IMG/VR virus record: IMGVR_UViG_2778261667_000017
Source of the DNA: a virus
Taxonomy: Duplodnaviria > Heunggongvirae > Uroviricota > Caudoviricetes
Reading direction: 5' to 3' (one strand)
DNA: 64,000 nucleotides
Part shown: one piece after another, positions 1 to 64,000 of the stretch
Position numbering within the stretch: the first letter of the stretch is position 1
Layout of the letters: the number at the start of each line of letters is the position of its first letter
The notes under the pieces: model-generated
The model's database searches: none
What the model was told of the DNA's origin: nothing
What the model saw: only the letters and a program-made list of their open reading frames with translations
Made by a program: the position numbers and the translations under genes

Positions 1-338
1 CGAATCTGGCACCGCGCTATGCCATTGATGCTCCTGCTGATGCACACGATGGCTCAAGTCGCCCGACACTGTCACTGAGTGCACTGCTGAAACAGTATGG
101 TATCTGCCTGACGGCTAATCAGGCATATCACCAGATGGCGAAGCTGGGGATCGTCGAGCAGCGCGAACGATACAGCCGTACCGCGATTAACAACATCAAA
201 AAATTCTGGTCGCTGACAGCGAAAGGCTGCATGTTCGGCAAGAACATCACCAGTCCTGCAAATCCACGCGAGACGCAGCCGCATTTCTTCGAATCCCGAT
301 TCCCTGAGCTGTTAAAGCTGCTCGATACCGTTCATTGA
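1..338 (+). CDS. hypothetical phage protein, 3' partial (open frame runs from window start to stop at 336..338)
   Basis: Frame 3 is open with no stop from position 3 to 338 on my reading; function not recognised. Confidence 0.4.
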   Translation, partial: NLAPRYAIDAPADAHDGSSRPTLSLSALLKQYGICLTANQAYHQMAKLGIVEQRERYSRTAINNIKKFWSLTAKGCMFGKNITSPANPRETQPHFFESRFPELLKLLDTVH

Positions 339-339
339 G

Positions 340-1335
340 GTGACCGTGAGAGCACTACTGACCCCTGAAATTGCCCCGCGTATGGGGATCGTATTGTTCA
401 GACCAGGTACAGAGCTGATGCCCCTGTTTATGCAGGGGCGTGTCCTGCTGGAGCCTGAGCCAGAACGTTATTCATCTTTCGCCAGTGGTGCCGTTCCGGC
501 GGCATCACAACCGCTGGCGGATGATCCTGCCGTTCGGGCCGTGTTCCGCTATGAGGCAGTGATCCGTCGTGCTGGTGGCGTGGAATGTCTTGAAAGCTGG
601 TTACTTCGTGAAAAGGGCTGTCAGTGGCCTCATTCCGACTGGCACAGCGAGAACATGACCACAATGCGGCACGCTCCGGGAGCAATCCGTCTGTGCTGGC
701 ACTGCGATAACCAGCTGCGCGATCAGTTCACGGAACGGCTGGAAACAATGGCAACGGATAACTGTGCCCGCTGGGTGTTGTCTGTTGTGCGTCGGGATCT
801 CGGTTTTGATGACAGTCACGTTGTGACAATGCCGGAACTGTGCTGGTGGCTGATTCGTAATGATCTGGCGGATGCCTTACCGGAAAGTGCAGCCCGTAAG
901 GCACTGAGATTACCGAAGCCTGTTGTGCCGTCTGTCACCCGGGAAAGTGACCTTGTGCCTTCGGTTCCTGCCACCAGCATCATCCTGGATAAGGCGAAAA
1001 AGGTGCTGGCGCTGAAAGTGGATCCGGAGTCGCCGGAGTCTTTTATGTTACGCCCCAAACGTCGCCGCTGGGTTAATGAAAAGTACACGCGCTGGGTTAA
1101 GACACAGCCGTGTGCATGTTGTGGAAGGCCCGCTGATGATCCCCATCACCTGATAGGTTACGGTCAGGGTGGAATGGGAACAAAAGCGCATGACCTTTTT
1201 GTGTTGCCTTTGTGCAGAAAGCATCACGACGAGCTGCATGCGGATACCGTGGCATTTGAAGAGAAGTATGGCTCCCAGCTGGAGCTGATATTTCGTTTTA
1301 TCGATCGTGCGCTGGCAATTGGCGTGCTGGCCTGA
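340..1335 (+). CDS. DUF968-like lambdoid prophage protein with Cys/His-rich C-terminus
   Basis: 331 aa ORF; C-terminal CACCG...HH...CRKHH motif; resembles the YdfU-type proteins found upstream of Q in lambdoid prophages (from memory). Confidence 0.55.
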   Translation: MTVRALLTPEIAPRMGIVLFRPGTELMPLFMQGRVLLEPEPERYSSFASGAVPAASQPLADDPAVRAVFRYEAVIRRAGGVECLESWLLREKGCQWPHSDWHSENMTTMRHAPGAIRLCWHCDNQLRDQFTERLETMATDNCARWVLSVVRRDLGFDDSHVVTMPELCWWLIRNDLADALPESAARKALRLPKPVVPSVTRESDLVPSVPATSIILDKAKKVLALKVDPESPESFMLRPKRRRWVNEKYTRWVKTQPCACCGRPADDPHHLIGYGQGGMGTKAHDLFVLPLCRKHHDELHADTVAFEEKYGSQLELIFRFIDRALAIGVLA

Positions 1336-1352
1336 TTTTGTGGAGAAAGTTG

Positions 1353-1709
1353 ATGCGTGATATGTATGAAGTATTGGACCGCTGGGGAGCATGGGCTGCA
1401 GCAGAAAATAGTGGTGTGGACTGGCAGCCGATAGCGGCTGGTTTCAAGGGACTTTTACCACACGGTAAAAAGTCACGTCTCCAGTGTGATGATGATGAAG
1501 GCATCATGATAGACGGTTGTGTGGCTCGGTTGCGAAAGTATAAACCAGAGGAATATGAGCTGCTCATAGCTCACTTTGTTATTGGTATCTCATTACGCAC
1601 TATTGCCAAGAAGAGAAGATGTTCAGATGGCACAATTAGGAAGGAATTGCAGACTGCCATGGGGTTTGTTGACGGCTGTTTAGCAATGTTAGCTTATAGT
1701 ATGGCATAA
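1353..1709 (+). CDS. late-gene antiterminator Q (QuuD-like)
   Basis: Starts MRDMYEVLDRWGAWAA; paralogous to the ORF at 41671..42048; GGAG ribosome-binding site upstream of ATG 1353; ORF track start 1338 is a TTG extension. Confidence 0.8.
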   Translation: MRDMYEVLDRWGAWAAAENSGVDWQPIAAGFKGLLPHGKKSRLQCDDDEGIMIDGCVARLRKYKPEEYELLIAHFVIGISLRTIAKKRRCSDGTIRKELQTAMGFVDGCLAMLAYSMA

Positions 1710-2903
1710 AAAATAAAATAGATTTACTGCCGATTTTTCAAAAAAGACTGGGAACTGTTTATATCCAACGTAAATAAGGCCTCCATAAAACATGGCTGAT
1801 GCGAGATATTTAACAGTTCTCATCCTTTTTTTAGCTTTATCAATCAAACCTGTAATGCTACTCTTAATACTATCTGCATTATCTTTGATTTCTTTATTTT
1901 CTTCAAACTTTAAATACTTATCGAAAGCGGACTCCACTCGAGAACGTAAGTTGTCGAATGTTTCATTGAATATCTCAATAGAAATGTAATTGACTTTTTT
2001 TATCATCCAAAGTCCTGCGATAATCAATATTGCTTCGGTTGTTTCATTAGCCTTCACTAAGCCACCAGCTGCTATTAATGCACCGGGAATAGTCAATGCT
2101 TTTGTCTGATTAGATGATATGAATTCGTTAATTTTACTCGTGAACTCAAGATTTTTCTCATCGAGTTCGTTAAGAATTTTATTTACAGAAAACCTCTTTG
2201 TGTAAATCTCATATAGTTCATCATATTTTTTTCTGACGAGTTCAGTAGAGTTAAGCAAGTCAAAGAAATTGAATGTACCATTTGCTTTAAATACTTCGTT
2301 TATGGCTGAACGTATAACGAGCTTGCGCTCGCTTTTGTGTAAATCATTGATTTTTATTGTGTCGAGAAGCTCCTTTATAATTTCATATTTAAGAGACGAG
2401 TTCGATAAGCGATTAATCTCGCTATATTGTAAAAAATGCGTGAGTTCGACTGTATAACTTTTGTCTTCATTGGTGAAAAATAAGACAGAGCAGTCACTGT
2501 TATGATGATCAGCAATTAATGAAAGGATATCTTTCCACATAAAGAAAATATGGATTTTTTCGATGCTTTCATTCTTAGAAGTAGGGAGTATTAACGGCGT
2601 TCCGATGATATAATTTTTCGGAAGAGCGTTTTGGGTGTTTACTCTAGACCAAAAAGACTCAACATTCTCATAAATTATAGCGTCATCCCAAGATGAAGCT
2701 TGGCGATCTAGCCAAATTTCATTATTTTCGATGCAGTTTGTTGCCTTTTTATAACCTATAGATTGTAACAGTCTAATTATTTCAGAACTATTTACAATAA
2801 CAATGCTTTCTTCAAGACTTATGACAGTGTAGTAGCCCTCAACTCTGCTTGAGGCTCCGTTAATAATCTGCGCTAATCTTGATAAGTCATCAGCAATTGT
2901 CAT
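1689..2903 (-). CDS. hypothetical protein with hydrophobic helical segments in the C-terminal third, second gene of the cassette
   Basis: 404 aa ORF; hydrophobic stretches ALTIPGALIAAGGLV, AILIIAGLWMI and YLASAMFYGGLIYVGY; 3' end converges on and overlaps Q by about 21 nt. Confidence 0.7.
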   Translation of the reverse strand: MTIADDLSRLAQIINGASSRVEGYYTVISLEESIVIVNSSEIIRLLQSIGYKKATNCIENNEIWLDRQASSWDDAIIYENVESFWSRVNTQNALPKNYIIGTPLILPTSKNESIEKIHIFFMWKDILSLIADHHNSDCSVLFFTNEDKSYTVELTHFLQYSEINRLSNSSLKYEIIKELLDTIKINDLHKSERKLVIRSAINEVFKANGTFNFFDLLNSTELVRKKYDELYEIYTKRFSVNKILNELDEKNLEFTSKINEFISSNQTKALTIPGALIAAGGLVKANETTEAILIIAGLWMIKKVNYISIEIFNETFDNLRSRVESAFDKYLKFEENKEIKDNADSIKSSITGLIDKAKKRMRTVKYLASAMFYGGLIYVGYKQFPVFFEKSAVNLFYFLCHTIS

Positions 2904-2905
2904 TA

Positions 2906-4081
2906 TTAGCTGTCTCTATATCTTTTGAGTTCATCATAATTTGCCTGACTCAATTTTATCACAATTTCGCATTTGTTGTCAGTGAGAATTACAGGCTTAT
3001 TTGACTTTTCGTCTCCAATAGCTCCACGCATTATTTTCAACTTAAAATTATTGTCGTTATCTGCCACTTCAATTGTAAGCGCGCTTTCAGCTGCTTTAGG
3101 AGTTGGTTCAAATTGAGGATCAATCTGGAAACCATTAAGATTAACAAAATCGACAAACGTTCCCTTACATTTGTGTGAATCAGTCAGGCATGAGTCAATT
3201 ATTTTTGAAATATCCTCTATCTTAACGGACTTATTTCCGTATTTATCTTTTGATTTTTTTTCCAGTAAGGATTTAACTTCATTGTCAATAGTATCACGCA
3301 GTACACGACCGAGTGAGTTTTTACTAGCAAAAATATCTATAGCACTGAATAATTGCTGAATGCTTCTTTTATTGTCCGAATCATGTCGGCAACCTAATGA
3401 GTCTTTGAAAAAATCGCTTTTAGATTTACCTTGCAAGAAATGTACATATGAGTCACCCTTGTTTTCTGGATAACTGGCTTCGAATAAAGTTAAATCGAAC
3501 ATCGCAGCCTGCCGTAAGGCATCGGTATTAATTGGATTTAATCTTGTTGGGGTCAACTTATCCGAATCAAAGTCATAGGCGCTTTGTTTATCAACCATTA
3601 CGATTAGAAGTTTTCCCAAATCCTCTGGTTCGGTAGACTTATAGTGGATGAAAACAACGCTCCCCCCCTGAAGTTGGGCAACTCTCGATTCGTTATTAGC
3701 ATTATGTTTAAGCTTCTCTATTATAGCTCTAGATAAATCAATGAATTCATTATTTTTATTAATGTATTTTTTTAGGATCGTAGGAATGGATGAAGGGTTG
3801 TGATCTGAGTCTAGGAAGTTATGAAATTTGTTTTTTCGGCTAAATTTTTTCTCAATTCTGGTTATGAATTCAGATGTGACTTCATTTTTTAGATCCCAAA
3901 CTTCACCTAATCGATAATCAAATGCTCTTGAATCATTTTTTTCAAGATTTGCTGTTACAGCACCAATAGGAAAGTACGATTGTTTGCCCAGCACTACAAC
4001 ATGAGGCGTGGCGCCGCATTTATCGCAAGCTACAGTTGGGTCGTCAAGAACATTGCCACATTCTAAACAAGTTATATCCAT
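2906..4081 (-). CDS. hypothetical protein with N-terminal C4 zinc ribbon (C5-x2-C8-x10-C19-x2-C22), first gene of an uncharacterised two-gene cassette
   Basis: 391 aa ORF, AT-rich, opposite strand to flanking late genes; stop codon 2 nt before the start of the downstream gene; no family recognised. Confidence 0.7.
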   Translation of the reverse strand: MDITCLECGNVLDDPTVACDKCGATPHVVVLGKQSYFPIGAVTANLEKNDSRAFDYRLGEVWDLKNEVTSEFITRIEKKFSRKNKFHNFLDSDHNPSSIPTILKKYINKNNEFIDLSRAIIEKLKHNANNESRVAQLQGGSVVFIHYKSTEPEDLGKLLIVMVDKQSAYDFDSDKLTPTRLNPINTDALRQAAMFDLTLFEASYPENKGDSYVHFLQGKSKSDFFKDSLGCRHDSDNKRSIQQLFSAIDIFASKNSLGRVLRDTIDNEVKSLLEKKSKDKYGNKSVKIEDISKIIDSCLTDSHKCKGTFVDFVNLNGFQIDPQFEPTPKAAESALTIEVADNDNNFKLKIMRGAIGDEKSNKPVILTDNKCEIVIKLSQANYDELKRYRDS

Positions 4082-4198
4082 TATATATCCCGAATTATAA
4101 GAATGAATTTTTATGTGGCTGAAAATTCTATCAAAACACTAACGCGTACGCAAAAAATATCGTAATCTGTTAAGTGTGCTCACTTCGCCACACAGCTT

Positions 4199-4228
4199 AA
4201 ACCCGCCATCGAGCGGGTTTTGTCGTTT
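4199..4228 (+). terminator. candidate intrinsic terminator (possible tR'-like) upstream of the holin
   Basis: Hairpin acccgc-catcga-gcgggt followed by a T-rich run. Confidence 0.4.
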
Positions 4229-4372
4229 CTGGGTCTGGGGATTCCTTGGTCCTAGCCTATCCCGCAGTTATCCATTGACTCGGCTTCTTTGACGTTTCCG
4301 CATCTGATTTGCGGTACATGATGTTTCCTCAATTTGCACCTGCTGTATCAGCGAGGTGAGAGATAACTACAA

Positions 4373-4699
4373 ATGCCTCATAACCCAAATACCTGGCTGG
4401 AGTTGGTCCAGAGCTGGTGGCGTGGAGACACACCGCTGGGCGCAGTGATTATGTCGATCGTTATGGCTGGCTTGCGCATTGCCTATTTTGGCGGTGGTGG
4501 TGGCTGGAAACGAAAAACGCTCGAGATTTTGCTCTGTGGTGCTCTGACGCTGACTTTTGCATCCGCTCTTGAGTATGTCGGATGGCCTAAATCTCTTTCT
4601 GTTGCCATTGGTGGCGGCGTTGGGCTGATCGGGGTCGATGCTATTCGTGGGGCTGCAATGAGAGTAATCGGTAATAAGTTTGGTGGCTCTAAGGAGTAA
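4373..4699 (+). CDS. holin (lambda S-like)
   Basis: 108 aa; hydrophobic helices and charged C-terminus; immediately precedes the endolysin. Confidence 0.75.
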   Translation: MPHNPNTWLELVQSWWRGDTPLGAVIMSIVMAGLRIAYFGGGGGWKRKTLEILLCGALTLTFASALEYVGWPKSLSVAIGGGVGLIGVDAIRGAAMRVIGNKFGGSKE

Positions 4700-4702
4700 T
4701 TT

Positions 4703-5179
4703 ATGCAGGTACTAAATTCCCAGCGTAAAGCTTTCCTCGATATGGTGGCATGGTCAGAAGGAACGGATAACGGGCGACAACCGACACGTAACCACGGTTA
4801 TGATGTTATTGTCGGTGGAGAACTCTTCACTGATTACTCCGATCACCCTCGCAAGCTTGTCACGCTAAACCCGAAACTCAAATCAACAGCTGCAGGCCGT
4901 TATCAACTTCTTTCGCGCTGGTGGGATGCTTACCGCAAGCAGTTAGGGCTGACAGACTTCTCTCCTAAAAGCCAGGATGCTGTTGCATTACAGCAGATTA
5001 AAGAGCGTGGCGCTTTACCGATGATTGATCGCGGCGATATTCGTCAGGCTATCGATCGTTGCAGCAATATCTGGGCGTCGTTACCTGGTGCAGGTTACGG
5101 TCAGTATGAACATAAAATCGGTGACCTGATTTTCCGGTTTAAAGAGGCTGGTGGGGTGGTAAATGAAGTTGAGCTATAA
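4703..5179 (+). CDS. endolysin, lytic transglycosylase (lambda R-like)
   Basis: 158 aa; QRKAFLDMVAWSEGTDNGRQPTRNHGYDVIVGG matches lambda R from memory. Confidence 0.9.
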   Translation: MQVLNSQRKAFLDMVAWSEGTDNGRQPTRNHGYDVIVGGELFTDYSDHPRKLVTLNPKLKSTAAGRYQLLSRWWDAYRKQLGLTDFSPKSQDAVALQQIKERGALPMIDRGDIRQAIDRCSNIWASLPGAGYGQYEHKIGDLIFRFKEAGGVVNEVEL

Positions 5180-5489
5180 GCTGGCTATCTCTGCATTCAT
5201 CTTTACTGTCATCGGTTCTTTCATCTGGTCTGCCAACCACTACTACAGCAAATATCAGCACGAAAAGAAACGTGCTGATGAGGCTGTACAAAATGCTGAA
5301 TCTGCAACAGCCATTACCCGTAACGTCCTGCAATCACTGCAAATCGTCAATACAGTTATAGAGGTTAACCAGCATGCAAAACAGCAGATCGCACTGGAGT
5401 CACAGAGAACCCAGAAAGATATCAAAGTGGCTGTTGCGGATGATGATTGTGCTGCACGCCTTGTGCCTTGTGCCTGCTGCCGCTGCTGA
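5163..5489 (+). CDS. i-spanin (Rz-like)
   Basis: N-terminal transmembrane anchor, coiled-coil-like body, overlaps the endolysin stop. Confidence 0.7.
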   Translation: MKLSYKLAISAFIFTVIGSFIWSANHYYSKYQHEKKRADEAVQNAESATAITRNVLQSLQIVNTVIEVNQHAKQQIALESQRTQKDIKVAVADDDCAARLVPCACCRC

Positions 5490-5704
5490 GCGGTTGCGGA
5501 AGTACGCGGACAGTTTACGTGAGCACTCCGGCTACAACATTACCGACTAGTCTGACTTCTGAAACACCTGTACCGTTCATACCAAATCCTCTGACGTATG
5601 GTGCCAGCCTGGAGCTGAATGTGAGTCTGTTGTCTGCACTGGCTAACTGCAATCGGGATAAAGCTGATATTCGTAAAATAGATGCAGAGAGAACTAACCA
5701 TTAA
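5447..5704 (+). CDS. o-spanin lipoprotein (Rz1-like), overlapping the 3' end of Rz
   Basis: Lipobox LSGC, proline/threonine-rich mature region, different frame from Rz. Confidence 0.6.
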   Translation: MCCTPCALCLLPLLSGCGSTRTVYVSTPATTLPTSLTSETPVPFIPNPLTYGASLELNVSLLSALANCNRDKADIRKIDAERTNH

Positions 5705-5725
5705 GCAATAAAATTGTCAAATTGA

Positions 5726-6352
5726 TCAGTTGTCAAATGAATATACGTTAAAGGTATATGTCGACATAATTTCACCAAGTACCTCAATACATATACTTTT
5801 TTTATGAAAATTACTGGGAAATGAACTTAGCTCTTCAAGGTATTGCACATAAGTGCTGATATCACTTGCATCACGTTCAAGGAATTTCACTTGGCCAAAA
5901 GAAGGAGTATTAATCCTGGTTCTTTGCTGGATTATATGGATAAAATGTGTAGTTGGTGAAACTATTACTCTTGAAATATCGGAAATGATGTCTTCTTGAA
6001 CTTGCCGATAAAGTAAATCCTTTGGGTAATGGTGTTTTATCTCGATGGTTGCAACATTGCCATTATGTTCAGACGTTAATATCGACTGGTTATAAAGTGA
6101 TATGTCAACAGCGCCGATACCGAGTTTTGGATGCTCACTTAAAGCAGTTAGTGTGCTGATTTGATTGAGTATAACAACTAACTCATCACGTATTTGTGTT
6201 TCATGTTTGCGATTGTAGAAGTAGCCATTCAGTTCATTTAACTTTTTATGCATCCTATCGTGACTAATTGCTTCGATCAGTAAATCCTGAATCATACTTT
6301 TCTCTAGGTAATCCGAACGGTTGTAAGTGACAGTATTGTGCTGGCATGTCAT
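5726..6352 (-). CDS. hypothetical protein (second gene of the pair)
   Basis: 208 aa ORF 43 nt downstream of 6396..6749 on the same strand; no family recognised. Confidence 0.55.
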   Translation of the reverse strand: MTCQHNTVTYNRSDYLEKSMIQDLLIEAISHDRMHKKLNELNGYFYNRKHETQIRDELVVILNQISTLTALSEHPKLGIGAVDISLYNQSILTSEHNGNVATIEIKHHYPKDLLYRQVQEDIISDISRVIVSPTTHFIHIIQQRTRINTPSFGQVKFLERDASDISTYVQYLEELSSFPSNFHKKSICIEVLGEIMSTYTFNVYSFDN

Positions 6353-6395
6353 TAATATGTAAAGGTATTGTGAATACCAGAAAGATAACGAAGTA

Positions 6396-6749
6396 TCATC
6401 GATAGAAAAACTTTACAGCCCACTCGTAAACAGCTTTGTAAATCGGTTCATGGTAAATACTATCGATACTATTCAGATGTGCGATCATCGCCTCCACAGT
6501 TGTAGTGGTTGTTTCTAATATTTCGATTATTGCAGGGCGGTCATCATCTTCATCGAAGTATTCGAACAGCAGTACAGGTTTACCATGCCATTCAGCATCT
6601 GAGACTCTAAGGTTACAACTACCGCTCAACTCAAAGTGAATTTTGTAATTACCTTCTACAGAATGGCCTACGGGGAAAAAGTATAGGGTGTCATCTTTGT
6701 TCAAAAGCCATTCCCATTCATAACTATTCATTTGTGAACTCCTGTTCAT
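6396..6749 (-). CDS. hypothetical protein (first gene of a reverse-oriented AT-rich pair)
   Basis: 117 aa ORF; acidic; no family recognised. Confidence 0.55.
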   Translation of the reverse strand: MNRSSQMNSYEWEWLLNKDDTLYFFPVGHSVEGNYKIHFELSGSCNLRVSDAEWHGKPVLLFEYFDEDDDRPAIIEILETTTTTVEAMIAHLNSIDSIYHEPIYKAVYEWAVKFFYR

Positions 6750-6881
6750 TGAGTTTCAACAACTATCAACTACATCCAGCGAAGCATAAAAGATCGTTTA
6801 TGGCAAAACCGGAATGGAGTGCGATTCGATTCTGAGAAGGATGCCACGTATCGTACGCGAACCATCCAAGAGGATTATGCA

Positions 6882-7232
6882 ATGCCCCTACGAACCCCAA
6901 AAGCCTGCCGTGTTCGCGGCTGCCGCCATACCACTACTGACCCGTCAGGCTACTGCGAAAGCCACAAAAGCGAAGGCTGGAAGCAATACAAGCCAGGCCA
7001 GTCCCGACACCAGCGCGGTTATGGTTCGAAATGGGATGTTATCCGTGAACGTGTGCTCAAGCGTGACAAAGGCCTGTGCCAGTTGTGCCTGCGTGCTGGT
7101 GTGGTGCGCGAGGCGAAAACCGTTGACCACATCATCCCTAAAGCGCATGGCGGCACTGATGCCGACTGTAATCTGCAGAGTCTGTGCTGGCCGTGTCATA
7201 AGGCGAAGACGGCCCGTGAACGGTTGAAGTGA
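6882..7232 (+). CDS. HNH endonuclease (terminase-associated)
   Basis: Cys-rich N-terminus, DHIIPKAHGG...CWPCH HNH motif; lies directly upstream of the terminase small subunit; start chosen at internal Met MPLRTPKAC. Confidence 0.8.
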   Translation: MPLRTPKACRVRGCRHTTTDPSGYCESHKSEGWKQYKPGQSRHQRGYGSKWDVIRERVLKRDKGLCQLCLRAGVVREAKTVDHIIPKAHGGTDADCNLQSLCWPCHKAKTARERLK

Positions 7233-7357
7233 TAATAATTCTCAACTGCCTGAGGGGAGGGGCGGGTCAAATCCCTGCGGCCTGACGTCTTCCGGACTGC
7301 CCGCCCCATCGTTTTTTTATACCCGCGAAAAATGAAATTTAACCAGGAGTGCCGCAT

Positions 7358-7852
7358 ATGGCTGGAACGGCGGGGCGTTCCGGGCGTCGCCCCAAGCCAA
7401 CGGCGCGCAAGGCGCTGGCCGGAAACCCCGGCAAGCGAGCCCTGAATAAAGATGAACCTGTTTTTACGCCCATCAAAGGTGTTGAGCCACCGGAGTGGTT
7501 CGCTGAAGAAGATCTCCCTCTCGCTACGATCATGTGGCAACTGACAACTAAAGAACTCTGCGGTCAGGGCCTGCTGTGCGTGACTGACCTCGCGGTGCTT
7601 GAGCGGTGGTGCGTGGCCTACGAGTTCTGGCGACGTGCCGTGAAAAATATTGCCAGACAGGGCAACACCATCACCGGTGCAATGGGCGGTATGGTCAAAA
7701 ATCCGGAGCTGACCGCCAAAAAAGAACAGGAGTCCGAGATGAGCAGTACGGGGGCAATGCTCGGACTCGACCCCAGCAGCCGCCAGCGTCTGATTGGCCT
7801 GGCGGGGCAGAAGAAAGCCACTAACCCGTTTCTGAAAATCATCGAATCATGA
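7358..7852 (+). CDS. terminase small subunit (P27 family-like)
   Basis: AGGAG ribosome-binding site 8 nt before ATG 7358; overlaps the start of the large subunit. Confidence 0.75.
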
Positions 7853-9582
7853 GCCGGAAATCTTACCCCAACGTAAATGCTGCCAATCAGTATGCCCGTG
7901 ATGTCGTGCGCGGAAATATTGTGGCCTGCCAGTTTGTGATTCAGGCCTGCCAGCGCCATCTTGATGACCTGATGGCGGAAAAAAGTAAGTCGTTTCGTTA
8001 CCGCTTCGACAAGGACCTGGCTGAACGGGCCGCCAAATTTATTCAGCTGTTGCCACACACCAAGGGGGAGTGGGCATTCAAGAGGATGCCCATCACGCTG
8101 GAGCCGTGGCAGCTCTTTGTGATCTGCTGTGCGTTTGGCTGGGTCAATAAAGGTACCCGGCTGCGCCGCTTCCGGGAGGTGTATACCGAAATCCCCCGTA
8201 AGAACGGCAAATCGGCAATCTCTGCCGGTGTCGCCCTGTATTGTTTTGCCTGTGATAACGAGTTTGGCGCGGAAGTGTATTCCGGTGCCACGACAGAGAA
8301 ACAGGCGTGGGAAGTCTTTCGCCCGGCGCGACTGATGTGTAAACGCACACCCATGCTGACGGAAGCGTTCGGGATTGAGGTTAACGCCTCAAACATGAAC
8401 CGTCCGGAGGATGGCGCGCGGTTTGAACCGCTGATCGGTAACCCCGGTGATGGTTCATCACCCCACTGTGCGGTGGTGGATGAATATCACGAGCACGCCA
8501 CCGATGCGCTTTACACCACGATGCTTACCGGGATGGGGGCGCGACGTCAGCCACTGATGTGGGCCATTACTACTGCAGGGTACAACATTGAGGGGCCGTG
8601 CTACGACAAGCGACGGGAAGTTATCGAGATGCTCAACGGGTCGGTACCCAACGATGAACTGTTCGGGATCATCTATACCGTTGACGAAGGCGATGACTGG
8701 ACCGACCCGCAGGTGCTGGAAAAAGCCAACCCGAATATTGGCGTGTCGGTTTATCGCGAATTTTTGTTAAGTCAGCAGCAGCGTGCGAAAAATAACGCCC
8801 GTCTGGCAAACGTCTTTAAAACAAAACACCTCAATATCTGGGTGTCGGCGCGTTCGGCGTATTTCAACCTGGTGAGCTGGCAGAGCTGCGAGGATAAATC
8901 ACTGACCCTTGAGCAGTTCGAGGGGCAGCCGTGCATTCTGGCCTTTGACCTGGCGCGTAAGCTGGATATGAACAGTATGGCGCGACTTTATACCCGCGAG
9001 ATTGACGGTAAAACGCATTACTACAGTGTGGCTCCGCGCTTCTGGGTACCGTATGACACGGTGTACAGCGTCGAGAAAAATGAAGATCGCCGGACAGCCG
9101 AACGCTTTCAGAAATGGGTGGAAATGGGCGTTCTGACCGTTACCGCTGGTGCGGAGGTGGATTATCGCTACATCCTCGAGGAGGCCAAAGCGGCGAACAA
9201 AATCAGCCCGGTCAGCGAGTCACCCATCGACCCCTTCGGGGCGACCGGGCTCTCACATGACCTTGCTGATGAAGACCTGAACCCCATCACTATCATTCAG
9301 AACTACACCAACATGTCCGACCCGATGAAAGAGCTGGAAGCGGCAATTGAATCGGGGCGCTTTCATCATGATGGCAATCCCATCATGACCTGGTGTATCG
9401 GCAACGTGGTCGGCAAAACCATTCCGGGTAACGATGATGTGGTGAAGCCCGTCAAAGAGCAGGCGGAAAACAAAATCGATGGTGCAGTTGCGCTGATTAT
9501 GGCGGTTGGCAGAGCCATGCTGTACGAGAAAGAAGACACGTTGTCTGACCACATTGAGTCCTATGGGATCCGCTCGCTTTAA
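7849..9582 (+). CDS. terminase large subunit
   Basis: 577 aa; ATPase and nuclease-type layout; position between small subunit and portal. Confidence 0.9.
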
Positions 9583-9593
9583 CTGAGGTAATT

Positions 9594-9776
9594 ATGATCA
9601 TGCTGATTCTCGCGCCTCTGGTGGGCGTGCTGGGGGCGCTTTTGCTGGCGTATGGTGCCTGGCTGATTTATCCCCCGGCGGGGTTTGTTGTTGCCGGGGC
9701 GTTGTGCCTGTTCTGGTCGTGGCTGGTGGCGCGATATCTTGACCGTACACAGTCGTCTGTCGGCGGAGGTAAATAG
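9594..9776 (+). CDS. small hydrophobic protein
   Basis: 60 aa, two hydrophobic segments. Confidence 0.35.
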
Positions 9777-11017
9777 TGTTCTTTTCGGGATTATTTCAAC
9801 GAAAAAGTGACGCACCGGTGACCACGCCAGCAGAGCTGGCGGATGCTATCGGGTTGTCCTACGACACCTATACCGGAAAGCAGATCAGCAGCCAGCGGGC
9901 CATGCGACTGACGGCGGTTTTTTCCTGTGTCAGGGTGCTGGCGGAGTCGGTCGGGATGTTGCCCTGCAACCTGTATCACCTGAACGGCAGCCTGAAGCAG
10001 AGAGCCACTGGCGAACGTCTGCATAAGCTGATCTCCACGCATCCCAATGGCTATATGACGCCGCAGGAGTTCTGGGAGCTGGTGGTCACCTGTCTGTGCC
10101 TGCGGGGAAACTTTTACGCCTACAAAGTGAAAGCATTTGGCGAAGTGGCTGAACTGCTGCCCGTCGATCCCGGCTGTGTGGTACCGAAGCTTAACAGTAG
10201 CTGGGAGCCGATCTATCAGGTCACATTCCCGGATGGCTCCACGGATGTACTGAGCCAGGAGGATATCTGGCATGTGCGCACGCTGACGCTGGACGGACTG
10301 GTGGGGCTGAATCCCATCGCCTATGCCCGCGAGGCAATATCGCTGGCAGCTGCGACCGAAGAGCACGGGGCCAGACTGTTCAGCAATGGCGCGGTGACGT
10401 CGGGTGTGTTGCGTACAGAGCAGACGCTGTCAGATCAGGCTTATGAGCGCCTGAAGAAAGATTTTGAGGAGCGTCACACCGGGCTTGGCAATGCTCACCG
10501 CCCGATGATCCTTGAGATGGGGCTGGACTGGAAGTCGATGGCGCTGAACGCCGAGGACAGCCAGTTCCTGGAAACCCGCAAGTTTCAGCTTGAAGAAATC
10601 TGTCGTCTGTTCCGGGTGCCGTTGCACATGGTGCAGAACACCGATCGCGCCACCTTCAACAATATCGAAGAGCTGGGGCTGGGATTTATCAACTATTCAC
10701 TGGTGCCGTATCTGACCCGCATCGAACAGCGGATCAACACCGGACTGGTACGAAAAAGTAAGCAGGGCGTTTATTACGCCAAATTTAACGCCGGGGCGTT
10801 ACTGCGCGGGGATATGAAGTCCCGTTTTGAAGCCTACGCCACCGGGATCAACTGGGGAATTTACTCTCCCAATGACTGCCGCGACCTGGAAGATATGAAT
10901 CCGCGTCCCGGTGGTGATGTCTATCTCACACCGATGAACATGACCACGAAACCCTCCGATGGCAGTAAGGCCGGTAAGCAGAAGGATAACGCCAATGCAG
11001 ACGAAACAACGTCTTGA
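9776..11017 (+). CDS. portal protein (HK97 family)
   Basis: 413 aa; follows terminase, precedes prohead protease. Confidence 0.85.
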   Translation: MFFSGLFQRKSDAPVTTPAELADAIGLSYDTYTGKQISSQRAMRLTAVFSCVRVLAESVGMLPCNLYHLNGSLKQRATGERLHKLISTHPNGYMTPQEFWELVVTCLCLRGNFYAYKVKAFGEVAELLPVDPGCVVPKLNSSWEPIYQVTFPDGSTDVLSQEDIWHVRTLTLDGLVGLNPIAYAREAISLAAATEEHGARLFSNGAVTSGVLRTEQTLSDQAYERLKKDFEERHTGLGNAHRPMILEMGLDWKSMALNAEDSQFLETRKFQLEEICRLFRVPLHMVQNTDRATFNNIEELGLGFINYSLVPYLTRIEQRINTGLVRKSKQGVYYAKFNAGALLRGDMKSRFEAYATGINWGIYSPNDCRDLEDMNPRPGGDVYLTPMNMTTKPSDGSKAGKQKDNANADETTS

Positions 11018-11645
11018 TGTACCGCTGAGTCTGAAATCTGTCAGTGACTCCGGTGAGTTTGAAGGGTATGGCTCCGTCTTTGGTGTAAAGGACAGCCACG
11101 ATGATGTGGTGATGTCCGGGGCATTTGCTGCTTCCCTGCGGGCGTGGAGTGACAGAAAAGCGTTACCTGCGCTGCTCTGGCAGCACCGCATGGATGAACC
11201 CATCGGTGTTTACACCGAAATGAAGGAAGACGATGTCGGGCTTTACGTCAGGGGACGGTTGCTTATTGATGATGATCCCCTCGCAAAACGCGCACATGCA
11301 CACATGAAGGCCGGTTCGTTAACCGGCCTTTCTATTGGGTACGTCCTGAAAGACTGGGAATACGACCGGAGCAAAGAAGCCTTTCTGCTGAAAGAAATCG
11401 ACCTCTGGGAAGTCAGCCTAGTGACGTTCCCGTCTAACGACGAGGCGCGGATCAGCGACGTCAAGAACGCACTGGCCCGCGGGGAAATCCCCGAACAGAA
11501 AAAAATCGAAAGAGTCCTGCGTGATGTCGGACTCTCCCGTACCCAGGCCAAAGCATTCATGGCCGGGGGCTATGGCGCACTGTCCCTGCGCGACGCTGAG
11601 GATGTGGGCTCTGCACTGAATGCACTGAAAAATCTGAACTTCTAA
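10995..11645 (+). CDS. prohead protease (HK97 family)
   Basis: Start at internal ATG MQTKQRL overlapping the portal 3' end; position between portal and capsid. Confidence 0.75.
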   Translation: MQTKQRLDVPLSLKSVSDSGEFEGYGSVFGVKDSHDDVVMSGAFAASLRAWSDRKALPALLWQHRMDEPIGVYTEMKEDDVGLYVRGRLLIDDDPLAKRAHAHMKAGSLTGLSIGYVLKDWEYDRSKEAFLLKEIDLWEVSLVTFPSNDEARISDVKNALARGEIPEQKKIERVLRDVGLSRTQAKAFMAGGYGALSLRDAEDVGSALNALKNLNF

Positions 11646-11659
11646 TCAGGAGAAATACG

Positions 11660-12865
11660 ATGGCGGTTGATATTAAAGATGTCGAACAGGTCGCGCAGGA
11701 GCTGCAGCAGAAGTTTGACGACTTCAAAGCAAAGAACGACAAGCGCGTGGATGCGATTGAGCAGGAAAAAGGCAAGCTTGCCGGGCAGGTGGAAACCCTG
11801 AACGGGAAACTCAGCGAGCTGGAAAATCTCAAAAGCGACCTTGAAAAAGAGCTGCTTGAGCTGAAACGTCCGGCAGGTGGAGCGCAAAATAAACTGGCCA
11901 CCGAGCATAAAGAGGCGTTTGTGGGCTTCCTGCGTAAAGGCCGTGAAGACGGTCTGCGCGATCTGGAGCGTAAGGCATTGCAGGTGGGTACCGATGAAGA
12001 CGGTGGCTACGCCGTGCCGGAAGAACTGGATCGCAACATTCTTAACCTGCTGAAAGATGAAGTTGTGATGCGTCAGGAAGCCACGGTGATCACCGTTGGC
12101 GGTTCCGACTACAAAAAACTGGTGAATCTGGGCGGTACGGCTTCCGGATGGGTGGGGGAAACGGATACGCGATCCCAGACTGCCACCTCCAGACTGGAGC
12201 TGATTGAACCTCTCATGGGGGAAATCTACGGCAACCCGCAGGCTACCCAGAAAATGCTGGACGATGCCTTCTTCAACGTGGAGGCCTGGATCAACAGCGA
12301 GCTGGCAACCGAATTTGCCGAACAGGAAGAAATTGCCTTTACCTCAGGCGATGGCACCAAGAAGCCGAAAGGGTTCCTGGCGTATGAATCCACCGATGAA
12401 ACCGACAAGGTCCGGGCGTTCGGCAAACTTCAGCATATTGTATCCGGCGAAGCGACCGCGGTGACCGCAGACGCCATTATCAAACTGATTTACACGCTGC
12501 GTAAGGCACACCGCACTGGCGCGAAGTTCATGATGAACAACAACAGCCTGTTTGCCATCCGTCTGCTTAAAGACAGCGAGGGTAACTATCTGTGGCGTCC
12601 GGGGCTGGAACTGGGACAGCCGTCCTCTCTGGCGGGTTACGGTATCGCTGAAAACGAACAGATGCCGGATATCGCCGCTGATGCGAAAGCCATTGCATTT
12701 GGTAACTTCAAACGGGGTTACACCATCGTTGACCGTATCGGCACCCGCATTCTGCGTGATCCGTACACCAATAAACCGTTTGTCGGTTTTTATACCACCA
12801 AGCGCACCGGCGGGATGCTGGTCGATTCGCAGGCCATCAAACTGCTGAAGATTGCAGCGGCGTAA
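11660..12865 (+). CDS. major capsid protein (HK97 fold, with N-terminal coiled-coil delta domain)
   Basis: 401 aa; N-terminal 100 aa K/E-rich coiled coil. Confidence 0.85.
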   Translation: MAVDIKDVEQVAQELQQKFDDFKAKNDKRVDAIEQEKGKLAGQVETLNGKLSELENLKSDLEKELLELKRPAGGAQNKLATEHKEAFVGFLRKGREDGLRDLERKALQVGTDEDGGYAVPEELDRNILNLLKDEVVMRQEATVITVGGSDYKKLVNLGGTASGWVGETDTRSQTATSRLELIEPLMGEIYGNPQATQKMLDDAFFNVEAWINSELATEFAEQEEIAFTSGDGTKKPKGFLAYESTDETDKVRAFGKLQHIVSGEATAVTADAIIKLIYTLRKAHRTGAKFMMNNNSLFAIRLLKDSEGNYLWRPGLELGQPSSLAGYGIAENEQMPDIAADAKAIAFGNFKRGYTIVDRIGTRILRDPYTNKPFVGFYTTKRTGGMLVDSQAIKLLKIAAA

Positions 12866-12914
12866 TCATTCAGGGGCGCGGAACCGCGCCCCCTGTCCTG
12901 ACGGGTGAAGAATC

Positions 12915-13115
12915 ATGATCCTGAAACAAGATCTGAAATGGTCACCGGACGGTATGCGTGTTGAGGTCATTCGGGCCGGTGAGTATGACGACGGGGCGCT
13001 TCCTGCCCGGGTGCAGGAGATTGCACTTCAGGCCGGGTTAGCTGAGCGCGGAACCAGTGCAAAAAGCAGTAAAGCGGCAAAAGAGAAAAAAGCCACGACC
13101 AGTAAAGAGAGCTGA
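12915..13115 (+). CDS. hypothetical small protein
   Basis: 66 aa ORF in the head module. Confidence 0.35.
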   Translation: MILKQDLKWSPDGMRVEVIRAGEYDDGALPARVQEIALQAGLAERGTSAKSSKAAKEKKATTSKES

Positions 13116-13117
13116 GT

Positions 13118-13441
13118 ATGCTTCTGACAATGGAAGAGATTAAAGCCCAACTCCGGCTGGATGAGGATTTCGATGCTGATGACCGCCATCTGCAACTGCT
13201 GGCCTGTGCGGCGCAAAAGCGGACGGAAACGTATCTGAACCGGAAGCTCTATGCACCGGATGAATCCATTCCGGACAGCGATCCGGACGGACTGCACCTG
13301 CCGGATGATATTCGTCTGGGGATGCTGATGCTTATCAGCCATTTTTACGAAAACCGCTCGTCGGTTACGGAAGTGGAGAAACTCGACATGCCGCAGAGTT
13401 TTGGCTGGCTTGTCGGCCCGTACAGGTACTTTCCGCAATGA
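13118..13441 (+). CDS. head-tail connector protein (gp6-like)
   Basis: 107 aa, position after capsid. Confidence 0.55.
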   Translation: MLLTMEEIKAQLRLDEDFDADDRHLQLLACAAQKRTETYLNRKLYAPDESIPDSDPDGLHLPDDIRLGMLMLISHFYENRSSVTEVEKLDMPQSFGWLVGPYRYFPQ

Positions 13442-13848
13442 AAATTCGTCAGGCGCAGACCAGCGCAACCTACATTCTGCCGGACCCCGGTGAACTGAAT
13501 AAACGCGTCCTGATCCGCCTGCGGGTGGATATGCCCGCGGATAACTTTGGCGTGGAGCCTCAATACCCGGTTACGTTCCGGACATGGGCGAAGGTTATCC
13601 AGACCAGTGCCACCACCTGGCAGGAAACCGCGCAGACAGGGGACGCCATCACCCATTACATCACCATTCGTTATCGCCGGGGGATCACCGCTGATTATGA
13701 GGTGGTCTGCGGTGACAGTGTGTACCGGGTGAAACGTCAGCGCGATCTGAACGGGGCGCGGCGCTTTCTGCTGCTGGAGTGTACGGAGCTGGGCGAATTT
13801 ACGCAGAGTCACGGAGGCAGCAATGGCGACTCCCTTTTTTCACGTTGA
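13438..13848 (+). CDS. head closure / head-tail adaptor protein
   Basis: Overlapping stop-start with the previous gene. Confidence 0.5.
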   Translation: MKIRQAQTSATYILPDPGELNKRVLIRLRVDMPADNFGVEPQYPVTFRTWAKVIQTSATTWQETAQTGDAITHYITIRYRRGITADYEVVCGDSVYRVKRQRDLNGARRFLLLECTELGEFTQSHGGSNGDSLFSR

Positions 13849-14320
13849 TGTTCAGCAGCCCGCGGAGATGCGCTTTAACCGCGCCCGTGTCCGGCGGGCG
13901 TTTGTCACGATTGGGCAGCGTCATATGCGTGATGCCCGTCGGCTGGTGATGCGCCGTGCGCGGTCGGCACCAGGTGAAAACCCCGGTTATCAGACCGGAC
14001 GCCTGGCTCGTTCGATTGGTTACATGGTGCCGGGAGCCAGTAAAAAGCGAGCCGGTTTTATGACACGCATTGCCCCTAACCAGCGCAACGGGAGGGGGAA
14101 CCGGATGATCTCTGGTGACTTCTATCCGGCGTTTCTGTTTTTTGGTGTCCGGGGAGGAGCAAAACGTCGTCGCAGTCATCATCGTGGTGCATCCGGTGGC
14201 AGCGGCTGGCGACTGGCTCCACGTAATAACTTCATGGTGGAAACGCTTGAAAAGAACCGCAGCTGGACACGCTATTTTCTGGCGCGGGAATTGCGTAAAT
14301 CACTGAAGCCGGAGCGATGA
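13823..14320 (+). CDS. neck / tail completion protein
   Basis: 165 aa ORF in the neck region. Confidence 0.4.
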   Translation: MATPFFHVDVQQPAEMRFNRARVRRAFVTIGQRHMRDARRLVMRRARSAPGENPGYQTGRLARSIGYMVPGASKKRAGFMTRIAPNQRNGRGNRMISGDFYPAFLFFGVRGGAKRRRSHHRGASGGSGWRLAPRNNFMVETLEKNRSWTRYFLARELRKSLKPER

Positions 14321-14886
14321 CGCAGATGAAACTGACGCCTGTTATTGCTGCGCTGCGTGCCCGCTGCCCGTATTTTGAAAACCGGGTGGCAGGTGCGGCA
14401 CAGTTCAAAAATCTGCCGGAGGTCGGAAAGCTGAAACTCCCGGCGGCGTATGTGGTACCGGGTGATGACTCTCCTGGAGAAAACAAAAGCCAGACCGACT
14501 ACTGGCAGGAGCTGAAAGAGGGCTTCTCCGTGGTTGTCATACTGAGTAACGGGCGTGATGAGCGCGGTCAGTTTGCCTCGTATGATGTGGTGGACGATGT
14601 CCGGCAGATGCTCTTTAAGGCCCTGCTGGGCTGGAACCCGGAAGCGTGCGGTAACCCGATTACCTATGACGGCGGCACGCTGCTGGATCTGAATCGTCAT
14701 GAGCTGATTTATCAGTTCGATTTTTCGGTCATCAGCGAGCTGACCGAAGACGATACCCGCCAGCAGGATGATCTGAACAGTCTGGATGAACTGCAAACGC
14801 TGGCGATTGATGTTGATTATCTCGAGCCCGGTAACGGGCCTGACGGCGATATCGAACATCACACCGAAATACCCCTTCCTTCCTGA
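14317..14886 (+). CDS. virion structural protein (tail completion-like)
   Basis: 189 aa, overlapping start. Confidence 0.4.
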   Translation: MTQMKLTPVIAALRARCPYFENRVAGAAQFKNLPEVGKLKLPAAYVVPGDDSPGENKSQTDYWQELKEGFSVVVILSNGRDERGQFASYDVVDDVRQMLFKALLGWNPEACGNPITYDGGTLLDLNRHELIYQFDFSVISELTEDDTRQQDDLNSLDELQTLAIDVDYLEPGNGPDGDIEHHTEIPLPS

Positions 14887-14894
14887 GGATCATC

Positions 14895-15065
14895 ATGTTT
14901 GTCAAACCTGTTAAAGGGCGGTCAGTGCCTGACCCTGCCCGCGGTGACTTTTTGCCCGCCGAAGGGCGAAATGTTGACGAGAACAACTACTGGCTGCGCC
15001 GTGAAGCAGCGGGTGATATCCGGCGCGTGAATAAAAAGGTGAACACCGATGACGATAAGCTTTAA
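14895..15065 (+). CDS. small protein preceding the tail sheath (Mu-like module)
   Basis: 56 aa ORF MFVKPVKGRSV, not in the ORF track (below its size cut-off); overlaps the sheath start. Confidence 0.35.
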   Translation: MFVKPVKGRSVPDPARGDFLPAEGRNVDENNYWLRREAAGDIRRVNKKVNTDDDKL

Positions 15066-16545
15066 CACCATTCCGTCGAATACGCTGGTTCCGCTGTTTT
15101 ATGCGGAAATGGATAACCAGGCGGCGAATACTGCACAGGACAGCGGAGCATCGCTGCTGATTGGTCATGCCAATAACGGTGCAGAGATTGTTGCCAACAG
15201 TCTGGTGCTGATGCCGTCGGCAGACTATGCACGCCAGATTTGTGGTGCGGGAAGTCAGCTGGCGCGTATGGTCGAGGCTTATCGCCAGACCGACCTGTTT
15301 GGCGAGCTGTATGTGATTGCCGTTCCGGAAGCCACAGGCGCGGCGGCAACGGTTACGCTGACGGTGACCGGGGAAGCAACCGAAAGCGGCACGGTGAATG
15401 TCTATGTGGGACGTACCCGCGTGCAGGCTCCGGTGACCAACGGCGATAACGTCACGACGATTGCCAGCAGTATCCAGGATGCCATCAATGCCGTTCCGAC
15501 TCTGCCGTTTACAGCTTCATCTTCAGCTGGTGTTGTCACGCTGACCGCGCGTCATAAGGGGCTTTGCGGGAATGAAATTCCTGTCAGCCTCAATTACTAC
15601 GGCTTCGGTGGGGGCGAAGTGCTGCCAGCGGGCGTACAGATTGCCGTGGCGACGGGGACCGCCGGAACGGGCGCTCCGGTTCTCACCGGCGCGGTGGCTG
15701 CAATGGCGGATGAGCCGTTTGATTATATCGGCCTGCCGTTCAACGACACGGCCTCCGTTAACACGCTGGTGACTGAGATGAACGATACCAGCGGTCGCTG
15801 GAGCTATGCGCGTCAGCTGTATGGTCATGTGTATACGGCAAAGACCGGTACGCTGTCAGAACTGGTGACCGCAGGTGACCAGTTTAACCAGCAGCACATT
15901 ACCCTGGCGGGGTACGAAAAAGAGACCCAGACGCCTGCCGACGAACTGGCGGCAAGCCGTACCGCCCGCGCAGCGGTGTTTATTCGCAACGATCCGGCAC
16001 GTCCCACGCAGACCGGTGAGCTGGTGGGTATGCTGCCTGCGCCGAAGGGGAAACGGTTCACGATGACCGAACAACAGACCCTGCTGTCTCATGGCGTGGC
16101 AACGGCGTATGTCGAAAGCGGGGTACTGCGCATTCAGCGTGATGTCACCACGTACAGGAAAAACGCTTACGGGGTTGCGGATAACAGCTACCTAGACAGT
16201 GAGACTCTGCATACCAGCGCGTATGTACTGCGCAAACTGAAATCCGTCATTACCAGTAAGTACGGGCGTCACAAGCTTGCCAGTGACGGTACCCGCTTTG
16301 GTCCCGGTCAGGCAATTGTCACCCCGGCGGTGATCAAAGGGGAACTGCTGGCAACCTACCGTCAGCTTGAGCGTGCGGGGATCGTGGAAAACTACGAACT
16401 GTTTAAGCAGTACCTGGTTGTGGAGCGTGATGCCAGCGATCCGAACCGCCTGAACACGCTGTTCCCGCCTGACTATGTTAACCAGTTGCGTGTCTTTGCC
16501 GTGGTTAACCAGTTCCGTCTTCAGTATTCAGAGGAGTCTGCATAA
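15049..16545 (+). CDS. contractile tail sheath protein (Mu gpL-like)
   Basis: 498 aa; followed by tube, chaperone and tape measure. Confidence 0.8.
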   Translation: MTISFNTIPSNTLVPLFYAEMDNQAANTAQDSGASLLIGHANNGAEIVANSLVLMPSADYARQICGAGSQLARMVEAYRQTDLFGELYVIAVPEATGAAATVTLTVTGEATESGTVNVYVGRTRVQAPVTNGDNVTTIASSIQDAINAVPTLPFTASSSAGVVTLTARHKGLCGNEIPVSLNYYGFGGGEVLPAGVQIAVATGTAGTGAPVLTGAVAAMADEPFDYIGLPFNDTASVNTLVTEMNDTSGRWSYARQLYGHVYTAKTGTLSELVTAGDQFNQQHITLAGYEKETQTPADELAASRTARAAVFIRNDPARPTQTGELVGMLPAPKGKRFTMTEQQTLLSHGVATAYVESGVLRIQRDVTTYRKNAYGVADNSYLDSETLHTSAYVLRKLKSVITSKYGRHKLASDGTRFGPGQAIVTPAVIKGELLATYRQLERAGIVENYELFKQYLVVERDASDPNRLNTLFPPDYVNQLRVFAVVNQFRLQYSEESA

Positions 16546-16901
16546 TGGCCCGTATCGGGGGAACCTGTTATTTCAAAATTGACGGTCAGCAGCTATCGCT
16601 GGCCGGCGGCATTGAGGTGCCCATGAACAGGACGGTCAATGATGACATCATCGGCCTGGACGGTTCAGTGGACCGCAAGGAAACTCACCGTGCGCCTTAT
16701 GTCAAAGGGACCTTCAAGGTGCCGAAGAATTTTCCGGTGAGCAAAATCACCTCGTCTGATGAGATGACCATCACTGCCGAGCTGGCGAACGGTCAGGTCT
16801 ATGTACTGTCGTCTGCCTGGCTGCATGGCGAAGCGAACCATAATGCCGAAGAAGGCACGGTTGATCTTGAGTTCCACGGTGAAGAAGGGGATTACCAGTA
16901 A
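16545..16901 (+). CDS. tail tube protein
   Basis: 118 aa directly after the sheath. Confidence 0.7.
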   Translation: MARIGGTCYFKIDGQQLSLAGGIEVPMNRTVNDDIIGLDGSVDRKETHRAPYVKGTFKVPKNFPVSKITSSDEMTITAELANGQVYVLSSAWLHGEANHNAEEGTVDLEFHGEEGDYQ

Positions 16902-17170
16902 TGAAAGAGCTTGAGTTAAAGAAACCGATCACTGCTCATGGCGAGACACTCTCCGTACTGGAGTTTGATGAGCCCACCGGGAAAGATGTCCGCGAGCTGG
17001 GGTATCCCTACCAGATGAATCAGGATGAGTCCGTCAGACTTCTGGCGCATGTGGTGTCGAAATACATTGTGCGGCTGGCGAAAGTGCCGCAAAGCTCTGT
17101 CGACCAGATGTCTCCGGCAGACATGAATGCAGCGGCGTGGCTTGTGGCTGGTTTTTTCCTCCAGGCCTGA
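16901..17170 (+). CDS. tail assembly chaperone
   Basis: 89 aa before the tape measure; overlapped by a -1 frame ORF. Confidence 0.6.
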   Translation: MKELELKKPITAHGETLSVLEFDEPTGKDVRELGYPYQMNQDESVRLLAHVVSKYIVRLAKVPQSSVDQMSPADMNAAAWLVAGFFLQA

Positions 17171-17319
17171 CGGCTGAATACCTCACTGATCGCTTCTTTG
17201 ACTGCGCCAGCTACTGGCACATTAATCCCTTCGAATTGCTGAATATGCCGATCAGTGAAATTCCCTTACTGGTCAGTCAGGCAAACAGGATAGAGCAGGA
17301 GAAACGCACACATGGCTGA
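17137..17319 (+). CDS. tail assembly chaperone frameshift extension (-1 frame)
   Basis: ORF in the -1 frame overlapping the chaperone 3' end; slippery heptamer T_TTT_TTC at 17152..17158. Confidence 0.45.
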   Translation: MACGWFFPPGLTAEYLTDRFFDCASYWHINPFELLNMPISEIPLLVSQANRIEQEKRTHG

Positions 17320-19144
17320 ATTTGAGCTTAAGGCGTTGATCACCGGTGTCGACAGGCTTTCTCCCGCGCTGTCGAAAATGCAAAAGAAAATCCGGGGATT
17401 TAAACGCCAGGCGGAAGAAGCGTCACAGGGTGGGCTGGCGCTTGGTGGCGGACTGGCTGCGGGTCTGACGCTTTCCCTGAAATCTTATGCCGATCAGGAA
17501 AACGCCGCCACCGGGCTGAAAGTTGCCATGATGGATGCGAACGGTGAGGTCGGAAAGAGCTTTCAGGACATCAATAAACTGGCTATTGGTCTGGGTAACC
17601 AGCTACCCGGTACAACGGCTGATTTCCAGAACATGATGCAGATGCTGGTGCGTCAGGGGATCCCGGCAGAAAACATTCTGGGCGGTGTGGGTAAAGCGAC
17701 AGCTTATCTTGCGGTACAACTGAAAAAAACACCGGAAGCGGCTGCCGAGTTTGCCGCAAAGATGCAGGATGCTACCGGAACGGCGTCAGAAGACATGATG
17801 GGGCTGTTCGACACTATCCAGAAGGCGTTTTATCTGGGCGTTGACGATACCAACATGTTGTCCTTCTTCACTAAAACCAGCTCTGTTCTGAAGATGGTGA
17901 ACAAGGACGGTCTTCAGGCTGCACAGAGCCTTGCCCCCATCAGCGTCATGATGGATCAGATGGGGATGAACGGGGAATCGGCAGGTAACGCCCTGCGAAA
18001 AGTTATCCAGTCCGGATTAAGCGTTAAGAAAATCAGGGACGTCAATAAAATCATGGCCCGCCAGAAACTCGGGGTACAGCTCGATTTTACTGACGGCAAA
18101 GGGAGTTTTGGCGGTCTTGATAACATGTTCAGGCAACTGGCAAAGCTGCGAAAACTGACCGACGTTAAGCGAACAGGTGTACTTAAGGCAATATTTGGTG
18201 ATGATGCCGAAACCCTTCAGGTGGTCAATGCACTAATCGATAAAGGAAAGGATGGCTACGATCAGATCCAGCAGAAGATGAATAAACAGGCCAGCCTGAA
18301 TAAACGTGTGCAGGCACAGCTTGGTACGCTGTCCAACCTGTGGGAGGCAATGACAGGGACCGCAACTAACGGCCTTGCGGCTATTGGCGGCGCATTTTCT
18401 GGTGACGCTAAAAATATCACGCAATGGCTGGGGGAGTTGGGGGAGAAATTCACGAAGTTTGCGGATGAAAATCCCCGGGTTATTCGCGGCGTCGTCGGGC
18501 TTGCTGCCGGTCTTGCGATTCTGAAACTGGGATTGATGGGCGTTGGCGGTGCCATCAGTATTGTCAGCAGGATCATGTCGATGACGCCGATTGGCATGAT
18601 TGCGACGGCGATAGCCCTGGCTGCGGGATTAATTATCACTAACTGGGATGTTGTCGGACCTTATTTTAAGAAACTCTGGGAAACCATTGGTCCTTATTTT
18701 GAGGCTGGCTGGGAACTCCTTAAGAAAGTTTTTGCCTGGTCGCCGCTGGGGATGGTGATCAATAACTGGGGGCCGGTTGTTAAGTGGTTTCAGGATATGT
18801 GGGACAAGCTGAAGCCAATTATTGAGTGGTTTACCGACAGTTCCGGTGACACGGACGATGCCATTAACTCTGCGCAGTGGGGCGCGGGTGCTTATGATGC
18901 TTATGGGACGGGAATACCGGCGCGGGGATACACACCTTATCAGGCGGTAGATCCGGCTCAGTCAAACAACGCCTCCGATGCCACAGGCCCGAATCCCTTC
19001 ATGATCAACAAAGCTTCTGCGCCAAAAGTTGATGGTGAGATCAAGGTCTCTTTTGTGAATTCGCCTCCGGGTATGCGGGTTACGGAAACACGTTCCAGTG
19101 GCATTGATATTAATCACGATGTTGGGTACACCAGATTTAGGTAA
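17312..19144 (+). CDS. tail tape measure protein
   Basis: 610 aa; Gly/Ala-rich hydrophobic central region. Confidence 0.8.
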   Translation: MAEFELKALITGVDRLSPALSKMQKKIRGFKRQAEEASQGGLALGGGLAAGLTLSLKSYADQENAATGLKVAMMDANGEVGKSFQDINKLAIGLGNQLPGTTADFQNMMQMLVRQGIPAENILGGVGKATAYLAVQLKKTPEAAAEFAAKMQDATGTASEDMMGLFDTIQKAFYLGVDDTNMLSFFTKTSSVLKMVNKDGLQAAQSLAPISVMMDQMGMNGESAGNALRKVIQSGLSVKKIRDVNKIMARQKLGVQLDFTDGKGSFGGLDNMFRQLAKLRKLTDVKRTGVLKAIFGDDAETLQVVNALIDKGKDGYDQIQQKMNKQASLNKRVQAQLGTLSNLWEAMTGTATNGLAAIGGAFSGDAKNITQWLGELGEKFTKFADENPRVIRGVVGLAAGLAILKLGLMGVGGAISIVSRIMSMTPIGMIATAIALAAGLIITNWDVVGPYFKKLWETIGPYFEAGWELLKKVFAWSPLGMVINNWGPVVKWFQDMWDKLKPIIEWFTDSSGDTDDAINSAQWGAGAYDAYGTGIPARGYTPYQAVDPAQSNNASDATGPNPFMINKASAPKVDGEIKVSFVNSPPGMRVTETRSSGIDINHDVGYTRFR

Positions 19145-19176
19145 AGACGAACAGGGAGGGCCGCCCCTCCCTGAAC

Positions 19177-19623
19177 TTACTGTGCGAACACGCAATTTCG
19201 GCCTGATGGGGAGCCGACAATTCTGGACATTTTTTCGCAAATAATAGTTACCTGTTCTCCTTTTTTAAGAGCAGCAGCTGTTGATTTTTCAGAGTCTTGC
19301 ATCTCCATTCTTGCTGGCATGAATTCATTTTCAGTTCTGAATTTAATAATTATAGAGTCAGTAAAGTCCTTATCAATGGATTGTACGATACCTCTAACGG
19401 CGATTAATTTACCTTTTAACTGTTCATCGGTAGCGACTTCATTTTCTTCATACTCTTTAAACAGCTGTCGAGCAGTAGTGTTGTAGATTTCTTTTTGCGG
19501 TGCCGCAGCTTCCGTATCGGATGAGTATGAAGAATTAGAGCCTTTATCGTTATTGCCTGCAAAATATCCAATAATCACCAACCCGATGAAAATATATAAA
19601 ATCCATTTTAATAATTTCTTCAT
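19177..19623 (-). CDS. exported or membrane-anchored OB-fold-like protein (resembles the tRNA_anti-like family, from memory)
   Basis: 148 aa; N-terminal hydrophobic anchor LLKWILYIFIGLVIIGYFAG; AT-rich; sole reverse-strand gene inside the tail module. Confidence 0.55.
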   Translation of the reverse strand: MKKLLKWILYIFIGLVIIGYFAGNNDKGSNSSYSSDTEAAAPQKEIYNTTARQLFKEYEENEVATDEQLKGKLIAVRGIVQSIDKDFTDSIIIKFRTENEFMPARMEMQDSEKSTAAALKKGEQVTIICEKMSRIVGSPSGRNCVFAQ

Positions 19624-19733
19624 GTTATCACCTTAATGCTAATAATTTATATGGTTACAAATGGTAATGGCTACCACTACAAATTATGGCATTACCAGTA
19701 AATATTACTACTGATAATAAATATGGGAGTTAT

Positions 19734-21062
19734 ATGACGTGGAAAGACAGACTTCAGGACGCGTCATTTCGCGGTGTGTCGTTTAAGGTTGAAGAAGAAA
19801 GTGCGGGAACCGGCCGTCGTGTGGAAACACACGAATACCCGAACCGCGACAAACCCTATACCGAAGACCTGGGGAAAATCACTTTCCGCCCGTCCATCAC
19901 GGCTTATGTGGTGGGAGATGACTGCTTTGACCAGCGCGATCGCCTGATTGACGCGCTGAATAAACCCGGTCCCGGCACGCTTGTCCATCCGACATACGGT
20001 GAACTGAAAGTCTGTGTTGACGGGGAAGTTCGGGTCAGCACATCGAAAAGTGAAGGACGTATTGTCCGCTTTGACCTGAAGTTTGTCGAAGCAGGAGAGC
20101 TCTCTTACCCCACATCAGGTGCGGCGACGGCGCAGACGCTGATGTCATCCTGTTCTGCACTGGATGACTGCATCAGTGACAGCTTCAGCGGTTTCAGTAT
20201 CGATGGCGTGGCGGATTTTGTGCAGAACGACGTCGTTGGTAATGTCAGCACAATGCTTGGGTATGTTTCTGATGCGATGAAAGTGGTGGATTCTGCCGTA
20301 TCGGATGCGGCCAGGCTGTTGCAGGGGGATATCTCGGTACTTCTGCCGCCACCATCGTCAGGCAAAAATTTCGTTGAGCAGGTGCAGAAAATGTGGCGTA
20401 CCGGGAAACGCCTTTATGGTAACGCCAGCGACCTGGTCACCATGATCAAAACGCTTTCCGGTGTCAGCCTCGGCAGCGATCTGCAACCGCGCGGCGTCTG
20501 GAAAACGGACAGTAAAACCACCGCCACGGCTACGCAGCAGCGTAACGTGGTTGCCAGCACCCTTCGTACGACCGCAATCAGCGAAGCGGCGTATGCCGTC
20601 ACCCGATTGCCTGCGCCAACAACTTCCTCGGTGATGCAGAATGCCGCAGTGGGGCAGGCAACAACACCTGCGCAGAGCACTGGCTGGCCTTCCGTCACGC
20701 ATCCGGCACTGAACAATGCACCGGCGGTGAAAAACACAGTTGACCTGCCGACGTGGGAAGAACTGACTGACATTCGCGACACACTGAATACGGCAATTGA
20801 TAAGGAGTTGTCCCGTACAACCAGTGATGCGCTGTTTCTGGCGCTGCGCCGGGTGAAAGCAGATCTGAATGCGGATATCAACACGCGCCTTGAACAGTCT
20901 GCACGGATCATTCAGCGCACGCCGGATGAGGTTTTACCCGCGTTGGTGCTGGCGGCGACCTGGTTTGATAACGCGGCGCGTGACGCGGACATTATCCGGC
21001 GTAATGCCATTACGCATCCCGGCTTTGTGCCGGTGATCCCTCTGAAGGTGCCAGTGCAATGA
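19734..21062 (+). CDS. DNA circularisation protein (Mu gpN-like)
   Basis: Follows the tape measure; start chosen at MTWKDRLQ after a GGGAG ribosome-binding site. Confidence 0.7.
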   Translation: MTWKDRLQDASFRGVSFKVEEESAGTGRRVETHEYPNRDKPYTEDLGKITFRPSITAYVVGDDCFDQRDRLIDALNKPGPGTLVHPTYGELKVCVDGEVRVSTSKSEGRIVRFDLKFVEAGELSYPTSGAATAQTLMSSCSALDDCISDSFSGFSIDGVADFVQNDVVGNVSTMLGYVSDAMKVVDSAVSDAARLLQGDISVLLPPPSSGKNFVEQVQKMWRTGKRLYGNASDLVTMIKTLSGVSLGSDLQPRGVWKTDSKTTATATQQRNVVASTLRTTAISEAAYAVTRLPAPTTSSVMQNAAVGQATTPAQSTGWPSVTHPALNNAPAVKNTVDLPTWEELTDIRDTLNTAIDKELSRTTSDALFLALRRVKADLNADINTRLEQSARIIQRTPDEVLPALVLAATWFDNAARDADIIRRNAITHPGFVPVIPLKVPVQ

Positions 21063-22138
21063 ACGATAACGTCACGCTACGGGTAAATGGCCGGGAGTGG
21101 AATGGCTGGACATCGGTGCGCATCGGTGCCGGTGTTGAACGACTGGCGCGGGATTTCAGTGTGGAGATCACCCGCCAGTGGCCGGGAGATGAGGGGATCA
21201 CCACGCTTCAGCCGCGCATTAAAAACGGTTCAAAAGTGGAAGTGCTGATTGGTGATGAGCTGGTGATCACCGGCTGGGTGGAGGCGACGCCCGTTCGTTA
21301 CGATGCCCGTTCGGTCAGCACCGGTATTGCCGGACGCAGTCTGACCGCTGATCTGATTGACTGTGCAGCCGAACCGACACAGTTTAACGGACGATCGCTG
21401 GTACAGATTGCGCAGGCGCTTGCTGCGCCCTTCGGCATTGAGGTGGTGAACAACGGTGCGCCGTCGGGTGTTATTCCTGACGTCCAGCCTGATCACGGTG
21501 AAACGGTGATTGAGGTAATCAACAAAATACTCGGTCAGCAGCAGGCACTGGCTTACGACGACCCGCACGGCAGGCTGGTGATTGGCGGTATTGGCTCAAC
21601 GCGGGCACATACTGCACTGGTACTTGGGGAAAACATCCTTTCCTGCGATACGGAGAAGAGTATCCGGGAGCGGTTTTCTGTTTACCAGGTGGCGGGGCAG
21701 CGTGCCGGAAACGACGATGATTTCGGTGAGGCCACCACCACCGCGCTGCGGGCCCGCACAGAGGACGCATTTATTGCCCGTTACCGTCCGATGTATATCA
21801 GGCAGACAGGGCAGGCCACGGGGGCAGGCTGTATTGCGCGTGCTGACTTTGAAGCCCGGCAACGGGCGGCGCGGACGGATGAAACCACCTATGTGGTGCA
21901 GGGCTGGCGACAGGGTAACGGTACGCTGTGGCAGCCCAACCAGCGGGTGATTGTCTTCGATCCGGTCTGTGGTTTTGACAATACCGAACTGCTTGTCTCG
22001 GAAGTCACGTTTACTCAGGACCAGAATGGCACCCTGACGGAAATCCGTGTCGGCCCGCCTGATGCTTATCTGCCTGAACCCGAAGACCCCGGCGCGCGGA
22101 AAAAGAAAAAAGCCAGAGTACAGGAGGACCCGTTCTGA
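21059..22138 (+). CDS. baseplate hub protein (Mu gpP-like)
   Basis: 359 aa, overlapping start. Confidence 0.7.
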   Translation: MNDNVTLRVNGREWNGWTSVRIGAGVERLARDFSVEITRQWPGDEGITTLQPRIKNGSKVEVLIGDELVITGWVEATPVRYDARSVSTGIAGRSLTADLIDCAAEPTQFNGRSLVQIAQALAAPFGIEVVNNGAPSGVIPDVQPDHGETVIEVINKILGQQQALAYDDPHGRLVIGGIGSTRAHTALVLGENILSCDTEKSIRERFSVYQVAGQRAGNDDDFGEATTTALRARTEDAFIARYRPMYIRQTGQATGAGCIARADFEARQRAARTDETTYVVQGWRQGNGTLWQPNQRVIVFDPVCGFDNTELLVSEVTFTQDQNGTLTEIRVGPPDAYLPEPEDPGARKKKKARVQEDPF

Positions 22139-22686
22139 TGAGGACGATTGAAGCCATGCAGCGACAACTCCTCGGCCTGATTGGGCGGGCCGTGGTGAAA
22201 AGCATCAGTGCCGCCACGAAATGTCAGACCGTGGATGTGTCCCTGATTGCCGGTGAACCCAAAGCCGGGATTGAACATCTTGAACCCTACGGTTTTACCG
22301 CAAGGGCAAACAGCGGTGCGGAAGCGGTGGTGTTGTTTCCGGATGGCGACCGTTCTCATGCGGTGGTTGTTACGGTGTCGGACCGGCGCTACCGCCTGAA
22401 AGGGCTGCAGACGGGTGAGGTGGCTGTCTATGACGATCAGGGGCAGTCCGTGACGCTGACCCGGGAGGGGATCGTGGTGGACGGTGCAGGTAAAACGATC
22501 ACGTTTCGCAATGCACCTGAAGCACGTTTTGAAATGGACCTGGAAGTGACAGGACAGGTGAAAGACCTGTGCGACTCCGGCGGCACCACCATGTCAGCGA
22601 TGCGGCTTGCCTATAACGGCCATCGTCACAGAGAGAACGGTCAGGGCAGTAACACCGATAAACCTGATAAAGCGATGGAGGCATGA
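22138..22686 (+). CDS. baseplate assembly / spike protein (Mu gp45-like)
   Basis: 182 aa. Confidence 0.65.
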   Translation: MRTIEAMQRQLLGLIGRAVVKSISAATKCQTVDVSLIAGEPKAGIEHLEPYGFTARANSGAEAVVLFPDGDRSHAVVVTVSDRRYRLKGLQTGEVAVYDDQGQSVTLTREGIVVDGAGKTITFRNAPEARFEMDLEVTGQVKDLCDSGGTTMSAMRLAYNGHRHRENGQGSNTDKPDKAMEA

Positions 22687-23111
22687 TGGAACTGTGGCTG
22701 ACGGTGAACGGTAAACGCACCTGCGCCAGCGCACCGCTGGATCCGCTGACCCGCGCCGTGGTGATTTCCCTGTTCACCTGGCGGCGGGCGGAGCCTGATG
22801 ACAACGCCGACGTCCCGATGGGATGGTGGGGGGATTCCTGGCCTGCGGTACAGAATGACCGTTACGGTTCTCGACTGTGGCTGCTTCAGCGCAGCAAACT
22901 GACCAATCAGCTGGTACAGACGGTAAGGGGATATATCCGCGAATGCCTGCAATGGATGATTGATGATGGCGTGGTGTCCCGTATTGATCTGGATATCCGT
23001 CGCACCGGGATTAATGAGCTGGGTAACAGTATCACCCTCTGGCGTCGTGACGGACCGGTAATGATTTCTTTTGATGATCTGTGGAGTGCGATAACGCATG
23101 GCGGACAGTGA
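22683..23111 (+). CDS. baseplate protein (Mu gp46-like)
   Basis: 142 aa. Confidence 0.6.
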   Translation: MMELWLTVNGKRTCASAPLDPLTRAVVISLFTWRRAEPDDNADVPMGWWGDSWPAVQNDRYGSRLWLLQRSKLTNQLVQTVRGYIRECLQWMIDDGVVSRIDLDIRRTGINELGNSITLWRRDGPVMISFDDLWSAITHGGQ

Positions 23112-24156
23112 ATTTCAGCGCCCGACGCTGGCAGAAAATATCAGTATGCTCCGTAACGATTTATTCGCCAGGCTGGACGTCAGCGACACGCTCCGGCGCA
23201 TGGATGAAGACGTGCGGGCAAAGGTGTATGCGGCGGCGCTGCATACGGTTTACGGGTACATCGATTATCTGGCAATGAACATGCTGCCTGACCTGTGCGA
23301 TGAGTTCTGGCTGGCGCGACATGCTGCGATGAAACGGTGTCCGCGCAAGGGTGCCACAGCTGCCAGCGGGTATATGCGCTGGGAAGGCGTCAGCGATGGC
23401 CTGAAGGTGACCGCCGGGAGTGTTATTCAGCGCGATGACCTGGTTCAGTACACGGCAACTGCCGATGCAACCAGCTCCGGTGGTGTCCTGCGCCTGCCGA
23501 TCGCCTGTTCAACTGCAGGCGCGGTCGGTAACGCTGACGACGGTACGGCATTAATCCTGGTCACGCCGGTGAATGGTCTGCCGTCTTCCGGTGTGGCTGA
23601 CACCCTGACAGGCGGATTTGATACTGAAGAGCTGGAAACGTGGCGCGCCCGCGTCATTGAGCGGTATTACTGGACGCCGCAGGGCGGGGCTGACGGGGAC
23701 TATGTTGTCTGGGCTAAAGAAGTGCCCGGCATTACCCGCGCATGGACATACCGTCACTGGATGGGAACGGGAACTGTCGGTGTGATGATTGCCAGCAGTG
23801 ACCTGATTAATCCCATTCCGGAAGAATCAACGGAAACGGCAGCAAGACAACATATCGGGCCACTGGCCCCGGTGGCAGGCTCTGATTTGTATGTATTCAG
23901 GCCGGTGGCGCATAAAGTGGATTTTCATATCCGCGTGACGCCGGACACACCAGAAATACGGGCTGCCATTACCGCGGAGTTGCGTTCGTTCCTGCTGCGT
24001 GATGGTTATCCGCAGGGAGAGCTGAAGGTGTCGCGTATCAGTGAAGCGATTTCCGGTGCGAACGGGGAATACAGCCATCAGTTGCTTGCACCGGCAGACA
24101 ATATCTCCATTGCGAAAAACGAACTGGCGGTTCTGGGGACGATTTCATGGACGTGA
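23098..24156 (+). CDS. baseplate J-like protein (Mu gp47-like)
   Basis: 352 aa. Confidence 0.75.
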
Positions 24157-24731
24157 CAAACGATGATTACATCCGTCTGTTGTCAGCACTGTTGCCGCCC
24201 GGTCCGGCGTGGTCAGCCAGCGATCCGGCGATTGCCGGTGCAGCACCGTCATTAACCCGTGTTCATCAGCGTGCGGATGCCCTGATGCGGGAGCTGGATC
24301 CGCGCACCACCACCGAACTGATAAACCGCTGGGAGCGTCTGTGCGGCCTGCCGGATGAATGTATTCCCGCAGGGACACAGACCCTTCGCCAGCGTCAGCA
24401 ACGGCTGGATGCGAAGGTTAACCTGGCGGGCGGCATCAACGAGGATTTTTATCTTGCACAGCTTGCTGCCCTGGGCAGACCAGATGCCACCATCACGCGA
24501 TACGACAAAAGCACCTTCACCTGCTCATCGGCCTGTACTGACGCGGTGAATGCGCCGGAATGGCGGTATTACTGGCAGGTCAACATGCCAGCTGCCACCA
24601 ACACCACCTGGATGACATGTGGTGATCCCTGTGATTCCGCACTGCGTATCTGGGGCGACACCGTTGTCGAGTGTGTGCTTAACAAACTCTGCCCTTCGCA
24701 TACCTACGTAATTTTTAAATATCCGGAGTAA
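24147..24731 (+). CDS. tail protein (Mu gp48-like)
   Basis: 194 aa. Confidence 0.6.
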
Positions 24732-24734
24732 TCC

Positions 24735-25397
24735 ATGCATCGTATAGACACGAAAACCGCGCAGAAGGATAAGTTCGGCGCGGGTAAGAGCGGTTTTACC
24801 CGTGGTAACCCCCAGACCGGCACACCTGCCACCGATCTGGATGATGACTACTTTGACATGTTGCAGGAAGAACTCTGCAGCGTGGTGGAGGCATCCGGTG
24901 TCAGCCTGGAGAAGGGGCGGCATGACCAGCTGCTTACCGCGCTTCGTGCGCTGCTGTTAAGCCGCAAGAATCCGTTTGGCGATATCAAATCGGATGGCAC
25001 GGTGAAAACGGCTCTCGAAAACCTTGGTTTGGGAGAAGCGGCAAAACGGGATGTGGGGACAGGGGAAAATCAGATACCGGACATGGCCTCTTTTGCCAGT
25101 GGTGATGGATGGATGAAATTACCCAACGGGAAAATCCTGCAATATGGTCGTGGTGCGGTTACGCCGACATTATCGACGCAAACAATGAGAATTACATTCA
25201 GCATCCCTTTCCCCAAAAAAGCGGACTGCGCCATGCTTACTCATTCTGGTGATGGCGGTGCGCCTTTAGGCGCTGGGCGAGGGTTCGTGATGACTGCAGA
25301 AGGCCCAACGTTAACCGGCTTTAATTCTGCTTACAGAACGTCATCAACCAGCGACACGGTATCGATGAATTACAGTTGGTGGGCTGTTGGTGAGTAA
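24735..25397 (+). CDS. tail fibre protein, constant N-terminus fused to the currently expressed variable C-terminus
   Basis: 220 aa; crosses the left inversion site at the GLGE codons. Confidence 0.75.
25014..25038. repeat. left inversion site (gix/pix-like)
   Basis: ctcgaaaaccttggtttgggagaag; the 13 bp ggtttgggagaag recurs inverted at 26903..26915. Confidence 0.65.
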
Positions 25398-25408
25398 TTT
25401 TATTCAGG

Positions 25409-25861
25409 GTGATTTATATGAACGAATATGTTTATAGCGCAAGGCATAATGCTTTTTTCCCTGTGGATATGATTGATAAATATAAATCAGAGGGATGGGA
25501 TTTATCAGACGCTAAGGAAGTAAATCAAAATATTATCAGTGAGTTTATGGCTGAACCGCCACAAGGAAAAATCCGTATTGCCGGAGATGATGGGCTGCCT
25601 GCGTGGGCAGATATTCCTCCACCCACGCATGAAGAGCTTATTGAAATTACTGAATCAGAAAGACAGCTACTAATTAACCAGGCCAACGAATACATGAACA
25701 GTAAGCAATGGCCCGGTAAAGCCGCTATTGGTCGTCTGAAAGGTGAGGAACTGGCGCAATATAATTTGTGGCTGGATTATCTGGATGCACTGGAGCTGGT
25801 TGATACCTCCAGTGCGCCAGATATTGAATGGCCTACGCCTCCGGCAGTTCAGGCCAGATAA
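25409..25861 (+). CDS. tail fibre assembly protein (expressed orientation)
   Basis: Ends ...SSAPDIEWPTPPAV, the conserved tail-fibre-assembly C-terminus. Confidence 0.7.
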   Translation: MIYMNEYVYSARHNAFFPVDMIDKYKSEGWDLSDAKEVNQNIISEFMAEPPQGKIRIAGDDGLPAWADIPPPTHEELIEITESERQLLINQANEYMNSKQWPGKAAIGRLKGEELAQYNLWLDYLDALELVDTSSAPDIEWPTPPAVQAR

Positions 25862-26435
25862 CATCCGGCGCGGTGCTGGTATCTGTTGCCGTCACCGCGT
25901 CAATGTAATCCAGCACAGCGTTAAGTCTGGTTGTTTCTGCCTGCGTCAGTTTACGTCCGGCCTGCAATTTCAGTTGAATCAGACTGATGGAAGCCATTGC
26001 TGCATCAATCAGTGACTGGCGCTGTGCTTCTGCCGCTTCTACTGCGGCACCGTGTTGTGCCTCAGTATCTGTCACCCATTTTTCACCATCCCATTTATCG
26101 TATGGCGTTAACGGGGCGATAGTGGTTGTATTTTCGGGATAGTCGCCTAGTGCTGTGATTCCTTTGGCATCTCCCGTTTCGGTGTTATAGACGATTTCAC
26201 CGCGATGGTCTGACACATATTCCCATGATTTTAAATCCACAGAACGGCAAATTGTATAACCAGCCTTAGATGTACCAGGAGCGTCTAAACAGGAATATGC
26301 TGGAATACCGACACCCACTGCAAGATATTCAGTTGATGCAGAAATATATTCCCGCGTCTCACCATCATAGTTATAGACGGTAATATTCCCCGCCTTCGTG
26401 GTAATAAGCTCGCTATTTAATACGGCGTTATCCAT
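25833..26435 (-). CDS. tail fibre assembly protein (alternative, silent orientation)
   Basis: Ends ...TSTAPDVIWPELPEA; convergent with the other assembly gene. Confidence 0.7.
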   Translation of the reverse strand: MDNAVLNSELITTKAGNITVYNYDGETREYISASTEYLAVGVGIPAYSCLDAPGTSKAGYTICRSVDLKSWEYVSDHRGEIVYNTETGDAKGITALGDYPENTTTIAPLTPYDKWDGEKWVTDTEAQHGAAVEAAEAQRQSLIDAAMASISLIQLKLQAGRKLTQAETTRLNAVLDYIDAVTATDTSTAPDVIWPELPEA

Positions 26436-26915
26436 TATGCAGCCCTCACGATATAGTTAAATGCAATATTTCGTGGACGGGTTTCACTCCCGCCAGTATT
26501 ACCGATACTCCCTCGTGAATGAAGTGTCGGTGATGGGATCAGAGTTCCGCCTGCACTGGTAGCATCCAGCCCCTTGCCCTGTGTATATGTATTTCGGAAG
26601 ATTGTTGCCAGCTCCCATTCCTCTTTTGAATCATGCCCATCGTTAGCTACAACAAAATGACGGTGCTTTTCCAGCATTCCGGCCTGAATACTCAATAAAA
26701 CACGTCCTGCATCAATACCGCGCCCGTCATCCCAGCCACGAATAAACTCACCGCGTAAATCAGGTAATTTATTTGTTGGATAAGCCTTTGCCAGTTCCGG
26801 GTATTCTTCAGCAGAAAATGCCGCACCGTTGCATTTCAGCCAGCCTGTTGGCGGTGTGACTGAAGACCATGGAACAGGCACACCAACAGGTAATGCAGAG
26901 CCTTCTCCCAAACCA
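26435..26915 (-). CDS. alternative tail-fibre C-terminal cassette (promoterless; fused to the constant region after inversion)
   Basis: Reading frame continues through the right inversion site with GLGEG matching GLGEA of the expressed fibre. Confidence 0.6.
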
Positions 26916-26927
26916 ACGTTTATGAAA
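26903..26927. repeat. right inversion site (gix/pix-like)
   Basis: cttctcccaaacc is the reverse complement of the left-site core; lies just upstream of the invertase gene. Confidence 0.65.
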
Positions 26928-26982
26928 ATGCAGAAATAACGAGCAAATGGCATCATTCCTGCTTTTGTCAGGGGGATCTACC

Positions 26983-27537
26983 ATGCTTATTGGCTATGTA
27001 CGCGTATCAACAAATGACCAGAACACAGATCTACAACGTAATGCGCTGAACTGTGCAGGATGCGAGCTGATTTTTGAAGACAAGATAAGCGGTACAAAGT
27101 CCGAAAGGCCGGGACTGAAAAAACTGCTCAGGACATTATCGGCAGGTGACACGCTGGTGGTCTGGAAACTGGACCGGCTGGGGCGCAGTATGCGGCATCT
27201 TGTCGTGCTGGTGGAGGAGTTGCGCGAACGAGGCATCAACTTTCGTAGTCTGACGGATTCAATTGATACCAGTACCCCAATGGGGCGCTTTTTCTTTCAT
27301 GTGATGGGTGCCCTGGCTGAAATGGAGCGTGAACTGATTGTTGAAAGAACAAAAGCTGGACTGGAAGCTGCTCGCGCACAGGGACGAATTGGTGGACGTC
27401 GTCCCAAACTTACACCAGAACAATGGGAACAGGCCGGACGATTAATTGCATCAGGAGTTCCTCGCCAGAAGGTGGCGATTATCTATGATGTTGGTGTGTC
27501 AACTTTGTATAAGAGGTTTCCTGCAGGGGATAAATAA
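26983..27537 (+). CDS. pin: DNA invertase, serine recombinase (Pin/Gin/Hin family)
   Basis: MLIGYVRVSTNDQNTDLQRNAL...; start at the internal Met after the inversion site. Confidence 0.9.
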   Translation: MLIGYVRVSTNDQNTDLQRNALNCAGCELIFEDKISGTKSERPGLKKLLRTLSAGDTLVVWKLDRLGRSMRHLVVLVEELRERGINFRSLTDSIDTSTPMGRFFFHVMGALAEMERELIVERTKAGLEAARAQGRIGGRRPKLTPEQWEQAGRLIASGVPRQKVAIIYDVGVSTLYKRFPAGDK

Positions 27538-27643
27538 AGTTAAAGACACTTTGTGTACAAAAGAAAGTAAAACAACAGCAACTTGTTGCAATTTTATCAA
27601 TAAAAGTAGTATTGTCGTGAAAAATTGATTAAAGATTAATATT

Positions 27644-28477
27644 ATGCATGTTTTTGATAATAATGGAATTGAACTGAAAGCTGAGTGTTCGATAGGTGAA
27701 GAGGATGGTGTTTATGGTCTAATCCTTGAGTCGTGGGGGCCGGGTGACAGAAACAAAGATTACAATATCGCTCTTGATTATATCATTGAACGGTTGGTTG
27801 ATTCTGGTGTATCCCAAGTCGTAGTATATCTGGCGTCATCATCAGTCAGAAAACATATGCATTCTTTGGATGAAAGAAAAATCCATCCTGGTGAATATTT
27901 TACTTTGATTGGTAATAGCCCCCGCGAGATACGCTTGAAGATGTGTGGTTATCAGGCTTATTTTAGTCGTACGGGGAGAAAGGAAATTCCTTCCGGCAAT
28001 AGAACGAAACGAATATTGATAAATGTTCCAGGTATTTATAGTGACAGTTTTTGGGCGTCTATAATACGTGGAGAACTATCAGAGCTTTCACAGCCTACAG
28101 ATGATGAATCGCTTCTGAATATGAGGGTTAGTAAATTAATTAAGAAAACGTTGGGTCAACCCGAGGGCTCCAGGAAACCAGTTGAGGTAGAAAGACTACA
28201 AAAAGTTTATGTCCGAGACCCGATGGTAAAAGCTTGGATTTTACAGCAAAGTAAAGGTATATGTGAAAACTGTGGTAAAAATGCTCCGTTTTATTTAAAT
28301 GATGGAAACCCATATTTGGAAGTGCATCATGTAATTCCCCTGTCTTCAGGTGGTGCTGATACAACAGATAACTGTGTTGCCCTTTGTCCGAATTGTCATA
28401 GAGAATTGCACTATAGTAAAAATGCAAAAGAACTAATCGAGATGCTTTACGTTAATATAAACCGATTACAGAAATAA
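27644..28477 (+). CDS. mcrA: McrA-like HNH nuclease (type IV modification-dependent restriction)
   Basis: 277 aa; C-terminal HNH motif CENCG...HHVIPLSSGG...CPNCH; same position after pin as mcrA in K-12 e14 (from memory). Confidence 0.75.
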   Translation: MHVFDNNGIELKAECSIGEEDGVYGLILESWGPGDRNKDYNIALDYIIERLVDSGVSQVVVYLASSSVRKHMHSLDERKIHPGEYFTLIGNSPREIRLKMCGYQAYFSRTGRKEIPSGNRTKRILINVPGIYSDSFWASIIRGELSELSQPTDDESLLNMRVSKLIKKTLGQPEGSRKPVEVERLQKVYVRDPMVKAWILQQSKGICENCGKNAPFYLNDGNPYLEVHHVIPLSSGGADTTDNCVALCPNCHRELHYSKNAKELIEMLYVNINRLQK

Positions 28478-28710
28478 AATTGTTTATTAAAGTCACATTT
28501 AAGACGTAATACCCTACAGGGTAAAAATTTTCTCTGATCTTAACTTCTGCAAATGTTAACTGCTATTTTTATGCTAAAAATGGTTATCAAAACTCAAAAA
28601 CACATGTTTATAATCAATGAGTTATAGAAATGCTAAGGGCTAATGAGTTATATGCAAATTAGTAAAATTATGTTGCTATCTCAAATAGTTACGATTTAGT
28701 CATCTAACTA

Positions 28711-28875
28711 ATGCTGCGCCATATGGGTTGGACTGAAGCGGCTGACCTGATTGTTAAAGGTATGGAAGGCGCAATCAATGCCAAGACCGTAACCTATGAC
28801 TTCGAACGTCTGATGGAAGGCGCTAAACTGCTGAAATGTTCAGAGTTTGGTGACGCGATCATCAAGAATATGTAA
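28711..28875 (+). pseudogene. icd: icd 3' fragment (isocitrate dehydrogenase C-terminal about 54 codons, no upstream coding body)
   Basis: Translates [54 protein letters not shown], matching the Icd C-terminus from memory with about two substitutions. Confidence 0.8.
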
Positions 28876-28898
28876 TCACTACATGTGTTAAATATTGA

Positions 28899-28927
28899 AA
28901 CGGGCGTATAACACGCCCGTTGTTTTA
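28899..28927 (+). terminator. intrinsic terminator after the icd fragment
   Basis: aacgggcgt-ataac-acgcccgtt hairpin followed by gttttat. Confidence 0.5.
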
Positions 28928-28941
28928 TGATGATTTAAAAT

Positions 28942-28978
28942 CTTCCCCAAAACTTTCCCCAAAACCCTTCCCCAAAAC
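28942..28978. repeat. three tandem copies of a 12 bp unit (cttccccaaaac-like), candidate integrase arm-type binding sites
   Basis: ttccccaaaac at 28943, 28955 and 28968, just upstream of the integrase 3' end. Confidence 0.4.
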
Positions 28979-28988
28979 TGGCTATTTT

Positions 28989-30131
28989 CTATGCTGTTTT
29001 GATATCTACGATAATCCAGTCTTTACCACGATCATCATTGTATCGGTCGGTCATTTTTCTGGATTTATGACCTAACAACTTTTGCGTATCCAGACCCTGT
29101 TCCCGATATAACCGTTCTGACAGAGATCGCTGCTCATGAAATGTGGGCGCAGTTCCTTGCTCCCATTTTATGCCACATTTTTCCCTGGCCTTTTTAAAAG
29201 CCGTTGTAAGAGTATTTGCAGACACCTGGTCTCCTCTGTTTGCTTGAGAGGTAGTGTGACGGTAATGGACCAGATATTTACTAACAACAGCATCCCTGCA
29301 CTGAGATATAACTTCACGAAGGGTAATATTCAGAGCATCGCATTTCAGGTTAAGCGGAATAGCAAGTTTTGAACCGGTTTTTTCCTGAGTAATGTGCAAC
29401 ATGTCGTCCCAGATATCAGAGAATTTCAAATTGCAGATATCGCCTAAACGTTGTCCAGTGACAAGAGCAAGTAGCATCCCGCATTTTAAATAGGGCTGCC
29501 GTCTGCTTACGCTGTCAAATATTGCCTGCCATTCGGGCAGTGATAATCTTTGGCGGTTTACTCGATTTCGCGGTTGTTTTGTTGCCTGCGCTGGGTTAAA
29601 TCCTGGCGGAACATGTCCGGCGTGTTGTGCTTCTTTGAAGACGTCGATCAACACCATTCTCACGACTTGCGCCATCCTGTTATGACCTTCAGCCTTTACA
29701 GCATCAATTATTTCGGCAATATCAAGTGCGGTAATATCCTTGAGGTGTTGCATTCCACAATGCTCACGGAAAAGACGAATGGGTTTGCCTTTTTGCCGAT
29801 AGGAGTTGGGTCTTAGTTCATTATGTTGCAGCCTGTCCTCCTGGATAGAAATATATTTATCAAGCCATTCTGTCACCGTAATGTCTGAGCGCCTGCCTTT
29901 CATTCTTTCCAGACGCTCATTGACGCTTAATATTTGTCGGGTACGTTGTTCAGCAATAATGGTATTTGCTTCAGTAGCAACTTGTTTTGCTTCATTCTCA
30001 TCAGTTCCTAAGCTATGAAAACGACCGGATAGTGGATGTTTGTATTGCCAATATACCTTTCCGGTTCGCTTATCTAATTTGCAATATAAATTGGGTATAG
30101 AGATTTTGTGAGATCGGGGGCTAGCAGCCAT
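28989..30131 (-). CDS. int: tyrosine integrase
   Basis: 380 aa; C-terminal catalytic region with ...HEQRSLSERLYREQG...LLGHKSRKMTDRY. Confidence 0.9.
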   Translation of the reverse strand: MAASPRSHKISIPNLYCKLDKRTGKVYWQYKHPLSGRFHSLGTDENEAKQVATEANTIIAEQRTRQILSVNERLERMKGRRSDITVTEWLDKYISIQEDRLQHNELRPNSYRQKGKPIRLFREHCGMQHLKDITALDIAEIIDAVKAEGHNRMAQVVRMVLIDVFKEAQHAGHVPPGFNPAQATKQPRNRVNRQRLSLPEWQAIFDSVSRRQPYLKCGMLLALVTGQRLGDICNLKFSDIWDDMLHITQEKTGSKLAIPLNLKCDALNITLREVISQCRDAVVSKYLVHYRHTTSQANRGDQVSANTLTTAFKKAREKCGIKWEQGTAPTFHEQRSLSERLYREQGLDTQKLLGHKSRKMTDRYNDDRGKDWIIVDIKTA

Positions 30132-30357
30132 CAGCGATTATCCGTTGGAGTTTTGGGTTTGCGTTTATTGGGAGTTGCGGTTCTGCAAGCGTTCCTACAA
30201 AACGGGAATTTCGGTCAATCATCCAGTAGCGACCAACTTTTATAGCGGGTGGGGCCATCATTTTCCCTTGCGCGTATTTTTTCAGAACTCGCTCACTTGG
30301 TGCTAAGTCCCCAAATTCTTCTTTAGCCCAGTCCTGTAAAGTGATTAGTCGAGACAT
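30121..30357 (-). CDS. xis: excisionase
   Basis: 78 aa, overlaps the int start. Confidence 0.7.
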   Translation of the reverse strand: MSRLITLQDWAKEEFGDLAPSERVLKKYAQGKMMAPPAIKVGRYWMIDRNSRFVGTLAEPQLPINANPKLQRIIADGC

Positions 30358-30496
30358 TTGTCCTCCTCTTAGCTGCTGAGGGAGTTTGTGACCGATATAT
30401 CTGACATGATATTAAGCTCATGGCAGGTACATCTCTTGACTGGTCATAGAGATAAATTTAATGCTGAGAAATGCAGTATTGAATTTATCAATTTTT

Positions 30497-30736
30497 CTAT
30501 TTCCTGCGTATGGCACGTAACTTCTTAATGTGTTCTGCTGTATCGATCTCTTCGGCTATCCGCTCTGATTCCACTTTACTCACAGGTTCAAAGTCATGAT
30601 TAAAGCGGAACATGCTGGCGATACATGTTCTGCCTTTTCGGATGTAGTGAACTTTGTTGTGGGTAGAACGCAGGATTTTGCAGGGAGTGCCGTGGTGGTC
30701 GACGTACCAGGTGTTAGGAAAAATGATTCTGAACAT
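30497..30736 (-). CDS. hypothetical protein
   Basis: 79 aa ORF. Confidence 0.45.
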   Translation of the reverse strand: MFRIIFPNTWYVDHHGTPCKILRSTHNKVHYIRKGRTCIASMFRFNHDFEPVSKVESERIAEEIDTAEHIKKLRAIRRK

Positions 30737-30783
30737 TTTTACACCTCAGTTGGACGATGTTGAAATTTGCTGCTTTGAGGCCA

Positions 30784-31002
30784 TTACAATCCCCATTGTT
30801 TGTTCTTAAGTTCGATCTCCTCCTGGCAACTTGCACAAGTCCGACAACCCTGAACGGCCAGGCGTCTTCGCTCATCTATCGGATCGCCACACTCACAACA
30901 ATGAGTGGCAGATATAGCCTGGTGGTTCAGGCGGCGCATTTTTATTGCTGTGTTGCGCTGTAATTCTTCAATTTCTGATGCTGAATCAATGATGTCTGCC
31001 AT
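30784..31002 (-). CDS. TraR/DksA-family C4 zinc-finger protein
   Basis: 72 aa with CCECG...CRTCASC. Confidence 0.6.
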   Translation of the reverse strand: MADIIDSASEIEELQRNTAIKMRRLNHQAISATHCCECGDPIDERRRLAVQGCRTCASCQEEIELKNKQWGL

Positions 31003-31100
31003 CTTTCATTAATCCCTGAATTGTTGGTTAATACGCTTGAGGGTAAATGCGAATAATAAAAAAGGAGCCTGTAGCTCCCTGATGATTTTGCTTTTCATGT

Positions 31101-31382
31101 TCACCGTTCCTTAAAGACGCCGTTCAACATGCCGATCGCCAGGCTTAAATGAGTCGGTGTGAATCCCATCAGCGTTACCGTTTCGCGGTGCTTCTTTAGT
31201 ACGCTACGGCAAATGTCATCGACGTTTTTATCCGGAAACTGCTGTCTGGCTTTTTTGATTTCAGAATTAGCCTGACGGGCAATGCTGCGAAGGGCGTTTT
31301 CTTGCTGAGGTGTCACTGAACAAGCCCCATGTCGGCAAGCATAAGCACACAGAATATGAAGCCCGCTGCCAGAAAAATGCAT
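31101..31382 (-). CDS. hypothetical protein
   Basis: 93 aa ORF. Confidence 0.4.
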   Translation of the reverse strand: MHFSGSGLHILCAYACRHGACSVTPQQENALRSIARQANSEIKKARQQFPDKNVDDICRSVLKKHRETVTLMGFTPTHLSLAIGMLNGVFKER

Positions 31383-31392
31383 TCAGTGGTTG

Positions 31393-31584
31393 TCATACCT
31401 GGTCTCTCTCATCTGCTTCTGCTTTCGCCACCATCATTTCCAGCTTTTGTGAAAGGGATGTGGCTAACGTATGAAATTCTTCGTCTGTTTCTGCTGGTAT
31501 TGGCACAAACCTGACTCCAATTTGAGCAAGGCTATGTGCCATCTCAATACTCGTTCTTAACTCAACAGGAGATGCTTTGTGCAT
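31393..31584 (-). CDS. hypothetical protein (lambda orf63-like position)
   Basis: 63 aa. Confidence 0.4.
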   Translation of the reverse strand: MHKASPVELRTSIEMAHSLAQIGVRFVPIPAETDEEFHTLATSLSQKLEMMVAKAEADERDQV

Positions 31585-31745
31585 ACCGCCTCCCGTTTAT
31601 TATTTATCTTCTCAGCCAGCCGCTGTGCTTTCAGTGGATTTCTGATAACAGAAAGGCCGGGAAATACCCAGCCTCGCTTTGTAACGGAGTAGACGAAAGT
31701 GATCGCGCCTACCCGGATATTATCGTGAGGATGCGTCATCGCCAT
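31557..31745 (-). CDS. hypothetical protein (lambda orf60a-like position)
   Basis: 62 aa, overlaps the exo start. Confidence 0.4.
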
Positions 31746-32416
31746 TGCTCCCCAAATACAAAACTAATTTCAGCCAGTGCCTCGTCCATTTTTTCGATGA
31801 ACTCCGGCACCATCTCGTCAAAACTCGCCATGTACTTTTCATTCCGCTCAATCACGACATAATGCAGGCCTTCACGCTTCATGCGCGGGTCATAGTTGGC
31901 AAAGTACCAGGCATCTTTTCGCGTCACCCACATGCTGTACTGCACCTGGGCCATGTAAGCCGATTTTATTGCCTCGAAACCACCGAGCCGGAATTTCATG
32001 AAATCCCGGGAGGTAAACGGGCATTTCAGTTCAAGGCCGTTCCCGTCACTGCATAAACCATCGGGAGAGCAGGCGGTGCGCATACTTTCGTCGCGATAGA
32101 TGATCGGGGATTCAGTAATATTCACGCCGGAAGTGAATTCAAACAGGGTTCTGGCGTCGTTCTCGTACTGTTTTCCCCAGGCCAGCGCCTTAGCATTAAC
32201 TTCCGGAGCCACACCGGTGCAAACCTCAGCCAGCAGGGTGTGGAAGTAGGACATTTTCATGTCAGGCCACTTCTTTCCTGAGCGGGGTTTTGCTATCACG
32301 TTGTGAACTTCTGAAGCGGTGATGACGCCGAGCCGTAATTTGTGCCATGCATCATCCCCCTGTTCGACAGCTCTCACGTCGATCCCGGTACGCTGCAGGA
32401 TAATGTCCGGTGTCAT
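31736..32416 (-). CDS. exo: lambda exonuclease (Red-alpha)
   Basis: 226 aa [40 protein letters not shown], near-identical to lambda Exo from memory. Confidence 0.95.
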
Positions 32417-33198
32417 GCTGCCACCTTCTGCTCAGTGGCTTTCTGTTTCAGGAATCCAAGAGCTTTCACTGCTTCGGCCTGTGTCAGTTCTGACGATGCG
32501 CGAATGTCGCGGCGAAATATCTGGGAACAGAGCGGCAATAAGTCGTCATCCCATGTTTTGTCCAGGGCAATCAGCAGAGTGTTAATCTCCTGCATGGTTT
32601 CATCGTTAACCGGAGTGATGTCGCGTTCCGGCTGACGTTCTGCAGTGTATGCGGTATTTTCGACAATGCGCTCGGCTTCATCCTTGTCATAGATACCCGC
32701 AAATCCGAAGGCCAGACGGGCACACTGAATCATGGCTTTATGCCGTAACATCCGTTTGGGATGCGACTGCCACGGCCCCGTAATTTCTCTGCCTTCGCGG
32801 GTTTTGAATGGTTCGCGACGGCATTCATCCATCCACTCGGTAACGCAGATCGGATGATTACGGTCCTTGCGGTAAATCCGGCATGTACAGGATTCATTGT
32901 CCTGCTCAAAGTCCATGCCATCAAACTGCTGGTTTTCATTGATGATGCGGGACCAGCCATCAACGCCCACCACCGGAACGATGCCATTCTGCTTATCAGG
33001 AAAGGCGTAAATTTCTTTCGTCCACGGATTAAGGCCGTACTGGTTGGCAACGATCAGTAATGCGATGAACTGCGCATCGCTGGCATCACCTTTAAATGCC
33101 GTCTGGCGAAGAGTGGTGATCAGTTCCTGTGGGTCGACAGAATCCATGCCGACACGTTCAGCCAGCTTCCCTGCCAGCGTTGCGAGTGCTGTACTCAT
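32413..33198 (-). CDS. bet: Bet single-strand annealing protein (Red-beta)
   Basis: 261 aa [21 protein letters not shown], lambda Bet from memory. Confidence 0.95.
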
Positions 33199-33203
33199 TC
33201 GTT

Positions 33204-33500
33204 TTATACCTCTGAATCAATATCAACCTGGTGGTGAGCAATGGTTTCAACCATGTACCGGATGTGTTCTGCCATGCGCTCCTGAAACTCAACATCGTCA
33301 TCAAACGCACGGGTAATGGCTTTTTTGCTGGCCCCGTGGCGTTGCAAATGATCGATGCATAGCGATTCAAACAGGTGCTGGGGCAGGCCTTTTTCCATGT
33401 CGTCTGCCAGTTCTGCCTCTTTCTCTTCATGGGCGATCTGCTGGTAGTGACGCGCCCAGCTCTGAGCCTCAAGACGATCCTGAATGTAATAAGCGTTCAT
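33204..33500 (-). CDS. gam: Gam (RecBCD inhibitor), short GamS-length ORF
   Basis: 98 aa [21 protein letters not shown]; the upstream ATG at 33621 that would give the long form is out of frame here. Confidence 0.85.
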
Positions 33501-33575
33501 GGCTGAACTCCTGAAAATGGCTGTGAAAATATCGCCCGCGAAATGCCAGGCTGATTAGGAAAACAGGAAAGGGGG

Positions 33576-33719
33576 TTAGTGAATGCTTTTGCTTGATCTC
33601 AGTTTCAGTATTAATATCCATTTTTTATAAGCGTCGACGGCCTCACGAAACATCTTTTCATCGCCAATAAAAGTGGCGATAGTGAATTTAGTCTGGATAG
33701 CCATAAGTGTTTGATCCAT
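33576..33719 (-). CDS. kil: Kil (host cell-division inhibitor)
   Basis: 47 aa [47 protein letters not shown]; the ORF-track 89 aa extension is rejected. Confidence 0.8.
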
Positions 33720-33852
33720 TTTTTGGGACTCCTGGCTGATTAAGTATGTCGATAAGGCGTTTCCATCCGTCACGTAATTTACGGGTAATTCGTTCAAGTA
33801 AAGATTCGGAAGGGCAGCCAGCAACAGGCCACCCTGCAATGGCATATTGCAT
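33688..33852 (-). CDS. cIII: CIII (FtsH inhibitor)
   Basis: 54 aa [54 protein letters not shown] read from the reverse strand; below ORF-track size cut-off. Confidence 0.8.
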   Translation of the reverse strand: MQYAIAGWPVAGCPSESLLERITRKLRDGWKRLIDILNQPGVPKNGSNTYGYPD

Positions 33853-33924
33853 GGTGTGCTCCTTATTTATACATAACGAAAAACGCCTCGAGTGAAGCGT
33901 TATTGGTATGCGGTAACGCCGCGT

Positions 33925-34293
33925 TCAGGCGGCTTTGATAGTCATATCATCTGAATCAAATATTCCTGATGTATCGATATCGGTAATTCTTATTCCTTCG
34001 CTACCATCCATTGGAGGCCATCCTTCCTGACCATTTCCATCATTCCAGTCGAACTCACACACAACACCATATGCATTTAAGTCTTTCGAAATTGCTATAA
34101 GCAGAGCATGTTGCGCCAGCATGATTAATACAGCATTTAATAAAGAACCGTGTTTATTTAGTCGGTATTCAGAGTCTGACCAGAAATTATTAATCTGGTG
34201 AAGTTTTTCCTCTGTCATTACGTCATGGTCGATTTCAATTTCTATTGATGCTTTCCAGTCGTAATCAATGATGTATTTTTTGATGTTTGACAT
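33925..34293 (-). CDS. ea10: Ea10-like protein
   Basis: 122 aa MSNIKKYIIDYDWKASIEIEIDHDVMTEEKLHQ, lambda Ea10 from memory. Confidence 0.85.
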   Translation of the reverse strand: MSNIKKYIIDYDWKASIEIEIDHDVMTEEKLHQINNFWSDSEYRLNKHGSLLNAVLIMLAQHALLIAISKDLNAYGVVCEFDWNDGNGQEGWPPMDGSEGIRITDIDTSGIFDSDDMTIKAA

Positions 34294-34492
34294 CTGTTCA
34301 TATCCTCACAGATAAAAAATCGCCCTCACATTAGAGGGCAAAGAAGATTTCCAATAATCAGAACAAGTCGGCTCCTGTTTAGTTACGAGCGACATTGCTC
34401 CGTGTATTCACTCGTTGGAATGAATACACAGTGCTGTGTTTATTCTGTTGTTTATGCCAAAAATAAAGGCCGACTATGCGGCCTGAAATTAC

Positions 34493-34726
34493 TTAACCAA
34501 TGATGCTGCATATTCGATAAGGTAAAGCTTTGGGGCCAGCCAAATTTTTAACCAAGTCATATTGGTTACTACACCAATAATAAAAATCCCCCACAGAGTC
34601 AAAACTCCAACCAATGGCTGATAAGAAGGTTAATATCTCCTTTGCTATCCCAAACCATTGTCGGCCTGTATTTGGGATTTCCCCTCTCCCATGAGTATCC
34701 TTCATCACCGATTTTACCTGTCTCAA
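34493..34726 (-). CDS. hypothetical ORF overlapping 34599..34937 in another frame (possible frameshifted continuation)
   Basis: 77 aa, hydrophobic. Confidence 0.25.
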   Translation of the reverse strand: MRQVKSVMKDTHGRGEIPNTGRQWFGIAKEILTFLSAIGWSFDSVGDFYYWCSNQYDLVKNLAGPKALPYRICSIIG

Positions 34727-34937
34727 CTCTTTGGCACTGCTTCTTCATAAACCAGAAAACCAGTGGGATTGTTAGAATGGCTATTAATGTTTTAATCAGA
34801 CTGTCAACCATATTCCATAGCAGCAACTGATGAACAACATCAGGAATCTGCGCTTGGCTGAATGAAACAGCCGCGTCTATTCCATTGCTGGCTTTTTGCA
34901 GTAGTTCTACGAGAATCTTGTTTGCTTGTTCTTCCAT
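34599..34937 (-). CDS. hypothetical small membrane protein (inserted between ea10 and ral)
   Basis: 112 aa with hydrophobic segment LIKTLIAILTIPLVFWFM; AT-rich; no lambda counterpart that I recall. Confidence 0.4.
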   Translation of the reverse strand: MEEQANKILVELLQKASNGIDAAVSFSQAQIPDVVHQLLLWNMVDSLIKTLIAILTIPLVFWFMKKQCQRVETGKIGDEGYSWERGNPKYRPTMVWDSKGDINLLISHWLEF

Positions 34938-34996
34938 ATATCCCCTTGATTGTAATAAGCATGAAATTATTTACGGCCAAAAAATAAAGGCCACCA

Positions 34997-35197
34997 TCAG
35001 GCAGCCTTGTTATTCTGTTTACCAAGTTCTCTGGCAATCATTGCCGTCGTTCGTATTGCCCATTTATCGACATATTTCCCATCTTCCATTACAGGAAACA
35101 TTTCTTCAGGCTTAACCATGCATTCCGATTGCAGCTTGCATCCATTGCATCGTTTGAATTGTCCACACCATTGATTTGTATCAATAGTCGTAGTCAT
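34997..35197 (-). CDS. ral: Ral (restriction alleviation)
   Basis: 66 aa MTTTIDTNQWCGQFKRCNGCKLQSECMVKPEEMF, lambda Ral from memory. Confidence 0.9.
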   Translation of the reverse strand: MTTTIDTNQWCGQFKRCNGCKLQSECMVKPEEMFPVMEDGKYVDKWAIRTTAMIARELGKQNNKAA

Positions 35198-35410
35198 ACG
35201 GATAGTCCTGGTATTGTTCCATCACATCCTGAGGATGCTCTTCGAACTCTTCAAATTCTTCTTCCATATATCACCTTAAATAGTGGATTGCGGTAGTAAA
35301 GATTGTGCCTGTCTTTTAACCACATCAGGCTCGGTGGTTCTCATGTACCACTACAGCGAGAAATCGGATAAACTCTATTCACCCCTACAGAGAGCAAAAG
35401 AGAAACGCCG

Positions 35411-35992
35411 ATGAACAACTCATGGTGGCAGGAACTAATGCATTTTTTCCTGCAAGGAATGACACTTAAACAGTTGATTCATATGCTAATCATCCTGATC
35501 ATATTGATTATTGTTATGCCGGTAAGCGTAAAAGAATGGATAAACCTGCATAATCCAGAAATCCTTCCTCATTACTGGATGTATTACATCCTGTTGTTTT
35601 GCGTTAGCTATGTGCTTAACGGCGTTGTTAATTCCGCTTATCACGCTGTGACTGAAAGAATTGAGGTATCCGCTGCTCAGAAGCGCAAATCTAAAGAAGA
35701 AAAATATGTGCAAGATTTGTTTGATTCATTAACTCTTGGAGAAAGAGCGTATTTGGCATTTGCTGTAGCCGCTAATAACCAGCTACAAACGGAAAAGGGA
35801 GCTCATGAATCAATTTCATTGCTCAAAAAAGGACTCCTCGCTCGAAGGCCTCCTGCTGTTGGATATCCTGATACCGACCGTTTCGTTATCCCTGAAAGCT
35901 ATAGACATGAGTGCTACATTAGGTTTGCCGGGAAGGCAGACAGCCTTATGGATGAACTTATCGCTCAGGATAAGCATGGCAAAAACAAGTAA
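35411..35992 (+). CDS. sieB: SieB-like superinfection exclusion protein (membrane)
   Basis: 193 aa starting MNNSWWQELM with an N-terminal hydrophobic region; plus-strand gene between ral and N as in lambda. Confidence 0.65.
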   Translation: MNNSWWQELMHFFLQGMTLKQLIHMLIILIILIIVMPVSVKEWINLHNPEILPHYWMYYILLFCVSYVLNGVVNSAYHAVTERIEVSAAQKRKSKEEKYVQDLFDSLTLGERAYLAFAVAANNQLQTEKGAHESISLLKKGLLARRPPAVGYPDTDRFVIPESYRHECYIRFAGKADSLMDELIAQDKHGKNK

Positions 35993-36008
35993 TTAGCAAA
36001 TGAATTTA

Positions 36009-36281
36009 TCATCTCGCCGTCAGTTGTTTTGATTTCCGGTAGCCTGCCGCGTAAATGGCTACGTTTGGCAGGCAAATACTTCCACTGCATTCATCTGCCT
36101 TCTTGCAGCGAAGGCTTCCGAGTGATGCTGCTTTGTCTGCTCTGACGCAACCAGAGAGCTTTAGCGCAATTTTTCGCGCCAGTCGCTGTTCTTGCATTGC
36201 CTGCTCACGTTGAGCCTGTCTGCGTGCTCTGCGGCGATTTCTGGCGTTATCGTCAGCCAGATATGTAATGACTACTGCCAT
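36009..36281 (-). CDS. N-like early antiterminator (P22 gp24 type)
   Basis: 90 aa; arginine-rich motif NARNRRRARRQAQREQ; C-terminus ...AIYAAGYRKSKQLTAR resembles P22 gp24. Confidence 0.7.
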   Translation of the reverse strand: MAVVITYLADDNARNRRRARRQAQREQAMQEQRLARKIALKLSGCVRADKAASLGSLRCKKADECSGSICLPNVAIYAAGYRKSKQLTAR

Positions 36282-36481
36282 GTTGACCTCCGATGATTGA
36301 CTTTGGCGGTGACGCGCCGGGTGCTTATCTTCCGGTTGCCGTCGTGCAGCTGCACTTCACGTCACCCCACCCCAAAGCCAACTACTCTTTGGTTCCCGCA
36401 TTTCGGCGGGACAATCCCATCAATGTTAAAGAGCCTGCCAATCTGTTCCGTTTGGCTACCAGCGTCCTGCTGATGACTTAA

Positions 36482-36499
36482 ATTTAAGATTTCTTTAAT
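36482..36499. promoter_or_regulatory. operator-like site in the oL/pL region
   Basis: atttaagatttctttaat, P22-type operator-like palindrome between N and the repressor. Confidence 0.4.
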
Positions 36500-36598
36500 T
36501 GCTGGTCAAGGGTGTTTTTGAAGAAAACTTAAATTTTATTGCGAAGTTTAAGTTTTGCTTTGATTTTTAAAGGAAAGAAAAAAAGGGGCGAATGCCCC

Positions 36599-37249
36599 TT
36601 ATGGAAGGTTTGCTATTTTTGCATCGACAACTACACCGATGATTTTGCAGTTCCCGTTGATCTCAATCATCGGATATTGTGGGTTAAGTGGTTTTAGAAA
36701 CCTTCTGCCAGCATCAATAACTAACTTCTTGAAAGTTGCCTCGTTTTCTCCTTCGAGCTTTGCCACTACCAGCTTCCCATTACGAGGTTCTACTTCAGGA
36801 TCGACTAGTATTATCATCCCTTCCGGGATGCTAAGACCGGCTGGAGCCGTCATCGAATCACCCTTTACGTCCAGCCAAAACGAATCTTCTGAACAATCTA
36901 CGGTTGTATCGTACCAGTTATCTATTGCACGCTTATGATATGGCTCTACAGCTTCCATCCAACATCCTGCGCTTACCCAACTAATTAGAGGATACGAACC
37001 TCTTGGATCATGCCTGCTGTGATAGGCAATGTTTGAAAGACTATCTTCTCCTTTCAACAAGTAATCAGGGGAGCACTGTAAAGCCTTGGCTAAAGCCAAT
37101 AGGTTTTCGCCATTGGGCTCAGTTTCAGAACGCTCCCATTGGGAAATAGCAACATTAGACACGCCAACCATCTTGCCAAGGGCAGCCTGCCTAATCTTAA
37201 GTTCTTTTCTGCGAGCGCGAATACGCTCACCCATCAGTTGTGTATTCAT
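36599..37249 (-). CDS. CI-type repressor (P22 C2-like; helix-turn-helix plus S24 peptidase domain)
   Basis: 216 aa MNTQLMGERIRARRKELKIRQAALGKMVGVSNVAISQWERSE; C-terminal autocleavage domain. Confidence 0.9.
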   Translation of the reverse strand: MNTQLMGERIRARRKELKIRQAALGKMVGVSNVAISQWERSETEPNGENLLALAKALQCSPDYLLKGEDSLSNIAYHSRHDPRGSYPLISWVSAGCWMEAVEPYHKRAIDNWYDTTVDCSEDSFWLDVKGDSMTAPAGLSIPEGMIILVDPEVEPRNGKLVVAKLEGENEATFKKLVIDAGRRFLKPLNPQYPMIEINGNCKIIGVVVDAKIANLP

Positions 37250-37320
37250 AGTTAAGACATCTTAAATAAACTTGACTTAAGATTCCTTTGATAGATAATT
37301 TAAGTATTCTTTAATTTCGG
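37250..37320. promoter_or_regulatory. oR/pR/pRM region with operator-like palindromes
   Basis: agttaagacatcttaaat (37250..37267) and atttaagtattctttaat (37298..37315) in the divergent repressor-cro intergenic region. Confidence 0.5.
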
Positions 37321-37329
37321 AGCGAGTCT

Positions 37330-37515
37330 ATGTACAAGAAAGATGTTATCGACCACTTCGGAACCCAGCGTGCGGTAGCTAAAGCGTTAGGCATTAGCGA
37401 TGCAGCAGTCTCTCAGTGGAAGGAAGTCATCCCAGAGAAAGACGCCTATCGACTGGAAGTCGTTACAGCTGGCGCCCTGAAGTATCAAGAAAGTGCTTAT
37501 CGCAAAGCGGCATAA
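37330..37515 (+). CDS. cro: Cro
   Basis: 61 aa MYKKDVIDHFGTQRAVAKALGISDAAVSQWKE, P22 Cro-like. Confidence 0.85.
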   Translation: MYKKDVIDHFGTQRAVAKALGISDAAVSQWKEVIPEKDAYRLEVVTAGALKYQESAYRKAA

Positions 37516-37623
37516 GCAAATTGCTCTTTAACAGTCATGGTCCTTATTCCCGCCGAAATGCGGGAATACAACGCGCATCAGTTGGTGCGTATAACTTCTT
37601 ATTTGTTAAGGAAATACTTACAT

Positions 37624-37902
37624 ATGCAACTTACAAGTACTCGCAAGAAAGCGAATGCAATCACAAGCAACATCCTGAATCGAATTGCTGTACGTGGTCA
37701 GCGAAAGGTTGCTGATGCATTAGGGATTAATGAATCGCAAATTTCGCGATGGAAAGACAGCTTTATCCCAAAGATGGCCATGCTTCTGGCTGTGCTGGAG
37801 TGGGGTGTTGAAGACGAGGAATTAGCAAAGCTAGCAAAGAAAGTAGCCATGGTGCTGACAAAAGAAAAGCCTCAAGACTGCTGCAACAGTTTTGAGGCCT
37901 GA
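37624..37902 (+). CDS. CII-like transcriptional activator
   Basis: ESQISRWKDSFIPKMAMLLAVLEWGV resembles lambda CII; start at the Met after an AAGGA ribosome-binding site. Confidence 0.75.
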   Translation: MQLTSTRKKANAITSNILNRIAVRGQRKVADALGINESQISRWKDSFIPKMAMLLAVLEWGVEDEELAKLAKKVAMVLTKEKPQDCCNSFEA

Positions 37903-37936
37903 TGTAGAAAGACTGGATCAATCCACAGGAGTCATT

Positions 37937-38836
37937 ATGACAAATACAGCAAAAATACTCAACTTCGGCAGAGGTAACTTTGCCGGACAGGAGCGTAATG
38001 TGGCAGATCTCGATGATGGTTACGCCAGACTATCAAATATGCTGCTTGAGGCTTATTCAGGCGCAGATCTGACCAAGCGACAGTTTAAAGTGCTGCTTGC
38101 CATTCTGCGTAAAACCTATGGGTGGAATAAACCAATGGACAGAATCACCGATTCTCAACTTAGCGAGATTACAAAGTTACCTGTCAAACGGTGCAATGAA
38201 GCCAAGTTAGAACTCGTCAGAATGAATATTATCAAGCAGCAAGGCGGCATGTTTGGACCAAATAAAAACATCTCAGAATGGTGTATCCCTCAAAACGAGG
38301 GAAAATCCCCTAAAACGAGGGATAAAACATCCCTCAAATTGGGGGATTGCTATCCCTCAAAACAGGGGGACACAAAAGACACTATTACAAAAGAAAAAAG
38401 AAAAGATTATTCGTCCGAGAATTCTGGCGAATCCTCTGACCAGCCAGAAAACGATCTTTCTGTGGTTAAACCGGATGCTGCAATTCAGAGCGGCAGCAAG
38501 TGGGGGACAGCAGAAGACCTGACCGCCGCAGAGTGGATGTTTGACATGGTGAAGACTATCGCACCATCAGCCAGAAAACCGAATTTTGCTGGGTGGGCTA
38601 ACGATATCCGCCTGATGCGTGAACGTGACGGACGTAACCATCGCGACATGTGTGTACTGTTCCGCTGGGCATGCCAGGACAACTTCTGGTCCGGTAACGT
38701 GCTTAGCCCGGCCAAACTCCGCGACAAGTGGACCCAGCTCGAAATCAACCGTAACAAGCAACAGGCAGTCGTGACAGCCAGCAAACCAAAACTCGACCTG
38801 ACAAACACAGACTGGATTTACGGGGTGGATCTATGA
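37937..38836 (+). CDS. O: replication initiator O
   Basis: MTNTAKILNFGRGNFAGQERNVADLDDGYARL, lambda O from memory; contains the origin iterons. Confidence 0.9.
   Translation: MTNTAKILNFGRGNFAGQERNVADLDDGYARLSNMLLEAYSGADLTKRQFKVLLAILRKTYGWNKPMDRITDSQLSEITKLPVKRCNEAKLELVRMNIIKQQGGMFGPNKNISEWCIPQNEGKSPKTRDKTSLKLGDCYPSKQGDTKDTITKEKRKDYSSENSGESSDQPENDLSVVKPDAAIQSGSKWGTAEDLTAAEWMFDMVKTIAPSARKPNFAGWANDIRLMRERDGRNHRDMCVLFRWACQDNFWSGNVLSPAKLRDKWTQLEINRNKQQAVVTASKPKLDLTNTDWIYGVDL
38285..38371. repeat. ori-lambda-type iterons (four copies of about 18-20 bp) within O
   Basis: atccctcaaaacgaggga, atcccctaaaacgaggga, atccctcaaattggggga, atccctcaaaacaggggga, followed by an A-rich tract to about 38410. Confidence 0.8.
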
Positions 38837-39534
38837 AAAACATCGCCGCACAGATGGTTAACTTTGACCGTGAGCAGATGCGTCGGATCGCCAACAACAT
38901 GCCGGAACAGTACGACGAAAAGCCGCAGGTACAGCAGGTAGCGCAGATCATCAACGGTGTGTTCAGCCAGTTACTGGCAACTTTCCCGGCGAGTCTGGCT
39001 AACCGTGACCAGAACGAACTGAACGAAATCCGCCGCCAGTGGGTTCTGGCTTTCCGGGAAAACGGGATCACCACAATGGAACAGGTTAACGCAGGAATGC
39101 GCGTAGCCCGTCGGCAGAATCGACCATTTCTGCCATCACCCGGGCAGTTTGTTGCATGGTGCCGGGAAGAAGCATCCGTTATCGCCGGACTGCCAAACGT
39201 CAGCGAGCTGGTTGATATGGTTTACGAGTATTGCCGGAAGCGAGGCCTGTATCCGGATGCGGAGTCTTATCCGTGGAAATCAAACGCGCACTACTGGCTG
39301 GTTACCAACCTGTATCAGAACATGCGGGCCAATGCGCTTACTGATGCGGAATTACGCCGTAAGGCCGCAGATGAGCTTGTCCATATGACTGCGAGAATTA
39401 ACCGTGGTGAGGCGATCCCTGAACCAGTAAAACAACTTCCTGTCATGGGCGGTAGACCTCTAAATCGTGCACAGGCTCTGGCGAAGATCGCAGAAATCAA
39501 AGCTAAGTTCGGACTGAAAGGAGCAAGTGTATGA
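38833..39534 (+). CDS. P: replication protein P (DnaB loader)
   Basis: 233 aa MKNIAAQMVNFDREQMRRIANNMPEQYDEKPQ, lambda P from memory. Confidence 0.9.
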   Translation: MKNIAAQMVNFDREQMRRIANNMPEQYDEKPQVQQVAQIINGVFSQLLATFPASLANRDQNELNEIRRQWVLAFRENGITTMEQVNAGMRVARRQNRPFLPSPGQFVAWCREEASVIAGLPNVSELVDMVYEYCRKRGLYPDAESYPWKSNAHYWLVTNLYQNMRANALTDAELRRKAADELVHMTARINRGEAIPEPVKQLPVMGGRPLNRAQALAKIAEIKAKFGLKGASV

Positions 39535-39821
39535 CGGGCAAAGAGGCAATTATTCATTACCTGGGGACGCATAATAGCTTCTGTGCGCCGGACGTTGCCG
39601 CGCTAACAGGCGCAACAGTAACCAGCATAAATCAGGCCGCGGCTAAAATGGCACGGGCAGGTCTTCTGGTTATCGAAGGTAAGGTCTGGCGAACGGTGTA
39701 TTACCGGTTTGCTACCAGGGAAGAACGGGAAGGAAAGATGAGCACGAACCTGGTTTTTAAGGAGTGTCGCCAGAGTGCCGCGATGAAACGGGTATTGGCG
39801 GTATATGGAGTTAAAAGATGA
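39531..39821 (+). CDS. ren: Ren
   Basis: 96 aa MTGKEAIIHYLGTHNSFCAPDVAALTGATV, lambda Ren from memory. Confidence 0.8.
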   Translation: MTGKEAIIHYLGTHNSFCAPDVAALTGATVTSINQAAAKMARAGLLVIEGKVWRTVYYRFATREEREGKMSTNLVFKECRQSAAMKRVLAVYGVKR

Positions 39822-39894
39822 CCATCTACATTACTGAGCTAATAACAGGCCTGCTGGTAATCGCAGGCCTTTTTATTTGGGGGAGAGGGAAGTC

Positions 39895-40335
39895 ATGAAA
39901 AAACTAACCTTTGAAATTCGATCTCCAGCACATCAGCAAAACGCTATTCACGCAGTACAGCAAATCCTTCCAGACCCAACCAAACCAATCGTAGTAACCA
40001 TTCAGGAACGCAACCGCAGCTTAGACCAAAACAGGAAGCTATGGGCCTGCTTAGGTGACGTCTCTCGTCAGGTTGAATGGCATGGTCGCTGGCTGGATGC
40101 AGAAAGCTGGAAGTGTGTGTTTACCGCAGCATTAAAGCAGCAGGATGTTGTTCCTAACCTTGCCGGGAATGGCTTTGTGGTAATAGGCCAGTCAACCAGC
40201 AGGATGCGTGTAGGCGAATTTGCGGAGCTATTAGAGCTTATACAGGCATTCGGTACAGAGCGTGGCGTTAAGTGGTCAGACGAAGCGCGACTGGCTCTCG
40301 AATGGAAAGCGCGATGGGGAGACAGGGCGGCATGA
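39895..40335 (+). CDS. ninB: NinB recombination protein
   Basis: [28 protein letters not shown], lambda NinB from memory. Confidence 0.85.
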
Positions 40336-40508
40336 GACGACAGCGACGAAGTATCACCGACATCATCTGCGAAAACTGCAAATACCTTCCAACGAAGCGC
40401 TCCAGAAATAAACGCAAGCCAATCCCAAAAGAATCTGACGTAAAAACCTTCAATTACACAGCTCACCTGTGGGATATCCGGTGGCTAAGATATTGTGCGA
40501 GGAAATGA
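40332..40508 (+). CDS. NinD-like small protein
   Basis: [24 protein letters not shown]; small basic protein in the nin region. Confidence 0.5.
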
Positions 40509-40510
40509 CA

Positions 40511-40852
40511 ATGGATTATTCACAGTTAAGTGATTTTGAAATTAACAGAATGGTAGGAGACATAATTTTTAAAGGCCTTTGGGCAAGTAAACCGGAAACA
40601 TCAGGGAATAACACCAACAAATGGTATTACGGAAATGCTGATACAACTTTTGAGCCATTAAATCATTTGCCTGACTACTGCAATGATCCGAGCGCTTCAT
40701 GGCCGATTATTGAGAAATACAGGATTTCTATCTTAGACCAGTTAACTGAATGGTGTGTGGATGCAAAAGGCGTAAGCCCAATATTTGATACCAGACCTCT
40801 CCGCGCCGCCATGATTGTCTTTCTCCTGATGCAGGAGGCCAATAATGCTTAG
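40511..40852 (+). CDS. hypothetical nin-region protein
   Basis: 113 aa [18 protein letters not shown]. Confidence 0.45.
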
Positions 40853-41066
40853 CCCATCTCAATCCCTTCAATCCCTTCAATCCCTTCAATCCCTTCAATA
40901 CCTGAAAGGAAGCATAGAGCGGGCTTCAATGTGCACAGAGTGGATTCTATCTAGGTTTAGCGCATACAGAAGATTGCCGGTAAAGGGCATGCCAAGCAAG
41001 TCGATGCTGCATATGCAAAAGAATGCGCGCTGGAAGGTATGGCGAGAACACAGGTTATCTGGCTGA
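40845..41066 (+). CDS. hypothetical small protein containing an in-frame SLQ x4 repeat
   Basis: 73 aa; 9 bp tandem repeat at 40861..40896. Confidence 0.35.
40861..40896. repeat. 9 bp tandem repeat (aatcccttc x4)
   Basis: Four perfect tandem copies read directly from the sequence. Confidence 0.9.
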
Positions 41067-41085
41067 AAGAGGGGGTTATTAAGGC

Positions 41086-41448
41086 GTGAATACCTACAGC
41101 ATCACATTACCCTGGCCTCCGAGCAATAATCGCTATTACCGCCATAATCGCGGGCGCACGCACGTCAGCGCAGAGGGGCAGGCATACCGCGATAACGTCG
41201 CCCGAATCATTAAAAACGCAATGCTGGATATCGGCCTGGCTATGCCTGTGAAAATCCGCATTGAGTGCCACATGCCGGATCGCCGTCGCCGTGACCTGGA
41301 TAATCTGCAAAAAGCCGCTTTTGACGCACTCACTAAAGCAGGTTTCTGGCTGGATGATGCTCAGGTCGTTGATTACCGCGTTGTGAAGATGCCTGTTACC
41401 AAAGGTGGGAGGCTGGAACTGACCATCACCGAAATGGGGAATGAATGA
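41086..41448 (+). CDS. rusA: RusA Holliday-junction resolvase
   Basis: 120 aa [26 protein letters not shown], matches K-12 DLP12 RusA from memory. Confidence 0.9.
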
Positions 41449-41585
41449 TGTTTGAGTTTAATATGGCAGAACTTCTTCGCCACCGCTGGGGGCGTCTGCG
41501 CTTATATCGTTTCCCCGGTTCTGTTTTGACCGATTACCGAATACTGAAGAATTACGCCAAAACACTGACAGGAGCAGGAGTATGA
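41445..41585 (+). CDS. ylcG: YlcG-like small protein
   Basis: [27 protein letters not shown]; below the ORF-track cut-off; end coordinate approximate. Confidence 0.45.
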
Positions 41586-41670
41586 AGTCAGAGATAACAA
41601 TCAACTAATACTGTTTTGTTGATTTTTGCTTGTAATTGGCGTTCTGGTCTGAGTTTTGTGGAGTAAGTTG

Positions 41671-42048
41671 ATGCGTGATATTCAGATGGTTCTTGAGCGT
41701 TGGGGAGCGTGGGCGGCTAATAATCATGAAGATGTGACCTGGTCGTCCATTGCCGCCGGTTTTAAGGGATTAATTCCTTCAAAAGTAAAATCTCGCCCAC
41801 AATGTTGTGACGATGACGCGATGATCATTTGCGGGTGCATGGCCCGTCTGAAAAAGAACAACAGCGATTTGCATGATTTATTGGTGGACTATTATGTCGG
41901 CGGCATGACTTTTATGGCGCTTGCACGTAAGCATGGGCGATCTGATTGTTGGGTTGGCAGGATGCTCCAGAAAGCTGAGGGCGTAGTGGAGGGTATGCTG
42001 ATGGTGTTGGATCTCCGATTGGAGATGGATGCTGATTGTTCGAAATAA
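41671..42048 (+). CDS. late-gene antiterminator Q (QuuD-like)
   Basis: [36 protein letters not shown]; paralog of the prophage A Q. Confidence 0.85.
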
Positions 42049-42146
42049 TTAAAGGAAAAGTTGCTGTCTGATTGTCATTAGTCTAACATTTTAAATGTTG
42101 GAATCGCAACGTAGTTATTATCATATAACAGCTTGTTTCCTGATTT

Positions 42147-42176
42147 AGCCAGCCTCCCCAAAGGCTGGTTTTTTTC
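42147..42176 (+). terminator. intrinsic terminator downstream of Q (tR'-like)
   Basis: ccagcct-ccccaa-aggctgg hairpin followed by a run of seven T. Confidence 0.55.
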
Positions 42177-42203
42177 TAATAAGTATTATTTCGAGTAGGG
42201 ATT

Positions 42204-42728
42204 TTATTGTTTAACCCATAATAATTCATTGACATTGAATCCCAACTTTTGAGCGGTTCGCACATAGTCTGCTTTTACTTTATCTGGAATAGTTGGGGTC
42301 CTTGCCAGAATCCATAGGTATTCTCTGTTCGGACCACTGACAAGAGCATACTTATACTCATCATCCAGTTTGATTACATTATAGCCACCATAGAAGGGGC
42401 CAAAAAACGAAACCTTCAACGCTGCAGTTTTAGTATCTCCAGTAAAGTATGCTTTACCTTCGCTCTCGCTCCATTTATTTTTCGTTGGATCGTATCCACG
42501 GTTAAGTACACGAATCCCTCCGTCGTTCCGTTTTCCATAAGTAGCGCTGACCTGTTCCAGACCACGTTCGAACCGGTTCTCGAGGCGAGCTATTTCATAC
42601 CACTTTCCGAGGTAGCGGTTGGCGTCAAAATTTGTAATCGGCTGCACACCTTTAGGTGGTGTCGGGGCCTTACATGCTATAAGAGTGAAAGAGAGTGCAA
42701 TGCCAGTCAACACAGGCCATAACATCAT
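42204..42728 (-). CDS. outer-membrane lipocalin lipoprotein (Blc-like)
   Basis: 174 aa; lipobox LIAC; NFDANRYLGKWYEIARLENRFERG and SFFGPFYGGYNVI resemble E. coli Blc from memory. Confidence 0.75.
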   Translation of the reverse strand: MMLWPVLTGIALSFTLIACKAPTPPKGVQPITNFDANRYLGKWYEIARLENRFERGLEQVSATYGKRNDGGIRVLNRGYDPTKNKWSESEGKAYFTGDTKTAALKVSFFGPFYGGYNVIKLDDEYKYALVSGPNREYLWILARTPTIPDKVKADYVRTAQKLGFNVNELLWVKQ

Positions 42729-42920
42729 AATAAATCCTGTACTTTTGATAGTTGAGAGTAAGTATGAAAGATAGATGATTACGACCGATCACTTAAAGAA
42801 CTTTCATACTATATTAGGAATAGTCCATAACAGAAAAATTGTCAGTGATGACGCCATAAAGGCAATTTAGTCCGTGCACTACACAGTTTATGTGTTAATG
42901 AATTAGTCAAGGGGGAGGAT

Positions 42921-43880
42921 ATGATAAAAAAACCTGTGATTGGAATCAGCGGTTGTTTGGCCGGTTCTGCTGTTCGTTTTGATGGTGGTCACAAAAGAGC
43001 TGACTTTTTAATGGACAAATTAGTGGAATGGGTAACATTCAGACCAGTATGTCCGGAAATGGCTATAGGGCTGCCAGTTCCGCGTCCTGCTCTACGTCTT
43101 GTGCGCTCGACGCAAGGAAATATACGGATGTGTTTCAGCCACGACCAGAATGAGGATGTGACAGAGAGAATGACAGAGTTTAGTCGTTCTTATATGGACA
43201 AATTAAAGGATGTATCGGGGTTTGTGGTTTGTGCTAAATCTCCCAGCTGTGGCATGGAGCGCGTGCGTGTCTATGATGAAAATGGTAATCGAGGTCGTAA
43301 AGATGGAGTGGGACTATTTACGAGCACTTTGATGGAAAAGTTTTCCTGGCTACCGGTTGAAGAGGATGGGCGATTACATGATCCAGTGCTTCGTGAGAAT
43401 TTTGTTGAAAGAGTTTTTGCTTTGCATGAGCTCAATCACCTTTACAAGGAGAAATTATCAAGAAGAGAGTTATTAGCTTTTCATAGTCGTTATAAGCTTC
43501 AGTTGTTGGCGCATAGTCAGGCAGGCTATAAAGATATGGGACCATTTGTGGCTGCAATACACGAGTGGGCGGACCTTGAATCATACTTTGAGGTGTATCG
43601 TGATAAGCTGATGGCGATTCTCAGAAAACCTGCATCACGTAAAAATCACACGAATGTGCTGATGCATATACAGGGGTATTTTAGTAACTACTTAAGTACA
43701 CGCCAGCGTAAAGAGTTGAGCGAGGTTATACTTAACTATCGTTCTGGCACATTACCTCTTCTTGCGCCGTTGACTCTGCTGAAGCATTATCTGGGTGAGT
43801 ATCCTAATGATTACTTGCTTACACAGAATTACTTCGATCCCTATCCGGACGAACTGGCTCTAAGACTGATGGTAAATTAA
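42921..43880 (+). CDS. DUF523/DUF1722 two-domain protein (YbgA/TudS-like)
   Basis: 319 aa; N-terminus PVIGISGCLAGSAVRFDGGHKR typical of DUF523 as I recall it. Confidence 0.6.
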   Translation: MIKKPVIGISGCLAGSAVRFDGGHKRADFLMDKLVEWVTFRPVCPEMAIGLPVPRPALRLVRSTQGNIRMCFSHDQNEDVTERMTEFSRSYMDKLKDVSGFVVCAKSPSCGMERVRVYDENGNRGRKDGVGLFTSTLMEKFSWLPVEEDGRLHDPVLRENFVERVFALHELNHLYKEKLSRRELLAFHSRYKLQLLAHSQAGYKDMGPFVAAIHEWADLESYFEVYRDKLMAILRKPASRKNHTNVLMHIQGYFSNYLSTRQRKELSEVILNYRSGTLPLLAPLTLLKHYLGEYPNDYLLTQNYFDPYPDELALRLMVN

Positions 43881-44221
43881 TTGTATGCGATATCATCCAA
43901 AAGGATGAGTTCCTGCATGCAGGATATTTACAATCGTAAAAACCACACTATGATACCCAGAGTGTCAGTTTGTATAAAAACTCTGTTTACGCTGAAGAAA
44001 CAATTGAGATGCAACTTAAAGTTGGTAAACATGCCAGTCAAAATATATAATATTATGATTCCACGCAGCTATATATAATATAACAGATTGGTTTAATAAT
44101 TTGTCTTTGTGAGTTAAATACATAATTTTATACTTGTGATGCAATGAAATTTTCCTTATTGTTGAACTGGCGAATATTGATTTTCCACCTATACTTACCT
44201 GTGTAACCCCAATGATATCAG

Positions 44222-44962
44222 GTGGATAATATGCCATACATATGTTCTATCATTTTGGTGTTGAACTCGTTTGATGTCCGAATTGGTAAAGAAGATATTT
44301 TGTTTAAAAAAGGAAGTGCTGTTCTCATTGATTACAATTTAAAAGATTTTTTTTCATCAAATATAGATCATGTAATGATCGTAGATGTTGAAGAGAAAAC
44401 AGTTAATGATTTCTTTAAAAGCAACACACTCTCACCTTTTTCTGTAAGAAGGTTTTATCCGGCATACTTGATGGTGGAATGTGAAGATTTTTCATTGTTA
44501 AAGAACTTGATTGCATGCTTGAATTGTGATGGCAGAACTGTGGATTTTGTTAGAAATCAAATATCACTTGCATGTCTTGCTATCTTATCTTCAGAGAAAA
44601 TAGTGCAAAGTTTTTTATTTGGATGTCTTAATAGTTTAGGAAGTAAAGTTAAGGCTATTATTCACACGGATATATCTGCAGCATGGAGACTTTGTGATAT
44701 ATCTTCAAGACTGTATCTGAGTGAAAGTCTGTTAAAAAGAAAATTAAAGCACGAAGGCTTATCATTTAGTAAGTTAATTCTTGAAGAGCGAATGGTGATG
44801 GCGGAAAGGTTATTAAGCTACAATTTATATTCTGTTGGAAAAGTTGCTGAGATATGCGGTTATGAAAACACGTCATATTTTGTAAGTGTTTTCAGAAGGT
44901 ATTTTGGTGTTCCTCCCCATCAATATTCATCAAGATTTTTTTTAGAAAAAGACATGATGTAA
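44222..44962 (+). CDS. AraC-family transcriptional regulator (AppY/GadX-like)
   Basis: 246 aa, AT-rich; C-terminal helix-turn-helix VAEICGYENTSYFVSVFRRYFGVPPHQY. Confidence 0.75.
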   Translation: MDNMPYICSIILVLNSFDVRIGKEDILFKKGSAVLIDYNLKDFFSSNIDHVMIVDVEEKTVNDFFKSNTLSPFSVRRFYPAYLMVECEDFSLLKNLIACLNCDGRTVDFVRNQISLACLAILSSEKIVQSFLFGCLNSLGSKVKAIIHTDISAAWRLCDISSRLYLSESLLKRKLKHEGLSFSKLILEERMVMAERLLSYNLYSVGKVAEICGYENTSYFVSVFRRYFGVPPHQYSSRFFLEKDMM

Positions 44963-45149
44963 CGTGATGCGTTTTAATGATTTTGTAATTTTCGTATTTG
45001 ATAATTGTATGATGCTTTCAGCTACGCCAGAATAATCGCGGCGTTTTTCTTTTTGAATAGATGTTCAAGCCTTACGCTAATGTAACTTCTATACCTTTCC
45101 TCTTCGTTCCGAACCGTGTACACCATCCGTTATTTGCGGAGGTGAGGCT

Positions 45150-45365
45150 ATGAAATCCATGGATAAGTTAACAACGGGCATTGCCTACGGCACCTCCGCA
45201 GGCAGTGCTGGCTACTGGTTTTTACAGCTGCTCGATAAAGTCACGCCCTCACAGTGGGCAGCAATAGGTGTGCTGGGTAGCTTGGTATTTGGCCTGCTGA
45301 CGTACCTGACAAACCTTTATTTCAAGATTAAAGAAGATAAGCGCAAGGCTGCGAGAGGTGAATAA
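45150..45365 (+). CDS. pinholin (phage 21 S-like) with dual-start motif MKSM
   Basis: 71 aa [31 protein letters not shown], phage 21 S from memory. Confidence 0.85.
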
Positions 45366-45862
45366 TGCCTCCATCATTACGAAAAGCCGTTGCTGCTGCT
45401 ATTGGTGGCGGAGCAATTGCTATAGCATCAGTGTTAATCACTGGCCCAAGTGGTAACGATGGTCTGGAAGGTGTCAGCTACATACCATACAAAGATATTG
45501 TTGGTGTATGGACTGTATGTCACGGGCATACAGGAAAAGACATCATGCTCGGTAAAACGTATACCAAAGCAGAATGCAAAGCCCTCCTGAATAAAGACCT
45601 TGCCACGGTCGCCAGACAAATTAACCCGTACATAAAAGTTGATATACCGGAAACAACGCGCGGCGCTCTTTACTTGTTCGTTTACAACGTGGGCGCTGGC
45701 AATTTCAGAACATCGACGCTTCTTCGCAAAATAAACCAGGGCGATATCAAAGGCGCATGTGATCAGCTACGTCGCTGGACATATGCTGGCGGTAAGCAAT
45801 GGAAAGGTCTCATGACTCGTCGTGAGATTGAGCGTGAAATCTGTTTGTGGGGTCAGCAATGA
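45365..45862 (+). CDS. SAR endolysin (phage 21 R-like lysozyme)
   Basis: 165 aa; N-terminal signal-anchor-release segment [18 protein letters not shown]. Confidence 0.85.
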
Positions 45863-46320
45863 ACAGAGTAACCGCGATTATCTCCGCTCTGGTTATCTGC
45901 ATCATCGTTTGCCTGTCATGGGCTGTTAATCATTACCGTGATAACGCCATTACCTACAAAGCCCAGCGCGACAAAAATGCCAGAGAACTGAAGCTGGCGA
46001 ACGCGGCAATTACTGACATGCAGATGCGTCAGCGTGATGTTGCTGCGCTCGATGCAAAATACACGAAGGAGTTAGCTGATGCGAAAGCTGAAAATGATGC
46101 TCTGCGTGATGATGTTGCCGCTGGTCGTCGTCGGTTGCACATCAAAGCAGTCTGTCAGTCAGTGCGTGAAGCCACCACCGCCTCCGGCGTGGATAATGCA
46201 GCCTCCCCCCGACTGGCAGACACCGCTGAACGGGATTATTTCACCCTCAGAGAGAGGCTGATCACTATGCAAAAACAACTGGAAGGAACCCAGAAGTATA
46301 TTAATGAGCAGTGCAGATAG
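45847..46320 (+). CDS. i-spanin Rz
   Basis: 157 aa [36 protein letters not shown], lambda Rz from memory. Confidence 0.9.
46079..46261 (+). CDS. o-spanin Rz1 lipoprotein, embedded in Rz
   Basis: 60 aa; lipobox VVGC, proline-rich; +1 frame inside Rz. Confidence 0.8.
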
Positions 46321-46351
46321 AGCTGCCCATATCGATGGGCAACTCATGCAA

Positions 46352-46645
46352 TTATTGTGAGCAATACACACGCGCTTCCAGCGGAGTATAAATGCCTAAA
46401 GTAATAAAACCGAGAAATCCATTTACGAATGTTTGCTGGGTTTCTGTTTTAACAACATTTTCTGCGCCGCCACAAATTTTGGCTGCATCAACAGTTTTCT
46501 CCTGTCCAATTCCCGAAACGAAGAAATGATGGGTGATGGTTTCCTTTGGTGTTACTGCTGTCGGTTTGTTTCCAACAGTAAACGTCTGTTGAGCACATCC
46601 TGTAATAAGCATTGCCAGAGCGGCAGAAAACAACATTTTTTTCAT
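46352..46645 (-). CDS. bor: Bor lipoprotein (serum-resistance family)
   Basis: MKKMLFSAALAMLITGCAQQTF; start at the internal Met; lambda Bor-like. Confidence 0.8.
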   Translation of the reverse strand: MKKMLFSAALAMLITGCAQQTFTVGNKPTAVTPKETITHHFFVSGIGQEKTVDAAKICGGAENVVKTETQQTFVNGFLGFITLGIYTPLEARVYCSQ

Positions 46646-46812
46646 CTTATTATCCTGCATTGTTAAAAACGGCAGAATCCTATGTGACAACAATTAAACG
46701 ATAGTTAAATGGATTGATGAAAATTAAAACTATATAGGTGGATGCTCAGCCTATTGGAGGAGGGGGGGCACTCAGAATCCTGTGGAATGAAATAAACCGC
46801 TCTATCTGTCCA

Positions 46813-47037
46813 TTACCCTTTTAGCTGCGCTGTATCGTCGCCGTATTCCCGCATTAACCATGACCGTAGCCCGACGGGGAATTCCTTCTGCGTGAGTGTG
46901 CGGGAATAATCAAAAACGATGCTCACCGGGTTTTTACCGCGTTTATGGTTCGCGGGGGTGTCCCTCATGCTCGCCAGTCCTGTGCGGGGGTGGAAGAAAC
47001 AGGACGTGTATTCAGGTCTGTGTGACTGTGGTCGCAA
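46813..47037 (-). CDS. hypothetical ORF between bor and cos
   Basis: 74 aa ORF, GC-rich; may be non-coding. Confidence 0.25.
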   Translation of the reverse strand: MRPQSHRPEYTSCFFHPRTGLASMRDTPANHKRGKNPVSIVFDYSRTLTQKEFPVGLRSWLMREYGDDTAQLKG

Positions 47038-47122
47038 GACTTTTGTCGTTCAGCTATGAAATCCCATTACGAAGTAGACCAGAACGGCCAACGGGTCCTT
47101 TCCGGCGATCCGACAGGTTACG

Positions 47123-47134
47123 GGGCGGCGACCT
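47123..47134. other. cosN cohesive-end site (gggcggcgacct), with cosB immediately downstream to about 47300
   Basis: Exact lambda left-end 12-mer, preceded by cgacaggttacg (lambda right end) and followed by the lambda cosB region, all from memory. Confidence 0.85.
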
Positions 47135-47311
47135 CGCGGGTTTTCGCTATTTATGAAAATTTTCCGGTTTAAGGCGTTTCCGTTCTTCTTCGTCGTAACT
47201 TAATGTTTTTATTTAAAATACCCCCTGAAAAGAAAGGAAACGACAGGTGCTGAAAGCGAGCTTTTTGGCCTCTGTCGTTTCCTTTCTCTGTTTTTGTCCG
47301 TGGAATGAGCA

Positions 47312-47831
47312 ATGGAAGTCAACAAAAAGCAGCTGGCTGACATTTTCGGTGCGAGTATCCGTACCATTCAGAACTGGCAGGAACAGGGAATGCCCGTTCT
47401 GCGAGGCGGTGGCAAGGGTAATGAGGTGCTTTATGACTCTGCCGCCGTCATAAAATGGTATGCCGAAAGGGATGCTGAAATTGAGAACGAAAAGCTGCGC
47501 CGGGAGGTTGAAGAACTGCGGCAGGCCAGCGAGGCAGATCTCCAGCCAGGGACTATTGAGTACGAACGCCATCGACTTACGCGTGCGCAGGCCGACGCAC
47601 AGGAACTGAAGAATGCCAGAGACTCCGCTGAAGTGGTGGAAACCGCATTCTGTACTTTCGTGTTGTCGCGGATCGCAGGTGAAATTGCCAGTATTCTCGA
47701 CGGGATCCCCCTGTCGGTGCAGCGGCGTTTTCCGGAACTGGAAAACCGACATGTTGATTTCCTGAAACGGGATATCATCAAAGCCATGAACAAAGCAGCC
47801 GCGCTGGATGAACTGATACCGGGGTTGCTGA

Positions 47832-47857
<26 letters not shown>
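47312..47857 (+). CDS. nu1: terminase small subunit Nu1
   Basis: MEVNKKQLADIFGASIRTIQNWQEQGMPV, lambda Nu1 from memory. Confidence 0.95.
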
Positions 47858-51538
<3,681 letters not shown>

Positions 51539-51558
<20 letters not shown>

Positions 51559-52870
51559 TCTCCCGCATATTGCCAGCATGGCCTTTAATGAGCCGCTGAT
51601 GCTTGAACCCGCCTATGCGCGGGTTTTCTTTTGTGCGCTTGCAGGCCAGCTTGGGATCAGCCGCCTGACGGATGCGGTGTCCGGCGACAGCCTGACTGCC
51701 CAGGAGGCACTCGCGACGCTGGCATTATCCGGTGATGATGACGGACCACGACAGGCCCGCAGTTATCAGGTCATGAACGGCATCGCCGTGCTGCCGGTGT
51801 CCGGCACGCTGGTCAGCCGGACGCGGGCGCTGCAGCCGTACTCGGGGATGACCGGTTACAACGGCATTATCGCCCGTCTGCAACAGGCTGCCAGCGACCC
51901 GATGGTGGACGGCATTCTGCTCGATATGGACACGCCAGGCGGAATGGTGGCGGGGGCATTTGACTGCGCTGACATCATCGCCCGTGTGCGTGACATAAAA
52001 CCGGTATGGGCGCTGGCCAACGACATGAACTGTAGTGCAGGTCAGCTGCTTGCCAGTGCCGCCTCCCGGCGTCTGGTCACGCAGACCGCCCGGACAGGCT
52101 CCATCGGCGTCATGATGGCTCACAGTAATTACGGTGCTGCCCTGGAGAAACAGGGTGTGGAAATCACGCTGATTTACAGCGGCAGCCATAAGGTGGATGG
52201 CAATCCCTACAGCCATCTTCCGGATGACGTCCGGGAGACACTGCAGTCCCGGATGGACGCAACCCGCCAGATGTTTGCGCAGAAGGTGTCGGCATATACC
52301 GGCCTGTCTGTGCAGGCTGTGCTGGATACCGAGGCTGCAGTGTACAGCGGTCAGGAGGCCATTGATGCCGGACTGGCTGATGAACTTGTTAACAGCACCG
52401 ATGCGATCACCGTCATGCGTGATGCACTGGATGCGCGTAAATCCCGTCTCTCAGGAGGGCGAATGACCAAAGAGACTCAATCAACAACTGTTTCAGCCAC
52501 TGCTTCGCAGGCTGACGTTACTGACGTGGTGCCAGCGACGGAGGGCGAAAACGCCAGCGCGGCGCAGCCGGACGTGAACGCGCAGATCACCGCAGCGGTT
52601 GCGGCAGAAAACAGCCGCATTATGGGGATCCTCAACTGTGAGGAGGCTCACGGACGCGAAGAACAGGCGCGCGTTCTGGCAGAAACCCCCGGAATGACCG
52701 TGGAAACGGCCCGCCGCATTCTGGCTGCAGCACCACAGAGTGCACAGGCGCGCAGTGACACTGCGCTGGATCGTCTGATGCAGGGTGCACCGGCACCGCT
52801 GGCTGCAGGTAACCTGGCATCTGATACCAATAAAGAATTACTTAATACACCTGAAGCTTTACCGGTATAA
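51539..52870 (+). CDS. C: capsid assembly protease C (with in-frame internal scaffold Nu3)
   Basis: GTG start VTAELRNLPHIASMAFNEPLM overlapping the B 3' end; the longer ORF-track start at 51392 is rejected. Confidence 0.8.
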
Positions 52871-52879
52871 GAGGCAGTT

Positions 52880-53212
52880 ATGGCGACAAAAGAAGAGTTT
52901 AACCATTACCAGCCGCTGGGTAACAGTGATCCGGCTCATACAGCAATTGCGCCTGGCGGATTGAGTGCGAAAACGCCTGCAATGACCCCGCTGATGCTGG
53001 ATGGCACTACCCGTAAGCTGGTTGTGTGGGATGGCACCACCGACGGTGCAGCCGTTGGCATTCTGGCGGTTGCTGCTGACCAGACCAGCACCACACTGAC
53101 GTTCTACAAGTCCGGCTCGTTCCGTTATGAGGATGTGCTCTGGCCGGAGGCTGCCAGCGACGAGACGAAAAAACGGACCGCGTTTGCCGGAACGGCAATC
53201 AGCATCGTTTAA
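52880..53212 (+). CDS. D: head decoration protein D
   Basis: 110 aa. Confidence 0.9.
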
Positions 53213-53267
53213 TCTTCCCCTTCATCAACAAAGGCCGCCTGTGCGGCTTTTTTTATGGAAATAATTT

Positions 53268-54293
53268 ATGTCTGTATATACAACTGCAGAATTACTGGCA
53301 TCGACCCAGCATCACTTTAAGTTCGATCCGCTGTTTCTGCGCCTGTTTTTCCGTGAAACCTATCCTTTCACCACGGAAAAAGTCTATCTCTCACAAATTC
53401 CGGGACTGGTAAACATGGCGCTGTACGTTTCGCCGATTGTTTCCGGTGAGGTTATCCGATCCCGTGGCGGCTCCACCTCTGAATTTACGCCGGGTTATGT
53501 CAAACCCAAGCATGAGGTGAATCCGCAGATGACCCTGCGTCGCCTGCCGGATGAAGATCCGCAGAACCTGGCTGACCCGGCTTACCGTCGTCGCCGTATT
53601 ATTCGGCAGAATATGCTGGATGAAAATCTGGCGATTGCCCAGGTCGAAGAGATGCAGGCAGTTTCTGCCGTGCTTAAGGGCAAATACACCATGACCGGTG
53701 AAGCCTTCGATCCGGTTGAGGTGGATATGGGCCGCAGTGCGGCGAATAACATCACGCAGTCCGGCGGCACGGAGTGGAGCAAGCGTGACAAGTCCACGTA
53801 TGACCCGACCGACGATATCGAAGCCTACGCGCTGAACGCCAGCGGTGTGGTGAATATCATCGTGTTTGATCCGAAAGGCTGGGCGCTGTTCCGTTCCTTC
53901 AAGGCCGTCAGGGAGAAGCTGGATACCCGTCGCGGCTCTCATTCCGAGCTGGAGACAGCGGTAAAAGACCTGGGCAAAGCGGTGTCTTATAAGGGAATGT
54001 ATGGCGATGTGGCCATCGTCGTGTATTCCGGACAGTACGTGGAAAACGGCGTCAAAAAGAACTTCCTGCCGGACAACACGATGGTGCTGGGGAACACTCA
54101 GGCACGCGGTCTGCGCACCTATGGTTGCATTCAGGATGCGGACGCACAGCGCGAAGGCATTAACGCCTCTGCCCGTTACCCGAAAAACTGGGTGACCACC
54201 GGCGACCCGGCGCGTGAGTTCACCATGATTCAGTCAGCACCGCTGATGCTGCTGGCTGACCCTGATGAGTTCGTGTCTGTACAACTGGCGTAA
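53268..54293 (+). CDS. E: major capsid protein E
   Basis: 341 aa. Confidence 0.95.
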   Translation: MSVYTTAELLASTQHHFKFDPLFLRLFFRETYPFTTEKVYLSQIPGLVNMALYVSPIVSGEVIRSRGGSTSEFTPGYVKPKHEVNPQMTLRRLPDEDPQNLADPAYRRRRIIRQNMLDENLAIAQVEEMQAVSAVLKGKYTMTGEAFDPVEVDMGRSAANNITQSGGTEWSKRDKSTYDPTDDIEAYALNASGVVNIIVFDPKGWALFRSFKAVREKLDTRRGSHSELETAVKDLGKAVSYKGMYGDVAIVVYSGQYVENGVKKNFLPDNTMVLGNTQARGLRTYGCIQDADAQREGINASARYPKNWVTTGDPAREFTMIQSAPLMLLADPDEFVSVQLA

Positions 54294-54331
54294 TCATGGC
54301 CCTTCGGGGCCATTGTTTCTCTGTGGAGGAG

Positions 54332-54730
54332 TCCATGACGAAAGATGAACTGATTGCCCGTCTCCGCTCGCTGGGTGAACAACTGAACCGTGATATCAGC
54401 CTGACGGGGACGAAAGAAGAACTGGCGCTCCGTGTGGCAGAGCTGGAAGAAGAGCTTGATGACACGGGCGACACTGCCGGTCAGGATACCCCTCTCAGCC
54501 CGGAAAATGTGCTGACCGGACATGAAAATGAGGTTGTATCAGCGCAGCCGGATACCGTGACTGATACGGCTGATCTGGTCACGGTTGTGGCACTGGTGAC
54601 GCTGCATACTGATGCACTTCACGCCACGCGGGATGAGGCTGTGGCATTTGTGCTGCCGGGAACGGCGTTCCGTGTCTCTGCCGGTGTGGCAGCTGAAATG
54701 ACAGAGCGCGGCCTGGCCAGAATGCAATAA
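54332..54730 (+). CDS. FI: DNA packaging protein FI
   Basis: MTKDELIARLRSLGEQLNRD; start at the internal Met. Confidence 0.8.
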   Translation, partial: SMTKDELIARLRSLGEQLNRDISLTGTKEELALRVAELEEELDDTGDTAGQDTPLSPENVLTGHENEVVSAQPDTVTDTADLVTVVALVTLHTDALHATRDEAVAFVLPGTAFRVSAGVAAEMTERGLARMQ

Positions 54731-54741
54731 CGGGAGGCGCT

Positions 54742-55095
54742 GTGGCTGATTTCGATAACCTGTTCGATGCTGCCATTGCCTGCGCCGATGAAACGATACG
54801 CGGGTACATGGGAACGTCAGCCACCATGACATCCGGTGAGCAGTCCGGTGCTGTGATACGTGGTGTTTTTGATGACCCTGAAAATATCAGCTATGCCGGA
54901 CAGGGCGTGCGCGTTGAAGGCTCCAGCCCGTCCCTGTTTGTCCGGACTGATGAGGTGCGGCAGCTGCGGCGCGGCGACACGCTGACCATCGGTGAGGAAA
55001 ACTTCTGGATAGACCGGATTTCGCCGGATGATGGCGGAAGCTGTCATCTCTGGCTTGGGCGGGGCGTACCGCCTGCCGTTAACCGTCGCCGCTGA
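54742..55095 (+). CDS. FII: head-tail joining protein FII
   Basis: 117 aa. Confidence 0.9.
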   Translation: MADFDNLFDAAIACADETIRGYMGTSATMTSGEQSGAVIRGVFDDPENISYAGQGVRVEGSSPSLFVRTDEVRQLRRGDTLTIGEENFWIDRISPDDGGSCHLWLGRGVPPAVNRRR

Positions 55096-55106
55096 AAGGG
55101 GGATGT

Positions 55107-55685
55107 ATGGCCATAAAAGGTCTTGAGCAGGCCGTTGAAAACCTAAGCCGTATCAGCAGAACGGCGGTGCCCGGTGCCGCCGCAATGGCCATTAACCGCG
55201 TTGCTTCATCCGCGATATCGCAGTCGGTGGCACAGGTTGCCCGTGAGACAAAGGTACGCCGGAAACTGGTAAAGGAAAGGGCCAGGCTGAAAAGGGCCAC
55301 GGTCAAAAATCCGCAGGCCAGAATCAGGGTTAACCGGGGGGATTTGCCCGTAATCAAGCTGGGTAACGCGCGGGTTGTCCTTTCCCGCCGCAGACGTCGT
55401 AAAAAGGGGCAGCGTTCATCCCTGAAAGGTGGCGGCAGCGTGCTTGTGGTGGGAAACCGTCGTATTCCCGGCGCGTTTATTCAGCAACTGAAAAATGGCC
55501 GGTGGCATGTCATGCAGCGTGTGGCCGGGAAAAACCGTTACCCCATTGATGTGGTGAAAATCCCGATGGCGGTGCCGCTGACAACGGCGTTTAAACAGAA
55601 TATTGAACGGATACGGCGTGAACGTCTTCCGAAAGAGCTGGGCTATGCGCTGCAGCATCAACTGAGAATGGTAATAAAGCGATGA
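55107..55685 (+). CDS. Z: minor tail protein Z
   Basis: 192 aa. Confidence 0.85.
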   Translation: MAIKGLEQAVENLSRISRTAVPGAAAMAINRVASSAISQSVAQVARETKVRRKLVKERARLKRATVKNPQARIRVNRGDLPVIKLGNARVVLSRRRRRKKGQRSSLKGGGSVLVVGNRRIPGAFIQQLKNGRWHVMQRVAGKNRYPIDVVKIPMAVPLTTAFKQNIERIRRERLPKELGYALQHQLRMVIKR

Positions 55686-56077
55686 AACATACTGAACTCC
55701 GTGCAGCCGTACTGGATGCACTGGAGAAGCATGACACCGGGGCGACGCTTTTTGATGGTCGCCCCGCTGTTTTTGATGAGGCGGATTTTCCGGCAATTGC
55801 CGTTTATCTCACCGGCGCTGAATACACGGGCGAAGAGCTGGACAGTGATACCTGGCAGGCGGAGCTGCATATTGAAGTTTTCCTGCCTGCTCAGGTGCCG
55901 GATTCAGAGCTGGATTCGTGGATGGAGTCCCGGATTTATCCGGTGATGAGCGATGTCCCGGCACTGTCAGATTTGATCACCAGTATGGTGGCCAGTGGCT
56001 ATGACTACCGGCGCGACGATGATGCGGGCCTGTGGAGTTCAGCCGATCTGACTTATGTCATTACCTATGAAATGTGA
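55682..56077 (+). CDS. U: tail terminator U
   Basis: 131 aa. Confidence 0.85.
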
Positions 56078-56084
56078 GGACGCT

Positions 56085-56825
56085 ATGCCTGTACCAAATC
56101 CAACAATGCCGGTGAAAGGTGCCGGGACCACACTGTGGGTTTATAAGGGGAACGGTGACCCTTATGCGAACCCGCTTTCAGACGTTGACTGGTCGCGTCT
56201 GGCAAAAGTTAAAGACCTGACGCCCGGCGAACTGACCGCTGAGTCCTATGACGACAGCTATCTCGATGATGAGGATGCGGACTGGACTGCGACCGGGCAG
56301 GGGCAGAAATCTGCCGGAGATACCAGCTTCACGCTGGCGTGGATGCCCGGAGAGCAGGGGCAGCAGGCGCTGCTGGCGTGGTTTAATGAAGGTGATACCC
56401 GTGCCTATAAAATCCGCTTTCCGAACGGCACGGTCGATGTGTTCCGTGGCTGGGTCAGCAGTATCGGTAAGGCGGTGACGGCGAAGGAAGTGATCACCCG
56501 CACGGTGAAGGTCACCAATGTGGGACGCCCGTCGATGGCTGAAGATCGCAGTACGGTGACGGCGGCAACCGGCATGACGGTAACGCCAGCCAGTGCGTCC
56601 GTAGTGAAAGGGCAGAGCACCACGCTGACCGTGGCATTCCAGCCGGAAGGCGTAACCGACAAGAGCTTCCGTGCGGTGTCTTCGGATAAAACAAAAGCCA
56701 CCGTGTCGGTCAGTGGTATGACCATCACCGTGAACGGCGTTGCCGCAGGCAAGGTCAACATTCCGGTTGTATCCGGTAATGGTGAGTTTGCTGCGGTTGC
56801 AGAAATCACCGTCACCGCCAGCTAA
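56085..56825 (+). CDS. V: major tail protein V
   Basis: [22 protein letters not shown], 246 aa from the internal Met. Confidence 0.9.
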
Positions 56826-56840
56826 TCCGGAGAGTCAGCG

Positions 56841-57263
56841 ATGTTCCTGAAAACCGAATCATTTGAATATAACGGCGTGACCGTCACGCTTTCTGAACTG
56901 TCAGCCCTGCAGCGTATTGAGCATCTTGCCTGGTTGAAAGAGCAGGAAAAAAAGGCTGAATCCAGCGGCAACCTGCAGGTGTCTGTAGAGGATCTTATCA
57001 GAGGCGGGGCGTTTCTGGTGGCGATGTCTCTGTGGCATAACCATCCGCAGAAGACAAAGCTGCCGTCCATGAATGAAGCCATTACGCAGATTGAGCAGGA
57101 AGTGCTTACCACCTGGCCCACGGAGGCAATTGCTCAGGCTGAAAACGTGGTGTTACGTCTGTCCGGAATGTCTGAGTTTGTGGTGAATAATTCCCCTGAA
57201 CAGGCAGATGACGCCGGGCCTGCAGAGCCTGTTTCTGCGGGAAAGTGTTCGACGGTGAGCTGA
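56841..57263 (+). CDS. G: tail assembly chaperone G
   Basis: 140 aa; slippery GGGAAAG at 57239..57245 near the 3' end. Confidence 0.9.
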   Translation: MFLKTESFEYNGVTVTLSELSALQRIEHLAWLKEQEKKAESSGNLQVSVEDLIRGGAFLVAMSLWHNHPQKTKLPSMNEAITQIEQEVLTTWPTEAIAQAENVVLRLSGMSEFVVNNSPEQADDAGPAEPVSAGKCSTVS

Positions 57264-57679
57264 GTTTTGCCCTGAAACTGGCGCGTGAGATGGGGCGACC
57301 CGACTGGCGCGCCATGCTTGCCGGGATGTCATCCACGGAGTATGCCGACTGGCACCGTTTTTACAGTACCCATTATTTTCATGATGTTCTGCTGGATATG
57401 CACTTTTCCGGGCTGACGTACACCGTGCTCAGCCTGTTTTTCAGCGATCCGGAGATGCATCCGCTGGATTTCAGTCTGCTGAATCGGCGCGAGGCTGACG
57501 AAGAGCCTGAAGATGATGTGCTGATGCAGAAAGCGGCAGGGCTTGCCGGAGGCGTTCGTTTTGGCCCGGACGGGAATGAAGTTATCCCCGCTTCCCCGTA
57601 TGTGGCGGACATGACGGAGGATGACGTAATGCTGATGACAGTATCAGAAGGGATCGCAGGAGGAGTCCGGTATGGCTGA
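57245..57679 (+). CDS. T: tail assembly protein T (expressed as G-T fusion by -1 frameshift)
   Basis: -1 frame ORF overlapping the G 3' end. Confidence 0.8.
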   Translation: MFDGELSFALKLAREMGRPDWRAMLAGMSSTEYADWHRFYSTHYFHDVLLDMHFSGLTYTVLSLFFSDPEMHPLDFSLLNRREADEEPEDDVLMQKAAGLAGGVRFGPDGNEVIPASPYVADMTEDDVMLMTVSEGIAGGVRYG

Positions 57680-60251
57680 ACCGGTAGGCGATCTGGTCGT
57701 TGATTTAAGTCTGGATGCGGCCAGATTTGACGAGCAGATGGCCAGAGTCAGGCGTCATTTTTCCGGTACGGAAAGTGATGCGAAAAAAACAGCGGCAGTC
57801 GTTGAACAGTCAATGAACCGGCAGGCGCTGGCTGCACAGAAAGCGGGGATTTCCGTCGGGCAGTATAAAGCTGCCATGCGTATGCTGCCTGCGCAGTTCA
57901 CCGACGTGGCCACGCAGCTTGCAGGGGGGCAGAATCCGTGGCTCATCCTGCTGCAACAGGGTGGTCAGGTGAAGGACTCCTTCGGCGGGATGATCCCCAT
58001 GTTCAGGGGGCTTGCCGGTGCGATCACCCTGCCGATGGTTGGTATCACTTCGCTGGCGGTGGCGACCGGTGCGCTGGCGTATGCCTGGTATCAGGGTGAC
58101 TCAACCCTGTCCAATTTCAATAAAACGCTGGTCCTTTCCGGTAATCAGGCGGGACTGACGGCAGATCGTATGCTGGCCCTGTCCAGAGCCGGGCAGGCGG
58201 CAGGGCTGACGTTTAACCAGACCAGCGAGTCACTGACGGCGCTGGTGAATGCCGGTGTGCGTGGTGGTGAGCAGTTTGAGGCAATCAGCCAGAGTGTGGC
58301 GCGTTTCTCCTCTGCATCCGGCGTGGAGGTGGACAAGGTCGCTGAAGCCTTCGGGAAGCTGACCACTGACCCGACGTCTGGGTTGACGGCGATGGCGCGC
58401 CAGTTCCATAACGTGACGGCGGAACAGATTGCGTATGTTGCTCAGTTGCAGCGTTCCGGCGATGGGGCCGGGGCATTGCAGGCGGCGAACGAGGCCGCAA
58501 CGAAAGGGTTTGATGACCAGACCCGTAAACTGAAAGATAACATGGGTACGCTGGAGACCTGGGCAGACAAGACTGCACAGGCATTCAAATCCATGTGGGA
58601 TGCGGTGCTGGATATTGGTCGCCCGGACTCCTCTGCAGATATGCTCGCCAAAGCTGAAAAGGCTTTTGATGAAGCGGATAAAAAATGGCAGTGGTATCAG
58701 AGCCGAAGCCACCGGCGCGGTAAAACGTCAGCATTTCTTGCCAATCTCCGGGGGGCATGGGAGAAGAGAGAGAATGCGCGACTTGGGCTTTCAGCCGCCA
58801 CGTTGCAGGCCGATCTTGAAAAGGCCAGTGAGATGGCAGCAAAAGATCGGGCCGAGTCTGAGGCATCACGGCTGAAATATACCGAAGAGGCGCAGAAGGC
58901 TTACGAACGCCTGCAGACACCGCTGGAGAAATATACCGCCCGCCAGGAGGAACTGAATAAGGCACTGAAAGACGGAAAAATCCTGCAGGCAGATTACAAC
59001 ACGCTGATGGCGGCGGCGAAAAAGGACTATGAAGCGACGCTGAAAAAGCCGAAGCAGTCCGGCGTGAAAGTGTCTGCGGGCGATCGTCAGGAAGACAGTG
59101 CTCATGCTGCCCTGCTGACGCTTCAGGCAGAACTCCGGACACTGGAGAAGCATGCCGGAGCGAATGAGAAAATCAGCCAGCAGCGCCGGGATTTGTGGAA
59201 GGCGGAAAGTCAGTTCGCGGTACTGGAGGAGGCGGCGCAACGTCGCCAGCTGTCCGCACAGGAGAAATCCCTGCTGGCGCATAAAGATGAGACGCTGGAG
59301 TACAAACGCCAGCTGGCTGCACTTGGCGATAAGGTCACGTATCAGGAGCACCTGAACGCGCTGGCGCAGCAGGCGGATAAATTCGCACAGCAGCAACGGG
59401 CAAAACGGGCAGCCATTGAGGCGAAAAACCGGGGGCTGACTGACCGGCAGGCAGCGCGGGACGCCACGGAACAGCGCCTGAAGGAACAGTATGGCGATAA
59501 TCCGCTGGCGCTGAATAGCGTCATGTCAGAGCAGAAAAAGACCTGGGCGGCTGAAGACCAGCTTCGCGGGAGCTGGATGGCAGGCCTCAGGTCAGGCTGG
59601 AGTGAGTGGGAAGAGAGCGCCACGGACAGTATGTCGCAGGTTAAAAGTGCAGCCACGCAGACCTTTGATGGTATTGCACAGAATATGGCGGCGATGCTGA
59701 CCGGCAGTGAACAGAACTGGCGCAGCTTCACCCGTTCCGTGCTGTCCATGATGACAGAAATTCTGCTTAAGCAGGCAATGGTGGGGATTGTCGGGAGTAT
59801 CGGCAGCGCCATTGGCGGGGCTGTTGGTGGCGGCGCATCCGCGTCAGGCGGTACAGCCATTCAGGCCGCTGCGGCGAAATTCCATTTTGCAACCGGAGGA
59901 TTTACGGGAACCGGCGGCAAATATGAGCCAGCGGGGATTGTTCACCGTGGTGAGTTTGTCTTCACGAAGGAGGCAACCAGCCGGATTGGCGTGGGGAATC
60001 TTTACCGGCTGATGCGCGGCTATGCCACCGGCGGTTATGTCGGTACACCGGGCAGCATGGCAGACAGCCGGTCGCAGGCGTCCGGGACGTTTGAGCAGAA
60101 TAACCATGTGGTGATTAACAACGACGGCACGAACGGGCAGATAGGTCCGGCTGCTCTGAAGGCGGTGTATGACATGGCCCGCAAGGGTGCCCGTGATGAA
60201 ATTCAGACACAGATGCGTGATGGTGGCCTGTTCTCCGGAGGTGGACGATGA
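57672..60251 (+). CDS. H: tail tape measure protein H
   Basis: 859 aa. Confidence 0.9.
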   Translation: MAEPVGDLVVDLSLDAARFDEQMARVRRHFSGTESDAKKTAAVVEQSMNRQALAAQKAGISVGQYKAAMRMLPAQFTDVATQLAGGQNPWLILLQQGGQVKDSFGGMIPMFRGLAGAITLPMVGITSLAVATGALAYAWYQGDSTLSNFNKTLVLSGNQAGLTADRMLALSRAGQAAGLTFNQTSESLTALVNAGVRGGEQFEAISQSVARFSSASGVEVDKVAEAFGKLTTDPTSGLTAMARQFHNVTAEQIAYVAQLQRSGDGAGALQAANEAATKGFDDQTRKLKDNMGTLETWADKTAQAFKSMWDAVLDIGRPDSSADMLAKAEKAFDEADKKWQWYQSRSHRRGKTSAFLANLRGAWEKRENARLGLSAATLQADLEKASEMAAKDRAESEASRLKYTEEAQKAYERLQTPLEKYTARQEELNKALKDGKILQADYNTLMAAAKKDYEATLKKPKQSGVKVSAGDRQEDSAHAALLTLQAELRTLEKHAGANEKISQQRRDLWKAESQFAVLEEAAQRRQLSAQEKSLLAHKDETLEYKRQLAALGDKVTYQEHLNALAQQADKFAQQQRAKRAAIEAKNRGLTDRQAARDATEQRLKEQYGDNPLALNSVMSEQKKTWAAEDQLRGSWMAGLRSGWSEWEESATDSMSQVKSAATQTFDGIAQNMAAMLTGSEQNWRSFTRSVLSMMTEILLKQAMVGIVGSIGSAIGGAVGGGASASGGTAIQAAAAKFHFATGGFTGTGGKYEPAGIVHRGEFVFTKEATSRIGVGNLYRLMRGYATGGYVGTPGSMADSRSQASGTFEQNNHVVINNDGTNGQIGPAALKAVYDMARKGARDEIQTQMRDGGLFSGGGR

Positions 60252-60577
60252 AGACCTTCCGCTGGAAAGTGAAACCCGGTATGGATGTGGCTTCGGTCCC
60301 TTCTGTAAGAAAGGTGCGCTTTGGTGATGGCTATTCCCAGCGAGCGCCTGCCGGGCTGAATGCCAACCTGAAAACGTACAGCGTGATGCTTTCTGTCCCC
60401 CGTGAGGAGGCCACGGTACTGGAGTCGTTTCTGGAAGAGCACGGGGGCTGGAAATCCTTTCTGTGGACGCCGCCTTATGAGTGGCGGCAGATAAAGGTGA
60501 CCTGCGCAAAATGGTCGTCGCGGGTCAGTATGCTGCGTGTTGAGTTCAGCGCAGAGTTTGAACAGGTGGTGAACTGA
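60248..60577 (+). CDS. M: tail tip protein M
   Basis: 109 aa. Confidence 0.9.
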   Translation: MKTFRWKVKPGMDVASVPSVRKVRFGDGYSQRAPAGLNANLKTYSVMLSVPREEATVLESFLEEHGGWKSFLWTPPYEWRQIKVTCAKWSSRVSMLRVEFSAEFEQVVN

Positions 60578-61275
60578 TGCAGGATATCCGACAGGAAACA
60601 CTGAATGAATGCACCCGTGCGGAGCAGTCTGCCTGCGTGGTGCTCTGGGAAATCGATCTGACAGAGGTCGGTGGAGAACGTTATTTTTTCTGTAATGAGC
60701 AGAACGAAAAAGGTGAGCCGGTCACCTGGCAGGGGCGACAGTATCAGCCGTATCCCATTCAGGGGAGCGGTTTTGAACTGAATGGCAAAGGCACCAGTAC
60801 GCGCCCCACGCTGACGGTTTCTAACCTGTACGGTATGGTCACCGGGATGGCGGAAGATATGCAGAGTCTGGTCGGCGGAACGGTGGTCCGGCGTAAGGTT
60901 TACGCCCGTTTTCTGGATGCGGTGAACTTCGTCAACGGAAACAGTTACGCCGATCCGGAGCAGGAGGTGATCAGCCGCTGGCGCATTGAGCAGTGCAGCG
61001 AACTGAGCGCGGTGAGTGCCTCTTTTGTACTGTCCACGCCGACGGAAACGGATGGCGCTGTTTTTCCGGGACGTATCATGCTGGCCAACACCTGCACCTG
61101 GACCTATCGCGGTGACGAGTGCGGTTATAGCGGTCCGGCTGTCGCGGATGAATATGACCAGCCAACGTCCGATATCACGAAGGATAAATGCAGCAAATGC
61201 CTGAGCGGTTGTAAGTTCCGCAATAACGTCGGCAACTTTGGCGGCTTCCTTTCCATTAACAAACTTTCGCAGTAA
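60577..61275 (+). CDS. L: tail tip protein L
   Basis: 232 aa. Confidence 0.9.
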   Translation: MQDIRQETLNECTRAEQSACVVLWEIDLTEVGGERYFFCNEQNEKGEPVTWQGRQYQPYPIQGSGFELNGKGTSTRPTLTVSNLYGMVTGMAEDMQSLVGGTVVRRKVYARFLDAVNFVNGNSYADPEQEVISRWRIEQCSELSAVSASFVLSTPTETDGAVFPGRIMLANTCTWTYRGDECGYSGPAVADEYDQPTSDITKDKCSKCLSGCKFRNNVGNFGGFLSINKLSQ

Positions 61276-61280
61276 ATCCC

Positions 61281-62024
61281 ATGACAGAGACAGAATCAGC
61301 GATTCTGGCGCACGCCCGGCGATGTGCGCCAGCGGAGTCGTGCGGCTTCGTGGTGAGAACGCCGGAGGGGGAAAGATATTTTCCCTGCGTGAATATTTCC
61401 GGTGAGCCGGAGGCGTATTTCCGTATGTCGCCGGAAGACTGGCTGCAGGCAGAAATGCAGGGTGAGATTGTGGCGCTGGTCCACAGCCACCCCGGTGGTC
61501 TGCCCTGGCTGAGTGAGGCCGACCGGCGGCTGCAGGTGCAGAGTGATTTGCCGTGGTGGCTGGTCTGCCGGGGGACGATTCATAAGTTCCGCTGTGTGCC
61601 GCATCTCACCGGGCGGCGCTTTGAGCACGGTGTGACGGACTGTTACACACTGTTCCGGGATGCTTATCATCTGGCGGGGATTGAGATGCCGGACTTTCAT
61701 CGTGAGGATGACTGGTGGCGTAACGGCCAGAATCTCTATCTGGATAATCTGGAGGCGACGGGGCTGTATCAGGTGCCGTTGTCAGCGGCACAGCCGGGCG
61801 ATGTGCTGCTGTGCTGTTTTGGTTCATCGGTGCCGAATCACGCCGCAATTTACTGCGGCGACGGCGAGCTGCTGCACCATATTCCTGAACAACTGAGCAA
61901 ACGAGAGAGGTACACCGACAAATGGCAGCGACGCACACACTCCCTCTGGCGTCACCGGGCATGGCGCGCATCTGCCTTTACGGGGATTTACAACGATTTG
62001 GTCGCCGCATCGACCTTCGTGTGA
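61281..62024 (+). CDS. K: tail tip assembly protein K (peptidase-like)
   Basis: Full ORF 247 aa; the commonly quoted 199 aa form would start at internal Met 49. Confidence 0.8.
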   Translation: MTETESAILAHARRCAPAESCGFVVRTPEGERYFPCVNISGEPEAYFRMSPEDWLQAEMQGEIVALVHSHPGGLPWLSEADRRLQVQSDLPWWLVCRGTIHKFRCVPHLTGRRFEHGVTDCYTLFRDAYHLAGIEMPDFHREDDWWRNGQNLYLDNLEATGLYQVPLSAAQPGDVLLCCFGSSVPNHAAIYCGDGELLHHIPEQLSKRERYTDKWQRRTHSLWRHRAWRASAFTGIYNDLVAASTFV

Positions 62025-62593
62025 AAACGGGGGCTGAAGCCATCCGGGCACTGGCCACACAGCTCCCGGCGTTTCGTCAGAAACTGAGCGACGGCTGGTA
62101 TCAGGTACGGATTGCCGGGCGGGACGTCAGCACGTCCGGGTTAACGGCGCAGTTACATGAGACTCTGCCTGATGGCGCTGTGATTCATATTGTTCCCAGA
62201 GTCGCCGGGGCCAAGTCAGGTGGCGTATTCCAGATTGTCCTGGGGGCTGCCGCCATTGCCGGATCATTCTTTACCGCCGGAGCCACCCTTGCAGCATGGG
62301 GGGCAGCCATTGGGGCCGGTGGTATGACCGGCATCCTGTTTTCTCTCGGTGCCAGTATGGTGCTCGGTGGTGTGGCGCAGATGCTGGCACCGAAAGCCAG
62401 AACTCCCCGTACACAGACAACGGATAACGGTAAGCAGAACACCTATTTCTCCTCACTGGATAACATGGTTGCCCAGGGCAATGTTCTGCCTGTTCTGTAC
62501 GGGGAAATGCGCGTGGGGTCACGCGTGGTTTCTCAGGAGATCAGCACGGCAGACGAAGGGGACGGTGGTCAGGTTGTGGTGATTGGTCGCTGA
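61922..62593 (+). CDS. I: tail tip assembly protein I
   Basis: 223 aa, overlaps the K 3' end. Confidence 0.8.
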   Translation: MAATHTLPLASPGMARICLYGDLQRFGRRIDLRVKTGAEAIRALATQLPAFRQKLSDGWYQVRIAGRDVSTSGLTAQLHETLPDGAVIHIVPRVAGAKSGGVFQIVLGAAAIAGSFFTAGATLAAWGAAIGAGGMTGILFSLGASMVLGGVAQMLAPKARTPRTQTTDNGKQNTYFSSLDNMVAQGNVLPVLYGEMRVGSRVVSQEISTADEGDGGQVVVIGR

Positions 62594-62653
62594 TGCAAAA
62601 TGTTTTATGTGAAACCGCCTGCGGGCGGTTTTGTCATTTATGGAGCGTGAGGA

Positions 62654-64000
62654 ATGGGTAAAGGAAGCAGTAAGGGGCATACCCCGCGCGAAGCGAAGGA
62701 CAACCTGAAGTCCACGCAGTTGCTGAGTGTGATCGATGCCATCAGCGAAGGGCCGGTTGAAGGTCCGGTGGATGGATTAAAAAGCGTGCTGCTGAACAGT
62801 ACGCCGGTGCTGGACACTGAGGGGAATACCAACATCTCCGGTGTCACGGTGGTGTTCCGTGCCGGTGAGCAGGAGCAGACACCGCCGGAGGGGTTTGAAT
62901 CCTCCGGCTCCGAGACGGTGCTGGGTACGGAAGTGAAATATGACACGCCGATCACCCGCACCATTACGTCTGCAAACATCGACCGTCTGCGCTTTACCTT
63001 CGGTGTACAGGCACTGGTGGAAACCACCTCAAAGGGTGACAGGAATCCGTCGGAAGTCCGTCTGCTGGTTCAGATACAACGTAACGGTGGCTGGGTGACG
63101 GAAAAAGACATCACCATTAAGGGCAAAACCACCTCGCAGTATCTGGCCTCGGTGGTGGTGGGTAGCCTGCCGCCGCGCCCGTTTAATATCCGGATGCGCA
63201 GGATGACGCCGGACAGCACCACAGACCAGCTGCAGAACAAAACGCTCTGGTCGTCATACACCGAAATCATCGATGTGAAACAGTGCTACCCGAACACGGC
63301 ACTGGTCGGCGTGCAGGTGGACTCGGAGCAGTTCGGCAGCCAGCAGGTGAGCCGTAATTATCATCTTCGCGGGCGCATTCTGCAGGTGCCGTCGAACTAT
63401 AACCCGCAGACGCGGCAATACAGCGGTATCTGGGACGGAACGTTTAAGCCTGCATACAGCAACAACCCGGCCTGGTGTCTGTGGGATATGCTGACCCACC
63501 CGCGCTACGGCATGGGGAAACGTCTTGGTGCGGCGGATGTGGATAAATGGGCGCTGTATGTCATCGGCCAGTACTGCGACCAGTCAGTGCCGGACGGTTT
63601 TGGCGGCACGGAGCCGCGCATCACCTGTAATGCCTGGCTGACCACGCAGCGTAAGGCGTGGGATGTGCTCAGTGATTTCTGCTCGGCGATGCGCTGTATG
63701 CCGGTATGGAACGGGCAGACGCTGACGTTCGTGCAGGACCGACCATCAGATAAGGTGTGGACCTATAACCGCAGTAATGTGGTGATGCCGGATGATGGCG
63801 CGCCGTTCCGCTACAGCTTCAGCGCCCTGAAGGACCGCCATAATGCCGTTGAGGTGAACTGGATTGACCCGAACAACGGCTGGGAGACGGCGACAGAGCT
63901 TGTTGAAGATACGCAGGCCATTGCCCGTTACGGTCGTAATGTCACGAAGATGGATGCCTTTGGCTGTACCAGCCGGGGGCAGGCACACCGCGCCGGGCTG
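62654..64000 (+). CDS. J: central tail fibre / host specificity protein J, 5' partial (runs off the window end)
   Basis: Open frame from ATG 62654 to the window end, 449 codons with no stop; MGKGSSKGHTPREAKDNLKSTQLL is the lambda J N-terminus from memory; absent from the ORF track because no stop is reached. Confidence 0.85.
   Translation, partial: MGKGSSKGHTPREAKDNLKSTQLLSVIDAISEGPVEGPVDGLKSVLLNSTPVLDTEGNTNISGVTVVFRAGEQEQTPPEGFESSGSETVLGTEVKYDTPITRTITSANIDRLRFTFGVQALVETTSKGDRNPSEVRLLVQIQRNGGWVTEKDITIKGKTTSQYLASVVVGSLPPRPFNIRMRRMTPDSTTDQLQNKTLWSSYTEIIDVKQCYPNTALVGVQVDSEQFGSQQVSRNYHLRGRILQVPSNYNPQTRQYSGIWDGTFKPAYSNNPAWCLWDMLTHPRYGMGKRLGAADVDKWALYVIGQYCDQSVPDGFGGTEPRITCNAWLTTQRKAWDVLSDFCSAMRCMPVWNGQTLTFVQDRPSDKVWTYNRSNVVMPDDGAPFRYSFSALKDRHNAVEVNWIDPNNGWETATELVEDTQAIARYGRNVTKMDAFGCTSRGQAHRAGL

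Follow-up and report, generated by a model that had tools for sequence, protein, structure and literature searches.

A copy of the two-gene anti-phage system DS-1, with a YejK-like component, in the Q-to-holin slot of an Escherichia coli lambdoid prophage

What is the pair of reverse-strand genes that lies between the antiterminator gene Q and the holin gene of a lambdoid prophage, and how could it act against phages? The locus is part of a stretch of 64,000 nucleotides (IMG/VR virus record IMGVR_UViG_2778261667_000017), referred to here as the window. A sequence-only reading had described two tightly coupled genes in an AT-rich island and had proposed an uncharacterised anti-phage or abortive-infection system. 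The open reading frames and their junction confirmed the first part of this description. Both genes are on the minus strand, at positions 2906..4081 (391 amino acids) and 1689..2903 (404 amino acids), and are named here DS-1A and DS-1B for the identity established below. The minus-strand junction reads ...AGC TAA TA ATG ACA..., which leaves 2 nt between the stop codon of DS-1A and the start codon of DS-1B. The transcription unit is 2,393 bp long, with DS-1A upstream of DS-1B on a single strand. The GC content is 0.33-0.37 over window positions 1600-4100 and 0.49-0.59 in the flanks, as the AT-rich island requires. About 7.3% of random codons would be stops at the local composition, and thus an open frame of 391-404 codons would arise by chance with a probability of about 1e-13 (our own arithmetic); conserved homologues of both proteins are numerous. 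The cassette has its own upstream region (4082..4137, minus strand), which includes the promoter-like sequence TTGATA-16 nt-AAAAAT at 4134..4107 (9/12 matches) and the Shine-Dalgarno sequence GGGA 8 nt ahead of the DS-1A ATG. The promoter is assigned tentatively because promoter-like sites in the region are no commoner than in shuffled sequence. No Rfam family was found in window positions 1200-7000, and no flanking direct or inverted repeats hinting at a transposon-like insertion were found around the cassette.

Comparison with curated protein families indicated that the cassette is, by sequence, a copy of the published two-gene E. coli anti-phage system DS-1. DS-1A matched NCBIfam NF053868 (DS1_1_antiphage) with 451.2 bits (E 2.5e-135, profile positions 3-369 of 369; curated equivalog cut-off 330 bits), and DS-1B matched NF053869 (DS1_2_antiphage) with 375.4 bits (E 2.5e-112, profile positions 1-337 of 337; cut-off 315 bits). 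DS-1A is identical to WP_000355468.1 at 390/391 residues, and DS-1B to WP_000150292.1 at 398/399 residues over the printed part of the reference. The two substitutions are at position 281 of DS-1A (H in the reference, Y in the window allele) and at position 55 of DS-1B (T in the reference, N in the window allele). The gene order of the reference and the length of its unit, 2,393 bp (Table S6), are the same as in the window cassette, and the reference, too, occupies the space between Q and the holin gene in a lambdoid prophage of E. coli. Strain 2016C-3878 carries the exact DS-1 protein accessions in a prophage whose backbone differs from that of the window. The system, with the working identifier D390, was predicted, cloned, tested against phages and named in 2025-26 (DeWeirdt, Mahoney & Laub, DefensePredictor, bioRxiv 2025 / Science 2026). 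The cassette can therefore no longer be called novel, and the statement that neither protein matches a named defence family does not hold. PADLOC-DB v2 (2023) contained no match for DS-1A or DS-1B; this database is older than DS-1, so its null result is no argument against defence.

The anti-phage function guessed from the sequence is borne out by the published assays of the near-identical reference allele, which was carried in MG1655 on a low-copy plasmid under its native promoter (DeWeirdt, Mahoney & Laub). The reductions in efficiency of plating (-log10 EOP) were 7.6 for Bas1, 2.7 for Bas26, 1.7 for Bas3, 1.7 for T3, 1.0 for T5 and 0.9 for T7, and the phages affected fall into the T1-like, T5-like and T7-like groups (Table S7, DeWeirdt et al.). 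No effect was recorded on T4, RB69 and other T-even phages, and lambda was unrestricted (Table S7, DeWeirdt et al.).

The neighbouring genes place the cassette in a swappable accessory-cargo slot, which we count among the new points of this analysis. Q (1338..1709, plus strand; PF06530, 2.6e-47) is convergent with DS-1B, and the 3′ ends of the two genes overlap by 21 nt (1689-1709). Beyond the cassette are a lambda-family holin gene (4373..4699, plus strand) and a lysozyme gene (4703..5179, plus strand), in agreement with the location first assigned. A prophage with the same backbone (L014) matches the window at positions 1-1454 and again at 4133-5115, with no match in the intervening part, and a DLP12-like prophage (L013) shares positions 1311-5115 at 97.5%. 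The swappable block (1455..4132), with boundaries taken from these sister prophages, thus takes in, besides the DS-1 cassette and the sequence upstream of it, the 3′ two-thirds of Q. Sister prophages keep Q and the lysis genes and carry cargo unrelated to DS-1 in place of the cassette, a KAP NTPase being one example. No empty Q-holin junction was found among 5,426 E. coli genomes, and the insertion can be neither dated nor delimited in this way. The alignment with L014 is conserved from about position 4138, where the holin leader begins (4138..4372, plus strand). This leader includes a terminator-like hairpin at 4199-4220, AAACCCGCCATCGAGCGGGTTT, followed by a T-run, and its sequence is possibly that of the late-operon pR′/tR′ region. 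On this prophage backbone, reverse-strand cargo is exchanged at two slots independently of each other, and window positions 5726-6749 are one example of cargo other than DS-1; the neighbouring cargo genes were not found among the rows listed in the DefensePredictor tables.

The distribution of relatives showed that the two genes form a strict pair. DS-1A homologues are directly upstream of DS-1B homologues in 71/74 related loci, a count that is new here, and the pairing persists down to about 27% identity for DS-1B. Relatives are also found in other prophage slots and in non-prophage defence islands; distant pairs adjoin PD-Lambda-5-like, methylase and PDC-M01 (Septu-like) genes. This defence-island context is also new here. 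These observations bear on the idea that the pair tunes late transcription or lysis of its own prophage, as a holin partner or a late-region DNA binder, for example, the protection seen from the plasmid being a by-product. The cassette does lie between Q and the holin, with its 21-nt convergent overlap, and a convergent Q gene is found just past DS-1B in 45/74 loci. Against it, plasmid-borne DS-1 protects MG1655, which lacks this prophage; the relatives occur outside prophages and in other slots; sister prophages replace the cassette while retaining Q and the lysis genes; and no DS-1B was found in 50,697 deposited phage genomes. We consider this explanation extremely unlikely.

What each protein contributes was approached by profile and structure searches of the kind that had been proposed for this locus, which gave a clear answer for DS-1A and no significant fold match for DS-1B. 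According to its model and profile matches, DS-1A joins a zinc ribbon to the fold of the YejK/NA37 nucleoid-associated proteins (NAPs). The C4 ribbon noticed earlier (residues 1-35, 3977..4081, minus strand) is present: the CxxC-x10-CxxC motif is read directly in the sequence, and C5, C8, C19 and C22 are all kept in 19/37 relatives. Pseudomonas-type relatives have an acidic tail in its place. HHpred analysis by the DefensePredictor authors assigned a zinc finger (ZF) to residues 3-43 with a probability of 0.83; the Pfam Zn_Ribbon_1 match is weak (E 0.07), and the region is modelled at low confidence (pLDDT 51-69). The rest of the protein (residues 36-391, 2909..3976, minus strand) had been described as a long K/D/E-rich domain. 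A larger domain is indeed there, and it is identified by Pfam, structure and profile as a YejK-like two-domain body. Pfam NA37 matched with E 1.4e-23 (84 bits, cut-off 24.6), the sole significant PDB match of the AF2 model (pLDDT 85) was E. coli YejK (NdpA, 9be2; E 3.8e-14), and the family profile matched the same structure at 9.1e-20.

Although they are only about 19% identical, DS-1A and YejK have in common the two-domain fold, the basic patch of the N-domain and, in the model, C-terminal beta-hairpins and a final helix that resemble the YejK dimerisation arm. The patch is conserved in the DS-1A family, with G218 and S220 invariant, K/R219 in 35/37 and K226 in 37/37 members. The basic triad of the YejK C-domain (R276/R280/K284) appears to be absent: the aligned residues P328/E332/T336 are non-basic, in a stretch where the alignment is weak. 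YejK does not have a zinc ribbon, and it is a housekeeping protein, while DS-1A is prophage-borne and always paired with DS-1B. Assignment of DS-1A to the housekeeping family itself (NCBIfam NF001557) was rejected, because the score of 80.7 bits is far from the equivalog cut-off of 341 bits; DS-1A is thus a homologue and not an orthologue of YejK. YejK is a dimeric clamp on double-stranded DNA with basic residues lining its pore (R173/R176/K177 and R276/R280/K284), and clamps of this type bind DNA without sequence preference (PMC11229321). By homology, DS-1A would dimerise as a clamp around double-stranded DNA.

DS-1B is proposed to be a membrane-type protein on the basis of its hydropathy and predicted helices. 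The division into a soluble N-terminal part and hydrophobic segments in the C-terminal third, made before any search, was reproduced. In the AF2 model (pLDDT 85), an alpha/beta head (residues 1-165, 2409..2903, minus strand) is followed by a helical stalk (residues 166-268, 2100..2408, minus strand) that includes a long helix at 220-268, and by a hydrophobic and basic C-terminal third (residues 269-404, 1692..2099, minus strand; net charge +5, pI 9.3). The head is mildly acidic, with a net charge of -9 and a pI of 4.8; family heads have a median net charge of -7 (range +1 to -17) and are neutral in some relatives. Residues 221-280 are the best-conserved part of the family (column identity 0.66-0.85). 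The hydrophobic stretches span about residues 269-305 and 364-402, and the predicted helices in them are a hairpin at 269-284/288-305 and a helix at 364-382. The mean Kyte-Doolittle values of these three segments across the family are 1.5-1.9, 0.8-2.6 and 0.3-2.0, respectively; segments 2 and 3 of the window allele are weakly hydrophobic (0.99 and 0.73), below distant relatives.

DS-1B belongs to PHROG 5023. Fold and profile searches found no significant relative of solved structure, Pfam gave no significant domain (SWIB, at E 0.09, is noise), and no toxSAS domain was found with Pfam or NCBIfam. Among the weak, non-significant fold matches, entries of the CorA family and AhlB/MakA/SmhB turn up repeatedly. 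Abortive-infection membrane effectors and CorA/ClyA-type proteins likewise have long helices together with a soluble head and a short hairpin of hydrophobic helices, a likeness to DS-1B that is a structural analogy only. A CorA-type metal-ion channel was considered and rejected: there was no Pfam CorA match at E <= 0.1 and no GMN motif, and the fold similarity is non-significant.

A NAP paired with a membrane-type protein recalls PANGU, a group of defence systems described in a recent preprint (Li et al., April 2026, bioRxiv 10.64898/2026.04.06.716658) that does not mention DS-1. During infection with T4, the YejK-like NAPs of PANGU come off the nucleoid, and in the model of those authors the release of the NAP upon degradation of host DNA by the phage activates the partner effector, to whose acidic domain the NAP binds with nM affinity (Li et al.). 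In type II, a NAP is paired with a protein whose N-terminal domain is acidic and whose C-terminal domain is a TM domain; PANGU^Ecu needs both genes, each of which is non-toxic by itself, and its growth curves are abortive-infection-like (Li et al.). The DS-1 cassette has the same order, a YejK-like NAP gene (Pag2A in type II) just upstream of an effector gene (Pag2B). Type II genes are defined as bicistronic and <40 bp apart; the DS-1 spacing is 2 nt. Pag2B (DMK-TM) has an acidic soluble N-terminus and C-terminal hydrophobic helices, an arrangement similar to that of DS-1B with its mildly acidic head, and the predicted helices at 269-284, 288-305 and 364-382 fit the C-terminal TM domain of the type II definition. 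The head may be regarded as a candidate counterpart of the DMK partner-binding domain. The tested type II example is, like DS-1, an anti-phage system of E. coli. One difference is the ribbon of DS-1A: the word "zinc" has 0 occurrences in the preprint that describes Pag2A. Type I (the NAP Pag1A and the GRel toxSAS Pag1B) also uses a YejK-like clamp as sensor, with release from the degraded nucleoid followed by effector binding, the logic proposed here for DS-1. The type I effector, an alarmone synthetase, is cytoplasmic and assembles into an inactive tetramer, unlike DS-1B, a proposed membrane protein that has no toxSAS domain.

Then, we hypothesized, with moderate confidence, that DS-1 is prophage cargo that works by a PANGU-like release of DS-1A, the proposed sensor, and activation of DS-1B, the proposed membrane effector. 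In the healthy cell the chromosome would hold DS-1A. Host-DNA-degrading phages (T1-like, T5-like and T7-like) would set it free, and free DS-1A would dock on the head of DS-1B. Docking would elicit a membrane-damaging activity of the conserved helix and hydrophobic hairpin, and the infected cell would arrest or die ahead of phage progeny. Abortive infection would then be the mode of action of DS-1. Phages related to T1, T5 and T7 degrade host DNA, and lambda is not known to do so. The range of DS-1 fits this distinction: the sensitive groups are the degraders, and lambda is unaffected. T4 does not fit: this phage breaks down host DNA and triggers PANGU but is unaffected by DS-1; the T4 assays of PANGU^Ecu were made under induction, and DS-1 was without effect on this phage at native expression. 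The mild acidity of the DS-1B head and the non-basic residues at the C-domain triad positions of DS-1A also count against the model, as do the weak hydrophobicity of segments 2 and 3 in the window allele and the fold searches of DS-1B, which gave nothing significant.

T1-, T5- and T7-like phages and lambda have unmodified DNA, and the DNA of T-even phages is modified. DS-1A could instead sense phage DNA directly, its clamp loading on incoming or replicating phage genomes, perhaps guided by the zinc ribbon, and not responding to the loss of host DNA. DS-1B would be recruited or activated at the entry site and would keep the phage genome from entering or replicating, and the host cell might survive. 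All phages that DS-1 restricts carry unmodified DNA while the T-even phages are unaffected, the 7.6-log block of Bas1 exceeds that of many abortive systems, and the ribbon is an extra nucleic-acid-type module that housekeeping YejK does not have. Binding without sequence preference, the property of YejK-type clamps (PMC11229321), is consistent with such loading but leaves no obvious means to distinguish phage DNA from the far more abundant host DNA. Moreover, lambda is unrestricted in spite of its unmodified DNA, PANGU NAPs are seen on the host nucleoid and depart upon infection, and much of the DS-1A family can do without the ribbon. Direct sensing is, in our judgment, quite unlikely.

The partners of YejK suggest another trigger. 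YejK is reported to interact with topoisomerase IV and gyrase and to alter their activities (discussed in PMC11229321), and DS-1A, which has the same fold, could contact these enzymes, sense their inhibition or hijack by a phage or a change in supercoiling, and switch on DS-1B. However, at about 19% identity, and with 80.7 bits in place of 341, the contacts of YejK need not persist in DS-1A. No data link either DS-1 or PANGU to topoisomerases, and the PANGU escape mutants map to the nuclease EndoII (Li et al.). Guarding of topoisomerases is very unlikely.

The indifference of DS-1 to T4 and its zinc ribbon would also agree with a YejK-like defence lineage apart from PANGU type II, with a trigger of its own, as would the finding that the best-conserved element of DS-1B is a juxtamembrane helix and hairpin, faintly CorA/ClyA-like. 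Because the cassette is antisense to the late operon, overlapping Q and upstream of the holin leader, read-through at prophage induction could turn the defence off. If true, such silencing would protect the lytic cycle of the prophage itself. A separate lineage, or control by read-through, is unlikely.

The case illustrates that a real defence system can be picked from the sequence alone by its position, composition and architecture. The DS-1 and PANGU type II literatures, which do not cite each other by system name, are now linked, and the link provides a concrete hypothesis for how DS-1 may work. The other occupants of the two cargo slots of this prophage backbone are mostly uncharacterised and are reasonable candidate defence genes.

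The two long reverse-strand open reading frames proposed in the sequence-only reading were found exactly where it had placed them, and are named here after DS-1, a published E. coli anti-phage pair: the DS-1A gene at 2906..4081 (391 aa) and the DS-1B gene at 1689..2903 (404 aa). The genes are tightly coupled, with a coding-strand junction of TAA-TA-ATG (2-nt spacer), and the suspected AT-rich island was borne out by a GC content of 0.33-0.37 over ~1600-4100 versus 0.49-0.59 in both flanks. Cysteines C5, C8, C19 and C22 of the 391-aa protein and C-terminal hydrophobic segments of the 404-aa protein were also present as claimed. At the base composition of the cassette ~7.3% of random codons are stops, which by arithmetic makes an open frame of ~400 codons an event of p ~1e-13; therefore, these frames are not due to chance. 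Both proteins have numerous conserved homologues. A DUF968 gene and the Q antiterminator gene (PF06530, 2.6e-47), both on the forward strand, lie upstream of the cassette, and a lambda-family holin gene followed by a lysozyme gene lies downstream. The DS-1B and Q genes are convergent and their 3′ ends overlap by 21 nt (1689-1709).

Comparison with the equivalog families of NCBIfam (release June 2026, curated cut-offs) assigned the 391-aa protein to NF053868 (DS1_1_antiphage, nucleoid-associated anti-phage protein; 451 bits, cut-off 330) and the 404-aa protein to NF053869 (DS1_2_antiphage; 375 bits, cut-off 315). The name originates from the DefensePredictor study by DeWeirdt, Mahoney and Laub (bioRxiv January 2025, Science April 2026), where DS-1, or D390, is a transcription unit of 2,393 bp encoding WP_000355468.1 (391 aa) and WP_000150292.1 (404 aa) (PMC13092281). 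The unit in the window, 1689..4081, has the same length of 2,393 bp, and its products are identical to the published proteins at 390/391 residues (DS-1A) and at 398 of the 399 compared (DS-1B). By every sequence criterion tested the cassette is a DS-1 member. It is an already known system rather than a discovery, and the claim of a novel, uncharacterised pair had to be abandoned because both proteins exceed the DS1 cut-offs and DS-1 has been published and tested against phages. From older knowledge the pair seemed unassigned since PADLOC-DB v2 (2023) has no model for it; newer RefSeq annotations, such as that of NZ_OZ547033.1, label the B gene "anti-phage protein". In that E. coli genome (locus 1466900-1470474) the DS-1A gene is split by an IS1 insertion.

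DS-1 was cloned with its native promoter in a low-copy plasmid, introduced in MG1655 and challenged with 24 phages (PMC13092281). Seven rows in total correspond to D390 in Table S7 of that study, with −log10 EOP values of 7.6 for Bas1, 2.7 for Bas26, 1.7 for Bas3, 1.7 for T3, 1.0 for T5 and 0.9 for T7, and no more than smaller plaques for SECphi27 (PMC13092281). Bas01 belongs to the Drexlerviridae (T1-like) and Bas26 to the Markadamsvirinae (T5-like). The anti-phage function proposed for the cassette was a good guess, as the near-identical DS-1 restricts phages from a plasmid.

The cassette is carried by ~106 of 5,426 complete E. coli genomes, and the pair was absent from the deposited phage genomes searched. 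In 71 of 74 loci drawn from species genomes and from IMG/VR, the gene directly upstream of the DS-1B relative encodes a relative of DS-1A; the remaining three are incomplete, through truncation or because the contig stops there. Q follows B convergently in 45 of the 74, including loci whose B proteins are only 40-51% identical to that of the window. Among the most distant pairs, which are located elsewhere, one has a PIN protein on one side and a PD-Lambda-5-like ATPase plus cytosine methylase on the other, another is located beside PDC-M01A/B (Septu-like), and others are found between the antirepressor and tape-measure genes of other prophages. The cassette thus passed the comparative-genomics check suggested in the sequence-only reading, through its pairing, its Q-adjacent slot and the distant pairs neighboring other defence genes. 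A housekeeping role in the prophage is hardly credible: the plasmid phenotype of DS-1, the existence of relatives outside prophages and the freedom with which sister prophages carry other cargo in place of the cassette all contradict it. In Photorhabdus viridis (L012, 7651-8948) only residues 5-125 of A were matched and B was in two pieces in different frames; this pair appears degraded.

Residues 36-391 of DS-1A adopt the YejK/NA37 fold (Pfam, 1.4e-23). Its AlphaFold2 model (pLDDT 85, pTM 0.78) had a sole significant match among solved structures, E. coli YejK 9be2 (Foldseek E 3.8e-14, probability 1.0), which the family profile also matched (9.1e-20). The two arms of the YejK dimer shut into a clamp with a 30 Å pore lined by the basic residues R173/R176/K177 and R276/R280/K284, where dsDNA is bound with no sequence preference (PMC11229321). 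The first basic patch is kept in DS-1A, with G218 and S220 invariant, K/R219 in 35/37 relatives and K226 in all 37; the positions aligned to R276/R280/K284 are P328, E332 and T336, in a region where the alignment is weak. In the predicted structure, the C-terminal beta-hairpins and final helix, the stable dimer interface of YejK, are retained. DS-1A scores 80.7 bits against the YejK equivalog cut-off of 341, and by these comparisons it is a YejK homologue, not an orthologue. The DefensePredictor authors annotated a zinc finger (3-43) and YejK (42-382) in DS-1A, and listed YejK among the domains newly validated in defence (PMC13092281). The zinc ribbon is a lineage-specific addition, since 19 of 37 relatives have it and those of the Pseudomonas type have an acidic tail in its place. 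Ribbon-less relatives (P0132-P0179, alignment A2) have a short acidic N-terminal tail (net charge 0 to −10), and in most of them the YejK-like body also exceeds that of the enterobacterial proteins in acidity.

In the DS-1B model (AlphaFold2, pLDDT 85), an alpha/beta head (1-165; net charge −9, pI 4.8) is followed by a helical stalk whose long helix spans 220-268. Two short hydrophobic helices, 269-284 and 288-305, then form a hairpin, and after a helical, charged stretch comes one more hydrophobic helix at 364-382. With a pI of 9.3 the C-terminal third is basic, and its insertion in the membrane is predicted from hydropathy alone. Conservation in the family peaks at residues 221-280, which join the end of the long helix to the first hydrophobic helix; column identity there is 0.66-0.85, against 0.26-0.51 in the head. 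The family is large, with 785 representative clusters within an E-value limit of 1e-3 and 377 within 1e-10, and almost all members measure 380-450 aa. DS-1B had no significant relative in the PDB by structure or sequence; among its weak fold matches, CorA-family channels and ClyA-type pore formers turn up repeatedly, a resemblance that would be only an architectural echo.

PANGU combines a YejK-like nucleoid-associated protein (NAP) with an effector (Li et al., bioRxiv April 2026, 10.64898/2026.04.06.716658). The type I NAP resides on the chromosome, leaves the nucleoid once T4 nucleases degrade the host DNA, and binds a toxSAS effector at an acidic, DNA-like domain termed "DMK" (KD 9.4 nM), activating it; a DNA-binding-dead NAP renders the pair toxic, and the outcome resembles abortive infection (10.64898/2026.04.06.716658). 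The type II partner combines an acidic DMK domain at its N-terminus with a transmembrane domain at its C-terminus; in the E. coli system both genes are required, each by itself is non-toxic, DMK is bound by the NAP at 19 nM and NAP-GFP leaves the nucleoid upon T4 infection (10.64898/2026.04.06.716658). This preprint does not mention DS-1 or DefensePredictor, YejK-based defence having been described independently there and in PMC13092281. DS-1 is like type II in architecture, a NAP plus a protein with a soluble head and hydrophobic helices; three type II features are found in the cassette (a YejK-like first gene, a spacer shorter than 40 bp and C-terminal hydrophobic helices), and the acidity of the DS-1B head is mild (net charge −9). 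DS-1 is likely a member of PANGU type II. Degradation of host DNA is a trait of T1-, T5- and T7-like phages and is not known for lambda. Shared architecture and a phage range that fits host-DNA degraders led us to think that DS-1 works in a PANGU-like manner. We lean toward a model in which degradation of the host chromosome would free DS-1A, the freed protein would bind the DS-1B head, and the conserved helix and hairpin would then be switched to membrane damage. Its weak points are the mild acidity of the head, a membrane insertion judged by hydropathy, and T4, which triggers PANGU but was unaffected by DS-1. Release of DS-1A is preferred to direct sensing of phage DNA, which we regard as unlikely, and to guarding of topoisomerases, which seems very unlikely.

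In strain 2016C-3878 the exact DS-1 proteins occupy the Q-to-holin slot of a DLP12-like prophage, and this prophage has only 1311-5115 in common with the window (97.5%). The LD22-1 prophage (L014), with the same backbone, matches the window at 1-1454, 4133-5115 and 6880-8000 and has two unrelated reverse-strand genes instead of DS-1. Since the matches stop at 1454 and resume at 4133, the swapped block is 1455-4132, which includes the 3′ two-thirds of Q and the cassette. Q of the window and Q of LD22-1 are 54% identical as proteins, and a recombination boundary inside Q (~1455) means that every cargo moves together with the C-terminus of its own Q. Other sister prophages have a KAP-family NTPase or yet another gene pair in the slot. 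Comparison of 1455-4132 with L014 3015-4427, L015 3095-4426 and L078 2381-3935 gave at least four different reverse-strand cargoes on one backbone: DS-1, the KAP-family NTPase and two distinct hypothetical pairs. The alternative cargo accessions were not found among the DefensePredictor table rows listed, and Q abuts the holin leader directly in 0 of 5,426 complete E. coli genomes. The forward-strand leader (4138-4372, 235 nt) is conserved whatever the cargo and includes a terminator-like hairpin (4199-4220, forward strand); no sigma-70-like promoter was called in it. The leader may carry the late promoter, Q-utilisation site and terminator, in which case the cargo would sit between the Q gene and the site of action of Q.

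A second AT-rich block (5116-6879) is flanked by the Rz/Rz1 lysis genes on one side and the HNH-terminase genes on the other, and contains two reverse-strand genes (5726..6352 and 6396..6749) that match PHROG 12494 and 14397, annotated as of unknown function, and have no Pfam, PADLOC or NCBIfam match. The pair is found in 73 of 5,426 E. coli genomes. In sister prophages this slot is filled either by a DUF6236 protein or by a hypothetical protein of 252 aa; another DUF6236 protein is a "predicted novel defense gene" in DefensePredictor (PMC13092281). The 5726-6749 pair is a plausible candidate for defence cargo. The two slots assort independently across sister prophages, and the most useful by-product of this analysis is a single backbone with two independently swapping cargo slots, 1455-4132 and 5116-6879.

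Follow-up and report, generated by a model that had tools for sequence, protein, structure and literature searches.

Two independently distributed cargo genes, one encoding a predicted PD-(D/E)xK nuclease, between the lysis and packaging genes of an e14/ymf-like lambdoid prophage

Introduction

Among the closest described counterparts of the locus reported here are the moron-type defence genes that prophages carry as cargo, such as lambda rexAB, the genes of the lambda bor slot, and DS-1, with which it has in common that an AT-rich insert in reverse orientation occupies a variable slot of a lambdoid prophage. DS-1 is an anti-phage system of the DefensePredictor study, among whose validated systems is the YejK nucleoid-associated domain (PMC13092281). 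The window (the whole stretch of DNA that was analysed, 64,000 nucleotides of the IMG/VR record IMGVR_UViG_2778261667_000017) includes a pair of genes that its sequence identifies as DS-1. This reverse-oriented pair (1689..4081, minus strand) is located between the Q antiterminator and the holin genes, in a slot that seems to be another hotspot of exchangeable cargo. In NCBIfam its products score 375 bits for the equivalog DS1_2 (cutoff 315) and 451 bits for DS1_1 (cutoff 330); the latter match is to a YejK/NA37 nucleoid-associated domain that carries a zinc ribbon at its N terminus. As a consequence of these matches the prophage can be said to demonstrably carry defence cargo in its variable slots. 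The Q-holin slot of sister prophages holds two hypothetical genes (L001 5881..7435) or a KwaB-like pair (L020 1..1399), and that of a Yersinia element holds a 501-amino acid gene together with a Dam-like methyltransferase (L007 8281..10816).

Here we describe the two reverse-oriented genes found farther along the same prophage, which are distributed independently of each other and are independently mobile, and the larger of which encodes a predicted nuclease of a family without a curated model.

Gene structure and conservation

The host element is an e14/ymf-like lambdoid prophage, and the slot is the variable region that extends from its lysis genes to its packaging genes, where both genes are found in reverse orientation between Rz1/LysC and the HNH/terminase genes. 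The features of this portion of the window are:

From 4373: holin, lysis cassette
From 4703: lysozyme, lysis cassette
5163..5489: Rz, lysis cassette
5447..5704: Rz1/LysC, lysis cassette
5705..6799: AT-rich island with the two cassettes, reaching from the LysC stop codon to the terS relic
5726..6352, minus strand: mechanical ORF of 208 amino acids, from the ORF list
5726..6295, minus strand: large cargo gene, 189 amino acids (RefSeq WP_053897784.1-type, phrog_12494)
6296..6395, minus strand: spacer between the two genes, containing a promoter-like element of the large gene
6396..6749, minus strand: mechanical ORF of 117 amino acids, from the ORF list
6396..6731, minus strand: small cargo gene, 111 amino acids (WP_053897783.1-type, phrog_14397)
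6800..6835, plus strand: relic of a foreign terminase small-subunit start, 11 codons encoding MAKPEWSAIRF and followed by a stop codon (ATGGCAAAACCGGAATGG...), between the small gene and the HNH gene
6882..7232: HNH endonuclease
7349..7852: P27-family small terminase
7849..9582: large terminase

A first-pass annotation of this DNA had placed the genes in a slot equivalent to that of lambda bor, which is borne out by the flanking Rz/Rz1-LysC and HNH plus P27-family terminase genes, and had correctly described both ORFs as lying on the minus strand and as AT-rich: a composition profile and per-gene values gave a G+C content of 35.1% for the large gene and 39.6% for the small one, as against 52-58% in the flanks. 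Its lengths of 208 and 117 amino acids and its gap of 43 nt hold for the mechanical ORFs, while the actual proteins are probably shorter. Every homolog of the large protein starts with MIQDLL, which corresponds to M20 of the mechanical ORF, all homologs of the small protein start at M7, and the PHROG profile alignments begin at the same internal methionine residues. Since the RefSeq annotation also gives 189 and 111 amino acids and an AGGAG Shine-Dalgarno sequence is located 7 nt 5' of the ATG at 6731, the genes were taken to span nucleotides 5726..6295 and 6396..6731, 100 nt apart.

No terminator was detected after nucleotide 5726, and no consensus promoter was found in the region 6750..6815, where the first-pass annotation had proposed to look for one; a promoter-like site is found instead between the genes. 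This element, TTTACA-17-CACAAT at 6363..6335 (−35 hexamer at 6363..6358, −10 hexamer at 6340..6335), was located by a consensus scan whose total matches in the region were not above chance. It is downstream of the mechanical start at 6352 and runs just beyond the spacer into the mechanical ORF. The element is conserved even in E. coli GF60, which lacks the small gene, and a perfect TATAAT is present at the place equivalent to its −10 hexamer in Enterobacter, Yersinia and Klebsiella. The large gene thus appears to have its own promoter, and because it is in addition oriented against the late operon, its product would most likely be made in the lysogen.

The same DNA was found in 82 of 5,426 complete E. 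coli genomes (about 1.5%), where it likewise occupies this slot of an e14/ymf-like prophage, and 73 of the 82 keep both genes. The exact proteins are present on hundreds of contigs, where their names are always hypothetical or uncharacterized, and intact orthologs were found in at least seven genera; neither gene was found when 50,697 deposited phage genomes were searched with megablast and tblastn. The dN/dS ratio of the large gene was 0.16-0.18 in comparisons with the E. coli GF60 and Yersinia orthologs and 0.09 between Enterobacter and Klebsiella, and that of two small-gene orthologs was 0.06, with synonymous sites saturated in most inter-genus pairs. These ratios, together with the saturated synonymous sites between genera, indicate that both are real genes under strong purifying selection. 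They could have been ORFs that arose by chance, or pseudogenes in decay, within AT-rich junk DNA, as the base composition and the missing consensus promoter upstream of the small gene and missing terminator might suggest, but dN/dS values of 0.06-0.18, intact orthologs in at least seven genera, catalytic residues that are invariant down to 20% identity and a confident structure prediction leave that reading with next to no probability, and the conservation data effectively refute it. The lack of conservation that would have spoken against the genes was accordingly not encountered, selection and orthologs across genera being found in its place. Neither protein matched Pfam, NCBIfam 20.0 or PADLOC 2.0, and both matched PHROGs of unknown function only; the earlier statement that they belong to no nameable family therefore stands as far as these curated libraries are concerned.

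Independent distribution of the two genes

The first-pass annotation treated the two ORFs as a pair consisting of a small and a larger gene, of a kind typical of lysogenic-conversion, toxin-antitoxin or exclusion functions, and proposed to test whether the 117-amino acid protein rescues cells from the 208-amino acid one. A co-occurrence survey by tblastn and HMM of 144 fetched loci (IMG/VR, genome and metagenome contigs) does not support a functional pair. The large gene was found by itself at 67 loci and the small gene by itself at 18, while the 59 loci with both, many of which are the same contigs fetched twice, all represent one E. coli allele that is at least 96% identical and in which the spacing is always the same. 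The single-gene loci usually occupy the same terminase-proximal slot. The large gene is found in the same slot and orientation, and the small gene is absent, in Enterobacter (beside Terminase_2, with an unrelated 75-amino acid ORF upstream of the large gene), Yersinia (beside ParB/Mom/Terminase_2), Klebsiella (beside a Sf6-type terS with a P22 portal, with 41 nt between the large gene and terS) and Morganella (beside HNH and Terminase_4). Conversely, small-gene orthologs with 63-77% identity lie alone against terS and are not followed by the large gene. In Morganellaceae-type contigs (L073 2501..3610; L074 and L075 2614..3723, minus strand) a 369-amino acid gene (MNNSCLLGVVYMANNPLAEVQRESAGASTFGKYNFQFHW...) is the neighbour of the large-gene ortholog within this slot and may represent additional cargo of the defence type.

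Separation of the genes is also observed within the close relatives of the allele. In E. coli GF60 and two IMG/VR contigs the large gene is intact and the small one is absent; in GF60 the upstream neighbour of the large gene is a forward-oriented 151-amino acid gene, and the survival of a remnant of about 25 nt of the 3' end of the small gene indicates that the latter was lost while the large gene was kept. The opposite situation was found at L021, L022, L081-L083 and L068, where the small gene is kept and only the first 38, 107 or 118 codons of the large gene remain before a truncation. In the annotated RefSeq sequences L021 (E. coli CD45) and L022 (E. coli 24AR0142) the truncation is caused by IS3-family elements, which interrupt the large gene after 38 or 107 codons. 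This recurrent disruption suggests that the large gene may carry a cost. The truncations could mean a cost of the nuclease, or merely that the AT-rich DNA is a target for insertion.

These data bear directly on whether the locus is a toxin-antitoxin or immunity pair, with the 189-amino acid protein as a nuclease toxin that the upstream acidic 111-amino acid protein neutralises. Like type II systems with a nuclease toxin, the locus encodes a nuclease-like protein and, adjacent to it upstream on the same strand, a small acidic one; the 73 of 82 E. coli genomes that keep both genes are also in line with such a system, and large genes broken by IS3 next to intact small genes in several strains are what would be expected of a costly toxin. 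However, diverged orthologs of either gene all lack the other (the 67 and 18 loci mentioned above), there is neither co-variation nor co-occurrence outside the one allele, and each gene is stable alone, as in GF60 with its intact large gene next to the small-gene remnant. Instead of a tightly coupled bicistronic unit the two genes have a long, 100-nt spacer with a separate promoter-like site, and the small protein has no antitoxin-type domain and no DNA-binding or immunity-family signal. As the pairing is not conserved across loci, an obligate two-gene system of this or any other type is unsupported; the two genes are very probably not an obligate pair, and we regard a toxin-antitoxin function as quite unlikely.

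The small protein has a pI of 4.6, with 20 D/E versus 8 K/R residues, and is, as judged from its sequence, a cytoplasmic protein. It had no match in Pfam, NCBIfam, PADLOC, PDB or a fold search. Its gene can be considered a separate cargo gene that would have a function of its own. ORFs of about 113-124 amino acids located upstream of the large gene's distant relatives were considered as possible homologs, and were rejected since they belong to several unrelated families, none of which matches the small-protein HMM at E ≤ 1. A repeat protein of about 116 amino acids (KDKKYGKTLFYIDGNEI...), unrelated to the 111-amino acid protein of the window, is encoded directly upstream of the Flavobacteriia/Weeksellaceae nuclease homologs at L127, L128, L131 and L129 (about 5640..5990).

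A predicted nuclease family

When 1.84 billion representatives were searched exhaustively by profile, 42 relatives of the 189-amino acid protein were found. In an alignment of 34 sequences that reaches down to about 20% identity the only invariant residues are K30, E32, D64, E85 and K87; an alignment of 57 sequences adds N28, R36, N44 and E54. AlphaFold2, with this alignment as input, produced a model with a pLDDT of 89.6 and a pTM of 0.89, the elements of which (helix 32-46, strands 50-53, 65-68 and 80-89, helix 97-108, and strand 117-127) form the core alpha-beta-beta-beta-alpha-beta fold of the PD-(D/E)xK superfamily. D64 is at the start of the second predicted strand and E85-x-K87 inside the third, which is the canonical PD-(D/E)xK layout, and the conserved E...D...(D/E)xK catalytic motif is consequently distributed over helix 1, beta2 and beta3 in positions that agree with the predicted strands.

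The profile and structure searches recommended in the first-pass annotation gave no credible assignment when carried out directly, and it is the homologs and the predicted model that point to the superfamily. The protein of the window had no direct match in Pfam, a Foldseek search of the model against PDB gave no significant match, and profiles A1, A2 and A4 had no credible match among PDB sequences; MITSUBA-1 and CPR-C4, at E values of about 0.1, were discarded as matches due to chance. Structural alignments to solved PD-(D/E)xK enzymes had 15-19% identity. The link to curated families is transitive, by way of two homologs: that of Mucilaginibacter (L129) matches Pfam PDDEXK_4 over residues 51-139 with 23.7 bits versus a gathering cutoff of 22.3, and that of Capnocytophaga (L139) matches HSDR_N_2 with an E value of 2.8e-4, below the cutoff of that model. 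When the Enterobacterales profile A1 was compared by hhalign with these two homologs the probabilities were 90.6% and 94.7%, respectively, while a comparison of profile A4 with one PDDEXK_4 neighbour protein was uninformative. Other members of the family have scattered weak matches to HSDR_N, PDDEXK_4, PDDEXK_7, PDDEXK_9 and DpnII-MboI. Taken with the predicted model, we are fairly confident that the 189-amino acid protein has the restriction-endonuclease-like PD-(D/E)xK nuclease fold and represents a new family of the superfamily. Some relatives from Acinetobacter (P0098-P0100, P0103, P0108 and P0121) are larger, about 310 amino acids, and have the nuclease domain fused to a C-terminal DUF6508.

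Several distant relatives are encoded in neighbourhoods of defence genes. The Tamlana haliotis homolog belongs to an integrase/RteC element, with the Kiwa genes KwaA-KwaB on one side of it and HsdM-HsdS on the other, after which come Fic and Abi_2. Genes for WYL, RNase_T, PDDEXK_4 and cREC, together with two of the SLOG/YAcAr type, accompany the homolog at another distant locus. When 147 neighbouring ORFs from 19 loci, mostly of Flavobacteriia, were scanned in bulk, WYL regulators and SLOG/YAcAr were identified at six loci each, HsdM plus HsdS at three and GmrSD_N at two. In three Flavobacteriaceae genomes (Tamlana and two Gillisia) the homolog is directly upstream of hsdM and is the first gene of an apparent hsdM-hsdS operon:

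L120, 6001..9521: homolog, hsdM and hsdS
L135, 5980..9669: homolog, hsdM and hsdS, with the homolog stop and hsdM start overlapping at 6648
L136, 5983..9627: homolog, hsdM and hsdS

No HsdR-sized ORF was found within 6 kb at any of the three. These HsdR-less, hsdM-hsdS-linked relatives are the most unusual lead of the analysis, as they hint at a type I-like arrangement lacking the HsdR motor; if true, this would be an unusual mechanism. One could speculate that the family is a minimal, motor-less restriction module akin to the N-terminal domain of HsdR, acting as the cutter of HsdR-less hsdM-hsdS systems in Flavobacteriaceae and as a methyltransferase-independent, single-gene defence in Enterobacterales prophages, where host Dam/Dcm methylation, or not having a phage-type base modification, would for example shield the chromosome; we consider this unlikely, though not negligible.

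Origin and possible role

The relic at 6800..6835 offers a clue to how the E. coli arrangement may have come about. At small-alone and large-alone loci the cassette in all cases abuts a terS that starts with MAKPDWG, while the packaging genes of the window phage itself are HNH and a P27-family terS that is not of this type. Upstream of both cassettes is a conserved sequence block (CCCCAGTCCGGTTTTGCCAT, as read on the cassette strand); it was considered as a shared promoter and rejected, as it is the reverse complement of the MAKPDWG terS start region. From its sequence, the relic marks the recombination junction of an imported small-gene cassette, produced with a phage that had a MAKPDWG-type terS, and we infer that the two cassettes were stacked by successive recombination at the terS-proximal junction. 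Their pairing is accidental, a result of this stacking. The locus is a clear example of how serially stacked single-gene cassettes make apparent gene pairs in prophage hotspots, and a caution against inferring a toxin-antitoxin function from adjacency alone.

A different explanation for the position of the genes is that the large one is a selfish, free-standing homing-type endonuclease, which would cut genomes lacking the gene near the start of terS and spread by repair, dragging its flanks along. The nuclease fold predicted for its product, a position against the terS start that is strikingly constant across differing packaging modules, its sporadic presence among otherwise syntenic prophages and the co-converted 5' relic of terS in the window would all be compatible with such behaviour. 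Yet the relic adjoins the small gene and not the nuclease gene, and the small gene, which does not encode a nuclease, shows the same positional behaviour, so that the slot looks like a general cargo hotspot; moreover, the distant members of the family are chromosomal, in defence-type neighbourhoods or beside hsdMS, and not in phages. Homing has in our judgement a low probability.

We lean slightly towards the reading that the locus is a composite of two unrelated single-gene moron cassettes stacked in the slot, of which the larger would be a lysogen-expressed, stand-alone defence or exclusion nuclease. The assignment of a defence or exclusion role to the large gene, considered separately, is tentative and falls a little short of an even chance. 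According to this proposal the large gene, read against the late operon from its apparent own promoter, would be made in the lysogen, and the 189-amino acid nuclease, its E...D...ExK active site intact, would cut incoming nucleic acid and act in stand-alone defence or superinfection exclusion. Self-protection in the absence of a methyltransferase could be achieved by substrate choice (modified or phage-specific DNA), by host Dam/Dcm methylation, or by tight control. The exclusion function suggested for the locus at the outset thus survives as the best guess for the large gene, given the defence context of its relatives, and is unsupported as a two-gene system.

PD-(D/E)xK enzymes also include resolvases, exonucleases and repair enzymes, and the large gene might serve the phage life cycle or host physiology instead, in DNA processing, repair or resolution, or in lysogenic conversion as does lambda bor, to which the slot is equivalent in position; the one Acinetobacter DUF6508-fusion locus inspected (L024 6001..6936) is among housekeeping genes and not in a defence island. 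Against this, the gene is accessory, syntenic sister prophages having varied cargo in the same lysis-packaging slot or lacking the gene; it is oriented against the late operon, has a foreign base composition and, like the small gene, was not found among the 50,697 deposited phage genomes. In addition, a signal peptide, a lipobox and membrane segments are absent from both proteins: their N-termini, MIQDLLIEAISHDR and MNSYEWEWLLNKDD, lack the hydrophobic leader and lipobox cysteine of the Bor lipoprotein, and with GRAVY values of −0.25 and −0.29 the two proteins are unlike Bor. A role of this kind is improbable.

Comparison with known systems

Neither protein was found in any searchable paper, curated model or defence catalogue; specifically, neither is in the DefensePredictor supplements (PMC13092281) under the eleven accessions queried, nor did a full-text search by accession or PHROG identifier return them. 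The 189-amino acid family can be considered undescribed, while its superfamily and the kind of genomic slot that it occupies are already well known.

The large protein differs from type II PD-(D/E)xK restriction endonucleases (R.SwaI, EcoRV, BglI and BamHI; Pfam PDDEXK_4 and HSDR_N_2) by an extra C-terminal helix and beta-hairpin in the predicted model and in that its gene is not adjacent to a methyltransferase: no cognate enzyme is encoded beside it in the window, where its neighbours are LysC and HNH/terminase, and none is annotated in the 19-kb L001 region. If the proposed activity is true, one has to ask how a restriction-like enzyme can spare the host DNA when it has no partner methyltransferase. 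With type I restriction-modification the family has in common the location directly upstream of hsdM-hsdS in the three Flavobacteriaceae genomes and, in one member, a weak match to the HsdR N-terminal nuclease domain; on the other hand, it has no helicase/translocase motor, and the copies in Enterobacterales prophages have no hsdM or hsdS.

Compared with moron-type prophage cargo such as DS-1, the large gene lacks a PADLOC or NCBIfam model, and its defence role is a prediction. Should it be an active defence nuclease, it would add an unannotated single-gene family, carried by about 1.5% of complete E. coli genomes and by several other enteric genera, to the prophage immune repertoire, in keeping with the patchy spread and the exchange between phages with different modules that it shares with that cargo.

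What the first reader, a model, noticed from the sequence alone, without database searches (positions are those of the whole stretch)
19177..19623. Reverse-strand exported OB-fold-like protein embedded between the tape measure and baseplate genes
This is the only minus-strand gene within about 20 kb of co-directional structural genes. It is AT-rich and has an N-terminal hydrophobic anchor or signal. The C-terminal domain (GKLIAVRGIVQSIDKDFTDSIIIKFRTENEF...KGEQVTIICEKMSRIVG) resembles, from memory, the tRNA_anti-like OB-fold family of secreted or membrane proteins. An envelope-located protein expressed from a prophage tail module is a plausible superinfection-exclusion or lysogenic-conversion factor.
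Basis: partly seen in the sequence, partly recalled or inferred. Interest (0 to 1): 0.45.

Follow-up and report, generated by a model that had tools for sequence, protein, structure and literature searches.

The report
Prophage moron encoding membrane-anchored OB-fold protein
A small extra gene inserted backwards into the tail genes of a dormant E. coli virus encodes a membrane-tethered protein facing the periplasm. It probably protects the host cell against other viruses, but it belongs to a catalogued family whose function has never been tested.

Summary
The ORF at 19177-19623(-) is real. It is 37% GC against 56% in its flanks, and it is the only minus-strand gene in about 19 kb of late genes of an SfV-like E. 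coli prophage.

It is a classic moron:
- A 589-bp spacer sits where SfV, SfI and SfII have 60 bp.
- It has its own intrinsic terminator and a conserved extended -10.
- About 1093 E. coli genomes carry this tail junction, but only about 79 carry the moron. Some of those copies have a 145-bp deletion or an IS1 truncation.

The protein is not a lipoprotein. It is predicted to be an N-in/C-out signal-anchored inner-membrane protein with a flexible tether and an acidic periplasmic OB domain carrying two invariant cysteines.

In 16 of 27 divergent phage lineages, the homologue lies just downstream of the repressor gene on the same strand. This argues for expression in the lysogen.

Superinfection exclusion is the best-supported function, but it is inferred. 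No characterised homologue was found. The case is ordinary and of modest interest.

The parts
19145..19720 (-). Moron cassette: AT-rich insert filling the spacer between the tape-measure stop codon and the ribosome-binding site of the DNA-circulation gene
   Evidence: SfII, SfV and SfI have a 60-bp spacer here, against 589 bp in the window. GC is 37% against 56% in the flanks. The empty site is the majority state in E. coli.
19683..19691 (-). Putative extended -10 promoter element TGcCATAAT. The -35 is weak. The resulting 5' UTR would be roughly 55 nt.
   Evidence: Found by pattern search. TGCYATAAW is the only upstream block conserved in the divergent alleles L026 and L029. It was not picked up by the consensus scan because the -35 is poor. 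This is inferred, not shown.
19628..19634 (-). Shine-Dalgarno sequence AAGGTGA, 4 nt upstream of the ATG
   Evidence: Read directly from the sequence. Conserved as AGGTGAT in alleles L026 and L029.
19177..19623 (-). CDS, 148 aa, PF12869 / phrog_8545 protein (RefSeq WP_000734912.1, 'OB-fold protein')
19558..19614 (-). Codons 4-22: transmembrane signal anchor LLKWILYIFIGLVIIGYFA
   Evidence: Mean Kyte-Doolittle hydropathy 2.16. N-flank +3, C-flank -2. AF2 predicts a helix over residues 2-22. There is no lipobox Cys.
19492..19557 (-). Codons 23-44: Ser/Asn/Asp-rich disordered tether
   Evidence: pLDDT is below 50 for residues 24-35. This is the fastest-evolving segment, with pN 0.30-0.52, and its length varies among homologues.
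19180..19491 (-). Codons 45-148: OB-fold domain, acidic (pI 5.2), with invariant Cys129 (19237-19239) and Cys144 (19192-19194)
19152..19173 (-). Intrinsic terminator of the moron: 9-bp GC-rich stem, 4-nt loop, then UUCGUCUUUA
   Evidence: Consensus scan. Perfect inverted repeat. Folding energy -20.4 kcal/mol, z=-3.4. Read on the + strand there is no U-tract, so it is not expected to stop late transcription (inference).
17312..19144 (+). Flanking gene: tail tape-measure protein
19734..21062 (+). Flanking gene: DNA-circulation protein (Mu gp43/N-like). The conserved start is ATGACGTGG at 19734.

Best explanation
This is a horizontally acquired moron in an SfV-like (HK97-type head, Mu-type contractile tail) E. 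coli prophage.

Transcription. It is an independent unit that runs antisense to the late operon. It has its own extended -10 promoter, a Shine-Dalgarno sequence and an intrinsic terminator. It can therefore be expressed while the tail genes are silent in the lysogen (inferred). During lytic growth it would probably be damped by converging late transcription (inferred).

Protein. The product is a 148-aa bitopic inner-membrane protein with these parts:
- a short basic cytoplasmic N-terminus;
- one uncleaved signal-anchor helix;
- a flexible tether of about 22 residues;
- an acidic 104-residue PF12869 OB-fold domain held at the periplasmic face of the inner membrane, probably stabilised by a Cys129-Cys144 disulfide (predicted).

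Function. The most likely function is superinfection exclusion. The tethered OB domain would bind a protein component of an incoming phage's genome-delivery machinery, such as the tape-measure or ejection proteins, or the inner-membrane conduit they use. This would block DNA entry after adsorption. It would act in the manner of HK97 gp15, TP-J34 Ltp or the lactococcal Sie2009-type proteins without being related to them (inferred).

Approximate confidence by step:
- moron and accessory status: 0.95
- extracytoplasmic membrane-anchored OB domain: 0.85
- expression in the lysogen: 0.7
- superinfection exclusion as the function: 0.4-0.45
For: Identity:
- PF12869 at E=1.7e-19.
- phrog_8545, 'superinfection exclusion Sie-like', at E=2.2e-49 over the full length.
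- AF2 model with pLDDT 87.9.

Moron status:
- Absent from SfV, SfI and SfII, where the spacer is 60 bp.
- 1093 of 5426 E. coli genomes have this junction, but only about 79 carry the insert.
- Other, unrelated cargo genes occupy the same site.
- GC is 37% against 56%.
- It has its own terminator.
- An extended -10 is conserved across alleles that are otherwise dissimilar upstream.
- Allele L029 is only 71% identical and saturated at synonymous sites, yet sits inside a tail that is 94-97% identical. This means cassette replacement.

Topology:
- Positive-inside charge distribution and a 19-residue hydrophobic helix.
- Two invariant cysteines in the OB domain.
- Homologues carry cytoplasmic-type N-terminal modules (Zn-ribbon, DnaJ, GYF) before the TM helix, or a lipobox (LISGC) in its place.

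Expression in the lysogen:
- In 16 of 27 lineages (clusters at 80% identity) from IMG/VR, a CI/HTH repressor-like gene lies within two genes upstream on the same strand, often 13-27 bp away. The same is true of only 4.8% of other ORFs in those loci.
- Burkholderia phage Carl1 has the order immunity repressor, membrane protein, OB gene, terminator.
- Some homologues sit next to Gabija-like defence genes.

Precedents for envelope-tethered exclusion proteins encoded as morons or in lysogeny modules:
- HK97 gp15, encoded next to the tape-measure gene (PMC3594210).
Against: - There is no experimental evidence for any PF12869 protein in phage exclusion (literature searches).
- The PHROG label is of unknown provenance.
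- No named or characterised homologue exists in 50,697 phage records.
- PADLOC gives no hit.
- Homologues at 52-61% identity also occur in ordinary-looking chromosomal neighbourhoods (CopD/SRAP/EptA, MCP, TrpA) in Pantoea, Erwinia, Kalamiella and Dryocola. The family may therefore have a cellular envelope role unrelated to phages.
- About a quarter of the roughly 79 E. coli copies are not full length (59 are). Damaged forms include a 145-bp deletion of the promoter and TM helix and an IS1 truncation. Selection for the gene is therefore not universal.
- The promoter has a weak -35 and failed the consensus scan.
- Topology and the disulfide are predictions. No signal-peptide or topology predictor was available, and no model coordinates could be inspected.
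Confidence: 0.45

Rival explanations
1. It is a lysogenic-conversion factor that benefits the host envelope in a way unrelated to phage entry. Examples would be tolerance to antimicrobial peptides, colicins or tailocins, or oxidative or envelope stress, or a role in host colonisation. It would act like other small periplasmic OB-fold proteins (the BOF family YgiW/YdeI, from my own knowledge) or like morons such as lambda Bor and Lom.
For: - The moron anatomy and repressor-operon contexts predict expression in the lysogen but do not say what the protein does.
- Non-prophage chromosomal homologues exist in Erwiniaceae, which suggests a cellular function that phages captured.
- The acidic domain (pI 5.2) fits protein or glycan binding in general.
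- PMC3594210 lists many morons whose roles are not anti-phage.
Against: - The only functional label attached to the family is Sie-like.
- Some homologues neighbour defence genes.
- There is no Pfam match to the BOF family PF04076 at E<=10.
Confidence: 0.3
2. It is an abortive-infection protein of the AbiP/PdpSau type. A membrane-anchored protein with a cytoplasmic OB-like domain would bind phage nucleic acid and trigger membrane damage or a replication arrest.
For: AbiP and PdpSau combine an N-terminal TM helix with an OB-like nucleic-acid-binding region, and PdpSau is prophage-encoded (PMC10127798). PF12869 is nominally a nucleic-acid-binding OB family, and the TcdC OB domain matches it (PMC3575817).
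Against: - The charge distribution predicts N-in/C-out.
- The two invariant cysteines, together with the lipobox and the cytoplasmic-module-TM-OB variants, place the domain outside the cytoplasm.
- The domain is acidic rather than basic.
- PADLOC gives no Abi match.
Confidence: 0.05
3. It is a structural or assembly component of the tail, or a regulator of tail gene expression, which would explain its position between the tape-measure and baseplate genes.
For: Only its position. One distant homologue (L047) also lies inside a myovirus tail module.
Against: - It is absent from the viable phages SfV, SfI and SfII and from more than 90% of E. coli prophages with the same tail.
- It is on the opposite strand, has foreign GC content and has its own terminator.
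- Most homologues are outside tail modules.
- Decaying copies exist.
Confidence: 0.02
4. It is a selectively neutral hitch-hiker or a decaying remnant with no current function in this prophage.
For: Copies with a deletion of the promoter and TM helix, or truncated by IS1, occur in some genomes.
Against: - The window copy is intact with all its expression signals.
- There is strong purifying selection on the OB domain across alleles: pN 0.11-0.21 against pS of about 0.8.
- 59 genomes keep a copy that covers at least 80% of the query.
Confidence: 0.08

Closest known systems
Pfam PF12869 (tRNA_anti-like); solved member 3F1Z, 'putative nucleic acid-binding lipoprotein' of Klebsiella pneumoniae
   Same: - The HMM match is well above threshold and covers the anchor, linker and OB domain.
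- Both are exported, envelope-tethered OB domains.
   Different: - Only about 17% identity, with no sequence-level PDB hit even when searching with a profile.
- 3F1Z is a lipoprotein, whereas this protein has a TM signal anchor and no lipobox.
- No function is known for either. Nucleic-acid binding is nominal, and this domain is acidic.
HK97 gp15 moron (superinfection exclusion; PMC3594210)
   Same: - A moron inserted in the tail operon next to the tape-measure gene.
- Own promoter and terminator, and deviant GC.
- A small inner-membrane protein.
- Chromosomal homologues exist (YebO for gp15; the Erwiniaceae genes here).
   Different: - No sequence or fold relationship was detected, since the Pfam scan returned only PF12869. 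Direct comparison with gp15 was not run.
- The insertion site is on the other side of the tape-measure gene.
- Exclusion is demonstrated for gp15 and only inferred here.
Ltp of Streptococcus thermophilus phage TP-J34 (PF07553, host cell surface-exposed lipoprotein; PMC3952083)
   Same: - Encoded by a temperate phage and transcribed in the prophage state.
- Tethered to the outer face of the cytoplasmic membrane.
[quoted passage not shown] This is the mechanistic model proposed here.
- Homologues of the present gene likewise sit in lysogeny modules.
   Different: - Ltp has a lipid anchor rather than a TM helix.
- The fold is different and there is no PF07553 match.
- Ltp comes from a Gram-positive host.
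- A viral protein named 'host cell surface-exposed lipoprotein' matched the OB model in BFVD (rank 4). This possible fusion was not verified.
Lactococcal Sie2009-type and P22 SieA exclusion proteins (my own knowledge; PMC10883804 for SieA)
   Same: Small prophage-expressed cytoplasmic-membrane proteins that block DNA entry. Sie2009-type genes lie next to the repressor gene, as do many homologues here.
   Different: No homology was detected. The matches to phrog_15667 and phrog_4980 ('superinfection exclusion') are weak, and the stronger of the two covers only residues 1-48, the TM/linker region.
AbiP (Lactococcus) and PdpSau (S. aureus prophage) (PMC10127798)
   Same: An N-terminal membrane anchor plus an OB-like domain with an anti-phage role. 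PdpSau is a prophage accessory gene.
   Different: Their OB-like region is cytoplasmic, basic and nucleic-acid-binding, and they act by abortive infection. Here the domain is predicted to be periplasmic and acidic.
CcmE haem chaperone
   Different: It is a topological analogue only, with no sequence relationship and no CcmE family match in the Pfam scan.

Membership tests
Pfam PF12869 tRNA_anti-like (OB-fold clan) | HMM score above the curated gathering threshold | tested here: met
   70.2 bits against a 23.5 cut-off, E=1.7e-19. Residues 2-130 match profile positions 5-131 of 146.
Pfam PF12869 tRNA_anti-like (OB-fold clan) | Five-stranded OB beta-barrel fold | tested here: met
Pfam PF12869 tRNA_anti-like (OB-fold clan) | Nucleic-acid binding (the nominal family function) | not testable with these tools
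   The domain has pI 5.2 (15 K+R against 17 D+E) and a predicted periplasmic location, which makes nucleic-acid binding doubtful.
Moron (Juhala/Hendrix sense; PMC3594210) | Present or absent between otherwise collinear phage genomes | tested here: met
   SfV, SfI and SfII lack it. The flanks are 97-98% identical. The empty site is the majority state in E. coli.
Moron (Juhala/Hendrix sense; PMC3594210) | Base composition different from the neighbouring genes | tested here: met
   37% against 56% GC
Moron (Juhala/Hendrix sense; PMC3594210) | Own terminator | tested here: met
   9-bp GC stem followed by a U-rich tail, -20.4 kcal/mol, z=-3.4. The analogous hairpin is kept in alleles L026 and L029 with a different sequence.
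Moron (Juhala/Hendrix sense; PMC3594210) | Own promoter | tested here: inconclusive
   An extended -10 (TGcCATAAT) is conserved across alleles, but the -35 is weak and the consensus scan gave no hit.
Moron (Juhala/Hendrix sense; PMC3594210) | Expression from the repressed prophage | not testable with these tools
   Supported only indirectly, by the antisense orientation and by homologues lying in repressor operons.
Superinfection-exclusion proteins (functional class; phrog_8545 'Sie-like') | Profile match to the PHROG carrying the label | tested here: met
   E=2.2e-49 over residues 1-146. The basis of the label is unknown.
Superinfection-exclusion proteins (functional class; phrog_8545 'Sie-like') | Homology to an experimentally characterised Sie protein | tested here: not met
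   No named homologue in 50,697 phage records, even at E<=5. Pfam gives only PF12869. No literature was found.
Superinfection-exclusion proteins (functional class; phrog_8545 'Sie-like') | Blocks phage DNA entry without blocking adsorption | not testable with these tools
   This requires phage challenge and injection assays.
Bacterial lipoproteins (RefSeq names some homologues 'OB-fold putative lipoprotein') | Lipobox with an invariant Cys at the end of the signal peptide | tested here: not met
   The only cysteines are at positions 129 and 144. One homologue, P0067, does have a lipobox (LISGC).
AbiP/PdpSau-type membrane-anchored OB-like Abi proteins | Cytoplasmic, basic, nucleic-acid-binding C-terminal domain | tested here: not met
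   The predicted topology is N-in/C-out, the domain is acidic, and it carries an invariant Cys pair. This is prediction only.
Known anti-phage defence systems (PADLOC-DB 2.0) | Match to any defence-system HMM | tested here: not met
   0 families at E<=10

The most novel reading that the evidence does not exclude
PF12869 membrane-tethered periplasmic OB-fold proteins could be a large, so far uncharacterised class of prophage superinfection-exclusion proteins in Proteobacteria. They would typically be co-transcribed with the phage repressor, or carried as stand-alone morons as here. They would block genome entry by binding incoming tape-measure or ejection proteins, or their inner-membrane conduit, from the periplasmic side. 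Phages would have recruited them from a cellular envelope protein family.
Probability: 0.35. Interest if true: 0.55.

Novelty: new member of a known kind. Interest (0 to 1): 0.3.

Why it matters
If the exclusion function is real, this family would be an easily recognised marker of prophage-conferred phage resistance in E. coli and many other Proteobacteria. A profile of its OB domain matches 6707 cluster representatives at 50% identity. That is relevant to choosing phages for therapy and to understanding competition between prophages.

The family would also add an OB-fold solution to the short list of mechanistically understood blocks to DNA entry in Gram-negative bacteria.

The tape-measure/DNA-circulation junction of SfV-like prophages turns out to be a polymorphic cargo site with at least four alternative small genes. 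It is a convenient natural test bed for moron function.

As it stands, the finding is a correct annotation of an already catalogued gene rather than a discovery.

Tried and rejected
- NCBIfam and PADLOC scans gave nothing useful.
- A sequence search of the PDB with a family profile found nothing at E<=1, so the link to 3F1Z rests on fold comparison alone.
- tblastn against all phage records, including at E<=5, found only unannotated hypothetical proteins.
- Five literature searches for PF12869, tRNA_anti-like, Sie-like, OB-fold plus exclusion, and the RefSeq accession found no functional study.
- A strong sigma-70-like match inside the ORF (19376-19349, 11 of 12 positions) was rejected. Its -10 is not conserved in other alleles, and it simply encodes IDKDFTDSIII.
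- An 8-bp inverted repeat brackets the putative -10. It is not conserved in the alleles shown, so it was not taken as an operator.
- I looked for a conserved partner gene next to the OB gene and found none. Neighbours differ by lineage.
- I looked for informative domain fusions. Only cytoplasmic-type N-terminal modules and tandem OB repeats turned up. The BFVD hit named 'host cell surface-exposed lipoprotein' could not be followed up.
- The + strand ORFs overlapping the region (19098-19244 and 19319-19486) are short shadows without support.

Full report
OBSERVATION

It lies in a 589-bp spacer between two genes:
- the stop codon of a 610-aa tape-measure gene (17312-19144, +);
- the conserved start of a Mu gp43/N-like DNA-circulation gene. 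That start is ATGACGTGG at 19734. The ORF start at 19686 is 16 codons too long.

The spacer is 37% GC against 56% for the surrounding late genes. Between about 6.8 and 25.9 kb every credible gene is on the + strand except this one. The other minus-strand ORFs are shadows inside + strand genes. RefSeq annotation of a 99.8% identical E. coli locus shows the same picture and calls the gene 'OB-fold protein', WP_000734912.1.

It is a real gene. More than 90 homologues were found. Between alleles the OB domain has pN of 0.11-0.21 while synonymous sites are saturated at pS of about 0.8.

WHAT IT IS

- Pfam PF12869 (tRNA_anti-like) matches residues 2-130 with 70.2 bits against a cut-off of 23.5, E=1.7e-19.
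- PHROG 8545, annotated 'superinfection exclusion Sie-like' in the moron category, matches the full length at E=2.2e-49.
- NCBIfam and PADLOC give nothing.

TOPOLOGY (predicted)

- Residues 4-22 are a 19-residue hydrophobic helix with mean Kyte-Doolittle hydropathy of 2.16. The N-flank MKKLLK carries +3 and the following 15 residues carry -2, which points to N-in/C-out.
- There is no cysteine before residue 129, so it is not a lipoprotein.
- No small-x-small signal-peptidase site follows the helix (read by eye). An uncleaved signal anchor is therefore more likely than a cleaved signal peptide.
- Cys129 and Cys144 are invariant in all 26 aligned homologues, as expected for a periplasmic disulfide.
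- Relatives replace the short N-terminus with cytoplasmic-type modules (zinc ribbon, DnaJ, GYF) ahead of the TM helix, or replace the helix with a lipobox (LISGC in P0067). All of these put the OB domain outside the cytoplasm.
- The domain is acidic (pI 5.2), which argues against the nominal nucleic-acid-binding role.

IT IS A MORON, NOT A TAIL COMPONENT

The host element is an SfV/SfI/SfII-like prophage. Its flanks are 97-98% identical to those phages, which have only a 60-bp spacer here, with a + strand terminator annotated in SfII.

Among 5426 complete E. coli genomes, the numbers are as follows:
- 1093 carry this tail junction.
- 79 match the moron-specific query, and 59 of them cover at least 80% of it.
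- Most have the empty site.

Other genomes carry unrelated + strand cargo genes of unknown function at the same site. These are 170 aa (phage SKA5, phrog_8976), 176 aa (phrog_5485) and 225 aa (phrog_1353).

Some copies are damaged. One variant has a 145-bp deletion that removes the promoter, RBS and TM helix (loci L021-L025; also hit H46). Another is truncated by IS1.

Divergent alleles at 71-72% protein identity occupy the same site. One is in a tail that is about 70% identical (L026). Another is in a tail that is 94-97% identical (L029). Because synonymous sites are saturated, the L029 allele must have arrived by cassette replacement rather than by divergence in place.

The cassette has its own expression signals:
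- a Shine-Dalgarno sequence, AAGGTGA at 19634-19628;
- an intrinsic terminator at 19173-19152, with a 9-bp GC stem, -20.4 kcal/mol and z=-3.4;
- an upstream TGcCATAAT extended -10 at 19691-19683. This is the only upstream block shared with the divergent alleles. Its -35 is weak, and the consensus scan missed it.

CONTEXT OF RELATIVES

In IMG/VR, 58 loci outside the 99%-identical group fall into 27 clusters at 80% OB identity. In 16 of these clusters a CI/HTH repressor-like gene lies within two genes upstream on the same strand, often only 13-27 bp away. Only 4.8% of the other ORFs in the same loci show this arrangement.

- The cultured Burkholderia phage Carl1 (P2-like) has immunity repressor, membrane protein, OB gene and terminator in one operon beside gene D.
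- Other relatives sit inside a different myovirus tail module (L047), or next to Gabija-like AAA_15/OLD-TOPRIM plus UvrD genes (L059, L070).
- No conserved partner gene exists.

The repressor-operon position is the classical place for lysogen-expressed exclusion genes. That is established knowledge for lambda rexAB and the lactococcal sie genes, and PMC3952083 shows it for ltp.

The picture is not purely phage-associated. In one-genome-per-species data the subfamily spans Enterobacterales, Xanthomonadales, Betaproteobacteria, an alphaproteobacterium and Myxococcota. Several homologues at 52-61% identity, in Pantoea, Kalamiella, Erwinia and Dryocola, lie in ordinary chromosomal neighbourhoods next to CopD/SRAP/EptA, chemoreceptor genes or trpA. 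This echoes the relationship between HK97 gp15 and YebO (PMC3594210).

A profile of the OB domain matches 6707 representatives of 50%-identity clusters at E<=1e-3. Many are multi-domain or carry tandem OB repeats.

MECHANISM

Shown:
- accessory moron status;
- family and fold;
- purifying selection;
- association of homologues with repressor operons.

Predicted:
- type II membrane topology, flexible tether and periplasmic disulfide-bonded OB domain;
- an independent promoter.

Inferred:
- expression in the lysogen;
- function as a block to the periplasmic or inner-membrane step of genome delivery by incoming phages.

The inferred function follows these precedents: HK97 gp15, encoded next to the tape-measure gene and dependent on the incoming tail (PMC3594210); Ltp, tethered outside the membrane with the tape-measure protein as target (PMC3952083); SieA (PMC10883804); and, conceptually, SNIPE acting at the injection site (PMC13190303).

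I put the full chain at about 0.45. The main rival, at 0.3, is an envelope fitness or lysogenic-conversion role unrelated to phage entry, which the chromosomal homologues make credible. An AbiP/PdpSau-like abortive mechanism (PMC10127798) is unlikely given the predicted topology and the acidic domain. A structural role is effectively refuted.

NOVELTY AND VERDICT

The gene is already annotated in RefSeq, belongs to a Pfam family with a solved structure, and sits in a PHROG already labelled Sie-like. I found no experimental work on it.

It is a new member of a known kind, namely a moron-encoded envelope protein. Interest is modest at 0.3. The attraction is that a widespread, easily assayed family may be an uncharacterised exclusion mechanism.

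Noticed in passing
window 1-28500 and 28989-64000: The window holds two tandem prophages. The first is the late region of an SfV/e14-like myovirus (terminase 7849-9582, Mu-type tail 15049-25861). The second is a lambdoid prophage that opens with a lambda-type integrase at 28989-30131(-). It also has a YqaJ exonuclease at 31736-32416(-), a large terminase at 47832-49757, a tape-measure gene at 57672-60251 and lambda-like tail-tip genes at 60.5-62.6 kb.
   Followed up: partly
window 25833-27537: A likely invertible tail-fibre segment. Tail-fibre assembly genes lie on the minus strand (25833-26435, Caudo_TAP; 26435-26956), next to a Gin/Pin-type serine invertase (26947-27537, Resolvase plus HTH_7). 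An HNH-domain protein follows at 27644-28477.
   Followed up: partly
window 1689-4081 (-): A low-GC (34-35%) gene pair lies upstream of the late genes. One is a 404-aa protein with no Pfam match. The other is a 391-aa protein matching PF04245 (NA37, nucleoid-associated protein-like). It looks like another accessory or defence-type insertion.
   Followed up: partly
L002:1727-2239, L087:692-1222, L086:691-1368 (the site equivalent to window 19145-19733): The tape-measure/DNA-circulation junction of SfV-like E. coli prophages is a polymorphic cargo site. Besides the empty state and the OB moron, it can hold + strand genes of 170 aa (phrog_8976, with a signal-peptide-like N-terminus), 176 aa (phrog_5485) or 225 aa (phrog_1353). 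None has a Pfam match or a known function.
   Followed up: partly
window 19662-19669 / 19690-19697: A perfect 8-bp inverted repeat, TGGTAATG/CATTACCA, with 20 nt between the arms, brackets the putative -10 of the OB gene. It could be an operator, but it is not conserved in the divergent alleles L026 and L029.
   Followed up: partly
L021-L025 (IMG/VR) and hit H46; L088:1479-1811: Decaying copies of the moron. One form has a 145-bp deletion that removes the promoter, RBS and first ~24 codons. Another is a copy truncated by IS1A and annotated as a 110-aa 'OB-fold putative lipoprotein'.
   Followed up: yes
L059:2212-3726, L070:6483-10081: Distant OB homologues in IMG/VR prophage contigs lie convergent to AAA_15/OLD-TOPRIM ATPase genes. 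In L070 a UvrD-type helicase gene follows, giving a Gabija-like pair. The OB gene therefore sometimes sits in prophage defence islands.
   Followed up: partly
L091, L093, L096, L097, L110: Homologues at 52-61% identity in Pantoea, Kalamiella, Erwinia and Dryocola lie beside ordinary chromosomal genes (CopD, SRAP, EptA, chemoreceptors, TrpA). This suggests a cellular origin or a cellular role for the family.
   Followed up: partly
window 19686-19733: The longest ORF for the DNA-circulation gene starts 16 codons upstream of the conserved start at 19734. The extra codons lie inside the moron's promoter region and are absent from SfII, SKA5 and the RefSeq annotation.
   Followed up: yes

Follow-up and report, generated by a model that had tools for sequence, protein, structure and literature searches.

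Does the tail-fibre region at positions 24735-27537 of the window (the whole stretch of 64 kb of DNA that was analysed) carry a segment that can be turned around so as to exchange the end of the fibre and, if so, to which DNA-inversion switch does it belong, and does that switch work? Comparison with characterised systems identifies the locus, almost certainly, as the P segment/PinE switch, the DNA-inversion system of the e14 prophage family. This switch is already known, the Pin/P segment of the defective prophage e14 having been described long ago (Plasterk and van de Putte, 1985, as cited in PMC4272514), and the current understanding of it is unchanged by the results presented here.

Two 26-bp crossover sites delimit the segment

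Of the inverted repeats in the 6 kb around the locus, the strongest is 20 nt long, with 19 of 20 positions matching between its arms (25019-25038 and 26902-26921), and the perfect core common to both arms comprises 15 nt, TTGGTTTGGGAGAAG. Allowing 3 mismatches, the 20-mer was found at only two places in the 64-kb window, the chance expectation being 0.00 (100 dinucleotide-preserving shuffles, at most 3 mismatches). The repeat marks two sites of 26 bp, both with a 12-2-12 architecture and a central TT/AA. The left crossover site, pixL (25012-25037, plus strand), reads CTCTCGAAAACC-TT-GGTTTGGGAGAA and has its crossover dinucleotide at 25024-25025, and the right one, pixR (26903-26928, plus strand), reads TTCTCCCAAACC AA CGTTTATGAAAA, with the crossover dinucleotide at 26915-26916; the reverse complement of pixR is TTTTCATAAACG-TT-GGTTTGGGAGAA. 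In inverted orientation, pixL and pixR match at 21 of 26 positions, the inner half-sites and the central dinucleotide being identical and the outer half-sites different, and their crossover dinucleotides are 1,891 bp apart. The original prediction had placed here a 25-bp site whose 13-bp core recurs in inverted orientation 1.9 kb away; the repeat and the distance hold, and the sizes are corrected to 26-bp sites with a 15-nt core.

Base for base, pixL and pixR are the pixL and pixR of the e14 element of Escherichia coli K-12. In addition, pixL aligns with gixL of phage Mu and cixL of phage P1, whose annotated crossover points correspond to the same central dinucleotide. Two imperfect palindromes of 26 bp, in inverted orientation and with matching centres, characterise the sites of the Gin/Hin/Cin/Pin systems, and pixL and pixR form such a pair. 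No further crossover sites were detected in the 64 kb beyond these two, even at 3 mismatches, and a generic core search revealed no sites above chance in the window. A multiple-inversion system with more than two sites, such as Min of p15B or the shufflons, was rejected because only two sites are present in 64 kb. It is also extremely improbable that the repeat arose by chance or through misassembly and has no recombination function. Chance repeats of 12-13 nt are generally frequent in the region, but an origin of this kind is excluded by the result of the shuffles, by the identity of the sites to the characterised ones of K-12, and by the exact flips that break at these very sites in two pairs of strains (see below).

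The segment carries two alternative fibre ends with their assembly genes

The tail-fibre gene as expressed in this orientation (24735-25397, plus strand, 220 aa) is an ORF that runs through pixL, as had been proposed. Its product is near-identical to K-12 StfP over residues 1 to about 101 and unrelated to it thereafter. The constant N-terminal part of the gene occupies 24735-25023 (plus strand); the variable C-terminal part (25024-25397, plus strand) lies inside the segment and contains a Gp53-like_C domain (Pfam PF21882, E 3e-12). Downstream is the fibre assembly (chaperone) gene of the expressed tip, which is of the TfaP type (25418-25861, plus strand, 147 aa; Pfam Caudo_TAP, E 2e-31) and whose counterpart in the relative GF131 is annotated as a tail fiber assembly protein. 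A second fibre assembly gene, of the TfaE type and silent in this orientation, is located on the minus strand (25833-26435, 200 aa; Caudo_TAP, E 4e-32), and 173 of the 200 residues of its product are identical to K-12 TfaE. The two Caudo_TAP genes are convergent, their 3' ends overlapping by 29 nt. The minus strand also encodes the alternative fibre C-terminus, of the StfE type and with a Collar domain (26435-26916; Pfam PF07484, E 1e-14). This tip has no start codon of its own within the segment, and its ORF (26435-26956) reaches ATGs at 26956 and 26953, outside it; the K-12 counterpart of this ORF is annotated as an stfE pseudogene.

The two convergent sets of C-terminus plus assembly protein that had been anticipated are thus present, as Gp53-like plus Caudo_TAP on the plus strand and Collar plus Caudo_TAP on the minus strand. 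The G+C content of the segment is 44-51%, vs 55% in the structural operon. Neither a second invertase nor additional fibre or chaperone paralogues were found in the window, except for the two chaperone genes, which match each other.

Inversion would exchange the fibre end in frame

The flipped sequence was built in silico by reverse-complementing positions 25024-26916. Base 25024 is codon position 2 of the fibre ORF and base 26916 is codon position 2 of the minus-strand ORF, and the in silico inversion joins the constant N-terminus of 96 aa in frame to the other C-terminus, resulting in a fibre of 256 aa with the 200-aa chaperone gene directly after it. The expectation that inversion would swap both the fibre C-terminus and its chaperone is therefore borne out, with the reading frame maintained. 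The inner half-site shared by pixL and pixR encodes GLGE, four residues common to both fibre forms, and in strain NWU_4 the flipped fibre ORF corresponds to an annotated CDS of 771 nt.

Since the sole fibre start codon and the upstream late operon are both located to the left of pixL, the orientation of the segment decides which set is expressed. The constant, baseplate-proximal part of 96 aa would be combined either with the Gp53-like tip and the TfaP-type chaperone, or with the StfE-type Collar tip and the TfaE-type chaperone, and a lysogen population would likely release particles of two receptor specificities, the predicted effect of the switch on host range. This transcription logic rests on gene order, because a scan for promoter-like sequences between 24000 and 28900 showed no enrichment over chance (10 found, 8.0 expected). 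A terminator scan of the same interval showed no enrichment either (3 found, 4.8 expected).

A full-length serine invertase and a presumed enhancer lie next to the right site

The gene pinE (26983-27537, plus strand), which encodes a serine DNA invertase of 184 aa, starts 54 nt past the end of pixR, in agreement with the invertase gene predicted just outside the right site. Its product contains a Resolvase domain (Pfam PF00239, E 1.5e-51) and an HTH_7 domain (PF02796, E 1.4e-13; residues 138-181), and is identical to K-12 PinE at 180 of 184 residues (98%). A full-length match was obtained with the Mu Gin structures 3UJ3 and 4M6F (E 5.5e-95), as well as a match with the Hin DNA-binding domain 1HCR. 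Ser9 is kept, in a YVRVSTNDQ motif aligned to Gin 4M6F, so that PinE combines a resolvase domain with Ser9, an HTH_7 domain and a size within the range of about 180-195 aa, as do the invertases of the Gin/Hin/Cin/Pin group.

A Fis-dependent recombinational enhancer is presumed to lie in the 5' end of pin (27001-27072, plus strand; pin nt 19-90), on the basis of homology to the P1 enhancer, which the P1 record annotates at nt 19-90 of cin. Over these 72 positions, the sequence is identical to K-12 pinE at all 72, to cin at 57 and to gin at 55. G-N13-C motifs occur at nt 22 and nt 71 of pin, a spacing of 49 nt that would fit an enhancer, although this crude pattern is too degenerate to serve as evidence; the Fis sites of Hin are 47 bp apart (PMC3798978).

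By analogy with the Hin/Gin family, and in line with the Hin/Fis invertasome mechanism described in PMC3798978, dimers of PinE, one of the small serine recombinases of the Gin/Hin/Cin/Pin type, would bind the two 26-bp sites. With host Fis occupying the presumed enhancer near the start of pin, they would form a synaptic tetramer on supercoiled DNA, the invertasome being assembled at a branch of that DNA. Ser9 would then cut both sites at the central TT/AA, and rotation of the subunits by 180 degrees followed by religation would leave the 1.9-kb segment inverted. Religation after such a rotation is possible because the central TT/AA is identical in both sites.

The switch is that of e14, with a different cassette

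In the relatives retrieved by megablast, which are complete E. coli genomes, the locus is arranged as ymfQ, tail fibre, two assembly genes, tail fibre, pinE, mcrA and finally an icd fragment. This is the context of the e14 family, inserted at icd, with ymfQ upstream of the switch and mcrA and icdC' downstream of it. Compared with K-12 MG1655, in which the element is annotated as cryptic prophage e14, the window exhibits a DNA identity of 96.8% as far as position 25047; from 26683 onwards, across pin, mcrA and icdC, the value is 97.3%. Collinearity with K-12 e14, 97% identity on both flanks and the same sites place the segment at the location of the e14 P segment. Both the order (ymfQ, stf, tfa / tfa, stf', pinE, mcrA, icdC) and the orientation are those of the MG1655 reference, and the constant part of the fibre is about 97% identical at the DNA level.

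The cassette itself, however, is not the one of K-12, from which it differs in the StfP/TfaP and TfaE/StfE alleles. The segment is 64 bp longer here (1,891 vs 1,827 bp from one crossover point to the other). There is no DNA similarity to K-12 over 25048-25705, which covers the left tip as well as the N-terminal half of the chaperone belonging to it, and the middle of the right tip (26486-26682) has diverged. The TfaE side shows 87-90% DNA identity, and the fibre protein encoded here (220 aa) has no more than 127 residues in common with that of K-12 (209 aa). As judged from these alignments, the differences are allelic variation of the cargo and not of the switch.

A further difference concerns the rest of the element, since 13.2 kb of the structural operon have been lost in K-12, whereas the head and tail operon is full here. 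Judged by the lengths of its ORFs, the upstream late/structural operon (terminase through baseplate) is complete, with the left end of the prophage lying outside the window, and it shares about 97% identity with that of the inducible Shigella phages SfII, SfI, SfIV, and SfV. Apparently, the switch sits in a complete SfV/SfII-like myovirus prophage. Among other observations in the window, no genes were found in a tRNA scan, only McrA was matched when PADLOC was applied to the neighbouring unknown genes, and a 319-aa ORF in the second prophage, considered for its Shiga-toxin A subunit size, was rejected as such because it encodes a DUF523/DUF1722 protein.

Both orientations occur in nature

The assembly contains the window orientation alone, as stated in the original prediction. 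Among complete E. coli genomes, megablast identified 74 that are collinear with the window orientation and 84 that are collinear with the flipped query. A genome was counted when a single collinear match covered at least 80% of the 2.9-kb query and, as the middle part makes up 65% of this query, no genome could be counted for the wrong orientation. Two pairs of near-clonal strains establish the breakpoints. Between E. coli NWU_1 and NWU_4, a stretch of 5,840 bp shows no difference except that the 1,863 bp between the repeats are an exact reverse complement. In the O157:H7 pair ECP19-598/ECP19-2498, the differences along 8,839 bp consist of an inversion of 1,893 bp between the same sites and one SNP 2 kb away. 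In both pairs, the breakpoints of the natural flip fall exactly in the pixL/pixR sites. The finding that near-clonal strains with the same cassette differ by exact flips indicates that inversion is recent and frequent.

Experimental data are available for the K-12 element. Both orientations of the e14 P segment coexist in clonal cultures, as revealed by whole-genome sequencing and PCR (PMC4272514), and about 30% inversion was measured by qPCR in the wild type, the segment being locked in a pinE mutant; inversion is driven by PinE and also by PinQ/PinR (PMC12529663). The evidence for inversion comes from the locus family at large, namely complete genomes, near-clonal pairs and K-12 experiments.

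The single orientation in the assembly might suggest a fossil switch that has kept its anatomy but does not invert in this strain, owing for instance to a silent pin or to decay of the prophage. This would also be in keeping with the fact that e14-type elements are often defective, with K-12 e14 lacking 13 kb of structural genes. Nevertheless, pin is full length and retains Ser9, the sites and the enhancer stretch are identical to those of the active K-12 system, the same cassette is flipped exactly between near-clonal strains, and even the defective K-12 element inverts (PMC12529663, PMC4272514), which makes a fossil highly improbable. The switch is real and, from its sequence and its relatives, very probably active in this strain.

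Relationship to other inversion systems

The organisation of the locus follows the order found in the G segment/Gin of Mu and the C segment/Cin of P1, namely a constant S part, a site, Sv-U / U'-Sv', a second site and the invertase. Also common to these systems are the 12-2-12 sites with AAACC..GGTTT cores, with the annotated segment boundaries of Mu and P1 at the central dinucleotide, and, presumably, an enhancer placed near the start of the invertase gene. In contrast, gix of Mu is a perfect inverted repeat, whereas the outer half-sites here differ from each other, and the fibres described here are much shorter (220/256 aa), have unrelated tip domains and belong to another phage type. With the Hin/H segment of Salmonella, the locus shares the recombinase subfamily and, presumably, the Fis/enhancer invertasome mechanism (PMC3798978), and PinE is reported to complement Hin (PMC12529663). 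However, Hin flips a promoter, whereas the flip here exchanges coding 3' ends.

The cassette was also detected in the P2-like phage pro483 (Peduovirus), which shares it from the left site through the invertase, has both sites, and shows 93% identity over 25013-26489 and 82% over 26679-27512. In this case the constant part of the fibre and all flanking genes are unrelated, and the similarity begins abruptly at the left site. That pro483 shares the cassette but shows no similarity upstream of the left site indicates that the cassette moves between phage types as a module. In the Shigella phages SfII, SfI, SfIV, and SfV, the structural module is about 97% identical up to about 55 bp past the left site. 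SfII has an intact pixL-like sequence inside its fibre gene, and neither a second site nor an invertase was found in the SfII region that was read, suggesting that the SfII fibre is fixed and non-switching.

A possible role in protection against other phages

The switch might be kept mainly by the host as an anti-phage device, in which a stub ORF with its start just outside pixR, joined in one orientation to the other tip, would give a small StfE2-like protein that masks a receptor and thereby prevents other phages from adsorbing. For K-12, it is reported that the StfE2 chimera arises when the P segment is inverted and that adsorption of T2 is then blocked (PMC12529663). The same 18-codon stub, MMPFARYFCIFINVGLGE, is found here on the minus strand, starting at ATG 26956/26953, and the fusion of stub and tip is annotated as a 136-aa gp53-like protein in flipped relatives. 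However, the T2 result is not transferable, since at the nucleotide level the Gp53-like_C tip present here bears no resemblance to the StfP tip of K-12. Moreover, the stub ORF showed neither a convincing promoter nor a convincing ribosome-binding site, the stub differs at 3 of 18 residues between the window and phage pro483, and with the full structural operon in this prophage the classical function is sufficient. Such a main role is therefore considered unlikely, although it would be compatible with the classical host-range function.

A more specific version, which we regard as distinctly improbable, is that the flipped stub fused to the Gp53-like tip, an allele unlike that of K-12, would be a small secreted or surface protein that masks a receptor and so shields the lysogen against some phage different from T2. 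If true, the StfE2 mechanism would extend to a family of interchangeable blocking tips, and the sharp pixL boundary, which P2-like phages have as well, would imply that phages trade not only host ranges but also defence specificities via the crossover site.

Implications

Taken as the e14 P-segment/PinE switch, the locus calls for an annotation as pinE together with an invertible P segment, the minus-strand "tail fiber protein" ORF being the silent alternative tip and not an independent gene. The orientation can legitimately vary among assemblies of strains carrying the switch, and a mixture of both in the reads can cause assemblies to break at this point. The cassette boundary at the left site illustrates the exchange of invertible tips between unrelated phages. 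Finally, the presence of the switch in a seemingly complete prophage, and not in a remnant like that of K-12, implies that it could still control the host range of the particles released.

Crossover sites and a possible rearrangement of the invertible segment in related phages

Shigella phage SfII shares its structural module with the window as far as about 55 bp past a site resembling pixL, the left crossover site (window 25012-25092). This site is intact within the short tail-fibre gene of SfII (1755-1790 of the record L008), and a reading of 6 kb of SfII revealed neither a second crossover site nor an invertase. The site represents an orphan crossover site or else a fixed derivative.

A different arrangement was found in vB_EcoM-689R6 (ON470584.1), a partial phage record in which, between 21826 and 23850, pixL is followed by 204 nt of the StfE-type arm, the alternative fibre C-terminus, and then by icdC-mcrA-pin in inverted orientation, the stretch of the arm directly abutting the latter genes. 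This join is an unusual rearrangement or else an assembly error that arose from mixed orientations of the invertible segment.

Within the segment, the convergent chaperone genes lie on opposite strands and overlap by 29 nt (25833-25861), as they do in K-12. The homology between their C-terminal coding parts shows up as a weak internal inverted repeat (25771-25788/25897-25914).

Genes flanking the prophage modules and tandem integration at icd

An intact gene for McrA, a Type IV methyl-directed restriction enzyme (27644-28477), encodes a protein identical to that of K-12 at 275 of 277 positions. It directly follows the invertase gene pin, as in e14, whereas the O157:H7 relatives carry a gene for a GIY-YIG protein in its place.

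The icd locus is the site of two prophages in tandem (28711-30131 onward to 64000). An icd 3' fragment (28711-28875) closes the e14-like element at its right end and is directly followed by a lambda-type integrase gene (28989-30131, minus strand), whose product is 60% identical to K-12 IntE. With this integrase begins a second, lambdoid prophage extending to the end of the window, which includes genes for an S24 repressor (36599-37249), lysis (45150-46320) and a lambda-type tape measure protein (57672-60251), as well as large ORFs (47832-51558) at the position expected for terminase and portal genes. Immediately 5' of its lysis genes lies a cargo block (42204-44962) encoding a Blc-like lipocalin (42204-42728, minus strand), a DUF523/DUF1722 protein (42921-43880) and an AraC-type regulator (44222-44962). 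A toxin locus, considered on the size of the 319-aa ORF, was rejected, this ORF encoding the DUF523/DUF1722 protein.

Two neighbouring minus-strand genes (1689-4081) are located 5' of the e14-like prophage's genes for lysis and terminase. They encode a 404-aa protein, without matches in Pfam or PADLOC, and a 391-aa NA37 (NdpA-like nucleoid-associated) protein, and may represent cargo or a defence module. Similarity to the closest relative, GF131, begins only at 4718, the stretch compared stopping short of this pair.

K-12 e14 as a deletion remnant

Matches between the window and K-12 e14 cover 8446-10183, break at 10183 and resume at 23369, which shows the K-12 element to be the remnant of a 13.2-kb deletion. 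It corresponds to a prophage like that of the window lacking the region from portal to baseplate J (10183-23369), a loss that accounts for the K-12 pseudogenes beeE and jayE.

Follow-up and report, generated by a model that had tools for sequence, protein, structure and literature searches.

A copy of the 3' end of icd lying between a restriction gene and a phage integrase gene raises the question of whether one prophage or two occupy the locus and, if two, how they came to share it. We examined a window of 64,000 nucleotides (the whole stretch of DNA analysed), which corresponds at 100% identity to the final 64 kb of the E. coli draft contig PTSF01000006.1. The original prediction was that two elements sharing one attachment site had integrated here in tandem, and it held up, as the contig contains two int/xis pairs and a junction of an e14 arm with a phage 21 arm. 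The locus is the seam between an e14-like prophage (A) and a phage-21-like prophage (B), both at a single icd attachment site, and we estimate at about 0.93 the probability that window 28478-28988 forms the central attachment site in a tandem array of two prophages at the icd 3' end. That both e14 and phage 21 integrate in icd, as had been put forward, agrees with the literature, where icd appears as an established prophage integration site for the two (PMC12803456; PMC10111431); their shared attB, the icdC relic, and neighbouring e14 and 21 prophages have likewise all been described before.

Read from its left end, the contig runs from the icd body through the core to A's copy of the icd 3' end, its terminator and three copies of TTATCAAAA, and then to orf256 and intA/xisA. 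In the middle, prophage A ends in pin, mcrA and an e14 P arm with one TTATCAAAA, which leads into a second core. To the right of this core come B's icd 3' copy, a terminator, three copies of TTCCCCAAAA, intB/xisB and the remainder of prophage B, until the contig stops 1 nt past the window, inside the tail genes of B. With the arm of A on the left and the copy and arm of B on the right, the junction is therefore P(e14)-core-P'(21), and it doubles as attR of A and attL of B (Table 1). Both sites have the composition of a Campbell-type tandem, the left one joining bacterial flank, core and P' of A, and the middle one joining P of A, core and P' of B. A third site beyond B, made up of a 21-type P arm, a core and the native icd 3' end, is predicted from relatives.

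Table 1. Features of the window at and around the junction of the two prophages
Feature	Position	Strand	Remarks
Prophage A, right-hand 28.7 kb	1..28710	+	Late region SfII/SfI/SfIV-like; left end read in source contig
pin, serine DNA invertase	26983..27537	+	K-12-type start 26983; ORF-finder start 26947
mcrA, HNH methyl-directed restriction endonuclease	27644..28477	+	Last gene of prophage A
e14-type P arm	28478..28710	+	Non-coding right arm of A; near-identical to K-12 mcrA-icdC interval
Putative e14-type arm-type Int site TTATCAAAA	28584..28592	+	In P arm, -127 from core
Prophage B, left-hand 35.3 kb	28711..64000	+	Lambdoid siphovirus
icd'	28711..28875	+	165-nt copy of last 54 icd codons; prophage B's phage-borne copy
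Crossover core TGCTGCGCCA	28712..28721	+	10 bp; common to attB, e14 attP and phage 21 attP
icd-type intrinsic terminator	28899..28927	+	In phage copy; annotated terminator in phage 21
Three phage-21-type arm sites TTCCCCAAAA	28943..28977	+	Starts 28943, 28955, 28968; P' arm of B
Integrase of B, lambda-type tyrosine recombinase	28989..30131	-	380 aa; phage 21 Int match
Excisionase of B	30121..30357	-	Pfam Exc; 78/78 identical to phage 21 Xis

The left-hand partner is a 41-kb myovirus of the e14 family with its own integrase. It measures 40,984 bp from core to core and starts 12.3 kb upstream of the window, inside icd. Extending the sequence upstream, as had been proposed, led to an intact icd (416 aa) 12.1 kb from the window on the same contig, with an e14-type 3' end supplied by the element, an e14-type terminator and three TTATCAAAA sites; it is followed by orf256, an IntE-type integrase of 375 aa (361/375 identical to K-12 IntE) and an XisE-type excisionase (76/81 identical to XisE). 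Prophage A is therefore a member of the e14 family that carries its own integrase. Its right end, where pin and mcrA had been expected and are indeed found, sets pin, mcrA and an e14-type P arm against the icd core; the products match K-12 PinE at 180/184 residues (Pfam Resolvase and HTH_7) and K-12 McrA at 275/277 (Pfam HNH). The late region of A matches Shigella phages SfII, SfI and SfIV at 96-97.5% identity, and the prophage has complete head, contractile-tail and lysis genes.

The closest well-known counterpart is the right end of e14 in K-12 MG1655 (NC_000913.3, 1209685-1211577; pinE-mcrA-icdC), which is 97.3% identical to window 26683-28928, well beyond chance. It has the same core, the same TTATCAAAA at -127 and a 165-nt icd 3' fragment past the arm; the P arm itself is 97% identical to that of K-12 and unrelated either to the icd body or to the P arm of phage 21. 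The difference lies in what the fragment is, since in K-12 it represents the native 3' end and is followed by iraM, whereas in the window it is B's copy and is followed by a 21-type arm and int. Prophage A is also not the 15.2-kb defective e14 of K-12, a reading that we rejected on its length and its complete head, tail and lysis genes: e14 is a 15-kb remnant and A a full-length relative, whose late genes are the intact counterparts of those truncated in K-12. The early-left region of A is a different module from that of K-12 e14 (yfdP-yfdQ-yfbR-like). Relatives that share the early-left module yfdP-yfdQ-yfdR have other integrases and reside at other loci, which raised the possibility that a chromosomal rearrangement had placed the left end of A elsewhere; this was rejected once the contig had been read through xisE, intE and icd.

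The right-hand partner has the integration module of phage 21. The integrase noted after the repeats is present and identical to phage 21 Int (OL657228.1) at 376/380 positions. It has the Pfam domains Arm-DNA-bind_1 and Phage_integrase and aligns along its length with lambda Int (1z1b), with the contexts of the catalytic motifs kept (TGQRLGD, EKTGSK, FHEQRS, LLGHKS and DRY, vs TGQRVGD, SKTGVK, FHELRS, LLGHKS and SQY in lambda). IntB is of lambda type, with an arm-binding N-domain and a catalytic domain containing R-K-H-R-H-Y, where we take the residues to have the roles known from lambda Int. In phage 21 (OL657228.1, 27333-28979; M61865.1) an ICDH-like 165-nt pseudogene, a terminator, three YYTTCCCCAAAA dodecamers, int and xis follow one another in the order and with the spacing seen in B, where the icd 3' copy and terminator likewise lie between core and int, three YYTTCCCCAAAA dodecamers adjoin int, and Int and Xis are orthologous to those of the phage. 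The segment 28711-28928 is colinear with attP of phages 21 and 4A7, and the 218-bp icd block together with the int side is 98.1-98.2% identical to phage 21 attP-int-xis, again far from a chance resemblance. Free phage 21 differs to the left of its core, where it has not an e14 arm but a 21-type P arm that contains a fourth TTCCCCAAAA at -128.

Prophage B is nevertheless not phage 21. Identity is 98.1% over int-xis, 96.5% over exo-bet-gam and 98.5% over O-P-nin; it is 93-96% in the tail and 66-69% in the head genes, with 86% in the immunity region and a different Q region. The lysis genes had been called phage-21-type, which is borne out by 94.8% identity of 45119-46964 to the S21/R21/Rz region. 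The late region is 96.5% identical to that of phages PhiR11_1 and mEp332, and phages 4A7, 3W and ev017 have att modules closer to that of B (99.2-99.3%) than phage 21 has.

The junction itself had been described as a 165-bp icd copy with its terminator and three tandem 12-bp repeats. The coding part is indeed 165 nt (Pfam Iso_dh, positions 301-348 of 348), but the homologous block is really 218 bp long (28711-28928), with a further 53 bp that include the terminator, a hairpin at 28899-28921 with a 9-bp stem, six GC pairs and a T-run (-17 kcal/mol, z = -3.1). The three TTCCCCAAAA copies also stand, although at a spacing of 12 and then 13 bp, so that they are not strictly tandem 12-mers; their offsets equal those of the dodecamers of phage 21, annotated in OL657228.1 as 'attP 3 subsites P1P2P3, consensus YYTTCCCCAAAA'. 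An Rfam scan of the junction gave no match. The icd' copy is identical to the O157 prophage type from 28717 on and differs from K-12 icdC at 8 positions and from phage 21 at about 13, and it is the copy that prophage B itself carries, not a remnant of the chromosome. Its expression at the junction is not expected. The view that the fragment marks a hybrid att site proved right, as the e14 P arm lies to the left of 28711 and the 21-type attP half extends from 28711 rightward.

Aligning the icd copies, the approach suggested for defining the att core, gave the 10-bp TGCTGCGCCA. In the alignment, which took in eleven att sites, the left flanks fall into three classes (icd body, e14 P arm and 21 P arm) and so do the right flanks (e14 P', 21 P' and native chromosome); the window pairs the e14 P arm with 21 P'. 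The flank classes change exactly at the 10-bp core in all sites examined. In an engineered K-12 strain, where the order is reversed and an attP21 cassette lies between icd and e14, all informative bases to the left of the 10-mer are parental and all those to its right exchanged, and comparison of K-12 attL with attR sets the same limit for the crossover. SNPs produced by e14 excision begin at the base that directly follows the 10-mer (PMC13626634). A variant core, TGTTACGCCA, is found at the attL of O157 and at the two downstream sites of strain PEC131, and is not fully accounted for by one fixed crossover model.

Around this core the two phage types have arm sites of like geometry, one at -127/-128 and three at about +232 to +258. 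In K-12 e14, TTATCAAAA occurs at -127 from icdC and three times right after the icd terminator at attL, with six matches in the 19.5-kb locus vs 0.43 expected; from this position and repetition, it is a probable arm site of the e14-type Int. The 21-type P-arm site is found at attR of B in strains 82.0311 and PEC131. The 21-type sites span -128 to +257, about 395 bp, which fits the minimum attP21 of about 366-418 bp, bounded by repeated dodecamers and including about 209 bp of icd homology, that Wang and colleagues reportedly established in 1997. They are also said to have found that in K-12(21) lysogens e14 and phage 21, with different integrases, sit side by side at one icd attB, and that either Int/Xis pair is much more efficient at excising its own element than at excising the adjacent one. 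Those were laboratory lysogens with a defective e14, whereas the strain behind the window was isolated in nature and harbours an e14-family phage of full length.

Under the Campbell model, with intasomes of the lambda type, each phage would have inserted through Int-mediated exchange within TGCTGCGCCA, and icd would have stayed intact because each attP brings its own last 165 nt of icd together with a terminator. The partner for the second phage would have been an att site of the prophage already present, in which the core is retained, and not a free attB. The junction would then act as attR for A via its left e14 arm and as attL for B via its right 21 arm. Each Int/Xis pair should excise only its own prophage, because the integrases are 60% identical and the arm motifs TTATCAAAA and TTCCCCAAAA differ. 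Loss of A should leave an O157-like icd::B attL, and loss of B a K-12-like mcrA-icdC attR. Which of the two phages arrived first does not follow from the sequence, because both orders yield the same products when the crossover lies at the left margin of the block of homology.

The alternative that fares best, though we think it improbable, is that the array was formed or imported by homologous recombination rather than by two sequential Int insertions, either by transduction or conjugation of the icd region from a strain with the other prophage, or by RecA exchange between the 218-bp icd repeats. Such exchange has suitable substrates in the three icd copies, which are direct repeats 90-97% identical. 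The icd copy of A in the source contig is moreover a mosaic, its coding part being nearly of the B or native type and its differences from the junction copy clustered past the stop codon, which suggests past gene conversion between copies. The switch of flank class exactly at the core, however, is what site-specific exchange predicts, and homologous recombination would in any case alter the history of the feature, not its nature.

The same tandem arrangement exists elsewhere, which bears on a very unlikely explanation, namely that short reads were mis-joined through the repeated icd 3' sequence and that the e14 arm and intB are not adjacent in the cell. The source is indeed a draft assembly, and its contig comes to an end 35 kb downstream, at another phage repeat. 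Yet an independent draft, L016 (GCA_036607865.1), has the same junction with an identical 218-bp block and one base of difference in the adjoining P' arm, and the junction is also present in four complete-genome records from two strain pairs. Mis-joining is further limited by the many differences among the three icd copies, and as the icd locus is single-copy, both icd-type prophages must adjoin anyway. In 82.0311/82.0312 and PEC131/PEC165 the order is icd, e14-family prophage, icd', 21-type int, lambdoid prophage, icd'' and ycgX/bluR; the hybrid junctions of the two pairs align over 100% of window 28478-29100 (96.8% and 94.4% identity, respectively). The genomes of 82.0311 and PEC131 contain complete three-site arrays, with the right-hand site in place. 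Flanks devoid of icd copies, which would have spoken against a tandem, are thus not what is found, given the intact icd upstream and the copy beyond B in both these genomes. The strain pairs differ from the window in that the right end of A has a GIY-YIG gene and a truncated mcrA or none at all, and in the immunity and late genes of B.

We give still less credence to the view that the icd fragment represents a native chromosomal icdC relic, with int belonging to an element inserted just downstream. The fragment is 96-97% identical to K-12 icdC, but K-12 sequence past icdC departs from the window beyond 28928, the diagnostic bases close to the stop codon match the B type, and homology to free-phage attP (21 and 4A7) is unbroken from the core (28709-28711) across terminator and dodecamers into int, so that the native sequence which this view needs between terminator and int is already contradicted. 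Least probable of all is one composite prophage with a single integrase, of which pin-mcrA and int would be the two ends: it has physical adjacency in its favour, but the contig has a second int/xis pair beside the intact icd (the pairs are 60% identical in int and 35% in xis), the repressor region and the lysis cassette are each present twice, there are two full sets of virion genes, one SfII/SfI-like with a contractile tail and one lambda-like, and the halves occur alone, the right end of A in K-12 and the left end of B in O157. In the O157:H7 remnant (e.g. FRIK944), the stretch from the icd 3' end and terminator through the dodecamers to int and xis matches 28711-30497 at 99.55% identity and sits directly on an intact icd, without an e14-family prophage ahead of it. 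This remnant is degraded, with a replication gene truncated beside xis, and the junction query matched only once in FRIK944.

How often do the two phages share the site? Among 5,426 complete genomes, the e14-type right arm was found in 337 and the 21-type arm with int in 1,679, vs only four with the A-B hybrid junction and four with the B-A junction, two of which are engineered cassettes. A naive expectation under independence would be roughly 100 genomes with both, from counts that include many laboratory K-12 records and ignore phylogeny. It is nonetheless doubtful that double occupancy of icd is disfavoured and the order of insertion constrained. If this were true after correction for phylogeny and K-12 records, a resident prophage would partly shield the shared attB from the other phage, probably because a foreign arm replaces one flank of the core, and the A-B order would mean that an e14-like phage entered the icd-proximal attL of a resident 21-like prophage, the site taken by the attP21 cassette in K-12.

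The value of the tandem seam is mostly for annotation, and it opens no new question. Prophage callers would fuse both elements into one of more than 76 kb (41 kb of prophage A and at least 35 kb of readable prophage B) unless the internal att site is recognised, and annotation pipelines call the 54-codon relic a truncated dehydrogenase. For the phages themselves, the junction yields clean, testable predictions on the independent excision of A and B, and the aligned sites document two arm-site codes, TTATCAAAA vs TTCCCCAAAA, that share one geometry about a single 10-bp core.

The window is 100% identical to positions 225,988-289,987 of the E. coli draft contig PTSF01000006.1 (GCA_002965845.1), and reading 27,000-30,600 together with the ORF listing yielded the features tabulated below. 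Pin, mcrA, the icd fragment, the terminator and the integrase were all found as originally described, by ORF listing, Pfam and folding; the three 12-bp repeats, copies of the phage-21-type arm dodecamer TTCCCCAAAA, likewise exist, although their spacing is not uniform.

Features around the hybrid att junction (window positions)
Feature	Position	Strand	Remarks
pin	26983 (K-12-type start) to 27537		Pfam Resolvase and HTH_7
mcrA	27644-28477		Pfam HNH
54-codon icd ORF	28711-28875		Pfam, last 48 positions of Iso_dh
GC-rich hairpin and T-run	28899-28927		folding -17 kcal/mol, z = -3.1
Three TTCCCCAAAA copies	28943, 28955, 28968		spacing 12 then 13 nt
Integrase of prophage B, 380 aa	28989-30131	minus	Pfam Arm-DNA-bind_1 and Phage_integrase
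Excisionase of prophage B, 78 aa	30121-30357	minus	overlaps integrase gene; Pfam Exc

On the left, where the e14-family prophage A ends, window 26683-28928 matches K-12 pinE-mcrA-icdC plus 53 nt at 97.3% identity, and McrA and Pin are identical to the K-12 proteins at 275/277 and 180/184 positions. On the right, identity over window 28709-30400 is 98.1-98.2% with phage 21 and 99.2-99.3% with phages 4A7, 3W and ev017. The integrase and excisionase of prophage B (IntB and XisB) agree with those of phage 21 at 376/380 and 78/78 positions, and IntB can be aligned along lambda Int, with the catalytic motif contexts kept. The annotation of the phage 21 record runs through the same series: int and xis come after a 165-nt pseudogene called 'ICDH-like', a terminator and the 'attP 3 subsites P1P2P3, consensus YYTTCCCCAAAA'. 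O157:H7 genomes have this int/xis at 99.55% identity, directly abutting the intact icd.

Eleven att sites were aligned: those of the window and of a second assembly with the same junction (L016, GCA_036607865.1), all three sites of E. coli 82.0311, attL of a close relative, K-12 attL and attR, O157 attL, and attP of phages 4A7 and 21. All eleven are homologous across 28711-28928, a 218-nt block consisting of the icd 3' end plus terminator. The flanks upstream of 28711 fall into three unrelated classes (icd body, e14 P arm, 21 P arm; P and P' denote the left and right attP arms), and those past 28928 again into three (e14 P' arm, 21 P' arm with dodecamers, native chromosome). The window joins an e14 P arm to a 21 P' arm, confirming that the icd fragment is the hybrid att junction. 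From 28717 onward the window's block has the same sequence as the O157 prophage type. Its 8 differences from K-12 icdC cluster around the stop codon, where it follows the B-type copies, and so the icd copy at the junction is prophage B's own. The icd copy of A in the source contig (L069 5524-5741), identical to window 28711-28928 at 197/218 positions, is a mosaic, with a coding part nearly identical to the B/native type; where it departs from the junction copy, the differences cluster past the stop codon. K-12's e14 copy has differences along its whole length. This mosaic points to possible gene conversion between the repeated icd ends.

In phage 21, TTCCCCAAAA recurs as a fourth copy at -128 from the core. 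In K-12 e14 another motif, TTATCAAAA, has three copies directly past the icd terminator of attL and a single one at 127 nt upstream of icdC; the 19.5-kb locus holds 6 matches vs 0.43 expected. In the window this motif is found at 28584, at -127 from the core. Both phage types therefore have the same geometry with different short motifs: a single site at -127/-128 plus three between about +232 and +258. TTCCCCAAAA is annotated as the arm-type Int site in the phage 21 record, and we infer that TTATCAAAA represents the arm-type Int sites of e14.

A natural experiment for mapping the crossover is provided by two K-12 MG1655-derived records in which a luxR cassette was inserted via attP21 between icd and e14 (locus L049, NZ_CP174267.1 1704667-1709320), both parents, K-12 attL and phage 21 attP, being known. 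All informative bases left of the 10-bp core TGCTGCGCCA stay with their own flank and all those right of it are exchanged, and therefore the exchange took place within window 28712-28721. Comparison of K-12 attL with attR gives the same limit, and the SNPs reported after e14 excision start at the next base, 1196220 (PMC13626634). A variant core with two synonymous changes, TGTTACGCCA, replaces TGCTGCGCCA at O157 attL (L002 4001-4012), and in PEC131 it lies behind an e14-type P arm at the junction (L048) and behind a 21-type P arm at attR_B (L047). One fixed exchange point does not explain this distribution among sites with different flanks.

One may also consider a single prophage with one int. 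Here a second int/xis pair was found, IntA and IntB being 60% and XisA and XisB 35% identical, and both phage genomes are unrelated. The late genes of A are 96-97.5% identical to those of the Shigella myoviruses SfII, SfI and SfIV. B, which is lambdoid, resembles phage 21 in int-xis, recombination, replication, lysis (S21/R21 type, 94.8% identity, in line with the original description) and tail, but differs from it in immunity (86%) and head genes (66-69%). Judged by these comparisons, A and B are two complete, unrelated phage genomes.

Both elements have further features. Adjoining pin, a 1.9-kb tail-fibre segment (25019-26921) is bordered by 20-nt inverted repeats (25019-25038 and 26902-26921, 95% complementary) and has the opposite orientation in L016 (99.8% identical); the two assemblies seem to show both states of a Pin-invertible host-range switch. 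Between the Q antiterminator and holin of A (1689-4081, minus strand) lie two cargo genes of opposite orientation: one encodes a 404-aa protein with no Pfam match, the other a 391-aa member of the NA37 (nucleoid-associated protein) family. From where they lie and how they are oriented, the two look like a moron and may form a defence pair; the genes found here differ in relatives. Also in A, a reversed gene for a 148-aa OB-fold (tRNA_anti-like) protein (19177-19623, minus strand) lies between the tape-measure and DNA-circulation genes; some close relatives (L010-L014) lack it. At 8-10 kb upstream of the window, the early-left module of A (L029/L055; cI-like repressor to yfdP-yfdQ-yfdR) is ~98% identical to prophages with other integrases at other chromosomal sites (L033, L034, L036, L042), which clearly exemplifies the swapping of integration modules in the SfV/e14 family. 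B has non-phage cargo at 42204-43880, between the nin/Q region and the lysis genes: a Blc-like lipocalin (minus strand) and a DUF1722/2-thiouracil-desulfurase-like protein. An Rfam scan of the window matched nothing besides the lambda cIII thermoregulator RNA element in B's early-left operon (33807-33865, minus strand, 88.5 bits).

Beyond the window, the source contig has the intact upstream icd expected for tandem integration (416 aa, record 212,628-213,878), in the order purB-hflD-mnmA-nudJ-rluE-icd, followed by orf256, a 375-aa integrase (IntA, 361/375 to K-12 IntE), an 81-aa excisionase (XisA, 76/81 to XisE) and, further on, yfbR-like, yfdQ and yfdP genes. The core lies at record 213,715; an e14-type terminator comes next, then three TTATCAAAA sites. 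Prophage A measures 40,984 bp from one core to the other. The contig (289,988 nt) stops 1 base beyond the window, inside lambdoid tail genes, which is why it lacks the right end of B; the tail genes there (window 64000) are nearly the same in many prophages, as is typical of assembly breaks caused by repeats. In E. coli 82.0311 the order is intact icd + intE/xisE ... pinE-mcrA' - icd' - int/xis ... sitABCD - icd'' - ycgX-bluR (icd' and icd'' being the second and third copies of the icd 3' end), and PEC131 has an equivalent layout; the third site in both has a 21-type P arm with TTCCCCAAAA at -128.

The three-part site structure and the exchange position are demonstrated here. By the Campbell model and lambda-type intasome biology, one phage would first have inserted at attB, and the second would have recombined with the resident's attL or attR, where the core is retained; the middle site would now serve A as attR and B as attL. 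Each Int/Xis pair would read its own arm motif and should excise its own prophage only, and joint excision of A and B would pair non-cognate arms. Wang et al. 1997 reportedly agrees with such a scheme. Both orders of arrival would give the same product; from the engineered K-12 case it follows only that the icd-proximal site of a resident e14 is usable by an incoming attP21 element.

Among 5,426 complete E. coli genomes none has the region at >97-98% identity. The exact hybrid junction, counted when at least 80% of window 28478-29100 was present, was observed in four genomes (two strain pairs); the reverse-order junction likewise occurs in four, two of them engineered; the e14-type arm alone occurs in 337 genomes and the 21-type arm with int in 1,679. 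Double occupancy thus appears rarer than independence predicts, a lead only, as the 337 include many laboratory K-12 records. That e14 and phage 21 both use icd, a well-known prophage site, is described in the literature (PMC12803456; PMC10111431; PMC6379469), the icdC relic is annotated in the K-12 genome, and a tandem array with three related att sites is an established arrangement (PMC10111431). We found no published description of this particular natural pairing, which does not amount to a new kind of feature. Tandem integration of two elements sharing the icd site is borne out by the att alignment, the upstream icd and the two int/xis pairs: the junction is real, its first interpretation was correct, and it belongs to an already known kind.
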